Program-made: the position numbers and the translations under genes
DNA from: an uncultured bacterium
GTDB taxonomy: Bacteria; Omnitrophota; Omnitrophia; Omnitrophales; Aquincolibacteriaceae
Assembly: GCA_964349955.1 (NCBI GenBank)
Contig: CAYGIT010000003.1
Span: forward strand, 1-35,881
Direction of reading: 5' to 3'
Length of the DNA: 35,881 nucleotides
Notes under the pieces: generated by a model
Seen by the model: the letters and a program-made list of their open reading frames with translations, nothing else
Database searches by the model: none
What the model was told of the DNA's origin: nothing
Shown here: positions 1 through 35,881 of the stretch, piece by piece
Layout of the letters: each line of letters starts with the position of its first letter
How positions within the stretch are numbered: the first letter of the stretch is position 1

Positions 1-133
1 CTAATGGAAAGATACACGGTGATTTATAAAAAAGCAAATCAAAATACAATATTTTTTAACTTATTATAAATAAAGGAGTTAGAGATGGTAAAGCGCTAGC
101 AGGAAGTGCTTTTTTAAAACAATCGCAGGCTAT

Positions 134-199
134 GTCATCTTGAGGAGCGCAGCGACAAAGGATCCATTCTTTGAGATGCTTCGCCACGCTCAGCATAAC
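134..199. repeat. Imperfect palindromic REP-like element, a diverged member of the GTCATCCTGAGCG...GAAGGATC family (family A)
   Basis: The left arm gtcatcttgaggagcgcagcgacaaaggatc (134-164) and right arm gatgcttcgccacgctcagcataac (175-199) are imperfect reverse complements. The element lies just 3' of the rarA stop. Confidence 0.5.
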
Positions 200-212
200 A
201 AAAGTGAAAGGG

Positions 213-1541
213 TTACTTCCGCGCCGCGCGCGATTGATTCAATTTCTCCGCCAACCGGCTTTCATATCCTGAATTTTTCGGCCGGTAATAATCTTTTCTT
301 TGCGGGAGAAAAGCCTGGGTATCCGGGCCCGGGAGATTATGAGAGTATTGATACCCTTCTCCGCGGCCCAGTTTTTTCGCCCCCTTGTAATGGGCGTCGC
401 GAAAGGCCGCGGGCACTTCCTGCGAAGTTTCATTTTTCACATCCGCAGTTGCTTCCGAAATAGCAATGGTGCTGGCATTGCTTTTTGGCGCGGTTGCCAT
501 ATACGTGACAAGCTGCGACAGGATCAACCGGGCTTCAGGCATTCCGACAAATTCAATCGCCTGCATTCCCGCCGCAGCCAGAATCAGGGCTTGCGGGTCC
601 GCATTCCCGATGTCCTCGCTGGCAAGAATTAAAATCCGGCGCATGATAAAACGCGGGTCTTCCCCGGCATACAACATTTTTGCGAGCCAATAAACGGCGG
701 CATCCGGGTCTGAACCGCGCATACACTTGATGAAAACACTGGCGGTATCATAATGATAATCTTCATCCGGATCATAATAGACAATCCGCTTTTGGCAGGA
801 TTCTTCCGCAGCTTTTTCATCCAGAAGAATCGTACCGCCGGAATCCGGAGGCGTGGTAAGGACCGCAATTTCAAGGGCATTGAGCGCCCGGCGCGCATCC
901 CCTGAAGCCGATTTGGCAATATGCGCGAGTGCCCGAAGCTCGGCCTTGACTTTCACTTTTCCGAATCCCCGTTCTTCGTCCTTCAAGGCCCGGTTTAAAA
1001 GGCCGGTCAAATCTTTTTCTTCCAGTGGATGCAATTCGAAAATCGTGGAGCGCGAAAGTAGCGGCCCGATAATCGCGAAAGAGGGATTGTGGGTGGTCGC
1101 GCCAATCAAAACAAGCCTGCCCGACTCCACATCCGGCATCAGAACATCCTGTTGCGCTTTGTTGAAGCGGTGGATTTCATCGATGAAAAGCGTAGTGCGT
1201 TTGCCGGTGGCTGCAAGACGCTTGGCATCTTCAATGACCTTGCGCAATTCAGCGACATTGGAAGTCACGGCATTGAGCGTTATAAAATGGGAGCAAGTGG
1301 CCAGTGAAATGACTTTGGCGAGTGTCGTTTTGCCGCTGCCGGGCGGCCCATACAAAAGGATGGAAGTCCAACGGTCGGATTCGATAGTACGGCGAAGCAA
1401 TTTCCCGGGCGCGAGCAGATGCTCCTGGCCTGCGATTTCGACCAGGGTGCAGGGCCGCATGCGCGCGGCTAGTGGAAGATTCGTTTGCTTTTCGGTTTTC
1501 GAAAAATCTGCCGGGTCTGAAAAAAGTTCGGGATTCGTCAC
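213..1541 (-). CDS. rarA: Replication-associated recombination protein A (RarA/MgsA AAA+ ATPase)
   Basis: The translation has the PLAARMRP...GQEHLL N-terminal motif, Walker A GPPGSGKTT, FIDEIHRFNK and a MgsA-type C-terminal domain. The track ORF starts at ATG 1613 but would overlap pheT by 71 nt. GTG at 1541 sits 1 nt after the pheT stop and gives a typical N-terminal length. Confidence 0.9.
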   Translation of the reverse strand: MTNPELFSDPADFSKTEKQTNLPLAARMRPCTLVEIAGQEHLLAPGKLLRRTIESDRWTSILLYGPPGSGKTTLAKVISLATCSHFITLNAVTSNVAELRKVIEDAKRLAATGKRTTLFIDEIHRFNKAQQDVLMPDVESGRLVLIGATTHNPSFAIIGPLLSRSTIFELHPLEEKDLTGLLNRALKDEERGFGKVKVKAELRALAHIAKSASGDARRALNALEIAVLTTPPDSGGTILLDEKAAEESCQKRIVYYDPDEDYHYDTASVFIKCMRGSDPDAAVYWLAKMLYAGEDPRFIMRRILILASEDIGNADPQALILAAAGMQAIEFVGMPEARLILSQLVTYMATAPKSNASTIAISEATADVKNETSQEVPAAFRDAHYKGAKKLGRGEGYQYSHNLPGPDTQAFLPQRKDYYRPKNSGYESRLAEKLNQSRAARK

Positions 1542-1542
1542 A

Positions 1543-3600
1543 TTATTGAAACGTGGCCTGAAACTGCCTGGCGAGGGAATCTGCGATTTCGGTGTGGAGC
1601 TTCTGGATTTCATCGGCCAGCAGGGTTTTTTCGCGTGATTGGTAAATCACGTGAAAGCCGATGTTTTTGCAGCCTTTGGGAATGCGCCCCCCCGTAAAAA
1701 GGTCAAAAAGCTCGACGCGCAAAATCAGGCCGCGGCCCAGTTTTAAAATCCGGTCCTGGAGAATTCCGGCTTTTGTGGATGCGGGGACCACCATGGCAAT
1801 GTCCCGGGAAATCGAAGGATATTTCGGCGGGTCGCGAAAGATCCGGCATCCTTTTTTTATCATCGCGGTAATCTTGGGAAGCGAGAGTTCCGCGTAATAG
1901 ACCCGCTCTTCAATCCCCCAGGCAGCTAAAATCCGGGCATCCAGCTCTCCGATGATTCCAAGCACGGCATTGCCCGAAGAAATTTTTTCGCTGCCCGGCC
2001 GGATTAAAAAGGAATATTCCCCAGGCTCGCACTCAAACGTTTCAACGCCCGAATGCTCCAGAAAGGCATTGACCGCTCCTTTTAAATCGTAAAAAGACGC
2101 ATCTCGCTCGGCATCCAGCCAGTTCTTTTGTTTCCATTTTCCAAACAACGCCAATCCCGCCGATTTTGTTTCTTCGGTGAGTTTATTGGAAAGCAAACGG
2201 TAGAGATTGGCGATTTCGAAAAAGGCCCCTCCTCGGGCGCCCTGGCGGATATTTTTCTGAATCACGCCCAGCAGGCTCGGATAAAACCGGGGGCGCATCA
2301 TTGTCAATTCCTGATTGCGCGGGTTGTCGACCTTCACCGCGTCCGCCGCATCGTCAGGTTCCGCTTGAGCCGGCGAAATCAGGCTAAAGGTGACCGTTTC
2401 AAAAAATCCGGCAGCACTGAAAAAATCACGGCCGGTTTCTTCAAGCTCAATCACGGGATTAGCCGAAGGGAGAAACGGCGCTTTGGCCGGCAGGGTTTCG
2501 GGAATCCGGTCGTAGCCGTAAATCCGGGCAATCTCCTCGACCAGGTCCACCGGATGGGCGATGTCCGGGCGAAAACCGGGAACGGAAACTTTCCAGCTTT
2601 CTTCCGAATCTTTTTTGACCTGCATTCCCAAGCGGGTCAAAATCGAAAATGCCTCATGCGGCTTGACCGGCGCTCCGAGTTTCTTCGTAATTTCAGCAAG
2701 GTTCAGATGCACGGTTTCACGCCCCGCCGCCGGTTTGTCCCCCGCTTTTAACACCGCGCTCACAAAACGGGGTTTGGCATATTGACGGATGAACGCAATC
2801 GCCCGTTCGCGGGCAAAATCCACGCCATCCGGATCCACCTTTCTTTCGAAACGATACGAGGAATCGCTCGAAAGTCCGAAGCGGCGCGAGGTTTTTCGCA
2901 CCCAGCGCGGATTAAAATAAGCCGATTCGAGAAAAATATTGCGCGTGGGTCCGCTGATTTCCGTATTTTTTCCGCCCATCACCCCGGCAAGGGCTGCAGC
3001 CTGACGCGCATCCGCAATCACAAGATCATCCGCCTCAAGCTTGAGCTCGCGCCCGTTGATCGCGATCAAGGCCTCCCCGGCCTTGGCACGCCGGATCCGG
3101 ACCTCGCGGCCCTCTAAAAGATCCGCATCAAAAGCATGCAAAGGCTGACCGGTTTCAAAAAGAACGTAATTGGTCACATCCACAAGAAAATTAACGGAAC
3201 GCACCCCGCAGGCTTCCAGGCGCGCTTTCATGAAATCGGGAGTAGGTACCGGATTCACGCCTTCTATATAGACGCCGGTATAATAAGGACAGCCCTCGTT
3301 TTCTTTCAGCTCCACTTTCCATCCGGGCGCGGCGGGGCGGTTGGCCACCTTGTCAATTTCAGGCATTTTCAGGGAGAGATTTTCCACAGCTGCGATTTCA
3401 CGGGCAATGCCGAGATGCGAAAGCCAGTCCGGGCGGTTGGAAGTCACTTCGACTTCGAAAAGAATGTCTTTTTCTTTTTGTGTGGAAATCGTTTCGATTT
3501 TTTTGACTTCGAGACCCGCCATGGTCAAATGGTCGGCAATCCGTTCAAGCGGAGGGGGCAAAGTGACAAAATCCTTCAGCCAGTTCGTGCTTACTTTCAT
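1543..3600 (-). CDS. pheT: Phenylalanine--tRNA ligase beta subunit (short form, no B2 OB-fold tRNA-binding domain)
   Basis: This 685-aa ORF has B3/4, B5 and C-terminal FDX-ACB-like regions recognisable by eye (NRPDWLSHLGIAREIAA, VTNYVLFETGQPLHAFD). It overlaps the pheS stop by 4 nt. Confidence 0.93.
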   Translation of the reverse strand: MKVSTNWLKDFVTLPPPLERIADHLTMAGLEVKKIETISTQKEKDILFEVEVTSNRPDWLSHLGIAREIAAVENLSLKMPEIDKVANRPAAPGWKVELKENEGCPYYTGVYIEGVNPVPTPDFMKARLEACGVRSVNFLVDVTNYVLFETGQPLHAFDADLLEGREVRIRRAKAGEALIAINGRELKLEADDLVIADARQAAALAGVMGGKNTEISGPTRNIFLESAYFNPRWVRKTSRRFGLSSDSSYRFERKVDPDGVDFARERAIAFIRQYAKPRFVSAVLKAGDKPAAGRETVHLNLAEITKKLGAPVKPHEAFSILTRLGMQVKKDSEESWKVSVPGFRPDIAHPVDLVEEIARIYGYDRIPETLPAKAPFLPSANPVIELEETGRDFFSAAGFFETVTFSLISPAQAEPDDAADAVKVDNPRNQELTMMRPRFYPSLLGVIQKNIRQGARGGAFFEIANLYRLLSNKLTEETKSAGLALFGKWKQKNWLDAERDASFYDLKGAVNAFLEHSGVETFECEPGEYSFLIRPGSEKISSGNAVLGIIGELDARILAAWGIEERVYYAELSLPKITAMIKKGCRIFRDPPKYPSISRDIAMVVPASTKAGILQDRILKLGRGLILRVELFDLFTGGRIPKGCKNIGFHVIYQSREKTLLADEIQKLHTEIADSLARQFQATFQ

Positions 3601-4568
3601 GAGAATTGCCTAAGAAATCTCAGGTCATTTTCGTAAAAAAAACGGATGTCGGGAATGCCGTGGCGGAGCATGGCGATGCGTTCGACGCCCAGCCCAAAAG
3701 CAAAGCCCGAAACGGTCCTGGGATCGTAGCCCACGGCCTGAAAAACATTCGGATGCACGGTTCCAGCACCTAAAATTTCGAGCCATCCTTTTCCCCATTG
3801 AATGTCCACTTCGACACTCGGTTCGGTGAACGGAAAAAAATGCGGACGAAAGCGGACTTTGGTTTCCGACCCGAAAAGTTGTCTCAGGAAAAGCAGCAGA
3901 ACTCCTTTTAAATCGCTGAAAGTAATCCCCTCATCGACCATCAAGCCTTCGATCTGGTGGAACATGAAGGAATGGCTGGCATCGACTTCGTCGGGACGGT
4001 AGACCCGTCCCGGCGCAATGATGCGCAGCGGCGGTTTGCGGGCCTGCATGGCGCGGATTTGCACAGTGGAAGTCTGGGAACGCAAAAGCTGCCCGTTGGC
4101 GGTATAAAAAGTATCGAAGGAATCGCGGGAAGGATGGTCGGCCGGAATATTCAGGGCCGTAAAATTATAAAATTCCCCTTCGATTTCCGGGCCATCAACA
4201 CGCTCGAATCCGAGGCGCTCAAAAATCCGGGAAATTTCGCGGATGGTCTGCGTGAGCGGGTGAATGCCTCCCAATACGGGAGAAATTCCTGGCAGGGTTT
4301 CATCGAACAAAGGAGCCGCCGAGGAAACCGGCGTTTGACCGGCCTTACGGCTTTGGATCGCCTCCAGCAAAAACTCTTTCAGGCGATTGACTTCAATCCC
4401 GAAAGCTTTGCGCTCTTCTCCGGTCAGACCCTTCAACTGCTCCATGAGCCGGGTGAGCTTTCCTTTCTTCCCTAAATAGTCAATCCGGAAAGACTCAAGC
4501 GCCTCCGGAGACTTGATTTCGGCAAGCCTTTGGCGGGCTTCGGCTTCAATATCCTGAATCGAGTTCAT
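3597..4568 (-). CDS. pheS: Phenylalanine--tRNA ligase alpha subunit
   Basis: This 323-aa ORF carries class II motifs (HPSRDSFDTFY, FRPHFFPFTEPS, GAGTVHPNV, FAFGLGVERIAML) and is coupled to pheT. Confidence 0.95.
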   Translation of the reverse strand: MNSIQDIEAEARQRLAEIKSPEALESFRIDYLGKKGKLTRLMEQLKGLTGEERKAFGIEVNRLKEFLLEAIQSRKAGQTPVSSAAPLFDETLPGISPVLGGIHPLTQTIREISRIFERLGFERVDGPEIEGEFYNFTALNIPADHPSRDSFDTFYTANGQLLRSQTSTVQIRAMQARKPPLRIIAPGRVYRPDEVDASHSFMFHQIEGLMVDEGITFSDLKGVLLLFLRQLFGSETKVRFRPHFFPFTEPSVEVDIQWGKGWLEILGAGTVHPNVFQAVGYDPRTVSGFAFGLGVERIAMLRHGIPDIRFFYENDLRFLRQFS

Positions 4569-4575
4569 AGTCAGA

Positions 4576-4620
4576 GATCCCCGATAAAAACATTCGGGGA
4601 TGACGTAAAAAGCACGTCAT
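4576..4620. repeat. Family B REP-like hairpin (GATCCCCGA-N9-TCGGGGATGAC) followed by a second hairpin TGACGT-N7-ACGTCA
   Basis: The stem tccccga/tcgggga spans 4578-4600. The stem tgacgt/acgtca spans 4601-4619 and overlaps the rplT stop. The pair fills the rplT-pheS spacer. Confidence 0.7.
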
Positions 4621-4970
4621 TTTTTCGTTCCGGCCAGCTCCACAAGTTTCTTGAAGGCCGCTTCATCGCGCACGGCAATATCGGCCAAAACTTTGCGGTC
4701 GAGCGAAATATTCGCATGCTTCAAACCCGCGATAAAACGGGAATAAGTGGTCCCGAACTTGCGGCAGGCGGCATTGATGCGGATGGTCCAGAGCCGGCGG
4801 AACTGGCGCTTGCGCTGTTTCCGGTCACGCGTGGCAAAAACCATGGCCCGCATGACGGTTTCATGCGCAGTGCGGAAAAGCTTGCGCCGGCCGCTAAAAA
4901 AACCTTTCGCGCGTTTGAGGACTTTTTTCCGTCTTTTTTTTGATGCGGGTGTATTGGTTGCTCTCGGCAT
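4617..4970 (-). CDS. rplT: 50S ribosomal protein L20
   Basis: This 117-aa ORF reads MPRATN...[21 protein letters not shown]...[10 protein letters not shown], a typical bL20 sequence. Confidence 0.96.
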
Positions 4971-4993
4971 AGGAAAACTCCTTTATTTATCAT

Positions 4994-5062
4994 GTCATTC
5001 CCGAATGATTTTGTCGGGAATCGTCAACTTGTTGATCCCCGACAGAAAATTTCGGGGATGAC
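4994..5062. repeat. Two tandem family B REP-like hairpins between rpmI and rplT
   Basis: The two hairpins are gtcattcccga-atgattttg-tcgggaatc (4994-5022) and gatccccga-cagaaaatt-tcggggatgac (5034-5062). The outer ends gtcat/atgac are also inverted. Confidence 0.75.
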
Positions 5063-5071
5063 TGGTATTAT

Positions 5072-5272
5072 TTAATGTCCGTAAGGCAAGAGCTTAAAAA
5101 CACGTTTGCGGTCCGTAGGATCCACATGACGGGCTTTCCGGCTCTGCCGTTTTTTCTTGGGGCTGCGGTCCGTCATCATATGACGGCGAAACGACCCCCG
5201 AGACAGTACTTTTTTGTTTTTAGTGATCCTGAAGCGTTTTCTAGCTGCTTTGTTCGTTTTGATTTTTGGCAT
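5072..5272 (-). CDS. rpmI: 50S ribosomal protein L35
   Basis: This 66-aa basic ORF reads MPKIKTNKAARKRFRITKNKK, a typical bL35 sequence. Confidence 0.95.
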   Translation of the reverse strand: MPKIKTNKAARKRFRITKNKKVLSRGSFRRHMMTDRSPKKKRQSRKARHVDPTDRKRVFKLLPYGH

Positions 5273-5876
5273 CAGTTTCCCCTTCTTTTTTCAAAACTTC
5301 TTTCTTTAAAACTTCTCCCTCACGCGGCTCCGGCTTCTTGGGTGCAGCCGCCTGCGGGGTAAAATAAAGATGAATGGCATTGCCTTCCAGCCCCCCATTG
5401 CGTTCGATTTCGGCGACATCGGAAATGTCTTCGGTAAAGCGCTGAATGATGCGCCTGCCGATATCCGCATGCGTGATTTCACGTCCGCGGAAAAACATGG
5501 TGAGCTTCACTTTGTCGCCCCGCTCGATAAATTTGCGGGCATTCCTTAGTTTGGTCTGATAATCGTGTTCTTCGATTTTCAGGGTCATCTTGACCTCTTT
5601 GACCAAAATCACTTTTTGCTTTTTGCGCGCTTCTTTTTCTTTTTTACTCAAATTGTACAGAAACTTGCTGAGATCCAGAATCCGGCAAACAGGCGGTTTT
5701 GCCAGCGGGGCCACTTCCACGAGATCATAACCTTCTTCCTGCGCGCGGCGGAGAGCATCCCGCGTCGGCACAATCCCGATTTGCTCGCCTTTGAAGCCGA
5801 TCAGGCGCACTTGCGGCACCCGGATCTGCTCATTGGATCTGACTTTAACGCTGCTAGGGTTTCTGTACGGTAACAA
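5241..5876 (-). CDS. infC: Translation initiation factor IF-3 with a Lys/Glu-rich C-terminal tail
   Basis: This 211-aa ORF contains NEQIRVPQVRLIG, the IF3 N and C domains, and MFFRGREITH. It starts at TTG 5876 preceded by AAGGAGG. Its 3' end overlaps the rpmI start by 32 nt. Confidence 0.92.
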   Translation of the reverse strand: MLPYRNPSSVKVRSNEQIRVPQVRLIGFKGEQIGIVPTRDALRRAQEEGYDLVEVAPLAKPPVCRILDLSKFLYNLSKKEKEARKKQKVILVKEVKMTLKIEEHDYQTKLRNARKFIERGDKVKLTMFFRGREITHADIGRRIIQRFTEDISDVAEIERNGGLEGNAIHLYFTPQAAAPKKPEPREGEVLKKEVLKKEGETDAKNQNEQSS

Positions 5877-5902
5877 TGAACCTCCTTATGGTTAAAAATT
5901 CG

Positions 5903-7630
5903 CTAGATTTTTTTCTGAATTTCTTCCTGCAAACGCGCCACCAAAACGTCGATCGCCATGGCCCCGAGGTCCTGACGACCGCGCTTTCGCACTGCCGCGG
6001 TTCCCGATTCCGCTTCCCGGTCGCCGATCACGAGGGCGTAGGGGATTTTTTGCATTTCGGCCTCGCGAATTTTATATCCGACTTTGTCCGAACCGAAATC
6101 TTCTCCCACGCGAAACCCTTTGCCCTTCAGCAAAGAAGAAATTTTTTGCGCCGCTTCTGTGTGTTTTTCGGAAATGGCCAAAACCCGGACCTGCTCCGGC
6201 GCCAGCCAGAGCGGAAAAGCGCCGGCATAGTGTTCCACCAAAATTCCGTAAAAGCGCTCGACCGATCCGAAAACGGCGCGATGCACCATGACCGGTTTTT
6301 TTTCCTTGTTATCGCTGTCAATAAACCCGAGGCCGAAGCGCTCGGGCATTTGAAAATCAAGCTGGATCGTTCCGCACTGCCATTCCCGGCCGATGGAATC
6401 TGTAATTTCAAAATCGATCTTGGGGCCGTAAAACGCTCCCCCGCCTTCCTGAACCTGGTACTGAATGGCATTGTGCGTCAAGGCCGCTCTCAACCCTTCC
6501 GTGGCCTTGCGCCAGATTTCGTCACTGCCCATGGAATCCTTGGGGCGAAGGGATAAACTGATTTTAATTTCTTCAAATCCGAATGTCTTGTAAATCCGTA
6601 AAATCAGGGCAATGCATTGTGCAATTTCGCGCTCGATCTGGTCTTCCGTGCAAAAAATATGGGCATCATCGATGGTAAATGCATTGACCCGGAATAGCCC
6701 GTGCAAAACGCCGGACCGTTCATGCCGGTGCACCAGCCCGAGCTCCGCCAGTTTCAGGGGAAGTTCGCGATAAGATTTTTGCGCGGTGCGGTAGACCAGC
6801 GTACTGCCCGGGCAATTCATGGGCTTGATCGCAAAACTGCCTTCCTCCACTTCGGAGAAAAACATATTCTCTTTGTAATGATCGTAATGCCCGCTTTGGC
6901 GCCAAAGGCCGTCTTTGAGCAGAACCGGCGTCTTGATGATTTGATACCCTTCCTTTTCATGCTCTTCGCGCCAGTAAGAAACCAGGGCCTCATACAGGAT
7001 CATGCCTTTGGGATGATAAAAGGGCATCCCGGGCGCTTCTATATGGAAGCTGAAGAGATCAAGCTGGCGGCCGAGTTTGCGATGGTCGCGTTTTTTGGCC
7101 TCTTCAAGACGGGTCAGGTATTTTTCAAGTTCCGCTTTGTCAAAGAACGCAGTTCCGTAAATGCGCTGGAGCATTTTATTATGCTCATTGCCGCGCCAGT
7201 AAGCGCCGGCAACCGAAAGAAGCTTGAAGGCCGCCACTTCTTTCGTATTATGAATATGCCCGCCGCGGCATAAATCCGTGAAGGGGCCATTTTCAACCAG
7301 CGTGATTTCCCCTTCTTTCAAGCCATCCAGGATTTCAAGCTTGTAAGGCTGGCTGCGCCCGGTAAAAAAAGCTTCAGCGTCTTTTTTGACGACCGGGCGC
7401 TGCCGGAATTCCTGGGCCTCGGCAACAATCTGTCCCATCTTTTCTTCAAGCCGGCGTAAATCTTCGTCTTCAAACGGCGTTTCCCGGTCAAAATCATAAT
7501 AAAAACCATCCTTGATGGCCGGACCGATCGCCAGTTTGGTTTCGGGAAAAAGAGCCAGGACCGCTTGAGCGAGAATATGCGCAGTAGAATGGCGCAATTG
7601 TTCAAGCGCCTCGGGACTTGCTTTTACCAT
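5903..7630 (-). CDS. thrS: Threonine--tRNA ligase (short form lacking the N-terminal TGS domain)
   Basis: This 575-aa ORF starts directly at the editing-domain motif LRHSTAHILAQA. It has the class II core (KPMNCPG, HRHERSGVLHGLFRVNAFTIDDAHIF, GGAFYGPKIDF) and an anticodon-binding C-terminus. Confidence 0.95.
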   Translation of the reverse strand: MVKASPEALEQLRHSTAHILAQAVLALFPETKLAIGPAIKDGFYYDFDRETPFEDEDLRRLEEKMGQIVAEAQEFRQRPVVKKDAEAFFTGRSQPYKLEILDGLKEGEITLVENGPFTDLCRGGHIHNTKEVAAFKLLSVAGAYWRGNEHNKMLQRIYGTAFFDKAELEKYLTRLEEAKKRDHRKLGRQLDLFSFHIEAPGMPFYHPKGMILYEALVSYWREEHEKEGYQIIKTPVLLKDGLWRQSGHYDHYKENMFFSEVEEGSFAIKPMNCPGSTLVYRTAQKSYRELPLKLAELGLVHRHERSGVLHGLFRVNAFTIDDAHIFCTEDQIEREIAQCIALILRIYKTFGFEEIKISLSLRPKDSMGSDEIWRKATEGLRAALTHNAIQYQVQEGGGAFYGPKIDFEITDSIGREWQCGTIQLDFQMPERFGLGFIDSDNKEKKPVMVHRAVFGSVERFYGILVEHYAGAFPLWLAPEQVRVLAISEKHTEAAQKISSLLKGKGFRVGEDFGSDKVGYKIREAEMQKIPYALVIGDREAESGTAAVRKRGRQDLGAMAIDVLVARLQEEIQKKI

Positions 7631-7691
7631 GCCTTGCGTGACCGGTGGATAATAATGCCTTCCTATGTTCTATATCCTGTAAAAGGGGCGT

Positions 7692-7720
7692 ATTCTACAA
7701 TGCACCCTCTTTTCCTGCAA
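7692..7720 (-). promoter_or_regulatory. Candidate sigma70-type promoter for thrS (TTGCAG-N17-TAGAAT)
   Basis: On the minus strand, ttgcag (7720-7715) is followed by a 17-nt spacer and then tagaat (7697-7692), about 60 nt upstream of the thrS ATG. Confidence 0.4.
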
Positions 7721-7756
7721 CCCTTTTCCTTATGATGAGTTATAAATCCGGAGGGC

Positions 7757-7846
7757 TTATGCTTTGGGGGTAACTTTCTTTTTTCTGCGCTTTAAGCGGG
7801 CTTTCAGGCGTTTTCTTTTCAAACGCTTTTTGTGATCACGGCTCAT
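7757..7846 (-). CDS. Unlisted 29-codon hyper-basic small ORF (MSRDHKKRLKRKRLKARLKRRKKKVTPKA)
   Basis: The ORF runs from ATG at 7846 to TAA at 7759-7757. AGGAGG (minus strand of 7851-7856) lies 4 nt upstream. Of 29 residues, 18 are Lys or Arg. It sits between the YbcJ-like gene and thrS on the same strand. Confidence 0.5.
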   Translation of the reverse strand: MSRDHKKRLKRKRLKARLKRRKKKVTPKA

Positions 7847-7897
7847 GGACCCTCCTTTCGGTGCATAGCAATAACATAGACAGGGGCGCTTTTCAAC

Positions 7898-8110
7898 TCA
7901 TTTCACCAAAATATGCTTTCCTTCCCACTCTACGCGGCTCCCCGCCCGGACTTTAAAGGCTTTTCGCATTTCAGGGGCTCCATTGACTTTGACCTGCCCC
8001 TCGGAAATGGCGTATTTGGCAGCTCCCCCGCTTTCGCAAAGGCCGGTCACTTTGAGGAGTTTAAAGAGCTCGATGAATTCCTCTTTTAAAGAAAAGGCCA
8101 TTTCGCTCAT
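7898..8110 (-). CDS. ybcJ: S4-domain RNA-binding protein, YbcJ-like
   Basis: This 70-aa ORF reads ELFKLLKVTGLCESGGAAKYAISEGQVKVNG...RKAFKVRAG. It aligns by eye along its whole length with E. coli YbcJ and has a 4-nt overlap with the upstream ABC-F gene. Confidence 0.8.
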   Translation of the reverse strand: MSEMAFSLKEEFIELFKLLKVTGLCESGGAAKYAISEGQVKVNGAPEMRKAFKVRAGSRVEWEGKHILVK

Positions 8111-9723
8111 GCGTAGAGCGCCAGCCTCTTGCTCTTTTGTTCGTCGCTGGCCAGGTATTCGTCAAAGGTGGTATCCCGCGCGTCAATCATGCCGCGGGGT
8201 GTAAGTTCAATAATACGGTTGGCAACGGTCTGCACAAATTGATGATCATGGGAAGAAAAGAGAACCGTCCCTTCAAAGATTTCCAGGCCTTTGTTCAGCG
8301 CCGTGATGGATTCCAGATCCAGATGGTTGGTGGGCTCATCCAGAATCAAAACATTGGCCCCGACGAGCATCATGCGCGAAAGCATGCAGCGCACGCGCTC
8401 TCCTCCGGAAAGGACTCTTGATTTTTTCAATGATTCTTCGCCGGAAAAAAGCATTCTCCCCAAAAATCCACGGATAAAATTCTCATCCGTCTCTTTCGAA
8501 AACTGGCGCAGCCAATCCAGCAAATTCAGGTCGTTCTCGAAATATTTCCGGTTTTCTTTCGGGAAATAAGCCCGTGAAGTGGAAACGCCCCATTTGAAGG
8601 TGCCGCTGTCGGGCATAAGCTCTCCCATCAGCACCTGGAACAATGCGGTTTTGACCCGGTCATTGGACCCGACAAAAGCAATTTTATCCCCTTTGTTGAC
8701 GCGTAAATTTAATTTTCGAAAGAGAGTTTCTCCGTCAAGTGACATGCTCAAGTCTTCGGTCTGAAGCAAATCATTGCCCGATTCGCGTTCGGATTTAAAA
8801 ACGATATGCGGATAACGGCGCGAGGAAGGCTTGATGTCTTCAAGGGTTAATTTTTCTAAAAGTTTTTTACGCGAAGTGGCCTGCCGTGATTTCGAGGCAT
8901 TAGCGCTGAAACGGGCGATGAAAGCCTGAAGCTCTTTGCGCTTTTCATCGATCTTTTTATTGGATTCCGAGCGCTGGCGAAGGGCGAGCTGGCTGGATTC
9001 GTACCAAAAACTGTAATTGCCGGTATAAAGCTGGATCTTCCCGAAATCAATGTCGGCGACATGCGTGCAAACGCGGTCCAAAAAATGGCGGTCATGCGAA
9101 ACCACGATCGCCGTGTTTTTGAAATCATATAAAAAATCCTCGAGCCACATGCAGGTTTCCAGGTCCAATTGATTGGTGGGTTCATCCAGAAGCAGGATAT
9201 CCGGATTTCCGAACAGGGCCTGAGCAAGAAGCACCCGGACTTTCTGGCTGGCTTCAAGCTGTTTCATGAAAGCCTGGTGGAAATTTTCCTGGATTCCAAG
9301 GTCGCTCAAGAGTTTGGCCGCCTCGGCTTCGGCATTCCAGCCATTCATTTCCGCAAATTCATTTTCAAGCTCGGAAGCGCGGATCCCGTCGGCATCTGAA
9401 AAATCCGGCTTCGCATAAATGGCGTCTTTTTCCCGGATGATCTGGTAGAGCTTTTGATGCCCCATCATGACGGTCGTCAGCACCGTGAGCTCATCGTAGG
9501 CAAACTGGTCCTGCTTCAGCACCGAAATACGCGCGTTTCTCCCAATGCTTACTTCTCCCGCATTGGAATCAATTTCTCCGGAAAGGATTTTCAGAAAAGT
9601 GGATTTGCCCGAACCGTTCGCCCCGATCAGCCCATAGCAATTCCCGGGCGTGAACATGATGCTCACGTTTTCAAATAAAACCCGTTTTCCGTACTGGAGT
9701 GTGACACCGCTTGTGGAAATCAT
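8107..9723 (-). CDS. ybiT: ABC-F family ATPase (YbiT-like, two ABC cassettes, no transmembrane domain)
   Basis: This 538-aa ORF has two Walker A sites (GANGSGKST, GSNDRVKTA), two LSGG signatures, the linker FSANASKSRQATSRKK, and a length and layout like YbiT. Confidence 0.88.
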   Translation of the reverse strand: MISTSGVTLQYGKRVLFENVSIMFTPGNCYGLIGANGSGKSTFLKILSGEIDSNAGEVSIGRNARISVLKQDQFAYDELTVLTTVMMGHQKLYQIIREKDAIYAKPDFSDADGIRASELENEFAEMNGWNAEAEAAKLLSDLGIQENFHQAFMKQLEASQKVRVLLAQALFGNPDILLLDEPTNQLDLETCMWLEDFLYDFKNTAIVVSHDRHFLDRVCTHVADIDFGKIQLYTGNYSFWYESSQLALRQRSESNKKIDEKRKELQAFIARFSANASKSRQATSRKKLLEKLTLEDIKPSSRRYPHIVFKSERESGNDLLQTEDLSMSLDGETLFRKLNLRVNKGDKIAFVGSNDRVKTALFQVLMGELMPDSGTFKWGVSTSRAYFPKENRKYFENDLNLLDWLRQFSKETDENFIRGFLGRMLFSGEESLKKSRVLSGGERVRCMLSRMMLVGANVLILDEPTNHLDLESITALNKGLEIFEGTVLFSSHDHQFVQTVANRIIELTPRGMIDARDTTFDEYLASDEQKSKRLALYA

Positions 9724-9732
9724 AAGCCGCGC

Positions 9733-9760
9733 ATTATACCCGACGGAAGCCCAAAAGCAA
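9733..9760 (-). promoter_or_regulatory. Candidate promoter TTGCTT-N16-TATAAT ending 9 nt before the ABC-F ATG (possible leaderless or near-leaderless mRNA)
   Basis: On the minus strand, ttgctt (9760-9755) is followed by a 16-nt spacer and then tataat (9738-9733). The ATG is at 9723 and no Shine-Dalgarno sequence lies between. Confidence 0.35.
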
Positions 9761-9777
9761 AATTTTCTGGACTGCGC

Positions 9778-10261
9778 GCCGGCAAGGAGGGAAGCTTCTC
9801 CTGCGGCACCGCCCGATTCTCGGTTCGGCTTTTCGGGTCCTGTCCGGCGGGTTCCCCAGGGTGAGTCAAAAACTTTTTTCCCTGATGCAAGCCCTTAGAG
9901 TGAGAATCCCGAAGGGAAGTCTCGCCATGGGGCTCAAACGGCCTTTTGAAGTCCGGCATCCGTGGAAGGGGAAAAAAGTTTTTGCCTCACCCCGGGGATG
10001 CCCCTCCGCCGGCCACCCGAAAACTCGACTCGATCCTCCGAAAACAGTCAGAGAAAAAACTGTCTTTGCCTCTGACCCGTTTTCTTTGTTCAAGCCCTTG
10101 GGCCGAGGCCGGCAAGGAGGGAAGCTTCTCCGGAGGCAGCTCGTGAGGCGTGTTTTCTATGGAATCGAAAACACGCACGAACGCGCAGAGAGGAGCATAC
10201 AACCCGATATCAGATTTATGCTCCGAACGGTGCCGCAGGAGAAGCTTCCCTCCTTGTCGGC
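9778..10261. repeat. Composite repeat island with 34-nt terminal inverted repeats, an internal direct copy and nested 24-26-nt inverted repeats
   Basis: The segment gccggcaaggagggaagcttctcctgcggcaccg at 9778-9811 matches the reverse complement of 10228-10261 with 1 mismatch. A 24-nt direct copy lies at 10108-10131. The segment gggtgagtcaaaaacttttttccc at 9859-9882 matches the reverse complement of 9968-9993, with a related copy at 10049-10077. Extra stems lie at 10150-10176 and 10191-10224. Confidence 0.8.
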
Positions 10262-10292
10262 ACGGGCACGACCCGTAGTTATGAATGGAGAG

Positions 10293-10323
10293 AAAGGCCG
10301 GACTTTTTCAGAGCCCGGCCTTT
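10293..10323 (-). terminator. Possible hairpin terminator after the DUF378 gene
   Basis: The stem aaaggccgg (10293-10301) pairs with ccggccttt (10315-10323) around a 13-nt loop. There is no clean U-tract beyond the stem. Confidence 0.35.
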
Positions 10324-10329
10324 AGAGGC

Positions 10330-10548
10330 TTAATTTTTCTTGCAGCAACACGGGCATGACTTGACGATCGAGATCAACAGGATCAATCCCGACACTGCTA
10401 CCAGCCCGTAAACGGCTTTGGCCGGAAGGGTCATATCGCCCAAAATCCTGGTCACTAAATTCACCTGAAGAAACGCGACAAGCCCCCAATTCAGGGCCCC
10501 AATACCGGCAAGCAGCGTCACCAATTTGCAAACAGGACATTTTCCCAT
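10330..10548 (-). CDS. DUF378-family small membrane protein with Cys-rich termini
   Basis: This 72-aa ORF has the core IGALNWGLVAF...NLV typical of DUF378, two predicted TM helices, an N-terminal CPVC and a C-terminal CPCCC. AAGGAGG lies upstream of the ATG. Confidence 0.75.
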   Translation of the reverse strand: MGKCPVCKLVTLLAGIGALNWGLVAFLQVNLVTRILGDMTLPAKAVYGLVAVSGLILLISIVKSCPCCCKKN

Positions 10549-10668
10549 GGTTGAGCCTCCTTGTGTATGGAATTTTACCTTTTATGATTATCGGCAATCT
10601 CATGCCAAGCCTGACAAAAATCTTTGAAACCTGACTCCAAATCAGCACAAAAATGCCGATAAAGGAAT

Positions 10669-11448
10669 ATGCCATTTTTAACTTCATTAGGCGTGTTGTT
10701 ATTCATTGCCCTGATTGCCCGGTCCGTCTGGATTCCGGCTTCCGGGCGGGAGAAAATCACCGGGGCTCTTTTCTTTGCCTTGTATTGCGATATCGCGTTG
10801 ACTCTTTACTTGTGGATTCGCGCACCGAAAGAAATTCTAGTCATCGGTTACGTTCTTTTCGGCGCCGGAGCTTTCTGGTTTACGGCCGAAACCCTGGGGT
10901 ATTTCCTTAAAAAAACCAATTTCTTGCCGGAAAATTTAAATCTCCTGAAAAAATACCGCAAAGGAGCCTATCAGGAAATCATGCTTGCCTGCCAGCAGCT
11001 TGCGGAAGCAAAACAAGGCGCATTGATGATTCTCGAGCGCAAACAGCCGTTAAGCGCCTGGTGCCAAAAAGGAATTTGTCTCGACGCCATCATTTCCAAA
11101 GAATTGATCTATTCAATTTTCACTCCACCGGGCGCGCCGCATGACGGCGCCGTTATTTTTCAAAAAGAGCGGATCGCCGCCTGTGCCGTGATCGTTCCCC
11201 TCACTTCCAACAGCCGGCTGCCCAAGGAACTCGGCACCCGTCATCGCGCGGCCGTGGGATTCAGCGAAATCACCGATAGCATATGCGTCGTCGTTTCCGA
11301 AGAAACCGGCAGCATTTCCATCGCCGACCGGGGAGTCCTGAATTACAATATTCCTTTTGCCCAATTGCCCGAGGCTTTGGAAAGGGCGCTTCGCTTCAAA
11401 CGCCAAAAGAGAAAAACAGCTTCTCCCGCATTCGCCAACTCCCTCTGA
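10669..11448 (+). CDS. cdaA: Diadenylate cyclase CdaA (membrane-anchored DAC domain)
   Basis: This 259-aa ORF has N-terminal hydrophobic helices followed by DAC motifs: HDGAVIF, GTRHRAAVG and VVVSEETGSISIA. Confidence 0.9.
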   Translation: MPFLTSLGVLLFIALIARSVWIPASGREKITGALFFALYCDIALTLYLWIRAPKEILVIGYVLFGAGAFWFTAETLGYFLKKTNFLPENLNLLKKYRKGAYQEIMLACQQLAEAKQGALMILERKQPLSAWCQKGICLDAIISKELIYSIFTPPGAPHDGAVIFQKERIAACAVIVPLTSNSRLPKELGTRHRAAVGFSEITDSICVVVSEETGSISIADRGVLNYNIPFAQLPEALERALRFKRQKRKTASPAFANSL

Positions 11449-11450
11449 AG

Positions 11451-12218
11451 ATGAATCCTTTTCTGCCTTTGTATTTTTTCTTTGCCGAAATTGGTGATCT
11501 TACCCGTTTTATCGGCAGCGCGGTGGCTTCGGTTTTTCTGCCGCCCTACCGCAAATCCATTGCCCGGCGCCAAATGGATGAAATCGGTGTCGGTTCCCTG
11601 CCGATCGTCACTCTCACCGGCCTTTTTATGGGGCTGGTGCTCGCGCTGCAAAGCATTGTCGAACTCCGCAGCATCGGGGCGACTTCGTATATCGGCCGCC
11701 CGATTGGCACCACCGTCATCCGGGAATTAGGCCCGGTGCTTTCTTCCATTATGGTAGCCGCGCGAGCCGGCTCCGCGATTGCCGCCGAACTGGCGTCCAT
11801 GACTATCAATGAACAAATCGATGCCCTGCGTGCCGAAGGCGCCGACCCGGTCAAAAAACTGGTGGAGCCGCGCTTGATTGCCTGCACCCTGATGATGCCG
11901 GTGCTTACCACGTTATGCGACCTGGTGGCCTTTGTCGGCGGATGGCTCGTGGCTGTGAATGTCGTGCAGGTCAGCTCTTCCTTTTATTGGGATTCCGTGC
12001 TCGAAGTTTTGACCCCCGCATTTATTTGGGGCGGGCTGATCAAATCCACGGCTTTTGGTTTTGTCATCGGCACCGTGTCCTGCCATGCGGGCATGAAACA
12101 CCGGCTTGGGTCTTCCGGGGTCGGCGAAGCCACTACCCAGGCCGTGGTGATTTCCTCCATTTCGATTCTCATGCTGGATTTTGTTCTCACAAAAATTTTC
12201 ATCATGACCTGGTGGTGA
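11451..12218 (+). CDS. mlaE: Mla-type ABC transporter permease (MlaE/YrbE family)
   Basis: The sequence reads ELGPVLSSIMVAARAGSAIAAELASMTINEQIDALRAEGADP. I chose ATG at 11451 (MNPFLPLYFF), 2 nt after the cdaA stop. The track ORF start at 11283 overlaps cdaA and is rejected. Confidence 0.88.
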   Translation: MNPFLPLYFFFAEIGDLTRFIGSAVASVFLPPYRKSIARRQMDEIGVGSLPIVTLTGLFMGLVLALQSIVELRSIGATSYIGRPIGTTVIRELGPVLSSIMVAARAGSAIAAELASMTINEQIDALRAEGADPVKKLVEPRLIACTLMMPVLTTLCDLVAFVGGWLVAVNVVQVSSSFYWDSVLEVLTPAFIWGGLIKSTAFGFVIGTVSCHAGMKHRLGSSGVGEATTQAVVISSISILMLDFVLTKIFIMTWW

Positions 12219-12227
12219 GCAAAATCC

Positions 12228-12980
12228 ATGCTAAGACTTGAAAACGTAAGCCTTGACTACGGCAGCCGGGAAATCATCCGTGATGCCAATCTTCACGCAA
12301 AAGCCGGAGAAACAAAAGTCATCCTGGGGCCGAGCGGAGTCGGGAAAAGTACCATCCTCAAGGCTTTCCTCGGACTTTTAAAACCGCGGCATGGAAAAAT
12401 TCATATCCGGAACCGTGAAATTTCCCGTCTCCCGGAAAGAGAGCTGGTGAAATTGAGGCTCGGCATGTCGATGGTTTTTCAGCACGGCGCTTTATTTGAT
12501 TCCATGACCGTTGCCGAAAATGTGAGTTTTCGCCTCCGGGAATTCGGATTGGAATCACGCGAAAAAATTCAGAAGCGCGTGCATGAAGTGCTTCACTTTG
12601 TGGGGCTCGCCCATACGAAACATCTGCGTCCGGCCGAGCTTTCGGGCGGCATGCGCAAGCGCGTGGCCATTGCCCGCGCGCTGGCCCCGGACCCGGACAT
12701 TTTTCTTTTCGATGAGCCGACCGTCGGCCTGGACCCCGTGAATCACTACAACATTGAGCAGTTAATGCTGAAGCTGAAGCATGAAAAAAAGCGCACTTTG
12801 GTCATCGTCACCCATGACGTGGAAAGCGCCTGCCGTCTCGCGGATTCGATTGTCATGGTTCATGAAGGACGGTTTATTTTCGAAGGCACTCCTCAACAAC
12901 TCAAAACCCAGACAGACCCCCGCATCCGGGCATTTTTGGATCCCGCTTCGTTTGCGGCGTCTGCGACAAAAAAGGAATAA
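12228..12980 (+). CDS. mlaF: Mla-type ABC transporter ATP-binding protein
   Basis: This 250-aa ORF has Walker A GPSGVGKST, the signature LSGGMRKRVAIARAL and Walker B IFLFDEP. Confidence 0.88.
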   Translation: MLRLENVSLDYGSREIIRDANLHAKAGETKVILGPSGVGKSTILKAFLGLLKPRHGKIHIRNREISRLPERELVKLRLGMSMVFQHGALFDSMTVAENVSFRLREFGLESREKIQKRVHEVLHFVGLAHTKHLRPAELSGGMRKRVAIARALAPDPDIFLFDEPTVGLDPVNHYNIEQLMLKLKHEKKRTLVIVTHDVESACRLADSIVMVHEGRFIFEGTPQQLKTQTDPRIRAFLDPASFAASATKKE

Positions 12981-12983
12981 ACC

Positions 12984-13625
12984 ATGGCTGCTGAACAGGT
13001 AAAAACACAAAGCGATTTCCGGGTCGGGCTTCTGACCGTTTTGGCCCTTTGCATTGTAGCGGCCGGCATCACACTCGCCGGCGGAGACAAGGGGCTGCTC
13101 TTTGAAAAAACCAGCTTGGTACGCGCCCGGCTTTCGAATATCGGCGGGCTCAAAAAAGGCTCAGGGGTCACGATGGGCGGCATGATGATCGGAAAAGTAC
13201 AGGATATTTCATTCGTGAAGAATACGGTCCCCCATTGCATCGAAGTCAAGATGTCGGTCAGCGAGAAAATGCGTGTGAATATCAAGGCAAATTCCATGCC
13301 CCTCATTAAAACCCAGGGAATGCTCGGCGATCGCTACATTGAAATCAGCGCCGGAGATCCCGCCGCGCCGGCGCTCCCTGAAGATGGAATCCTCATCGGA
13401 CAATCGGCAACGGACTTCGACGAAGCTCTTCAAAAAGCGAATACAACCCTCACGGAGACCAGCAAATTGCTCGGCGCCATCAACCAGCAGGAAGGAACCG
13501 TGGGTCAATTGTTTTATGACAAGGAATTTTATACGAGGATTACCGAGATTGAAGCCGAAGTGCATGAACTGATCAAGGACTTCAAAAAGCAGCCCCGCAA
13601 ATACATCAAGTTTTCGGTCTTTTGA
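12984..13625 (+). CDS. mlaD: MCE-domain protein (MlaD family substrate-binding component)
   Basis: This 213-aa ORF has an N-terminal TM anchor (LLTVLALCIVAAGITLA), an MCE-like region (GLKKGSGVTMGGMMIGKV) and a helical tail. Confidence 0.8.
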   Translation: MAAEQVKTQSDFRVGLLTVLALCIVAAGITLAGGDKGLLFEKTSLVRARLSNIGGLKKGSGVTMGGMMIGKVQDISFVKNTVPHCIEVKMSVSEKMRVNIKANSMPLIKTQGMLGDRYIEISAGDPAAPALPEDGILIGQSATDFDEALQKANTTLTETSKLLGAINQQEGTVGQLFYDKEFYTRITEIEAEVHELIKDFKKQPRKYIKFSVF

Positions 13626-13636
13626 TCAAGCCACTT

Positions 13637-15025
13637 TTAATGCTTACCGGGCATCAGCGGAATCTGGAGATGAATTAAAAGAAGCGCAACCGTAAGCGTA
13701 ATGATCGAGACAATAAACCCCGGCTTCATCCATTCCATGAACTTGATGCTTTTGCCGAACTCCTTTTCAAGCATCCCCATCGCAACAATATTGGCCGTGC
13801 TGCCGATCACAGTCAAATTTCCGAACAGCGTGCCGCCAAAAAGCATTCCCCACCAGAACGGAAAATCGTAGACGCCCCCTTTTTTAAGTTCCAGTAAAAT
13901 CGGGATGAAGGTGGCGACGGCCAGCACATTGTCCATAAATCCCGTCAAAAGGCTTATGGCGCCCGTAAAAACAATCAAAAGAAGGGTCGGGTTATGATTT
14001 CCGATCGCCAGCATCCCTTCAGCGATTCTTTGTGTAACCCCCACATAAGACAGCGTTCCCACCGAAGCGAAAAGGGACATAAAAAAGGAAAGTGTCCACC
14101 AATCCACGCGACGCATAAAAAAATCCCGTGCGTCCGCCCGGCTTAACAAAATGACAATGGAGCCCGCTGCCAGTGAAACCCCAAGAAGAAGGGAATTTTT
14201 CTGGAGGCCAAACAGTTTCTCCACATAGGCATGCAGGACAAGTCCCAGCACCGTGCCCATAAACAACAGCCAGCAGAGCCGGATATCCGATTTTGTATGC
14301 TTGATATGAGCCGCTTCATGAATTTCTTTTTTCTCGGCTTTCATCTTTTCACCCAGCTCACGAATGCTTGTCCTGAACAGCAAAAAGCAAAGAGGGATGG
14401 TGATCGCCAGCGTGAGCAAAGAAATGGGGGTAGCCCAGCGTAAAAAATCCGCAAAGGTCAGATGCGCGCGCATGGCAATCATGACACCGATCGGATTTCC
14501 GACCGCCGTCGCGCTGCTTCCGATATTGGTGGTGAAGACAAGCATCAAAAGAAACGGAACCGGGTTTACTTTATAGCGTTTGGCCAGATGGAACATGGTG
14601 GACATCATGAAAAGAATCGAGGTGACTTCATCCACAAGGGCTGCAAAAAGTGTCGCCAGTGCCATCAGCACCCCCATCAACAGATAAGCATGATGGCCGA
14701 TCGCATCCACAACTTTGGCAATCAGGTATTCAAAAAAGTGTTTTTCCTCGAGAAATCCGATCAAGGCCATCATCCCCACAAGAAAAAGAATGATATCCAG
14801 GCCGGCAAATTCAATCATATGGGGAATATCGATCAGGTTCGTCGCAAGGAGAAGCGCGAGCCCGCCAAAGGCAAAGGTGAGGCGGAAAGGCCAATAAAAG
14901 AGAGTTCCGCAAATCACGATAAGAAAAGCCAGCGTCGCGATGATCTGCTTTGCGGAAAATTGAAAAAAATAAAGGAGAATGCCGACCCCGGCAAGAATTC
15001 CAATAATGGTGAGGACTTTTTTCAC
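13637..15025 (-). CDS. ArsB/NhaD-superfamily (citrate-transporter-like) anion permease
   Basis: This 462-aa polytopic membrane protein has a central hydrophilic loop and repeated motifs (NIGSSATAVGNPIG and LTVIGSTANIV) typical of this permease superfamily. Confidence 0.6.
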   Translation of the reverse strand: MKKVLTIIGILAGVGILLYFFQFSAKQIIATLAFLIVICGTLFYWPFRLTFAFGGLALLLATNLIDIPHMIEFAGLDIILFLVGMMALIGFLEEKHFFEYLIAKVVDAIGHHAYLLMGVLMALATLFAALVDEVTSILFMMSTMFHLAKRYKVNPVPFLLMLVFTTNIGSSATAVGNPIGVMIAMRAHLTFADFLRWATPISLLTLAITIPLCFLLFRTSIRELGEKMKAEKKEIHEAAHIKHTKSDIRLCWLLFMGTVLGLVLHAYVEKLFGLQKNSLLLGVSLAAGSIVILLSRADARDFFMRRVDWWTLSFFMSLFASVGTLSYVGVTQRIAEGMLAIGNHNPTLLLIVFTGAISLLTGFMDNVLAVATFIPILLELKKGGVYDFPFWWGMLFGGTLFGNLTVIGSTANIVAMGMLEKEFGKSIKFMEWMKPGFIVSIITLTVALLLIHLQIPLMPGKH

Positions 15026-15041
15026 GACACAGCCACCTTTC

Positions 15042-15596
15042 TTACAATTTCTTCCATTTGATTGAACAGCCCATGGAGGGCTGCTGTTTTCCGGAGGGTT
15101 TGTTTCCTTTTAAAATGGCATCCAGCGCTTCGGCCAGTTCATGCCGTGTCACTTTTGACGGAGACTGCCAGTTATCATCAATCCGGCCGTGATAGGCCAG
15201 TGCGCGGTTCTGGTCAAAAACGTAAATATCGGGCGTGCAAACCGCCCCGTAGGCCCGGGCCACATCCTGGGTTTCATCCACGAGGTACGGAAACCCGTAT
15301 TTTTTTTCTTTCCAGCGTTTCTTCAAATTTTCCGGAGAATCCTCCGCATACTCCGTGGAATCATTGGAGCAGAGTGCAATAAACTGGACCCCTTTGGGGG
15401 CATAATCGCGGTGCAGTTGAAGAATCCTCTCTTCCACCGCCTGGACATAGGGACAATGGCTGCAAATAAAAAGAATGACAAGGGCTTTATTCTCTTGAAA
15501 ATCACGGAGAGAATAATTTTTCCCATCCACTGCGGGAAGAGAAAAAGCCGGAGCAGGCGTTCCCAGTTCTATTTTTTCGGAATGAAGCAGCACCAT
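15042..15596 (-). CDS. Thioredoxin-fold protein (AhpC/TSA-redoxin-like, CxxC)
   Basis: This 184-aa ORF reads PAPAFSLPAVDGKNYSL...ALVILFICSHCPYV and has no signal peptide. Confidence 0.75.
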   Translation of the reverse strand: MVLLHSEKIELGTPAPAFSLPAVDGKNYSLRDFQENKALVILFICSHCPYVQAVEERILQLHRDYAPKGVQFIALCSNDSTEYAEDSPENLKKRWKEKKYGFPYLVDETQDVARAYGAVCTPDIYVFDQNRALAYHGRIDDNWQSPSKVTRHELAEALDAILKGNKPSGKQQPSMGCSIKWKKL

Positions 15597-15647
15597 GCGC
15601 GTAATCTACCGATTTTAAGCCCGCGAGGCAAATAAAATATTAAGAGC

Positions 15648-16712
15648 CTAAATGGAGTAATCTTGCGGGAAGAATTTCAATTCTTTGGCGGTCACAAACA
15701 CTTCGTCGTCTTTTTTGACTCCAAGGGACTGATACTTTTCCTGCGGCAATTCGACGAGCACGGTTTCTCCGGCATCATTGACCAATTCTACGCGCACTAG
15801 CGGGCCGGCCGCGTTGATCAATTTGATTTTCGCCCTAAAAGCATTGGCCGAAGAGGTCTTTTGAATGTCCAGCAAATGCGGGCGGATGTAAACTTTGGTT
15901 TGCCTGGAGTCCGCATCAAAGTTCTTTTCCAAGGAAAGAGGCGTATCGGCAATGTAGGCCTTGCCGTCCTGAAGCCGCGCATGAAAAAGATTCACATTGC
16001 CGAGAAAATTGCACACAAAAGGATTGGCAGGATTGTGATAGACCTCGTCCGGCGTTCCGATTTGCTCGATCCGGCCTTCATTCATCACCACGACCCGGTC
16101 CGCCACTTCAAGCGCCTCTTCCTGATCATGCGTGACGAAAACACTGGTCATATGCAATTGGTCGTGAAGATCGCGCAGCCACTGGCGAAGCTCTTTTCGT
16201 ACTTTTGCGTCGAGCGCGCCGAAGGGTTCGTCCAGGAGAAGCATTTTGGGTTCGATTGCCAAGGCACGGGCGAGAGCCACTCGCTGGCGCTGCCCGCCGG
16301 AAAGTTGGGAAGGATAACGCTGGGCCATCCCATCCAGGCGCACAAGCTTCAGAAGTTTTAAAATTTTTCTTTGAATTTCACGCTCTTCCGGGCGATTTTT
16401 TTTTGGGCGCACGCGCAATCCAAAGGCAACATTTTCGAATACCGTCATGTGACGGAACAAAGCATAATGTTGAAACACAAACCCGACCTGCCGTTCTTTG
16501 ATTTTTTGGCCTGAAAGATTGTCGCCGTGAAAAAGAACGGAGCCGGTATCGGCAAATTCAAGGCCGGCAATGATCCTCAAAAGCGTAGTCTTTCCCGAAC
16601 CCGATGGCCCTAAAAGCGCCACCAGCTCGCCGCTTTCGATTTTTAAATTGATTTTGTCCAAAGCCGTGAAGCCATTGAACGTTTTGACAATCCCCTGAAT
16701 TTCAATGCTCAT
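15648..16712 (-). CDS. cysA: Sulfate/thiosulfate ABC transporter ATP-binding protein
   Basis: The ORF has Walker [25 protein letters not shown] and a CysA-type C-terminal TOBE-like domain. ATG 16712 forms an ATGA overlap with the cysW stop and has AAGGA upstream. The track start is 16727. Confidence 0.9.
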
Positions 16713-17542
16713 TTCAGTCCTTTCCATTCAATCCAATGTTTTGCGGCAAGCGTGAGGACCGCAAGAAACATCAAAAGCGAGGCCACGGCAAAGGCCGGCG
16801 CGAATTGGTATTCATTATAAAGAATCTCGACATGCAAGGGAATCGTATTGGTGAGGCCGCGAATATGCCCCGAAACCACCGACACGGCGCCGAACTCCCC
16901 CATGGCCCGTGCATTACTAAGAATCACGCCATACAAAAGGCCCCATTTGATATTGGGCAAAGTCACGCGAAAGAAAGTCTGCCAGCCATTCGCGCCTAAA
17001 ATGACTGCGGAGTTTTCTTCATCCGCGCCTTGGGCCTGCATCAGCGGGATCAACTCACGCGCCACAAACGGGAATGTCACAAAGATCGTGGCAAGCACAA
17101 TCCCCGGAACCGCAAAAATGATTTTCAGGTCATGGGCTTGAAGCCAGGGGCCAAACACTCCGTGGGCGCCAAAAAGCAGCACATAAATCAATCCCGAAAT
17201 CACCGGAGAAACCGTGAAAGGAAGTTCGATGAGGGTGAGCAGGATTTTCCGGCCCCAAAAATCAAATTTCGTAATCGTCCACGCCGCGGCAATCCCGAAA
17301 AGAAGATTCAGCGGCAAACTGATTGCAGCAGCCAAAAGCGTCAAACGGATCGCGGCTCGCGCGTCAGGCTCGAGAATGGATTGAAAATAAACCTGAACTC
17401 CCTTGGCAAATGCATTCACCATGACAAGAACGATAGGCATCATCAAAAAAAGGACGAGATAGGCCAAGGCGATAAAAATCAAAAGCCCTTTCACAAAACC
17501 CGATTCCGAAGTCTGCGTACGTACTGAAGGCATAAGTCTCAT
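16709..17542 (-). CDS. cysW: Sulfate ABC transporter permease CysW
   Basis: This 277-aa ORF has six TM segments and an EAA-loop region ([27 protein letters not shown]). It lies between cysT and cysA. Confidence 0.88.
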
Positions 17543-18366
17543 AGTGTTTGATATTTCCGGCTCCAGGCCTGGAGAATATTGATCAAAAGCAAAAGAGAAA
17601 AGGAAATCACCAGCATGACCGAGGCAATGGCCGTCGCACCGGCATAATCATACTGTTCCAGCTTCGTCATGATCAAAAGCGGGATAATTTCTGTTTTGAG
17701 CGGCATATTGCCCGCAATGAAAACAACGGAACCATACTCCCCCAGAGCCCGCGCAAAGGCCATGGCGCAACCGGTCAGAAGCGGTGGAAACAGCATGGGA
17801 AAAAGAACGCGCGAAAAGGCCTGCCACCGGCTTGCTCCAAGGCTAAAGGCGGCTTCTTCCAGTTCAGTATCCAAATCCCGTAAAACCGGCTCAAGGGTCC
17901 TGACGACAAACGGCAAACCGATAAACGTGAGGGCAATCACAATGCCCAGCGGCGAGAAGGCCGATTTGATTCCAAGCTTGAAAAGATACTGCCCGATCCA
18001 TCCATTCGGAGAATAAAGCGTGGTGAGGCAAATGCCTGCCACTGCAGTCGGCAGGGCAAAAGGCAGATCGACCAGCGCATCCAGAAACTTCTTGCATGGA
18101 AAATCATAGCGCACCAGGACCCAGGCAACGAGAAGACCGAAAACGCCGTTGATCAGGGCGCTGATCAGGGAAGCCGCAAAGCTCAGCCGGAAAGCCGACA
18201 TGGCGCGGGCCGAAAAAATCGTCTGCCAAAAAGCTTCGGGCGTCAGCGAGGCGGTTTTAAAAAACAAAAGCGAAAGAGGAATCAGCACAATCACGCTCAA
18301 ATAAAACAGCGTGAAGGCGAATGCCAGATTAAAACCGGGAAGAATGCTGTATTTTTTAAAAGGCAT
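17539..18366 (-). CDS. cysT: Sulfate ABC transporter permease CysT/CysU
   Basis: The sequence reads LPGFNLAF...[22 protein letters not shown] preferred ATG 18366. The track ORF begins at TTG 18381. Confidence 0.88.
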
Positions 18367-18385
18367 AAATGAATACCCCAAAAAT

Positions 18386-18410
18386 GGATCCCCGCTTTCG
18401 CGGGGATGAC
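18386..18410. repeat. Family B REP-like hairpin (GGATCCCCGC-TTTC-GCGGGGATGAC)
   Basis: The stem tccccgc/gcgggga lies in the sbp-cysT spacer. Confidence 0.7.
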
Positions 18411-18417
18411 ACGGGAG

Positions 18418-19431
18418 TCATGTCAGATAAATCTGGTCGAAAATTCCGCCGTCTGCAAAATGTTCAGTTTGGGCTTTTTGCCATCCGCCGAAATCCGCAA
18501 TCGTCAGTAATTCCAGCTTCAGAAACCGGCCGGCATATTTTCCCGCCACGGACTGCGAACGCGGGCGGTAATAATTCTTCGCGATAATCTCCTGCCCTTC
18601 TTCCGTATAAAGAAATTCAAGATAGGCTTTTGCCGCTTCTTCGGTACCGTGCTTCTTTGCCACCTTGTCCACGACGGTCACCGGCGGTTCGGCCAGAATA
18701 CTGATCGAAGGAATGACCATTTCAAAACGTTCCTTCCCGAGCTCATTCACCGCGAGAAAGGCCTCGTTTTCCCAGGCGATCAGCACGTCCCCGATCCCCC
18801 GCTCAACAAAAGTCGTGGTCGCTCCCCGGGCACCCGTATCCAGAACCGTGACATTTTTATAGAGTTTGCCGATAAATTGTTTGGCTGCGGTTTCATCCCC
18901 GCCGGACTTTTTCAGCGCATATCCCCAAGCGGCCAGATAATTCCATCGCGCGCCGCCGGAAGTTTTCGGATTCGGGGTAATGACAGAAATTCCAGGCCTC
19001 ACCAAATCCTCCCAGTCCTTGATTCCTTTGGGATTTCCCTTCGGGACCAGAAAAACAATGGTCGAAGTGTAAGGCGCGCTGTTGTCAGGCAGTTTGGATT
19101 GCCAATTTTTTGAAAGAAGACCGCCTTTTTGAAAAAGCGCGTCAACATCGTACCCCAGCGCCAGCGTCGCGACATCCGCATCGAGCCCATCAATAATGGC
19201 CCGTGCCTGCTTGCCCGACCCACCGTGGGATTGATTAATCGCCACGCTCTGCCCTGTTTTTTGCTTCCACTGTTTGATGAATGCTTCGTTAATCTGCTTG
19301 TACAGCTCCCGGGTCGGATCGTACGAAGCATTGAGCAAAGTCACTTCCTTTTGTGCCGCAAACACCGGGGCAATCATGCTCTGCGAGAGCGCTAAAAATG
19401 AAATGAAAATCAATGCATTGAATTTTTTCAT
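18418..19431 (-). CDS. sbp: Periplasmic sulfate/thiosulfate-binding protein
   Basis: This 337-aa ORF has a signal peptide ([25 protein letters not shown]) and Sbp/CysP-type motifs ([35 protein letters not shown]). Confidence 0.9.
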
Positions 19432-19446
19432 GATAATGTTTTTTCT

Positions 19447-19899
19447 TTATATAAAATACATTTCAGATGTTTTAAGTTTTTCGCTTCGCTCGATCATATC
19501 AGCCAAACTCGTTCCGTCTAAAATGGAAATGGTTGCTTCGTGCAGGTCTTTCATCACCATCCGGATCGAACAGGTGTTTTCGTCTTCGCAATCATCGCAT
19601 TTCCGGTAAGCGGTACGGCTCAAACACGGAACCGGCGATAGAGGCCCTTCCAGAATCCGCATGATCATGCCTAATTTGATTTGTTCAGGCGGTTTTGCAA
19701 GCCGGTATCCGCCCCCTTTCCCCTGTTTGCTATGAAGAATTCCATTTTTTTTGAGTTCCAGCAGAATCAACTCCAGAAACTTCTTAGGAATCCGGTCTTT
19801 TGCCGCCAGTTCGGAAATCAGAATCGGCTGGTTTTTGCCATATTCTTCTCCCAATGTCGTCAGGGCTTTAAGCGCATATTTTGTCTTCTTGGAGATCAT
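19447..19899 (-). CDS. Rrf2-family transcriptional regulator (CymR/IscR-like, Cys cluster present)
   Basis: This 150-aa ORF has the N-terminal wHTH MISKKTKYALKAL...ISELA and the Cys motif CLSRTAYRKCDDCEDENTC. It is the first gene of the sulfate operon. Confidence 0.88.
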   Translation of the reverse strand: MISKKTKYALKALTTLGEEYGKNQPILISELAAKDRIPKKFLELILLELKKNGILHSKQGKGGGYRLAKPPEQIKLGMIMRILEGPLSPVPCLSRTAYRKCDDCEDENTCSIRMVMKDLHEATISILDGTSLADMIERSEKLKTSEMYFI

Positions 19900-20006
19900 T
19901 ATCTATATTCCCTATCTATTTAATAGAGATTAAGCTAAAAAGACAGAGCTGTCAATAGGAAAATATCTTTAATTTTTAGAGTTCCAGATTGGAAGGTTTT
20001 AAGCTT

Positions 20007-20078
20007 GTCATCCCCGAATGTCTTAATCGGGGATCCATTTAAAAACAGAACATGGATTCCCGCTTTCGCGGGAATGAC
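20007..20078. repeat. Two family B REP-like hairpins in tandem
   Basis: The two hairpins are gtcatccccga-atgtcttaa-tcggggatcc (20007-20036) and ggattcccgc-tttc-gcgggaatgac (20054-20078). Confidence 0.75.
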
Positions 20079-20108
20079 ATTGAACTAGTTTGGACAGACC
20101 ATTAAATG

Positions 20109-20321
20109 CTACCGGACTTTGCGGTAAGGGTACTGGCCTTTGATTTCGGTCTCGAAAAACAAACCGTAAGACGGGGCGTTCAAAAAATTCTCGTAAACGG
20201 AAAAAGGAACATTTTCATACTGATAGGTTCCGCCCACAATAAATTCAACCTGGAGCATATTGCGCTTTGCTTCGTAACCAATCCATTCGATTTCTGTCGA
20301 AAGCACCATTTGATTGACCAT
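20109..20321 (-). CDS. KTSC-domain protein
   Basis: This 70-aa ORF reads IEWIGYEAKRNMLQVEFIVGGTYQYENVPFSVYENFLNAPSYG...GQYPY, which fits the KTSC domain pattern. Confidence 0.75.
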   Translation of the reverse strand: MVNQMVLSTEIEWIGYEAKRNMLQVEFIVGGTYQYENVPFSVYENFLNAPSYGLFFETEIKGQYPYRKVR

Positions 20322-20374
20322 TTGAAATCACCTCCTGTAAAGAGAGTATCGAAATTTCAGCGGGAAACTTGAGT

Positions 20375-20419
20375 AAAAACAGGGGACAGGCAGCGAATTA
20401 TTGCCTGTCCCCTGTTTTT
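20375..20419. terminator. Bidirectional intrinsic terminator built on the family C stem AGGGGACAGGCA
   Basis: The sequence is aaaaacaggggacaggca-gcgaattat-tgcctgtcccctgttttt, a 15-bp perfect stem flanked by A5 and T5. It overlaps the stop of the upstream GATase1-like gene. Confidence 0.8.
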
Positions 20420-21149
20420 ACCTGGCTTTGACCAGCCAACGGATCATCGAAGACAGAAATCGCACGTAAGCATCGCCAACTTCAATGCGGATGTCTTTGG
20501 TGACCGGGAGTCGAAGCGTCTTGCTTCCCCAATCCACCATTCCGCCGCACCAGTGAGGCGCAACATCGGTGGCCAGTACGGCTGTCCGGGTTTGCGGATC
20601 GGCATTCACAACCAAAAGAGGAATCTCCTTTTTCTCGAGGCTGATTTTTCGTTCGTGAACAATCCGGCGCACCGCAAGAACCACTTTTGCATTAGGGCGA
20701 GGGACCACTTCATTGAGGCCGCAGATCACAGGCAAATCACGAATGGAAAAATTTCCAAGAATAGCATGCCGGGCTTTGAGGACAATCGCGCCCCCGCCCG
20801 GTAAATTGACGCGGTCATCCTGCCCAAGGCATTGGACCGGCAGTAGTTTTTCGACAAGGCTTCCCTTCCATCCTCCAAAAGGTCCCGAAAAAGAACCCCA
20901 GCCCCCGATCATGGCAAAGCCCATTCCGTTTTCAACCGCCGCATTGAGGCGGATTTGCACTTTGCGGGAGCATTGTTTTACGGAGTAATCACTGAATAAA
21001 ATAGCATCAAATTTTTTTTCGAATGAAAGCGGACGAAGCGGTTTTGAAGGCGGAACATGGGTTGTTTTTGCGCCGAGAAATTTCAATACTCCGAGCAAAT
21101 AATTGGCCGGCCCGCCGACCGGACTGTCGCCCGCGTAAAGAATTCTCAC
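20418..21149 (-). CDS. GATase1-like (class I glutamine amidotransferase-like fold, DUF1355-type) protein
   Basis: The sequence reads VRILYAGDSP...AILFSDYS...GFAMIGGWGSFSG...LLPV...DVAPHWCGG. GTG 21149 forms a GTGA overlap with the DUF971 stop. The track start is 21191. Confidence 0.55.
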   Translation of the reverse strand: MRILYAGDSPVGGPANYLLGVLKFLGAKTTHVPPSKPLRPLSFEKKFDAILFSDYSVKQCSRKVQIRLNAAVENGMGFAMIGGWGSFSGPFGGWKGSLVEKLLPVQCLGQDDRVNLPGGGAIVLKARHAILGNFSIRDLPVICGLNEVVPRPNAKVVLAVRRIVHERKISLEKKEIPLLVVNADPQTRTAVLATDVAPHWCGGMVDWGSKTLRLPVTKDIRIEVGDAYVRFLSSMIRWLVKAR

Positions 21150-21475
21150 GAATCTTTTCCCTTTTCGTTTTGGCAAGCCTCGCAAGGACAAAGCCCTCTT
21201 AGGAAATCGTAACTGTAGATTCCGGTTTCATGGCGGTCGCTCCAGCGGAAGCGGATCGCGTAACGGCCCACCGGCGCCATTTCCAACGATTTAATGTCCG
21301 CCGGAATTTTATCCAGAGCAATCAGCCGCTTGCCGCTCCACTCGTCACGGCAGCCGGCGCATGGACAATTCAGGCGCAAAAACCGGTACAGATAAAGGCT
21401 CCGGTGGCCATCCTGCCAGTTGATCAAAACTTCTTCTTCTCCGACCGGATGGACTTCGACGGGTTGCATGGGCAT
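21146..21475 (-). CDS. DUF971-family protein (gamma-butyrobetaine hydroxylase-like N-terminal domain)
   Basis: The sequence reads INWQDGHRSLYLYRFLRLNCPCAGC...IRFRWSDRHETGIYSYDFLRGLCPC. I chose the start at ATG 21475. The upstream part of the 153-aa track ORF overlaps the preceding gene. Confidence 0.75.
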   Translation of the reverse strand: MPMQPVEVHPVGEEEVLINWQDGHRSLYLYRFLRLNCPCAGCRDEWSGKRLIALDKIPADIKSLEMAPVGRYAIRFRWSDRHETGIYSYDFLRGLCPCEACQNEKGKDS

Positions 21476-21500
21476 AGTAACGTCTATTGTAGGGTTTTGT

Positions 21501-21719
21501 TTAAACGTTTGCAACGGGCCTCCTTGGGTCTTCAAGCAAATACCCCACCCGCGCTTCTCCGGCCCCGAATTCCAGCGCCAGCCGGATGATTGTAGCGCAT
21601 TCTTCATACCGTTCTTCCAGCAACGCCTCTTTGAGATACAAGAGCGCGGTCAATGCTACAGGATTTATTTCCAGCCTCCGCCTGTCCGGAGGGACCCGCA
21701 CATTCAGTTTTTGAGCCAT
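21501..21719 (-). CDS. Hypothetical 72-aa protein, first gene of the DUF971 cluster
   Basis: ATG 21719 is preceded by GAGGAGAAGGAG. The protein looks helical (LKEALLEERYEECATIIRLALEFGA). I recognise no family. Confidence 0.55.
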   Translation of the reverse strand: MAQKLNVRVPPDRRRLEINPVALTALLYLKEALLEERYEECATIIRLALEFGAGEARVGYLLEDPRRPVANV

Positions 21720-21744
21720 GACTCCTTCTCCTCTACGTTGAAAA

Positions 21745-21786
21745 CAAAAAAGCCCACGACCGGTTTCCCAGTCATGGGCTTTTTTG
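21745..21786 (-). terminator. Intrinsic terminator downstream of the amidase gene
   Basis: The stem agcccacgac (21751-21760) pairs with gtcatgggct (21771-21780) with 1 mismatch. It is flanked by an A-run and a T-run, so it could work in either direction. Confidence 0.65.
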
Positions 21787-21977
21787 TAATTTTGAAAGTG
21801 TTGTTTAGTTATTTATCCGGCCAAACCCCTTCCAAAGCCCATGACCTCGGCATGAAGCCAAGACGCGCAACGCGCCTTCGCCATGCGATGCATGGTGGGT
21901 ACAAATGCTTTGGGTTGAATACAATACAAGAGATTCATCGGATTCATACTTATTACTGTAACATGCTTGTCAATAGT

Positions 21978-22050
21978 GTCATCCTGAGCGAAGCGAAGGA
22001 TCTCTAAGCGGAACCTGTAGATCCTTCGGCAAAAAACGCCTCAGGATGAC
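21978..22050. repeat. Family A palindromic element (GTCATCCTGAGCGAAGCGAAGGATCT...AGATCCTTCGG...CTCAGGATGAC)
   Basis: The outer arms gtcatcctgag/ctcaggatgac and inner arms gaaggatct/agatccttc are nested. The element lies immediately 3' of the amidase stop. Confidence 0.8.
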
Positions 22051-22056
22051 AGATTC

Positions 22057-22836
22057 TTATTCAGCAATACGGCGCTTGAATTCAGACCAGGGGAATTTGA
22101 GGCCGGGGCATTCAGTATTCTTGCCCATCACATCCCCGTGCCGAATCACATTTTGACCGCGGATCCCGTAATATTTTTGCAGGGTTTTCACAAGCGTGAC
22201 AAGACTCTCCAGTTCGGCCTGGGTCATGCGGCTTTCGCTAAAATTACCGACAATGACAACCCCGATCCCCCGCTGATTCATGCCATCGGCATTCGCATGC
22301 GCGCCGTCCAACTGTTTGATCCAGCGCGGCCCCACCTGAATCTGGCCGTCTTCTTTTCCGTTCGTTCCGTTGTTGATGAGAAAATGATAACCAAGCCCGT
22401 TCCAGAATCCGCGTTTATGATGAAGCTCATCGATCATGAAGGCATCTCCTTCATGCGTGGCCGTGTGATGAATCACAATATGCGTCCAGCGCATCGTTGG
22501 GTAAAGAGGGATCACCGAGCGCGGCCCCGTGGTTTTCGGAATCAAAAGCTTCTGACCGTTTGAAATTTTAGTAGGATCGCTCAAATGATTGGCCCGCAAC
22601 AGCGTATTCATATCAACATTGTAGGTTTTGCTGATACGCCAGAGAGTTTCCGAAGGCCCGACAACATGCACGAGATTGTGAGGACGATCATAGCCGGCCG
22701 CGCCTGTCGCCGTGACAACTCCGGTGCCCATCGCGCCTGGCCTGCCCGGGGCCGGGGCATGGGAACAACCGGCCGCCAAAAGCAATAGTAAGAGCGCACA
22801 AAATTTTATTTCAATCCGAAATTTTTCAGATTTCAT
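22057..22836 (-). CDS. LysM-domain N-acetylmuramoyl-L-alanine amidase lipoprotein (amidase_2/PGRP type)
   Basis: This 259-aa ORF has the lipobox LLLAAGC and a LysM domain (HVVGPSETLWRISKTYNVDMNTLLRANHL). It also has an amidase_2 core (IVIHHTAT...GYHFLI...GAHA...N..GIGV...GNF...H.D...T.CPG). Confidence 0.85.
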   Translation of the reverse strand: MKSEKFRIEIKFCALLLLLLAAGCSHAPAPGRPGAMGTGVVTATGAAGYDRPHNLVHVVGPSETLWRISKTYNVDMNTLLRANHLSDPTKISNGQKLLIPKTTGPRSVIPLYPTMRWTHIVIHHTATHEGDAFMIDELHHKRGFWNGLGYHFLINNGTNGKEDGQIQVGPRWIKQLDGAHANADGMNQRGIGVVIVGNFSESRMTQAELESLVTLVKTLQKYYGIRGQNVIRHGDVMGKNTECPGLKFPWSEFKRRIAE

Positions 22837-22840
22837 GTTT

Positions 22841-25657
22841 TTATTTTTTCAAAGCCTCGGAAACCGATGCCTGCAAGGTCCGGAGTCCTGCCAGAGGATC
22901 TTTTCCCAAATCAATGGCAAGAAATGGAAGGCCTTTGTCTTCCAGGGCCAGCATATCCCCGAGCGCCTGGGCTTTTTTGAGCTGGCCGAAAGTATAGGGC
23001 TCTCCCGGAATTTTGACATCCTTTTTCTCACGGATCAAGAGCTCAAGAAAAAGGCCGGATCGCGTGCCTCCTTTATAAAGTTGGCCGATCGAATGCAAAT
23101 AACGCGGCCCAAAACCCACAAGAACGGGAACGCCGAGGCGGGCTGCAATCGTTTCGCGTATTTTATCCAAAGCTTTTTGAGTCGCAGCGGAACGTTCCAG
23201 ATAAGCCAGAAGCGCAACATAGCCGCCTTTGGGGATTTTTCTGAAAATACCCTGAAGGGCTTCGGAGGATTTTGCGGAAATCATGCCTTTCGGATCCTCA
23301 AGTTTCTCTTTTTTCTTCAGGTCTTCGAGAATCCGGCCGGTATTGTCTTTGCTTTCTTTCACATTCGGTTCATCAAACGGATTGACTCCAAGTACCGCAC
23401 TTGCAACCGCGGTCGCAATTTCCCAGCGTAAAAATTCTGCGCCGATGGAAGAAGCGGAGGGCCATTGGATCTCGACGACGGGAAACCCCGCTTTTTTTAC
23501 TGCTTTCACGGATTTTGACAAGGCCCCGGATTTTTCGCCTTTGAAACTCAAAGCCAGAAAATACCGGTCCTTCGCATAGGCTGAAATTTGCAGAGGTTTT
23601 TCTCCCTCCACAGGAATGACTCCCTTGCCTTCCTTGCCTGTGCTTTCGGCGACAAGCTGTTCGAGCCAGGTGCCAAAAGACGCCAGCCGCGGCGAAGTCC
23701 AAACCGTCATTTTGTCTTTCCCATTCCGCGCCAACTCCCCCATTAAAATTCCAAGGGAAACCGCGGAATTTTTCTGCAAATCCGCTTCCTGAGCCTGGTT
23801 GAACATATTTCGCGCGGCGAAAAGAATATCCCGGATATCGATGCCAATCAAAGCCGCAGGAACCATCCCAAAAAGAGAAAGCGCCGAATAGCGGCCGCCG
23901 ATATCGGAGGGATTCAAAAAGATTTTCCGGAACTTCTTTTCGCGGGCAAGTTTTTCAAGATTAGAACCCGGATCGGTGATTGCAATAAAGTGTTTTCCCG
24001 TATCTGTCCCCTTTTTCGGTGTCTGACACCTCTGGAAAAAATAGCGGAACTGGGAAAGGGTCTCGACCGTGCCTCCGGATTTGCTGGCCACGATAAAAAG
24101 AGCGGATTTCAGCGGAACTTTCATTTCTAGATTCAAAAGGCTGGCGGGATCGGTCGTATCCACGACATGAAGCTTCGGAAAACCGGGAAGCCGTTCGCAA
24201 ATCAATCCCATGACTTCCGGCGCAAGGCTGGAACCGCCCATACCCAGGAGAACGACATTTTTTACTTTTTCCGAGCGGATTTCTTTTTGCAGAGCATCGA
24301 TGCTGTAAAGTTTTCCAAGCACCCAATCGTGGGCAGTCAGCCAGCCCAACCGGTTCAAAATGACTTTTTGATGTTCTGCATCGCTTTTCCACAAAGTAGG
24401 GTCTTTTTTGAATAATCGAGGGACAAAATCTTTGGGAATCTTGTTATCCTGAGCCCTTCCTTGGTCATCCTGAGCGCAGCGAAGGATCTCCGAGGACAGC
24501 TTTTCGCTCAGAGATTCTTCGGCCTGGGGCCTCAGAATGACATTCTTCCGCGAATCACGTTTCAGCTCGAGCGTTTTCATCAGCGAATCAAAAGACTGGA
24601 TAAACGACTTCACACCCTCTTTTTGAAGGATCTCCCCTTGCTCGATTAAATCGATGCCGCGTTTTTTTAAATCCGTGATTACGCGCTGCGATTCATCGAG
24701 ATCTTCTTCAATACTGTTGGGCCGAACCACGGCGTGATCCAGCACGGCCTCCAGCGTATTTTGCGGCAGCGTATTGACCGTATCTTTTCCCACAAGCGTT
24801 TCCACGTAAATCAAATCGGGATACGCAGGATTTTTGGTGCTGGTGCTGCCCCAAAGCGGCCGTTGCACCCGCGCGCCGGAAGCTTTCAACACATGAAAAT
24901 CCTCCGATGAAAACATGCGTTTGAATTCCTGATAAATCAAACGGGAATTGGCAATCGCGGCTTTTCCTTTAAGATTTCCGGCATCCGGCATGGCTTCCAG
25001 TTTTTTGTCCACGAGCGAATCGATCCGGCTCACAAACACGCTGGCCACGGAATGCACCCGGCTCAAATCTCCGCCTTTTTTCTTGTAGAGTTTCAATCCC
25101 GACAAATAAGCATTGGCAACATCCCGGTAATGCTGAATCGAAAACATCAGCGTGACATTGACATTAATGCCTTCCGCGATCACCGCTTTGATGGCAGGAA
25201 TCCCTTCAGGCGTCGCAGGAATCTTGATCATCACATTCGGCCGGTTCACCAGAGCAAAAAGGCGGCGAGCCTCCGCAATCGTGCCATTCGTATCGTAAGA
25301 CAGGTCGGGGCTGACTTCCAGGCTTACAAAGCCGTGCTCGCCCCCGCTTTTCTTATAGACAGGAAGGAACAAATCGCAGGCCGCCTGGATATCTGAAACC
25401 GTCAAGGCATCGTAAATTTCGAAAATAGACCTGTTCTTCCGGAGCATTTTGAAAATGTCCCGGTCATACTCTTTGGAGGAACCGATCGCTTTTTCAAAAA
25501 TCGTGGGGTTCGAGGTGACTCCCATCAAGCCCTTCTCTTCAATCAGCGTCTTCAAACTTCCCGATTCAATCAGCGCGCGGCTGATATTGTCGAGCCAGGG
25601 ACTTTGGCCCGCCTGAAGAAGTTCCAATGTCGGTAATTTTTGAGTCATAGAATTCAT
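22841..25657 (-). CDS. Bifunctional transaldolase / glucose-6-phosphate isomerase fusion
   Basis: This 938-aa ORF has an N-terminal transaldolase domain (QSPWLDNISR, GVTSNPTIFEKA, VSLEVSP, IKIPAT). After a linker it has a PGI domain (GMGGSSLAPEV, ASKSGGTVET, GGRYSALS). Confidence 0.88.
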   Translation of the reverse strand: MNSMTQKLPTLELLQAGQSPWLDNISRALIESGSLKTLIEEKGLMGVTSNPTIFEKAIGSSKEYDRDIFKMLRKNRSIFEIYDALTVSDIQAACDLFLPVYKKSGGEHGFVSLEVSPDLSYDTNGTIAEARRLFALVNRPNVMIKIPATPEGIPAIKAVIAEGINVNVTLMFSIQHYRDVANAYLSGLKLYKKKGGDLSRVHSVASVFVSRIDSLVDKKLEAMPDAGNLKGKAAIANSRLIYQEFKRMFSSEDFHVLKASGARVQRPLWGSTSTKNPAYPDLIYVETLVGKDTVNTLPQNTLEAVLDHAVVRPNSIEEDLDESQRVITDLKKRGIDLIEQGEILQKEGVKSFIQSFDSLMKTLELKRDSRKNVILRPQAEESLSEKLSSEILRCAQDDQGRAQDNKIPKDFVPRLFKKDPTLWKSDAEHQKVILNRLGWLTAHDWVLGKLYSIDALQKEIRSEKVKNVVLLGMGGSSLAPEVMGLICERLPGFPKLHVVDTTDPASLLNLEMKVPLKSALFIVASKSGGTVETLSQFRYFFQRCQTPKKGTDTGKHFIAITDPGSNLEKLAREKKFRKIFLNPSDIGGRYSALSLFGMVPAALIGIDIRDILFAARNMFNQAQEADLQKNSAVSLGILMGELARNGKDKMTVWTSPRLASFGTWLEQLVAESTGKEGKGVIPVEGEKPLQISAYAKDRYFLALSFKGEKSGALSKSVKAVKKAGFPVVEIQWPSASSIGAEFLRWEIATAVASAVLGVNPFDEPNVKESKDNTGRILEDLKKKEKLEDPKGMISAKSSEALQGIFRKIPKGGYVALLAYLERSAATQKALDKIRETIAARLGVPVLVGFGPRYLHSIGQLYKGGTRSGLFLELLIREKKDVKIPGEPYTFGQLKKAQALGDMLALEDKGLPFLAIDLGKDPLAGLRTLQASVSEALKK
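24443..24541. repeat. Family A palindromic element located inside the tal-pgi reading frame (99 nt = 33 codons)
   Basis: The element comprises gttatcctgagc (24443-24454), ggtcatcctgagcgcagcgaaggatctc (24463-24490) and the inverted arm gagattcttcggcctggggcctcagaatgac (24511-24541). On the minus strand it is translated as NVILRPQAEESLSEKLSSEILRCAQDDQGRAQDNK. Confidence 0.8.
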
Positions 25658-25681
25658 CCTTTTCTCCTGTAATTAGTCAGG

Positions 25682-25722
25682 ATTTAGGGGACAGGCATGA
25701 AGTACATGCCTGTCCCCTAAAT
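25682..25722. repeat. Family C hairpin (TTTAGGGGACAGGCATG-N7-CATGCCTGTCCCCTAAA) between glgP and tal-pgi
   Basis: This 17-bp perfect stem shares the core aggggacaggca/tgcctgtcccct with the terminator at 20375-20419. It has no U-tract. Confidence 0.75.
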
Positions 25723-25733
25723 CACCCCGACCG

Positions 25734-27920
25734 TCATTTCGCCGGAACAAGAGCGGCTTTGACAGCCGGAAGATACATCTTCTCGACATACTCCGAAAGC
25801 ATGCGGTCCGTATTGAATTTTTTCGTGATCGTTTCGATTGAATTTTTCATGAGGCCCACCCATTCGCGGGAAAAAACATCCGACCCCTTTTCGCGCTTGA
25901 AATAGATGGGCAAAATCGTGGTCTCCAGAAGAGCAAAAAGCTCGGCCCGGTCATGTTCCGTGGAATGCGCGTCTCCTAAGCCGAACAACCAGCCATTTTT
26001 TCCCTGTACAACTCCTTCAGGGACCCAACCGTCGGAAATGGAAACATTCAGCACACCGTTCATGCCGGCCTTCATGCCGCTGGTGCCGCTGGCCTCCAGC
26101 GGCCGGATGGGATTATTCAGCCAAATATCCACGCCGGCCTCAAGGTAGCGCGCAAAATCAATGTCATAGCCCTGCACAAAAACAATTTGTGCCTGGAAAT
26201 TCTTTTCCGCCGCGCGTTGATTGAGCCGCTCGGCGATATTCAAAATTTCAGTAATTTTTTCGCGGCCTGAATAATTATTCGGGTGAGGTTTTCCGGCATA
26301 AATAATATTCACCGGCGCTCCGTACGCCCGGTACGCACGTTCCATAAATTGAAAAAGTTTCTCTTCATCTTCGAGCAGCATGGTGACCCGCTTGTATTCC
26401 GCAAACCGGCGCGCAAAACCGATCATGAAGGCATTGGGCATAAGCATGTTCTGGGTCTTCTCATAAATGACCTGGGGGTCTGCATTTTCCCTTAAAAGTT
26501 GATATGCATGCCGCTCCCTCACCTTCGCGATGAGCTTGACCTTGAATTCGGTATGAAGGGCCCATATTTTTTCATCTGGAATCCGGGAAACTTGATCCAA
26601 TCCGCCATGTTCTTCAATCGCCGTCCGCAACACGGGTTTCTGCCAATAGGGCGCATGCACAGCATTCGTGATGGAAGTAATCGGTACATTTTTCCCATCC
26701 GCCTCCGGAAGGCTCCAGGCAAATCCCCACATTTTGCGGCAAACTTCGCCGTGAAGCTCGCTGACCCCGTTGCGGCAAACGCCGGAGAGCAGAAGCGAAA
26801 GCTTGGTCATGTCAAACATGTTTTCACGGTTGCGCGCGCAATTAAAAATAAATTCCCGGTCCTCCGGAGCCAGAAAACCATCCAGATAGGGTTGCAGGTA
26901 TTCGCGCACAAGGTTTTCATCAAAACGCTCGTTTCCTTCCGGAACCGGCGTATGCGTCGTAAAACCAAGAATCGCGGCGGTGCGGGTCCTGGCTTCTTCA
27001 AAGGAAAGCCCCTTTTGCATCATCCTGCGAATGACTTCAAAGGCGGCAAAAGCCACATGGCCTTCATTTAAATGATAGGCTGCCGGCTCATACCCTGCTT
27101 CTTCCAGCGCTTGCACCCCGCCGATTCCCAGCAGAATTTCCTGTTCCAGGCGCCGGCGCCGTTCCTGGTCATAATATTTTTGCGAAGCATAAAGCCGGCG
27201 CGTGATGTGGCGGTCATGCACATGATTCTCGCGCACGTCGGAATCGATGAGAAGAAGCTCGCATCGTCCGATCCGCGCCCGGAAAACCCGCGCCTTCACT
27301 ATGCGGCCTGGCATTGAAACCGCAATCATCAGATCTTCTGTTCCGCCCTTTTTCTTGACCGTTTCCAGCGGAAGAAAATCGCGCACGGGCTTGCGCGAAG
27401 GAATGATCGATTCATACACCACTTTCATGATGCGGTCTGAACCGATTTGCTGGCGGTAATAGCCGTGCAGATAAAAAAGGCCGATCCCCGTCATTTTAAG
27501 CCCCAAGTCGCTTGCCCCGCGCAAATGATCGCCGGAAAGGATCCCGAGGCCGCCGGAATAGGTGCGCAGGATATCAATGCCGTATTCCATTGAAAAATAC
27601 GCGATCGTTCGGTCCACCATTTCAGGATATTTTTGAGTCACAATAGTTTGGGCCGGCTGCATGTAGGCTTTGTATTCGCGCTCGACCTTGCGCATGAGAT
27701 TCAGGAATTGGGAATCGATCAAGAGTTCGGCCAGGCGGCGGCGGTAAAGAAGCGGGTTTTCGTGCTGGATCCGGAGAAAACGGTAGAGATTGCGCCGGAA
27801 GAGGCTCCAGGCATAAGGATCCACAGCGCGAAAAAGGAGGTGAACGTCGGAATTCCACTCGAACCAGAAATTCGAAACGATTTTTCGAAGCGTGCGTTCT
27901 ATATCCAGCTGTTCGGGCAT
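25734..27920 (-). CDS. glgP: Alpha-glucan (glycogen/maltodextrin) phosphorylase, GT35 short form
   Basis: This 728-aa ORF reads AYFSMEYGI...YSGGLGILSGDHL and has the PLP-lysine region EASGTSGMKAGMNGVLNVS. Confidence 0.9.
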   Translation of the reverse strand: MPEQLDIERTLRKIVSNFWFEWNSDVHLLFRAVDPYAWSLFRRNLYRFLRIQHENPLLYRRRLAELLIDSQFLNLMRKVEREYKAYMQPAQTIVTQKYPEMVDRTIAYFSMEYGIDILRTYSGGLGILSGDHLRGASDLGLKMTGIGLFYLHGYYRQQIGSDRIMKVVYESIIPSRKPVRDFLPLETVKKKGGTEDLMIAVSMPGRIVKARVFRARIGRCELLLIDSDVRENHVHDRHITRRLYASQKYYDQERRRRLEQEILLGIGGVQALEEAGYEPAAYHLNEGHVAFAAFEVIRRMMQKGLSFEEARTRTAAILGFTTHTPVPEGNERFDENLVREYLQPYLDGFLAPEDREFIFNCARNRENMFDMTKLSLLLSGVCRNGVSELHGEVCRKMWGFAWSLPEADGKNVPITSITNAVHAPYWQKPVLRTAIEEHGGLDQVSRIPDEKIWALHTEFKVKLIAKVRERHAYQLLRENADPQVIYEKTQNMLMPNAFMIGFARRFAEYKRVTMLLEDEEKLFQFMERAYRAYGAPVNIIYAGKPHPNNYSGREKITEILNIAERLNQRAAEKNFQAQIVFVQGYDIDFARYLEAGVDIWLNNPIRPLEASGTSGMKAGMNGVLNVSISDGWVPEGVVQGKNGWLFGLGDAHSTEHDRAELFALLETTILPIYFKREKGSDVFSREWVGLMKNSIETITKKFNTDRMLSEYVEKMYLPAVKAALVPAK

Positions 27921-28013
27921 TCGATCCTAAAGGCTCAAAACGAATTATAAAAGGTTAGAGAAGTGTATACAGTACCAAAAACAGAGGGAAAATTCACGAG
28001 GAAATTATTTTAA

Positions 28014-28057
28014 CAAAAAAGCCCGAGGATCCCGCCTTCAAAGGCGGAACCCCGGGC
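28014..28057 (-). terminator. Intrinsic terminator of the cold-shock gene
   Basis: On the minus strand the sequence is gcccggggttccgcc-tttgaa-ggcgggatcctcgggc followed by TTTTTT, 25 nt after the csp stop. Confidence 0.75.
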
Positions 28058-28082
28058 AGAAAGTTTTCCGGGAGGAAAAATC

Positions 28083-28307
28083 CTATTTCTTCTGGGGAGG
28101 CGGAGGATTGGTGCGTATAACGTTGACGGCCTGCTCGCCCTTGGGCCCCTGGGTGATTTCAAACTCCACCGATTCCCCTTCATTAAGCGATTTATAGCCC
28201 TCGCCCTGAATCGCCGTAAAATGCACGAAAACGTCTTTTCCGTTCTCGGGCGTCACAAATCCATACCCTTTTTGATTGCTGAACCACTTCACGATGCCTT
28301 TGACCAT
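28083..28307 (-). CDS. cspA: Cold-shock protein (CspA family) with a short Pro-rich tail
   Basis: The sequence reads [33 protein letters not shown] (RNP1/RNP2 motifs). I used the start at ATG 28307 rather than the 107-aa track ORF. Confidence 0.92.
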
Positions 28308-28402
28308 GGTCTTGTCCGTCCTTTCGCCTTCATAACTGCTCAATCTGACAAAAGTATAAATAAGCCCCCCGCCCCCTGTCAAATTCAAACTTTCACCAAC
28401 TC

Positions 28403-28702
28403 TCAAGGATGGGGAGTCACAGCAATGATTGTAATTTGCCTTTTATCCGGGCCATAACACCAGAAGAGCCGGTAAGCAGCGGGAGTTTGATTTTGAACGT
28501 AAGCTTCGAAGACTTTCTGCTCTTTTGAAAATGGTGAAGGAATGGAGTGATATTCATGCGTCTTCAAAGAAGGATGACGGGGATTCATTTGAAGGAAAGC
28601 CAGGCTCTTTTTGATTTGCTTCATGAGCCCTGTATGTGCGGGACTAACTTCAAGGCGATCCAATTCCCTCTGCGCCGAGGCAGTAAAAAGAATTTCAAAC
28701 AT
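28403..28702 (-). CDS. Putative type II toxin, RelE/ParE-superfamily-like
   Basis: This 99-aa ORF overlaps the upstream AbrB-type gene by 1 nt. Its C-terminal pattern [25 protein letters not shown] resembles RelE/ParE toxins. Confidence 0.6.
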
Positions 28703-29004
28703 TATTCAGGGTCGGCATATTTTGAAAAATCTTCGCGCGCCTTGCTTATCTTACCGGCACGAGCTTCTTCAAGGCCTTTTGCCACCGCCGCCTTTGCCAC
28801 CTTGTTTTGAAACAGCCATGCTTCATAAACCGGAATCGTTGTCTGGGGATCCAAAACATATTGTCCAATTGAATTCCGGTAAATCTTATAACTCGATACC
28901 TTGACGCTACCGGAAGCGCCTAACGTGATCCTGTTTTTTGAGTCTACTTTTACCTCGCCGTAAGGCTCAAAATCAGATTCTTTAATGACATTTTCTTTAT
29001 CCAT
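28702..29004 (-). CDS. Putative type II antitoxin, AbrB/MazE/SpoVT-type DNA-binding domain
   Basis: This 100-aa ORF has an N-terminal swapped-hairpin motif GEVKVDSKNRITLG and a helical C-terminus. It lies immediately upstream of the toxin-like ORF. Confidence 0.6.
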   Translation of the reverse strand: MDKENVIKESDFEPYGEVKVDSKNRITLGASGSVKVSSYKIYRNSIGQYVLDPQTTIPVYEAWLFQNKVAKAAVAKGLEEARAGKISKAREDFSKYADPE

Positions 29005-29043
29005 ATCGCGCCCCTATTTCATCAGTCCCAATTTTTTTCCTAG

Positions 29044-29073
29044 GTCATTCCCGAAATCCTTGTTCGGGAATCC
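29044..29073. repeat. Family B REP-like hairpin (GTCATTCCCGA-N8-TCGGGAATCC)
   Basis: The stem attcccga/tcgggaat lies in the divergent spacer between the TA pair and the giant ORF. Confidence 0.7.
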
Positions 29074-29103
29074 ATTTTGTCTCTGACAAAAATATAGCAT
29101 AGG

Positions 29104-29129
29104 GTGGGAAATAGATCAAGTGGGAAATA
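29104..29129. repeat. Direct repeat GTGGGAAATA x2 (16-nt period), a candidate operator
   Basis: The sequence gtgggaaata occurs at 29104-29113 and again at 29120-29129, in the divergent intergenic region. Confidence 0.4.
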
Positions 29130-29275
29130 ATTAAAAAGGGTATTAAGCACTGCTCATCACGATCGCCTCTGACTTAGAATAGCTTATAGCAATTCATAAC
29201 ATTTCGGGCCTGTCTATTGAAGTCTCTAAGAAAAGCGGTGATCTTTAAGTTTGAAAGAAAGACTGAGGATAATGA

Positions 29276-32200
29276 ATGGCTTCTAAGTTAGTTTCTCTTT
29301 TTCTGGCGATTGCGATGATCATGGAACCCATGGTTCCGCTTTATGCTTGTCCTCCCGGTTTCACATGCATTGGGTCAGGTGCCGGGGAACTTGTAAATGC
29401 ACCCATAGGAACGACAACAACTACGACTACTGACGGTAACGGCACTACAACTACAACCACGACAACTACCTCGACCTCATCGCTGCCGCCTTCAATTTCG
29501 GCTACCAACCCACTATCGTCACCGTCACCTTTACCGACACCGAGTGCAACCAGCGCTCCTTCATCTTCACCGAGCCCTGGTACAACGACAAACTCTTTTC
29601 CAGCTAATTTTACAATTATTTACAATGGAACAAATTCTGACTACCCGGACCTGCGGCAAAGATTTTCTACTGCTCTCGGTTTTGATTCATCAACGAGAGT
29701 AGCGATCATGCTCAATACGACAGAACCCATGGTACACAATGCGCTCTATTTTGAAATCCATGATCTGAATAATCCGTCAGGCCCCATTCAAAACCGGGGC
29801 ATGATATCCATTTTATCCAATGCGGCGGCAATGCTCACACTGCCTTTCTCCGCCTTCCCTTATTATTTTATGCCGACATTAATTATAGAACCGCGGACAT
29901 GGGGCCTGGTGGCCGAATACCTTCCACCGAGCATTGTTAAATCGGCGCCGACAACACCTCCATCAACACCCACACCGGCTTCAACGCCATCGACAACCGG
30001 CCCAACACCGGAACCCGTCGAATCGGTCGTTCAGTACTTTTCTCCGGTCGCATTTTCCATCGCAGCCACTCCGGAAACCCCGGAACCAAGCGCGACACCA
30101 GCAATTGATCCGACACCGACACCATCAACTGAGCCCTCGACTACGCCAACAACTGACCCGTCAACGACACCTTCAACGGAGCCGTCAACGACACCTTCGA
30201 CTGAGCCGTCAACGACACCTTCAACGGAACCATCAACTACACCGTCGGAAAGTCCCGCTGAATCACCGGCGCCTTCACCTTCATCATCAACGGTGCCAGA
30301 TCCGTTGCCCTCGCCATCGGATGACGAGTCGCCTTCACCGGAGGATGAGGAGGAACCCACTGATTCTCCAACGCCACCAACGCAAAGCGCTGAAATTGTG
30401 TTGAATGCCTGGATTCCCCAGGAAATGACCAATTTTTTCCAATCTAATGAACTTGCCGTTGTGCGCGCTATCGCCAATCAACCTTTAAACTCCCTTAGCC
30501 TTAACTGCCAACCCGATTGCGGTTTGGCTTTTAGAAACACAACCACAAACAACTTTTTTTCCGCATTCGTTGCTCTTTCCGATCAAGACAGCATCGACCT
30601 CACGACGGCAGAGTTCGTTGGTTCTACGGCGCGTATGAGCAGCGGAATCGTTTTAACTGCGGGGACATCCGATCCGGTTACTATTAAAACATTAACCATT
30701 GACCGCGATGACAACGGCCAGATTACTGCAATCCATTTTCTGGACGAAGACGAAATAAGCAAACTGACCCTTCGCTATCCCCAGGAAGTCCTGTCAACGG
30801 CTCAAGTCGACCCGATGTCTTCCGATAACTCGATTTATATTTTTAATTCCGTCCCCAATTTTAATCCCGGAGATTTAAAATTTCTAACTTCCCAAACAAA
30901 CACCGAAACTCCCGGGCCCGTGAAAATCACACTCGAAAATGGTGAGATTCCCGGTTCCGCAGAAACTCAATGGATCTCTTTTTACACGGCGAATGAAGAT
31001 CAATACAGGATCCTGATTCCCAATGGTCCGCCAGGAACGCTGACTCAAGATGTGGCCCTTTCCAGCGCACAAATGGGAATGATGCAAATGGAAACGAATG
31101 AATTCGATCCCATCACAGGTTCTTCACTTTCATTAGGCCCTGCCCCCTTAGACACATTACGGATTGTCCGTGACGCAACGGGCAATATCGTTTCCATCTC
31201 TTTTAAGTCTAATGGCTATTCTCTTTTAAAAGTCACCGTTCTTCCCGTAACGGCTCCGGAAGTGAATGAGAACGACAACATTTCAGATATTTCCTTTGCT
31301 TCTATTGAAAACCAGGACGAAGTTTCGGAAGAAGACTGGAATGAGTTTGGAATCGTGGAAAGCGACGAAAATCCTTTCTCCGAAGAACCTTCTCTCGACG
31401 ATCCTGATCTTGAATCAATTCCAGATGCAGCAAAAGCTCAAATGCAAAGCGTCCTGAATTCATTGAGCTTTGTCCTTCAGGTCGCGATCGTTACGGGGCA
31501 AGTGGATCAAGGCACATTTGGAATGAGACAGTCCGTAAATCAGATCATAGAATCAAATAATTTGCTCAACTATCCCCAATTCCGGAATGCCTATCAATCT
31601 ATCATGCAAAGGATCTTGCGGTTTTCAAATAGCGCGAGATATGTGGAAAACCTGCCTGATCCCGCAATGAATCTCCCCGAAGACCTTCCGGAATCCTACC
31701 GGCAACTTTTGACGGATTTCATGTCTGCTAATGAGCCAGGCAACCCGGATTTGGGGCCATCCGAGAATTTCCTATCGGCCATCCAGGAGGAACAGGGCCG
31801 CATTGCCCAACTTGCCACAGACCGGGACGCGCTTTTTGTCCGGGCATTGACCGATCCCGCGGCTCTGGATCAATGGAACAATCAGCCCGTTTCAATCGCA
31901 GGAAGAAATTATTCCTCTCACGCAATGGCCTATCTTGCGGAAATAGCCCGGTCTCAAAGGCGCATCAGTTTTCTTAAACAGGCTTTTCGCCGGGTGATTG
32001 CCCCGCGTATGGCTGCGGCAATAACCGCTGTCCAGAACGACCGGCTGGCAGCCCCTCAATCCGCGACCGGTTCACAAGATTTCCGCGAAGGATTTCTCCG
32101 GGAGATCAATTATTACGCCACCAATCTTGGCATAGGCACCGAGGCTGCCATGCGGGCCAACCTGGATGCGCTTCGCCTTCAAGCGACCAACGCGATACGA

Positions 32201-35200
32201 ATTGCTGAAGGACTGGGCCAGCCCATCCAAATCAATGAACAAACATTCGTTTTAAACCTCATTGATCTGCTTCGCAGTGTTAATCCACTCCCCATATCCG
32301 CTCCCGCAGCCGAGGTAACGGTAAATATCCAGGGAAGCGATAGTCAAACCCGTGCGGGAACCCTATTAATGAATCCGCTCCCAACAATAAGCGATCTTCC
32401 GTCAGGAATCGTCAGGTCCGCCAATCCAATCACGGCCGGAGCGGGAGGACGTTTTCAGGCCTCCAATTACAGCCTGGGCTGGAGCGTCGACAACAATAAT
32501 CAAAAGCTTACTGTTATTGAAACCCGGATATGGCAAGAAAGCGGCCAGGAATGGCGTGAGGTCAAGAATTCCGCCGGAGACTTCCGCAGAATGAGGGGCA
32601 TTGTCACGCCCGTAACAGCATCTGCAAGGGATTGGAAAATCAGCGAAGTCCAGTATGCTAACGGTTCAATCGTTCGAGGAGACCCGCCGGCTTATGACCG
32701 GATTCCGGTTTCACTCCGGGATGCCATGACCGCAATCGTCAATATTCCCGGCGAGCCGGGTGAAATGAGAATTGTCCAGTTCTCCGCTCCGTTGCAGGAT
32801 GGCACTATCCTTAATTTTGTTAATCCTTATCTTATGGAACAACGCCAGGGAAACCAAGTTTTGGGATGGCAGCTGAATTTGACAAGCTTGCAAACCCTTA
32901 GTCAGTATTCTCCGGCCAATCGCATGGCCCAAGCCCGTTTGATAGCTCAAAATATTTTATCCGGCAACAACAACCAAATACTTAACGCTTTGATTGCCTT
33001 TACGATGGGACTCGGCCGCTATAATCTCGAAAAGAATACAAACGCAGAATTTGATTTTTCCGAGGCGATAGCACAATTTTTATTTGATCTTACGGGTCCC
33101 ATGGCAGGCGATGCCTATCAGATTAGCAGGCAATCAATCGCCTTGAATACCACGGGTAACTTAATATTTAAAATTCAAAACGACAACAAACTTAACATGA
33201 TGGCAACTTACGTAGACAGCAACGGAGCAATAGTTCGCCAAATTCCTGCCTATTTCGGGCTACGCTCGGACTATCCTGGAATGAACAATGGCACCCCCGC
33301 CTATAACGGAACCGACATGGCCCGTTCAGCGTATGGTTTATTAGTGATGCAAGGAAATACAGCCGGAGCGCAAACCACCAATAATGCGGCCAATAATCCG
33401 GCAAATCTAATTCGAGAGTACAAAGACGATGGAAGTATGAATTTGTGGGTCACAGACGCCACGCCTCTCACCACCATGGTCCTTAATGACCGGTACAGGA
33501 CCTTAGTTTCTCGCTCCATATTGGGCAGCGATGGTCAAGTAGGAGATTGGAATCTTTCCGTTGCACGATTGGTCAGGATAAGCCATACGTCAGTATCCAC
33601 TGGTGTCCCTTCTTATTTGGGAGTGATCGGACAATCCTTAAGCGCTAACTGGATTCCGCTCTCCTCTTTTGGACTTGAGACCGACCGTGCACTGCCGAAT
33701 ATTGCTTCGATGGGTCTTCAGGGAATAGGTGTCGGCTGGAATTTCCTCTTTAGTACTGCAAGGTCTGGTTCCCGATTGATGGCTGCCGAGGTTTTTTCCC
33801 AATTGGGAGTTGATCTCGGCGTCGAGAACCAGCTTTCCGCTATTTCAAATGAAATTGAAGCTGTCATAGCCCTCGGGCAAATAGAAGGATTAGTGACAAA
33901 CTCAACGACCCCTCCGCGAGAACAGATCATGCAGCAACTTAGCCGGGGGAATATACCAACATTTATGCAAGGCGATTTTGCCAGAGCTAAGGCGATCCCG
34001 GGCGCCACAGCCATTTTGGATTACATGGTCCGGCTTCGACGTGAAGCCAATACGCCCCGGGACAACCGGGCCGGGGTTGCGCCGGGAACACGGGACGCCA
34101 TTATCAACGCTCCCATTACGGAAGCCCAGCGGGCTTTTGAACTTGTCAAGTGGAGGATCCCCGGAGAATTGAGTAATCTCCGGGCCAGCGCCGGATATGA
34201 TGTCTTGACTAATGCTGCCATGGGTTTCCTCGCTAATGCTAACAATAAGCTGGCGGAAGAAGCTGCAGCCCTTATTGTTCTGCACGGACTCGGCGCTGTC
34301 GCTGCGGCAGCGGCCCGTGTGCCTGCGACAGTTGAAGCAGCCGCGGCAGCCCGAGCGGTCAGCGGAATCACTTCGATTACGCGAGCCAATGCAATTACCG
34401 GAACGATTCGCGTGGCAAGCGCAGCCGTAAACACTTCCATGCTTCCGGGCATTGCGGCTTCACTCCCCTTGCATTTAGTAGAAACTCTCCATGCCTTGGG
34501 AGAAGGAAATTACGTGAACTTCAGCGATGCTGCCGCCGGACTGGCCATGGACTCTTTTTTTGCTTTCACCATGGTACACGGACTCGTTCAAGGTTTTACC
34601 GGTGGCTCCCCTCACGGCACCGGCCCTATCGATGCGGTCCTCCAGAGGGGCGCAAATAATCTCATCGATATCGCTCAAGGTTGGCGGCCCGGGACAGCGG
34701 CAGCTCTTGCTCCCTACCTTGTTGCTATTCCTCGTATCCGGGATGCCAATAACCGGCAAACACTCATCGAACAAAGTTCCTTATTAGATCCCATAAGGCT
34801 GGAAATCGATCGTTTGCTCAGCCGACAGGCAGCAGGCACTCTTACTCCAAACGAACGGATTCGCTTAGGTTTTTTGCGACTGCAACAAGAAAATATTCTT
34901 GGCGGCATGCGCACCTTGATTTCTCTGGATTATATTGAAAGTTCCAGGTCCCAACTGCTCAATGGCCGGGACCAAAGCGCCCTCTCCGAAGCCGAAAGGG
35001 CCACTTTCGATCAACTGCAGGCAGAATCAAGACGCCTCAATCAAGAAATTGACAGCCTTTATCGCGAACTTTCACGATCTCTCGTTGAAAGAGCCCCCAA
35101 TGCAATTGATCTTACTCCTGAAGTTAATGTTACGCGGGCAAACATTCCGACCGCTCGCGGTGCGACCACTCTTTATGAAGGCGGCTCTCTTATTTTAGCC

Positions 35201-35881
35201 TCTGTGGGATTTGCCGCTCTTGCCGGGCCGGGAGGATTGTATGCTGGCATAATCGGAGTCGGAGCCTTATTTATAGGAGGCCTCATAATGAGGTACTTTG
35301 TTCAGAACCGCCGTCCCGGGGTCAATGTCTCCACAACCGATTCAGTCATTGAAATAGGAACCGGAAATCCTAATGGAAGGGTTACTCTTCAGCCCGGAGA
35401 ATCTCAAGTTTACAGAACTGCAGACGGCGTAACATTCCGGGTACGGCGCGGTCCTGCAACCGGTACCGATGCCGGGCAATACTTTCTTGAAGTTGTCCGC
35501 GAAAATACAATAACGGGTTCGTATGATGTAATCACTAGCACACGCGTTACCCAACCAACTCTCAACCTGGTAACAAACCGTTTGGTAATCCGGACTACCG
35601 GTCAAAACCCGGGAGTTTATATAGGCGGCACAAAAGTGGCAGAGCTGCCGGCAGAAGGTTCCACAATAACGGTTCCCAGCCCTGAAGGCTCCGGAACAGC
35701 CACATTTCAAATCCGTCGCAATAACGGCAGTTATTCCATGATTCAAAATAATGTAGAAACTCGTGTGAATGCCAACGCTCCCACAGTAATCTATGGAACC
35801 CGTGTCGCTCAAATTCGTATCAATCTCCTTACCGGCGAAGTCACTAATGAGAGTGGCCCGGGGGCCGCTCCGTCACTACCC
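29276..35881 (+). CDS. Giant secreted/membrane-anchored protein of unknown function, 3'-truncated by the window edge (at least 2,202 aa)
   Basis: ATG 29276 has GAGGA 6 nt upstream and an in-frame TGA at 29273-29275. The frame stays open to base 35881 (6,606 nt). The track does not list it because no stop occurs in the window. The N-terminus MASKLVSLFLAIAMIMEPMVPLYAC looks like a signal peptide. The ORF also has Thr/Pro/Ser linkers and a hydrophobic anchor at 35186-35290. Confidence 0.85.
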   Translation, partial: MASKLVSLFLAIAMIMEPMVPLYACPPGFTCIGSGAGELVNAPIGTTTTTTTDGNGTTTTTTTTTSTSSLPPSISATNPLSSPSPLPTPSATSAPSSSPSPGTTTNSFPANFTIIYNGTNSDYPDLRQRFSTALGFDSSTRVAIMLNTTEPMVHNALYFEIHDLNNPSGPIQNRGMISILSNAAAMLTLPFSAFPYYFMPTLIIEPRTWGLVAEYLPPSIVKSAPTTPPSTPTPASTPSTTGPTPEPVESVVQYFSPVAFSIAATPETPEPSATPAIDPTPTPSTEPSTTPTTDPSTTPSTEPSTTPSTEPSTTPSTEPSTTPSESPAESPAPSPSSSTVPDPLPSPSDDESPSPEDEEEPTDSPTPPTQSAEIVLNAWIPQEMTNFFQSNELAVVRAIANQPLNSLSLNCQPDCGLAFRNTTTNNFFSAFVALSDQDSIDLTTAEFVGSTARMSSGIVLTAGTSDPVTIKTLTIDRDDNGQITAIHFLDEDEISKLTLRYPQEVLSTAQVDPMSSDNSIYIFNSVPNFNPGDLKFLTSQTNTETPGPVKITLENGEIPGSAETQWISFYTANEDQYRILIPNGPPGTLTQDVALSSAQMGMMQMETNEFDPITGSSLSLGPAPLDTLRIVRDATGNIVSISFKSNGYSLLKVTVLPVTAPEVNENDNISDISFASIENQDEVSEEDWNEFGIVESDENPFSEEPSLDDPDLESIPDAAKAQMQSVLNSLSFVLQVAIVTGQVDQGTFGMRQSVNQIIESNNLLNYPQFRNAYQSIMQRILRFSNSARYVENLPDPAMNLPEDLPESYRQLLTDFMSANEPGNPDLGPSENFLSAIQEEQGRIAQLATDRDALFVRALTDPAALDQWNNQPVSIAGRNYSSHAMAYLAEIARSQRRISFLKQAFRRVIAPRMAAAITAVQNDRLAAPQSATGSQDFREGFLREINYYATNLGIGTEAAMRANLDALRLQATNAIRIAEGLGQPIQINEQTFVLNLIDLLRSVNPLPISAPAAEVTVNIQGSDSQTRAGTLLMNPLPTISDLPSGIVRSANPITAGAGGRFQASNYSLGWSVDNNNQKLTVIETRIWQESGQEWREVKNSAGDFRRMRGIVTPVTASARDWKISEVQYANGSIVRGDPPAYDRIPVSLRDAMTAIVNIPGEPGEMRIVQFSAPLQDGTILNFVNPYLMEQRQGNQVLGWQLNLTSLQTLSQYSPANRMAQARLIAQNILSGNNNQILNALIAFTMGLGRYNLEKNTNAEFDFSEAIAQFLFDLTGPMAGDAYQISRQSIALNTTGNLIFKIQNDNKLNMMATYVDSNGAIVRQIPAYFGLRSDYPGMNNGTPAYNGTDMARSAYGLLVMQGNTAGAQTTNNAANNPANLIREYKDDGSMNLWVTDATPLTTMVLNDRYRTLVSRSILGSDGQVGDWNLSVARLVRISHTSVSTGVPSYLGVIGQSLSANWIPLSSFGLETDRALPNIASMGLQGIGVGWNFLFSTARSGSRLMAAEVFSQLGVDLGVENQLSAISNEIEAVIALGQIEGLVTNSTTPPREQIMQQLSRGNIPTFMQGDFARAKAIPGATAILDYMVRLRREANTPRDNRAGVAPGTRDAIINAPITEAQRAFELVKWRIPGELSNLRASAGYDVLTNAAMGFLANANNKLAEEAAALIVLHGLGAVAAAAARVPATVEAAAAARAVSGITSITRANAITGTIRVASAAVNTSMLPGIAASLPLHLVETLHALGEGNYVNFSDAAAGLAMDSFFAFTMVHGLVQGFTGGSPHGTGPIDAVLQRGANNLIDIAQGWRPGTAAALAPYLVAIPRIRDANNRQTLIEQSSLLDPIRLEIDRLLSRQAAGTLTPNERIRLGFLRLQQENILGGMRTLISLDYIESSRSQLLNGRDQSALSEAERATFDQLQAESRRLNQEIDSLYRELSRSLVERAPNAIDLTPEVNVTRANIPTARGATTLYEGGSLILASVGFAALAGPGGLYAGIIGVGALFIGGLIMRYFVQNRRPGVNVSTTDSVIEIGTGNPNGRVTLQPGESQVYRTADGVTFRVRRGPATGTDAGQYFLEVVRENTITGSYDVITSTRVTQPTLNLVTNRLVIRTTGQNPGVYIGGTKVAELPAEGSTITVPSPEGSGTATFQIRRNNGSYSMIQNNVETRVNANAPTVIYGTRVAQIRINLLTGEVTNESGPGAAPSLP
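30122..30241 (+). repeat. In-frame 24-nt tandem repeat x5 encoding P(S/T)T(E/D)PSTT
   Basis: The units start at 30122, 30146, 30170, 30194 and 30218, with a degenerate sixth unit after 30242. They lie in the second Pro/Thr/Ser linker of the giant ORF. Confidence 0.85.
35186..35290 (+). other. Hydrophobic membrane-anchor segment of the giant protein (aa 1971-2005)
   Basis: The segment SLILASVGFAALAGPGGLYAGIIGVGALFIGGLIM is followed by the basic stretch RYFVQNRRPG. Confidence 0.65.

Follow-up and report, generated by a model that had tools for sequence, protein, structure and literature searches.

A hairpin repeat read in frame between the domains of a transaldolase/glucose-6-phosphate isomerase fusion, probably in place of an older connector

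Results

The window analysed here, a whole stretch of 35,881 nt from an uncultured Omnitrophota-like bacterium, carries an intact gene for a bifunctional transaldolase/glucose-6-phosphate isomerase (Tal-PGI), within which lies a palindromic repeat element (Table 1). Pfam places TAL_FSA at aa 21-362 (3.4e-84) and PGI at aa 463-676 of the encoded protein, which retains all of the 140-odd columns that are invariant across a 51-sequence alignment (A1), has a mean AF2 pLDDT of 91 and is probably still functional. Repeats of two families, A and B, are scattered through the window, and both intergenic family-A copies named in the original prediction are real, the one at 21978-22050 as a clean doublet (RNA fold of -37.1 kcal/mol, z = -5.8) and the one at 134-199 in degenerate form. 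The single family-B unit at 18384-18411 fills the gap between two co-directional genes. Inverted dimers predominate: the window has five (134-199, 4994-5062, 20007-20079, 21978-22050 and 24464-24541), and other loci yielded 128 unique doublets.

Table 1. Coordinates of the host gene, the parts of the element and the other repeat copies in the window
Feature	Position	Strand	Remarks
Bifunctional transaldolase/glucose-6-phosphate isomerase, 938 aa, intact	22841..25657	-	ORF and Pfam
Hairpin unit 1 (5' arm, coding strand) GTCATTCTGAGGCCCCAGGCCGAAGAATCTC	24511..24541	-	codons 373-383
20-nt inter-arm spacer TGAGCGAAAAGCTGTCCTCG	24491..24510	-	
Hairpin unit 2 (inverted arm) GTCATCCTGAGCGCAGCGAAGGATCTC	24464..24490	+	exact pattern match; coding-strand sequence GAGATCCTTCGCTGCGCTCAGGATGAC
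21-nt half-unit GTTATCCTGAGCCCTTCCTTG outside unit 2	24443..24463	+	codons 399-405, QGRAQDN
Intergenic family-A doublet, 73 nt	21978..22050		7 nt downstream of the LysM/amidase stop (22057..22836, -)
Degenerate family-A doublet GTCATCTTGAGGAGCGCAGCGACAAAGGATCC ... GATGCTTCGCCACGCTCAGCATAAC	134..199		directly 3' of ORF 213..1613 (-)
Family-B unit TGTCATCCCCGCGAAAGCGGGGATCCAT, canonical SRM/CGTC-1 type	18384..18411	-	fits the published degenerate SRM motif
Family-B doublet GTCATCCCCGAATGTCTTAATCGGGGATC (+) and TGTCATTCCCGCGAAAGCGGGAATCCAT (-)	20007..20079		minus-strand unit matches the SRM pattern
Family-B unit	4576..4604	-	spacer beside ribosomal protein L20 gene
Family-B unit	4994..5022	+	spacer on the other side of the L20 gene
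Family-B unit	5034..5062	-	same spacer as 4994..5022
Ribosomal protein L20 gene	4617..4970	-	family-B units in the spacers on both sides
Solo family-B unit GTCATTCCCGAAATCCTTGTTCGGGAATC	29044..29072	+	intergenic, per the L201 gene map

The element occupies 24443-24541 and, as had been predicted, its 99 nt are exactly 33 codons in phase with the 938-aa ORF, running from V373 (GTC, 24541-24539 on the coding strand) to N405 (AAC, 24445-24443), with the translation VILRPQAEESLSEKLSSEILRCAQDDQGRAQDN. Along the coding strand, a hairpin unit of 31 nt is followed by a spacer of 20 nt, an inverted unit of 27 nt and a half-unit of 21 nt. Unit 1 is a family-A variant of the type 'GAGG-GGCC stem-CCGAAG', a type that also flanks GIY-YIG genes elsewhere (e.g., GTCATTCTGAGGCGCCAGCCGAAGAATC at L144), and the spacers of family A are very variable in length, doublets measuring 61-139 nt. 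Unit 2, translated as EILRCAQDD (codons 390-398 on the coding strand), differs from the intergenic copy at 21978 at just one of 27 nt. The half-unit has parallels in other genomes, where tandem half-units, TGTCATYCTGAGC plus 7-9 nt with a modal period of 21, precede 22 of 214 full units, and two loci (L121 and L146) have in common ...CTGAGCCCTTC....

With up to three mismatches, a 26-nt pattern matches the window at two places (21978 and 24464) and 100 shuffled sequences at none. The claim of a genuine palindromic REP-like repeat inside the Tal-PGI ORF holds. Of the three coding-strand frames, two are interrupted by stops within the element, and the open one is the frame in use. Because the 99 nt divide evenly into codons and lie in the only stop-free frame, the copy persists and is predicted to be translated as V373-N405, so the idea of a repeat turned into protein stands in the form of a predicted repeat-encoded peptide. 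The element is thereby in frame, stop-free and within a conserved protein-coding gene, as is characteristic of the RPEs of Rickettsia.

One of two readings in the original prediction was that these 33 codons had been tolerated as extra linker, and here the comparison with homologues points elsewhere. Two invariant anchors, E364 and W423, are 58 aa apart in the host protein versus 47-55 aa (median 50) in 119 homologues, an excess of 3-11 aa (median 8). The net gain is thus about 8 aa and not 33, which implies that some 25 ancestral codons are missing; repeat-free homologues carry an inter-anchor segment of nearly, if not identically, the same length, which comes close to refuting the insertion on the terms set by the original prediction. 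Between the landmarks 'LELKR' and 'DF' the host protein has 9 residues not derived from the element (DSRKN and KIPK), as against about 35 in the orthologues. Nor does the segment appear to be free in the one orthologue that was modelled (P0002), for which AlphaFold predicts a beta-strand (383-387) and a 16-residue helix (390-405) at a pLDDT of 95-97. In that model the two connect the final helix of the transaldolase half with the PGI half. In the model of the host protein a strand (378-382) and a helix (385-396) have a pLDDT of 71-77 and are followed by a loop (397-410) at 58; this strand and helix may be inherited from the input alignment, because the latter forced the element peptide onto the orthologue columns. 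As modelled, then, the element-encoded peptide holds the place of the strand-helix connector seen in P0002, at lower confidence (58-77). As the nearest homologue of the host protein is only about 58% identical, we infer rather than observe the ancestral state of the connector, and an ancestor of the host lineage may already have had a shortened one.

A plain insertion would add 99 nt to a flexible interdomain linker and 33 residues to the protein, and it agrees with an element that is whole and in phase and with the alignment consensus, in which the connector is the least conserved portion of the protein. A copy of the same repeat family also lengthens a loop cleanly, by about 23 aa, in the LepA of a Magasanikbacteria MAG (L094). 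We nevertheless consider plain insertion unlikely here, given the small excess in inter-anchor length, the shortage of non-element residues between the two landmarks and the confidently modelled strand-helix of P0002 where a loose linker would be expected.

The LepA copy, which lies in the GTPase domain (+23 aa relative to 2ywe), is one of three further in-frame cases, the others being in the middle of an MFS transporter (L041) and in a PfkB/Phos_pyr_kin-type kinase (L074). The verified intragenic share of units in the sample is only about 1%. With 31% of frames stop-free and 32% of lengths multiples of three, about 10% of random landings in coding DNA would fit in both length and frame, so that chance survival suffices as an explanation for the copy in Tal-PGI. 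That the copy was instead kept for a function, as a pause site where the two domains meet, as an Ssn cleavage site limiting uptake of the gene by transformation, or as a connector peptide, strikes us as quite improbable. Both arms remain canonical, a Neisseria NTS beside a gene lowers the transformation frequency of that gene (PMC11893778), and AlphaFold threads the element peptide as a strand and a helix; however, a single sequence offers no support from conservation, the RNA fold of the intragenic hairpin barely exceeds that of shuffled sequences (z = -1.66), and a search for a terminator-like feature found none.

Units of the repeat family share a consensus in which (Y)T-GTC and an AT-first stem are followed by the loop GAGCGNAGCGA, a closing stem ending in AT, and C; the A variant of the loop, carried by the intergenic copy at 21978, contains a GCGAAGC mini-hairpin. 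A 25-mer of unit 2 is present without any mismatch at 120 or more genome loci in at least 12 phyla, among them cultured Hymenobacter, Pedobacter and Mucilaginibacter, and the doublet architecture recurs throughout these loci. Among 78 units collected by tag and loop alone, the stem triplets are fully complementary in 74 and comprise 8 stem variants (shuffled sequences, mean 18.8 and maximum 30), and this covariation indicates that the hairpin is maintained by compensatory changes. In 128 family-A doublets GTC is preceded by T 107 times and by C 14 times, the coding strand at 24542/24541 reading ...AAT followed by GTCATT..., and every unit has the form GTC-AT...AT-C, with A-T and then T-A as its first stem pairs.

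We place the element in the CGTC/TGTC-tagged REP superfamily, whose members also go by the names NTS or "Ssn-related motifs" (SRM). The superfamily, whose tag, AT-first stem and dimers are defined by Di Nocera, De Gregorio and Rocco (2013, BMC Genomics 14:522; PMC3733652), is described there as including Neisseria dRS3 (CGTC-1) and Rickettsia RPE-4 and RPE-6. The repeats in our loci resemble those described in having a one-sided CGTC tag, which in many of the published repeats too has become TGTC, and A-T/T-A first pairs, and in being chiefly inverted dimers that are spread over several phyla, with some copies within ORFs. Family-B units of the window (TGTCATTCCCGCGAAAGCGGGAATCCA), built as ATTCCCGC/GAAA/GCGGGAAT plus CCA, fully fit the CGTC-1 description of an 8-bp stem (8-9 bp in the superfamily), a loop of 4 nt (4-5 nt) and a CCA tail. 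Family A, in contrast, combines a perfect stem of 5 bp with an 11-nt loop and a CTC (CTC/CYC) tail, and it reaches a stem of 8-9 bp only if G.A pairs are counted; in that other reading the A variant of its loop would form 9 pairs with two G.A mismatches and a GAA triloop. The textual descriptions of CGTC repeats in PMC3733652 do not include family A.

A partner gene is suggested by the surroundings of the repeats. In 80 metagenome loci selected by GIY-YIG homology alone, 87 units lie within -160/+200 nt of the GIY-YIG gene (3.1 per kb), as against 27 units in the 277 kb more than 400 nt from it (0.097 per kb), a 32-fold enrichment beside these small genes. The usual layout has a plus-strand unit upstream and a minus-strand unit downstream. 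A GIY-YIG gene also abuts a unit in 6 of the 120 listed loci that were selected by the motif. Examples of flanked genes are L049, L115, L068, L070, L104 and L034, the order at L049 being unit, 96-aa GIY-YIG gene, inverted unit. In other genomes the bracketed single-domain nuclease genes encode 95-105 aa; the associated proteins that were searched have 96-106 aa and a single PF01541 domain (E about 1e-14 to 1e-16). They may belong to the Ssn family, which in CDD is cd10448 (GIY-YIG_unchar_3); a search of NCBIfam gave no match, and their only PDB match is a weak one to 1zg2 (UPF0213, BH0048; E = 0.002).

Thus, on the evidence of gene neighbourhood, family-A repeats are linked to small, putatively Ssn-type GIY-YIG genes, an association recovered here independently of Chenal et al. 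(2025, Nat Commun 16:2388; PMC11893778), who reported that SRMs flank 71% of ssnA homologues. In the Neisseria and Wolbachia members studied by these authors the protein binds the hairpin as single-stranded DNA, for which its cleavage is specific, and cuts a few bases upstream. The NTS/SRM systems share with our repeats the HGTCWY head, an IS-like arrangement in which repeats flank a single-domain GIY-YIG gene of about 94 aa on both sides, and hundreds of solo copies that are seldom intragenic (2% of the NTS of N. meningitidis; PMC11893778). They differ in that the published SRM pattern, HGTCWYN(0-2)YYVSBRHN(0-5)WNVSBRGN(0-2)RNCYNB, matches none of the four family-A units of the window, nor the half-unit; it does match two family-B units (18384-18411 and 20052-20079), with a chance expectation of 0.14 matches per window on average in Markov simulations. 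Furthermore, while the family flanks small GIY-YIG genes in other loci, there is none among the ORFs of the 36-kb window. Translated in-frame copies are not discussed in PMC11893778.

Discussion

The repeats also invite comparison with the REPIN-RAYT systems (Bertels and Rainey, 2011; PMC3116915), in which two inverted short hairpins and a spacer form a larger hairpin, and which are likewise non-autonomous, free of target-site duplication (PMC3116915; also PMC3733652), located just downstream of genes and served by a single-copy nuclease or transposase that recognizes single-stranded DNA. An analogous mechanism may well operate here. That the element is itself a GTAG-type REP mobilized by a RAYT, an IS200/IS605-like tyrosine transposase, is very unlikely, however. 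The tag is TGTC/CGTC instead of GTAG, and it is a GIY-YIG nuclease gene that the units bracket in place of an HUH tyrosine transposase (PMC3116915). Moreover, the account of CGTC repeats given by Di Nocera et al. (2013; PMC3733652) records no CGTC-flanked RAYT, and the exact family-A unit is common to at least 12 phyla, whereas REPIN-RAYT systems are described as mostly inherited vertically within single lineages (bioRxiv 10.1101/2022.05.22.493013).

The label "MITE-like" given in the original prediction fares no better, even though the repeats are small, numerous and mostly intergenic and have terminal inverted repeats. A target-site duplication is absent from 123 of 128 family-A doublets, whose flanks (Y-T before and A-R after) instead extend the palindrome, and none was found at 24442/24542 or at 21977/22051. 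As the only gene repeatedly present between the arms is that of the GIY-YIG nuclease (~95 aa), and every arm is itself a hairpin preserved through compensatory changes, a cut-and-paste deletion derivative of a DDE-transposase insertion sequence is a highly improbable origin.

An assembly artefact, that is, a chimeric or collapsed join at the repeated 27-mer, would be in keeping with the origin of the sequence in a metagenome assembly and with the copies of the repeat elsewhere on the same contig, but it is scarcely credible. On the two sides of the element lie the halves of one gene that belong together, colinear and in a single frame, the contig name indicates k = 141, well above the 27-nt repeat, and the ENA contig k141_760454 agrees with the window without mismatch over 22,808 nt, the element included. 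Two contigs are reported with the protein, not necessarily from independent assemblies, and similar in-frame copies occur in unrelated assemblies.

Finally, the suggestion that a repeat lying between adjacent tal and pgi genes abolished the stop or start signals and so fused them has in its favour the position at the domain boundary alone, and its probability is negligible, as the 119 listed homologues (919-993 aa, 50-59% identical to the host protein, the named ones mostly from Omnitrophota plus other lineages) all carry both PF00923 and PF00342, none has the element or the words it encodes, and the residues on either side of the element are colinear with them in the alignment. We conclude that the fusion is older than the element; because the 58% identity is colinear across the junction, an independent fusion in the host lineage is very unlikely.

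Taken as a whole, the observations are best explained, with a probability of about 80%, by a copy of a non-autonomous, Ssn-linked repeat in an already fused gene, where it replaced the connector. The 99-nt segment would be such a hairpin-repeat copy, made up of two inverted units and one half-unit, that entered the Tal-PGI gene when the two enzymes had long been fused, presumably by a single-strand process dependent on Ssn and the hairpin or during break repair that copied the element as filler. About 75 nt of the original sequence would have been lost in the same event or by subsequent deletion, with a net outcome of some 8 extra residues, modelled as a low-confidence loop.

Among known systems the closest parallel to the event itself is that of the RPEs (Ogata et al., 2000, as described in PMC10969869 and PMC3733652), palindromes found in frame in conserved genes and translated as an extra peptide, of which RPE-4 and RPE-6 are CGTC-tagged like the superfamily of our element. 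In these descriptions RPEs are about 100-150 bp long, confined to Rickettsia and very often intragenic, as against about 1% in our sample, and they add a surface loop, whereas the copy in the Omnitrophota-like host appears to replace a structured segment. The enterobacterial ERIC and RU elements (Delihas, 2007; PMC2759123) are small palindromic intergenic repeats that are also sometimes found in ORFs and give rise to peptide; they belong to unrelated sequence families of 100-170 bp and are limited to enterobacteria.

The event described here is real, but it adds one more case to a phenomenon known from earlier work. Beyond the published cases that we found, the repeat peptide would substitute for a structured connector instead of decorating a loop, in-frame copies recur in unrelated conserved genes (LepA, MFS transporter and kinase), and the family-A variant (...CCTGAGCGMAGCGAAGG...), 25 nt of which are identical in at least 12 phyla, is missed by the SRM pattern, so that SRM censuses may undercount. 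For annotation, the peptides VILSEAKDL, EILR(F/C)AQDD, HPERSEGS and SFASLRMT can serve as markers of translated repeats and should not be taken as protein homology.

A bolder version is possible though doubtful, namely that a single break-repair or template-switch event overwrote the ~75-nt connector, that the QAEES strand and the EKLSSEILRCAQ helix took over its structural job, and that family A, its 25-mer unchanged across 12 or more phyla, is an unrecognized and exceptionally conserved SRM class with its own Ssn clade. If true, the Tal-PGI copy would show directly how a selfish hairpin associated with Ssn can be exapted as a folded protein module, and it would hint that such repeats can spread through replacement and not simple insertion. 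Apart from this bolder version, the Tal-PGI copy extends the "selfish DNA inside proteins" of Rickettsia to an Omnitrophota-like bacterium and to a fusion enzyme of central metabolism, and it ties the responsible repeat to the recently described Ssn/SRM nuclease-repeat systems.

A hairpin repeat read in frame within the Tal-PGI gene

The window's transaldolase/PGI fusion protein (Tal-PGI) has Pfam matches to TAL_FSA (aa 21–362) and PGI (aa 463–676), and the repeat copy in its gene occupies exactly 99 nt, from codon 373 (GTC, 24541–24539) to codon 405 (AAC, 24445–24443), reading VILRPQAEESLSEKLSSEILRCAQDDQGRAQDN. Consistent with the original observation of a repeat lying in frame within this ORF, these 33 codons use the sole coding-strand frame of the three that has no stops. 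A 26-nt pattern had two matches in the window (21978 and 24464) versus none in 100 shuffles, and the two other copies first noted, an intergenic and a degenerate doublet (two inverted hairpin arms, or units, with a spacer), are as described (Table). Its reading as an in-frame REP-like element is borne out: this is an Ssn-type hairpin doublet (Ssn being the nuclease of a published repeat–nuclease system), non-autonomous and without stops.

The contig name indicates k = 141, far above the 27-nt repeat length, and over 22,808 nt, element included, the ENA contig shows no difference from the window. A protein look-up found two contigs carrying the Tal-PGI protein, possibly not independent assemblies. 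No terminator or promoter signals above background were found in the intragenic copy, which as RNA folds barely better than chance (z = −1.66), compared with z = −5.8 for the intergenic doublet at 21978–22050.

Table. Coordinates of the repeats, their host genes and other features in the window and in loci from other genomes (L-numbers).
Sequence	Position	Strand	Feature	Details
Window	134–199		Family-A doublet	degenerate
Window	21978–22050		Family-A doublet	intergenic
Window	22841–25657	−	Tal-PGI ORF	938 aa
Window	24443–24541	−	Family-A element in Tal-PGI	parts below, coding strand
Window			Element part 1	31-nt unit, GTCATTCTGAGGCCCCAGGCCGAAGAATCTC
Window			Element part 2	20-nt spacer between units
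Window			Element part 3	inverted 27-nt unit, GAGATCCTTCGCTGCGCTCAGGATGAC
Window	24443–24463		Element part 4	21 nt, partial extra arm, CAAGGAAGGGCTCAGGATAAC
Window	4576–4604, 4994–5062, 18384–18411, 20007–20079, 29044–29072		Family-B units	fit CGTC-1 description
Window	9765–10275		Nested long inverted repeats	~500 nt, non-coding, between ORFs 8107–9723 (−) and 10322–10687 (−)
Window	20373–20421, 25686–25718		Third palindrome family	(GTAAAAAC)AGGGGACAGGCA-N9-11-TGCCTGTCCCCT
Window	30095–30238		Tandem 24-nt (8-codon) repeats	at least 5, Thr/Pro-rich, ACACC..CAAC.GA.CC.TC.AC.
P0002 (orthologue)	aa 383–387, 390–405		Connector strand (QAFQI), helix	pLDDT 95–97
Tal-PGI	aa 378–382, 385–396		Connector strand (QAEES), helix (EKLSSEILRCAQ)	pLDDT 71–77
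Tal-PGI	aa 397–410		Connector loop	pLDDT 58; below 50 at 398–403
L094, Ca. Magasanikbacteria SICD01000036.1	3–1349	−	LepA/EF4 GTPase domain	family-A doublet, 77 nt, in frame
L041, Acidobacteriota	2527–3945	−	MFS transporter	solo family-B unit, mid-protein, read as ASFPRKWES
L074, Lachnospiraceae	4947–5993	−	PfkB/Phos_pyr_kin-type kinase	family-A unit, read as GILRFAQDD
L049	3250–3800	−	Unit–GIY-YIG–unit element	inside further inverted repeat
L068, Pedobacter sp. AK013	4600–5560	−	GIY-YIG gene in tandem array	near-identical ~140-nt modules
L020, L036, L039, L106, L162, L165 and others			Half-unit arrays	also window 24443–24463

The fusion is old and its connector was probably replaced

It had been suggested that insertion of the element helped to fuse adjacent tal and pgi genes. 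The other Tal-PGI homologues listed (n = 119; 50–59% identical, 919–993 aa, those named mostly from Omnitrophota) all have both the TAL and PGI domains, and none contains element-encoded words, showing that the fusion is old, independent of the element and not caused by it. No relative above ~59% identity was among the homologues listed.

Nor does the alignment agree with the idea that the element was simply added to a linker. Both element flanks are colinear with the orthologues, and the query has 42 residues between the landmarks 'LExKR' and 'DF..RF' where orthologues have about 35; the spacing from the invariant E364 to W423 is 58 residues in the query and 47–55 (median 50) in homologues, so that the net gain is ~8 residues, not 33. 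Only nine non-element residues (DSRKN and KIPK) are left in the query connector, and some 75 nt of original connector sequence would have been lost, in the same event or later.

The query and a single orthologue (P0002) were modelled with AlphaFold2, each from a 51-sequence alignment; in the models the element peptide stands in place of the orthologue's structured module (Table). The strand–helix topology of the query connector may have been imposed by the alignment used. The query is otherwise intact, with a mean pLDDT of 91 and with every column that is invariant across the 51 sequences present.

Relation to published repeats

Di Nocera et al. (2013; PMC3733652) described 'CGTC-tagged REPs' in five phyla, mostly dimers, with a CGTC (often TGTC) tag, an AT-first stem of 8–9 bp, a 4–5 nt loop and a CCA tail; they recorded REPs inside ORFs, stated that the repeats 'apparently lack a dedicated transposase', equated CGTC-1 with Neisseria dRS3, and assigned R. 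conorii RPE-6 and RPE-4 to the CGTC-1 and CGTC-4 families, respectively. Chenal et al. (2025; PMC11893778) described NTS (CGTCATTCCCGCGMAVGCGGGAATCYRG) as an oriented dRS3 variant, with relatives in other bacteria named SRM. These flank ssnA, a 94-aa single-domain GIY-YIG gene (family cd10448); one or more SRMs lie close to 71% of its homologues, and 42% are flanked on both sides. Binding of the Ssn protein to the hairpin requires single-stranded DNA, with cleavage a few nucleotides upstream, and the NTS-ssnA-NTS arrangement was likened to an insertion sequence (PMC11893778).

The second hairpin repeat of the window, family B (consensus GTCATYCCCG...CGGGRATCCA), is equivalent to the CGTC-1 or Neisseria dRS3/NTS-type SRMs, and two of its units match the published SRM pattern. 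No family-A unit of the window does, and family A, to which the Tal-PGI copy belongs, is best called a TGTC-tagged SRM variant missed by that pattern. Several family-B units fill short intra-operon spacers, for example on both sides of the ribosomal protein L20 gene.

In a scan of one genome per species, the exact family-A 25-mer GTCATCCTGAGCG[AC]AGCGAAGGATC was found in at least 120 genome stretches from at least 12 phyla: Acidobacteriota, Chloroflexota, Omnitrophota, Gemmatimonadota, Bacillota, Verrucomicrobiota, Planctomycetota, Nitrospirota, Patescibacteria, Bdellovibrionota, Pseudomonadota and Bacteroidota, the last including cultured Hymenobacter, Pedobacter and Mucilaginibacter. Such identity is unusual for a selfish repeat; either the repeat has co-evolved tightly with a conserved nuclease, or it is often transferred between phyla.

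The usual layout is a unit, a variable spacer and an inverted unit. Across 128 doublets of 61 to 139 nt the flanks read Y-T/GTCAT...ATGAC/A-R, positions −1 and +1 being T in 84% and A in 87%, respectively. We reject a DDE-type MITE, because target-site duplications are absent in 123 of the 128. Complementary stem triplets occur in 74 of 78 units located by tag and loop only, in eight variants (shuffle mean 18.8), so the hairpin is maintained by compensatory change. The A variant (GAGCGAAGCGA, the version carried by the intergenic copy at 21978) has in its loop GCGAAGC, a sequence well known to form an exceptionally stable DNA mini-hairpin.

About 10% of full family-A units are preceded, on their outer side, by tandem half-units (TGTCATYCTGAGC plus 7–9 nt) with an array period of 19–24 (mode 21). 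The 21-nt extra arm of the Tal-PGI copy is one such half-unit, supporting the outer boundary originally drawn for the element. Three independent loci with half-units have ...CTGAGCCCTTC... in common, CCTTCG being the complement of the unit's 3′ half.

No model of these units exists in Rfam: no family reached the gathering threshold in the window or in 12 related loci, nor was there any match at E ≤ 1 within 21900–24700. In literature searches the 20-mer and the encoded peptides turned up in no paper on these repeats; the one text match, to the family-B 17-mer, was in an unrelated Neisseria gonorrhoeae pilus paper.

GIY-YIG genes beside the repeats

At one locus (L049) two inverted units precisely bracket a 96-aa ORF, with related layouts at two others (L115 and L068), and these unit-bracketed ORFs encode single-domain GIY-YIG proteins (PF01541). 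Conversely, 80 metagenome loci for which homology to these proteins was the sole selection criterion contained 87 tagged hairpins near the GIY-YIG gene (−160/+200 nt; 3.1 per kb) and 27 in the 277 kb lying more than 400 nt away (0.097 per kb), the typical pattern being a + unit upstream and a − unit downstream. A profile search of the genome loci added three unit-abutting GIY-YIG genes (L034, L070, L104). This enrichment is an independent re-discovery of the association published by Chenal et al. (2025), extended to family A. The proteins matched no NCBIfam family, and in the PDB gave only a weak UPF0213 match.

A profile search of all six frames found no GIY-YIG gene in the window; the unit-flanked ORF at 4617–4970 encodes ribosomal protein L20 rather than a nuclease. 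The complete L049 element looks as if centred in another palindrome, CCAAACACCCCCCT on one side and AGGGGGGTGTTTGG on the other. Each module of the L068 array consists of a unit, a ~70-nt spacer and an inverted unit, similar to the clustered arrays of NTS reported in Neisseria and Wolbachia.

Other features of the window

In the stretch at 9765–10275, outer arms of 37 nt with 95% complementarity are separated by 416 nt; it also contains inner arms of 30 nt and, in direct orientation, a third outer-arm copy. Folded as RNA, it has z-scores of −11 (+ strand) and −13 (− strand), and Rfam returned no family for it, with two chance miRNA matches well under threshold; a nested hairpin element and an undescribed structured RNA are both candidates. 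The third palindrome family, one copy of which occupies the 76-nt gap from the glucan phosphorylase stop (25734) to the Tal-PGI start (25657), looks like shared terminator-type hairpins. The tandem repeats at 30095–30238 either immediately precede a very large gene or form its beginning; this gene runs past the window end (at least 1819 aa in the L201 gene calls).

Further in-frame copies and the proposed origin of the Tal-PGI copy

A 40-aa element peptide searched against an index of 5.8 billion proteins gave no candidate with three words in common. In 200 loci, with ~386 tagged hairpins between them, three more in-frame intragenic copies were counted in host genes backed by Pfam matches (Table), a share of ~1% that is in line with the 2% of NTS reported as intragenic in N. 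meningitidis (PMC11893778). The LepA copy, read as CHPERSEGSRPQSQLGSSVGSPPQND, is a clean loop insertion: relative to Aquifex LepA (PDB 2ywe), aa 69–91 are 23 extra residues, in the hairpin loop preceding DTPGH. The MFS unit, at about aa 232, lies within the MFS_1 match (aa 58–415), and the kinase unit lies upstream of the GTGD motif. Most unit-overlapping long ORFs in high-GC loci were dismissed as spurious, either lacking a Pfam domain (L019, L065, L088, L090, L101 and others) or having the unit upstream of the first domain (L063, L096, L108, L188).

The Tal-PGI copy would have arrived by whatever process spreads these repeats, candidates being a single-strand reaction that depends on Ssn and the hairpin, by analogy with REP/RAYT or IS200/IS605, and copying of the element as filler in break repair. 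It may then have survived because its length and frame were compatible, as 32% of 130 doublets have lengths divisible by three and 31% of their strand-frames are stop-free.

Earlier work covers both in-frame copies of CGTC-type REPs or RPEs and the Ssn-SRM system. New here are the pan-phylum family-A variant that escapes the published SRM pattern, the half-unit arrays, and the probable replacement of a structured connector by a repeat-encoded peptide; the connector of Tal-PGI seems to be replaceable.

What the first reader, a model, noticed from the sequence alone, without database searches (positions are those of the whole stretch)
29276..35881. Giant ORF (over 2,202 codons) missing from the ORF track: signal peptide, PT-rich stalks, about 1,500 aa of unassignable sequence, then a membrane anchor
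**Reading frame.**
- The + strand frame starting at ATG 29276 has GAGGA 6 nt upstream and an in-frame TGA directly before it.
- It has no stop up to the last base of the window (6,606 nt).
- The supplied track lists only short ORFs in other frames here, apparently because this ORF never closes.
- I checked frame continuity against the listed frame-0 ORFs at 29934, 31266, 33978, 34527 and 34935.

**Architecture read from the translation.**
- An N-terminal hydrophobic leader ends LYA-C, which is signal-peptide-like and possibly a weak lipobox.
- A poly-Thr tract lies at 29411-29480, followed by an approximately 115-aa module.
- A 150-aa Pro/Thr/Ser/acidic linker carries a 24-nt tandem repeat.
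- About 1,500 aa follow in which I recognise no enzyme, Ig, cadherin, RHS or toxin signature.
- An Ala-rich stretch lies around 34270-34345.
- A heptad-like segment lies around 34790-35100.
- A hydrophobic anchor and further beta-rich modules then run off the window.
- I saw only four Cys in 2,202 aa.

**Context.** The gene sits next to a TA module and is divergent from the core-gene block, which suggests an accessory cell-surface or interaction protein.
Basis: partly seen in the sequence, partly recalled or inferred. Interest (0 to 1): 0.85.

Follow-up and report, generated by a model that had tools for sequence, protein, structure and literature searches.

The report
Orphan giant envelope protein, Omnitrophota
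The open frame is a real gene for the first 2,202 residues of a very large, exported, membrane-anchored protein in an uncultivated Omnitrophota bacterium; it has almost no known relatives, which is common for large proteins in that phylum.

Summary
ATG 29276 opens a frame with no stop for 2,202 codons to the window's last base; the other five frames have 77-127 stops. Three independent public assemblies are 100% identical over it, and all break within 27 nt of the window end, so the gene is cut by assembly. Pfam, NCBIfam, PHROGs, PADLOC, PDB sequences, phages, plasmids, GTDB genomes and JGI metagenomes give nothing significant. An exhaustive HMMER scan of 1.84 billion representatives with aa 1003-2202 gives one hit, a 367-aa soil-metagenome fragment 47-49% identical over the juxtamembrane helices, the TM helix and the first C-terminal module. 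Both proteins are nearly Lys-free (1.0% and 0.3%, against 6.8% in neighbours). The neighbouring genes place the contig in Candidatus Omnitrophota, a phylum known for long signal-peptide-plus-TM proteins that are mostly sequence singletons. My verdict is a real, lineage-specific envelope or surface protein: a new member of a known kind. Its function is inferred (cell contact) and its true length is unknown. The "TA module" has no profile support.

The parts
29265..29269 (+). Shine-Dalgarno-like GAGGA, 6 nt before the ATG
   Evidence: Read directly from the sequence.
29276..35881 (+). Open reading frame, 2,202 codons, with no stop before the window end (the 5' part of a longer gene)
   Evidence: Translation; stop counts and codon usage; identical in three assemblies.
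29276..29347 (+). Signal-peptide-like N-terminus, aa 1-24: MASK, then a 12-residue hydrophobic core, then EPMVPLYA before Cys25
   Evidence: Hydropathy peak of 1.89 at aa 5-23; sequence. No SignalP run was available.
29408..29590 (+). Stalk 1, aa 45-105: 38% Thr, 23% Ser, 16% Pro
   Evidence: Composition.
29591..29920 (+). N-terminal head module, aa 106-215, with no relatives
   Evidence: Pfam and NCBIfam give 0 hits at E <= 10. The word-index search found only 2 candidates and none was significant.
29921..30430 (+). Stalk 2, aa 216-385: Pro/Thr/Ser-rich with an acidic tail (net charge of aa 26-385 is -28)
   Evidence: Composition.
30093..30243 (+). 24-nt tandem repeat, 6.3 copies, encoding (T/S)EPSTTPS units inside stalk 2
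   Evidence: Tandem Repeats Finder score 162, 79% matches, no indels; peptide.
30431..31255 (+). Beta-rich region, aa 386-660. It holds the Cys411/Cys415 pair and two copies of a 22-aa motif (P....TL.I.RD..G.I..I.F) 155 aa apart.
   Evidence: AF2 secondary structure, low confidence. Smith-Waterman z = 4.3, the best of 36 segment pairs.
31256..31423 (+). Acidic, probably disordered linker, aa 661-716 (35% Asp+Glu, net charge -20)
   Evidence: Composition; no secondary structure in the model.
31424..32275 (+). Alpha-helical region, aa 717-1000 (helices of 17-31 residues)
   Evidence: AF2 secondary structure.
32276..33565 (+). Mixed region, aa 1001-1430: beta at 1057-1168, helices at 1178-1273, beta at 1305-1328
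   Evidence: AF2 secondary structure.
33131..33472 (+). Weak FlgD-like (Ig-like beta-sandwich) similarity, aa ~1286-1399. This is a lead only.
   Evidence: PDB 3c12_A at E = 0.011. NCBIfam NF009277 at E = 0.0018, 18.4 bits against a cutoff of 333. No Pfam hit.
33566..35155 (+). All-alpha region, aa 1431-1960. It includes the Ala-rich hydrophobic helices (aa 1664-1690, 1753-1771) and a 35-residue heptad-like helix (aa 1905-1939).
   Evidence: AF2 secondary structure; hydrophobicity.
34628..35494 (+). The only part with a known relative: aa 1785-2073, 47% identical to fragment P0001 (juxtamembrane helices, TM helix, first C-terminal module)
   Evidence: phmmer E = 6.9e-60; BLASTP 1e-66; alignment A1.
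35156..35305 (+). Hydrophobic anchor, aa 1961-2010: a marginal helix at 1961-1980, a GPGG turn, then a clear TM helix at 1987-2005, followed by RYFVQNRR
   Evidence: Summed insertion free energy of 0.6 for aa 1987-2005 against a median of 18; KD peak of 2.01; two helices in the model.
35306..35881 (+). Post-anchor beta-rich modules, aa 2011-2202. They end in a Pro/Ala/Ser linker (GPGAAPSLP) at the assembly break.
   Evidence: AF2 strands at aa 2016-2157. SEF14_adhesin scores 19.7 bits, below the gathering score of 22.8. Contig ends are at 35854 and 35881.

Best explanation
The ORF is the 5' 6.6 kb of a real gene in an uncultivated Candidatus Omnitrophota bacterium. It encodes a large, lineage-specific envelope protein of at least 2,202 aa.

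**Proposed mechanism**
1. An N-terminal Sec-type signal peptide sends the chain across the cytoplasmic membrane.
2. A small head module is held on two extended Thr/Pro/Ser stalks (61 and 170 aa).
3. About 1,570 aa of alternating beta-rich and alpha-helical domains follow. They are net acidic and almost free of Lys, His and Cys.
4. A conserved all-helical juxtamembrane region leads into a hydrophobic anchor, with one clear TM helix at aa 1987-2005.
5. The chain continues on the other side with beta-rich modules and a further linker, past the point where every assembly breaks.

The protein would therefore be tethered to the cell membrane and project a long, stalked ectodomain into the envelope or to the cell surface. 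There it most probably mediates contact with another cell or surface, the role proposed for the signal-peptide-plus-TM class of long Omnitrophota proteins.

**Shown:** the ORF, its coding character, the segment anatomy, the single relative, the taxon and the loss of synteny.

**Inferred:** export, topology, surface exposure and the contact function.
For: **Gene is real**
- Open frame and coding statistics.
- Identical sequence in three assemblies.
- Start context and signal-peptide-like N-terminus.

**Anatomy**
- Stalks and the 24-nt repeat.
- Secondary-structure pattern from two AF2 runs.
- One strong TM helix followed by Arg residues.

**A family under selection**
- One relative at 47-49% identity exactly over the juxtamembrane helices, the TM helix and the first C-terminal module.
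- It shows the same extreme Lys depletion: 1 Lys in 367 aa with 10% Arg. The giant ORF has 1.0% Lys and 14 neighbour proteins have 6.8%.

**Taxon and cell type**
- Neighbour genes and their order match Omnitrophota MAGs. GlgP is 56-71% identical. CSD, TAL-PGI and the LysM-amidase are 57-83% identical in the best-conserved loci, and gene order is conserved there.
- An Mla operon in the window implies an outer membrane.

**Literature**
- 39% of long Omnitrophota proteins are SP+TM, 80% are sequence singletons and 15% have no Pfam hit.
- N-terminal regions of the giants generally lack domains and sit near signal peptides.
Against: - No signal-peptide or topology predictor could be run.
- The hydrophobic stretch could be a hairpin (aa 1961-1980 plus 1985-2010). 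That would put the C-terminal modules on the same side as the N-terminal body.
- In a diderm cell, an inner-membrane anchor leaves the ectodomain in the periplasm unless another export step exists, and none is seen.
- The type II secretion or pilus genes reported next to 13 of 14 of the largest Omnitrophota giants are absent from the 29 kb upstream.
- No adhesin, lectin, Ig, cadherin or enzyme domain is detected.
- Both structure models have pLDDT of only 36-37, so the fold searches carry no information.
Confidence: 0.55

Rival explanations
1. This is the N-terminal end of a true Omnitrophota giant protein (over 10,000 aa, Archaeovorin-like or a 'dark' giant). Many more TM helices and the SecA-like, glycosyl-transferase, hydrolase or peptidase domains would lie downstream of the assembly break. 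This refines the best explanation on length rather than excluding it.
For: - The taxon is Omnitrophota.
- Full-length giants have domain-free N-terminal regions near signal peptides.
- Short-read MAG contigs typically break inside long ORFs.
- All three assemblies stop within 27 nt of each other inside the gene, just as a new Pro/Ala/Ser linker begins. The relative P0001 also ends in a Pro/Ala-rich stretch.
Against: - There is only one clear TM helix in 2,202 aa, whereas the giants average about one per 370-1,000 aa.
- No C39 or S8 peptidase domain near the N-terminus and no SecA_DEAD domain.
- No T2SS or pilus flank in the 29 kb upstream.
- The length is simply unknown.
Confidence: 0.3
2. This is an ordinary-sized large envelope protein (about 2.3-3 kaa) that ends shortly after the window. 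It would be an inner-membrane-anchored periplasmic or trans-envelope scaffold, not a surface adhesin and not a giant.
For: - The anchor lies near the end of what is visible.
- The only relative covers just the juxtamembrane, TM and first-module region. It shows about 135 aa after its TM helix.
- The cell is probably diderm, given the Mla operon, so an inner-membrane-anchored ectodomain would sit in the periplasm.
- No secretion-system neighbours.
Against: - P0001 is a protein-level assembly fragment with no contig on record, so its end need not be a stop codon.
- A body of 1,950 aa on 230 aa of extended stalk is large for a periplasm.
- The window sequence runs into another linker rather than a terminus.
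Confidence: 0.25
3. The gene is cargo of a mobile element or prophage, for example a tape-measure-like, entry-exclusion or injected protein, brought in together with the adjacent small-gene pair.
For: - GC3 is 0.47 against 0.58 in the neighbours, and local GC is lower.
- The gene and the adjacent pair of ~100-aa genes are absent from the syntenic position in relatives.
- Mobile-DNA flanks are reported at many giant-gene loci.
Against: - PHROGs gives 0 hits and PADLOC gives 0 hits.
- tblastn against 50,697 phage and 72,556 plasmid records finds no match.
- IMG/VR scans find nothing.
- No integrase, transposase or tRNA in the window.
- A signal peptide and Pro/Thr stalks are not features of a tape measure protein.
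Confidence: 0.05
4. This is a secreted or contact-delivered pore-forming or translocator-like toxin. The roughly 530-aa all-helical region, with its Ala/Gly-rich hydrophobic helices and terminal hairpin, would insert into a target membrane rather than anchor the protein in the producer.
For: - A long all-alpha region containing three moderately hydrophobic helices plus a helix-GPGG-helix hairpin.
- Lys depletion is conserved in the family.
- Omnitrophota are thought to be host-dependent or predatory.
Against: - No similarity to any toxin or translocator family. The only PDB profile hit is a Cry chimera at E = 1, which is noise.
- The hydrophobic helices other than aa 1987-2005 are marginal.
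- The sequence continues for at least 190 aa after the hairpin.
Confidence: 0.05
5. The ORF is not a gene. It would be a chance open frame, a pseudogene remnant or an assembly chimera.
For: - Public gene calls disagree on the 5' end. One assembly starts the gene at GTG 30398 and calls an antisense ORF in the PT linker.
- No expression data are available.
Against: - P(no stop) is about 1e-43.
- In-frame codon usage matches the neighbours best.
- A 47%-identical protein exists in an unrelated sample.
- Three assemblies are identical.
- The antisense call translates to a Gly/Val/Ser/Asp shadow of the repeat.
Confidence: 0.01

Closest known systems
Long signal-peptide-plus-TM ('SP+TM') and 'Pfam-dark' proteins of Candidatus Omnitrophota (Nielsen & Lui 2026, bioRxiv 10.64898/2026.06.07.730766; West-Roberts et al. 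2023, bioRxiv 10.1101/2023.11.21.568195)
   Same: - Same phylum.
- Signal peptide plus a TM anchor.
- N-terminal region without identifiable domains.
- Sequence singleton.
- Gene cut at a contig boundary in short-read assemblies.
   Different: - The length cannot be established, and those catalogues start at 10,000 aa.
- No SecA_DEAD, C39 or S8 peptidase, dockerin, TSP3, NHL or enzyme domain in the visible part.
- Only one clear TM helix.
- No T2SS, pilus or glycoside hydrolase genes in the upstream flank.
P0001: a 367-aa protein-level assembly fragment from run SRR3989338 (source label 'SRC'), unnamed
   Same: - 47-49% identity over aa 1785-2073, with invariant motifs QRGAN.LID, QGWRPGTA, AIPRI.D.NNRQ, LLNGR and ALSEAER.
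- Same helix-TM-beta order.
- Same near absence of Lys.
   Different: - It is a fragment only, with no contig on record.
- Nothing is known of its N-terminal body.
- It diverges after the first post-TM module.
FlgD hook-capping protein, Ig-like/Tudor C-terminal domain (PDB 3C12; NCBIfam NF009277)
   Same: A stretch at aa ~1286-1399 aligns weakly (D.NG..V...., G.Y......TAGA motifs), which is compatible with a beta-sandwich module.
   Different: - E-values are 0.011 and 0.0018, and the 18-bit score is far below the family cutoff of 333.
- No Pfam FlgD or FlgD_ig hit.
- No flagellar genes nearby.
- The two hits come from the same family, so they are not independent.
Large modular bacterial adhesins (RTX/LapA/Bap-type, autotransporters, RHS/YD proteins)
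   Same: - Large size.
- Low Cys.
- Asn/Thr/Ser/Ala-rich, acidic composition.
- Linker-separated modules.
   Different: - No Ig-like, cadherin, RTX, passenger-repeat, YD or beta-barrel domain is detected, even at E <= 1-10.
- No detectable tandem domain array.
- It has an N-terminal Sec signal and an alpha-helical TM anchor rather than a T1SS or T5SS signal.
Pro/Thr-rich interdomain linkers of secreted bacterial glycoside hydrolases and cellulosomal proteins (my own knowledge)
   Same: Extended Pro/Thr/Ser spacers built from short tandem repeats separate folded modules in exported proteins.
   Different: Here the stalks flank a module of unknown fold, and no catalytic or carbohydrate-binding domain is detected. 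Glycosylation cannot be tested with these tools.

Membership tests
Omnitrophota giant proteins, Archaeovorin type (West-Roberts 2023) | Length above 30,000 aa (or at least 10,000 aa in the Nielsen & Lui catalogue) | not testable with these tools
   The ORF runs off the contig at 2,202 codons. All available assemblies end at or before 35881, and no collection held an extension.
Omnitrophota giant proteins, Archaeovorin type (West-Roberts 2023) | Divergent SecA DEAD-like domain, plus glycosyl transferase, glycosyl hydrolase, methyltransferase, peptidase and NUDIX domains | tested here: not met
   Pfam gives 0 families at E <= 1 on the whole 2,202 aa, and only noise at E <= 10 on segments. This applies only to the visible N-terminal part.
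Omnitrophota giant proteins, Archaeovorin type (West-Roberts 2023) | Numerous transmembrane regions | tested here: inconclusive
   One clear TM helix (aa 1987-2005) and three marginal hydrophobic helices in 2,202 aa, by hydropathy only. DeepTMHMM was not available.
Omnitrophota giant proteins, Archaeovorin type (West-Roberts 2023) | Type II secretion or pilus genes in the flanks | tested here: not met
   The 29 kb upstream holds housekeeping genes only. The downstream flank is not available.
Omnitrophota Dockerin-type giant proteins | [quoted passage not shown] | tested here: not met
   No Pfam hit.
SP+TM topology class of long Omnitrophota proteins (Nielsen & Lui 2026) | Host genome belongs to Omnitrophota | tested here: met
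   GlgP is 56-71% identical to eight Omnitrophota or uncultured MAG contigs. Conserved gene order across six to seven neighbouring genes is seen in three of them (L004, L009, L011).
SP+TM topology class of long Omnitrophota proteins (Nielsen & Lui 2026) | N-terminal signal peptide and at least one TM helix | tested here: met
   The n/h/c regions are read from the sequence. Hydropathy peaks lie at aa 5-23 and aa 1987-2005. This rests on heuristics, not on a trained predictor.
FlgD / FlgD Ig-like domain | Profile match above the family threshold | tested here: not met
   NCBIfam gives 18.4 bits against a cutoff of 333. PDB 3c12 gives E = 0.011. Pfam gives no hit.
Bacterial lipoprotein | Lipobox [LVI][ASTVI][GAS]C at the end of an uncharged h-region | tested here: inconclusive
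   L-Y-A-C has Tyr at -2, Pro at -4 and Glu17 inside the h-region. By the PROSITE-type rule, recalled from memory, it fails. No LipoP or SignalP run was available.
Known large adhesin or toxin families (RTX, autotransporter, RHS/YD, cadherin, Big, LapA) | Presence of the family's repeat or domain | tested here: not met
   Pfam and NCBIfam give no hit. LapA (E = 0.066) and SEF14_adhesin (19.7 bits against a gathering score of 22.8) are below threshold.
Type II toxin-antitoxin module (neighbours 28403-29004, minus strand) | Profile match of either partner to a toxin or antitoxin family | tested here: not met
   No Pfam, NCBIfam or PADLOC hit at the loosest cut-offs used (E <= 10 for Pfam and NCBIfam, E <= 1 for PADLOC), and no PDB sequence hit at E <= 10. 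Only the two-gene, ATGA-overlap layout fits.
Phage or plasmid protein | Relative in phage or plasmid records or in PHROGs | tested here: not met
   Searches found nothing.

The most novel reading that the evidence does not exclude
The ORF founds a previously undescribed family of Lys-free envelope proteins. The family would be defined by a conserved helical juxtamembrane domain (QRGAN.LID...QGWRPGTA...AIPRI.D.NNRQ) and a Gly-rich anchor. The stalked, acidic ectodomain would form a host-contact or trans-envelope fibre of a new fold. The conserved replacement of Lys by Arg would be functional, for example giving resistance to Lys-directed proteases or to amine-reactive chemistry at the cell-cell interface.
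Probability: 0.15. Interest if true: 0.6.

Novelty: new member of a known kind. Interest (0 to 1): 0.35.

Why it matters
Omnitrophota are ultra-small, host-dependent or predatory bacteria. Their very long membrane-anchored proteins are thought to mediate attachment to and attack on other cells, yet most of that sequence is unannotated.

This locus adds one more orphan to that set. It has three useful features:
- a cleanly defined N-terminus;
- a short conserved juxtamembrane block that can serve as a search profile;
- a conserved, extreme Lys depletion that could be used as a compositional marker for exported proteins of this type.

It also shows two practical problems:
- Short-read assemblies and gene callers mis-handle such genes. 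Here the ORF is truncated, the 5' end is split off and an antisense shadow ORF is called in the linker.
- Truncated products drop out of protein databases, which inflates apparent orphan status.

On its own it does not open a new question.

Tried and rejected
**Profile libraries**
- Pfam, NCBIfam, PHROGs and PADLOC on the whole protein and on nine segments found nothing above threshold.

**Homologue searches**
- Three word-index searches were run, on aa 385-2202, 385-1002 and 101-220. None found anything.
- The first of these missed P0001, which is 47% identical and is in the collection.
- The exhaustive phmmer search covered only aa 1003-2202. The N-terminal 1,002 aa were never searched exhaustively.

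**Scans of contig collections**
- GTDB genomes, JGI metagenomes (twice, the second time with motifs from alignment A1) and IMG/VR (twice) found no relative and no extension of the contig.
- Looking up P0001's contig found nothing on record.
- tblastn against phage and plasmid records found no match.

**Structure**
- Two single-sequence AlphaFold2 runs gave pLDDT 37.3 and 35.8.
- Foldseek against the PDB with both models gave 0 matches at E <= 0.001. I discarded these.

**Weak or spurious hits**
- PDB sequence searches gave only FlgD at E = 0.011-0.1 and a Cry chimera at E = 1.
- The E ~ 1e-12 hits of the PT repeat to Plasmodium circumsporozoite repeats are compositional and I rejected them.

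**Synteny**
- Related Omnitrophota loci have no large divergent gene beside GlgP and CSD.
- Low-Lys ORFs on the minus strand of L010 turned out to be shadows of a Lys-rich plus-strand gene.

**Internal repeats**
- BLASTP self-comparison found none.
- The two post-TM modules are not significantly alike (z about 2.2-2.5).
- Only one 22-aa motif recurs. Its regular expression was derived after the fact, so its shuffle test is not independent.

**Literature**
- Searches for Lys-poor surface proteins and for the run accessions returned nothing useful.

Full report

Yes. The sequence shows GAGGA at 29265-29269, an in-frame TGA at 29273-29275 and ATG at 29276. Translation from 29276 to the last base gives 2,202 codons without a stop.

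- The other five frames of the same 6.6 kb contain 77-127 stops.
- From base composition, the chance of no stop is about 1e-43.
- In-frame relative codon usage correlates with ten neighbouring genes at r = 0.60, against 0.40 and 0.29 for the two shifted frames.
- The ORF is absent from the ORF listing only because that tool omits ORFs running off the source.
- Contigs from two Logan run assemblies and one ENA assembly carry the same DNA at 100% identity. A frameshift artefact is therefore unlikely.
- All of these contigs stop at 35854-35881, inside the gene.

Public gene calls disagree on the 5' end. One assembly starts the gene at ATG 29276. Another starts it at GTG 30398 (codon 375) and calls an antisense 109-aa Gly/Val/Ser/Asp 'gene' inside the repeat, which is a shadow ORF. 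ATG 29276 is the first possible start after the stop, has the only good ribosome-binding site and yields a signal-peptide-like N-terminus, so I accept it.

**2. Anatomy**

| Residues | Feature | Basis |
|---|---|---|
| 1-24 | MASK, a 12-residue hydrophobic core, then EPMVPLYA before Cys25 | |
| 45-105 | Stalk 1: 38% Thr, 23% Ser, 16% Pro | |
| 106-215 | Module with no relatives | |
| 216-385 | Stalk 2: Pro/Thr/Ser-rich with an acidic tail; holds a 24-nt tandem repeat (30093-30243, 6.3 copies) encoding TEPSTTPS | |
| 386-660 | Beta-rich region; a 22-aa motif occurs twice, 155 aa apart (z = 4.3) | |
| 661-716 | Acidic linker | |
| 717-1000 | Helices | |
| 1001-1430 | Mixed beta and alpha | |
| 1431-1960 | All helical | |
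| 1961-2010 | Two hydrophobic helices around a GPGG turn | |
| 2016-2157 | Beta strands | |

The two single-sequence AlphaFold2 runs were of low confidence (pLDDT 37 and 36). They give only this secondary-structure pattern.

- Only aa 1987-2005 is hydrophobic enough to be a clear TM helix. Its summed insertion energy is 0.6, against a protein-wide median of 18. It is followed by RYFVQNRR.
- The window ends as another Pro/Ala/Ser linker begins.
- There are four Cys in all, at residues 25, 31, 411 and 415.

The composition is unusual.

| Residue | aa 385-2202 | 14 neighbour proteins |
|---|---|---|
| Lys | 1.0% | 6.8% |
| His | 0.4% | 2.1% |
| Cys | 0.1% | 0.7% |
| Arg | 6.4% | 6.1% |
| Asn | 7.5% | 3.3% |

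**3. Relatives**

Nothing significant came from any profile library or collection.

- Pfam, NCBIfam, PHROGs and PADLOC gave nothing above threshold.
- PDB sequence searches gave nothing significant.
- Phage and plasmid records, IMG/VR, GTDB genomes and JGI metagenomes gave no relative.
- The word-indexed protein searches were negative. They are weakened by having missed the one true relative.

The exhaustive HMMER scan of 1.84 billion cluster representatives with aa 1003-2202 found exactly one protein, P0001 (E = 6.9e-60).

- It is an unnamed 367-aa singleton from run SRR3989338, with no contig on record.
- It aligns at 47-49% identity with aa 1785-2073, which covers the last helices before the membrane, the anchor and the first post-anchor module.
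- It shares long invariant motifs with the giant ORF.
- It has 1 Lys in 367 residues and 10% Arg. The Lys-to-Arg bias is therefore a conserved property of the family, not drift in one gene.

Two correlated weak hits to FlgD cover aa ~1286-1399. At most they suggest a beta-sandwich module.

**4. Context**

The rest of the window is chromosomal housekeeping: MgsA, PheST, ThrRS, IF3, L20, an ABC-F protein, a diadenylate cyclase, MlaEFD, a sulfate-type ABC transporter, Rrf2, a LysM amidase, a transaldolase-PGI fusion, a glycogen phosphorylase-like protein and a cold-shock protein.

- The phosphorylase has 56-71% identical copies in eight Candidatus Omnitrophota or uncultured MAG contigs.
- Gene order from orf88 through GlgP to the cold-shock gene is kept in three of them.
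- Beyond the cold-shock gene synteny stops. The two ~100-aa genes and the giant gene have no counterpart there.
- The giant gene's GC3 is 0.47, against 0.58 for the neighbours.
- The gene is therefore lineage-specific at this level of divergence. No mobile-element gene is present.
- The two small genes overlap by ATGA but match no toxin or antitoxin family at the loosest cut-offs used (E <= 10 for Pfam, NCBIfam and PDB; E <= 1 for PADLOC). 'TA module' is a guess from layout only.

**5. Mechanism**

The best-supported reading is a Sec-exported, membrane-tethered envelope protein. Its head module and long acidic body are held away from the anchor by extended Pro/Thr stalks, and the chain continues past the anchor.

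- Sequence features show the parts.
- Export, topology and surface exposure are inferred.
- A contact or adhesion role is inferred from architecture and from what is proposed for similar Omnitrophota proteins.

Open problems:
- The anchor may be a hairpin.
- The Mla operon implies an outer membrane, so reaching the surface needs a further step, and none is seen.
- The secretion or pilus neighbours typical of the largest giants are absent upstream.

**6. Comparison with what is known**

In Omnitrophota, 39% of long proteins are SP+TM, 80% are sequence singletons at 30% identity and 15% have no domain hit. N-terminal regions of full-length giants generally lack domains. Short-read contigs break inside long ORFs.

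This gene fits that description in taxon, topology class and orphan status. Its membership of the 'giant' class proper cannot be tested, because its length is unknown. The defining SecA-like and enzyme domains are not in the visible part.

**7. Verdict**

This is a real orphan gene of a known kind, with one curious conserved trait (Lys depletion) and a short conserved juxtamembrane block. Interest is moderate to low (0.35): a specialist in this phylum would expect such genes. The key unknowns are length, fold and function, and they need data outside this window.

Noticed in passing
window 29276-35881 and protein P0001: Extreme Lys depletion with Arg retained is shared by the giant ORF (1.0% Lys, 6.4% Arg) and its only relative (0.3% Lys, 10% Arg). 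Fourteen neighbouring proteins average 6.8% Lys. His and Cys are also depleted. I have no explanation.
   Followed up: partly
window 28403-28702 and 28702-29004, minus strand: Two ~100-aa genes overlap by ATGA, a layout like a toxin-antitoxin pair. Neither matches any Pfam, NCBIfam or PDB entry at E <= 10, or any PADLOC model at E <= 1. Both are absent from related Omnitrophota loci.
   Followed up: partly
window 30031-30398: Public gene calls on an identical contig (L001) start the giant gene at GTG 30398. They also call an antisense 109-aa Gly/Val/Ser/Asp-rich ORF at 30031-30360 inside the PT linker. This is a gene-caller artefact that detaches the signal peptide and stalks from the protein.
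   Followed up: yes
tool behaviour: The word-indexed homologue search returned nothing for aa 385-2202, yet a 47%-identical protein is in its collection. The truncated products of this gene on other contigs are also not in the searchable collection, so orphan status of truncated giant genes is partly a database effect.
   Followed up: partly
window 22841-25657, minus strand: A 938-aa fusion of transaldolase (aa 21-362) and a phosphoglucose-isomerase domain (aa 463-676). It is conserved at about 57% identity next to GlgP in three related MAG loci.
   Followed up: no
window 11283-13625, plus strand: An MlaE/MlaF/MlaD-type operon, which implies an outer membrane in this organism. A diadenylate cyclase domain protein lies just upstream at 10669-11448, and its ORF overlaps the longest MlaE ORF.
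   Followed up: no
window 29276-30427: The Pro/Thr repeat gives E ~ 1e-12 PDB sequence hits to Plasmodium circumsporozoite protein repeats. These are compositional matches, not homology.
   Followed up: yes
L010 4-2850 (+) and 3370-3930 (+): In one related Omnitrophota contig, the region upstream of the cold-shock gene holds two genes. One is a helical, Lys-rich ORF of at least 948 aa that reaches to within 3 nt of the contig start. The other is a 186-aa signal-peptide-bearing Ser/Thr/Gly/Ala-rich protein. Neither resembles the giant ORF.
   Followed up: no
window 30431-31255 (aa 466-487 and 621-642): A 22-aa motif, P....TL.I.RD..G.I..I.F, occurs twice, 155 aa apart. This hints at an old duplication of a beta module (Smith-Waterman z = 4.3 among 36 segment pairs). 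A looser D..G.I hairpin also occurs at aa ~1314.
   Followed up: partly
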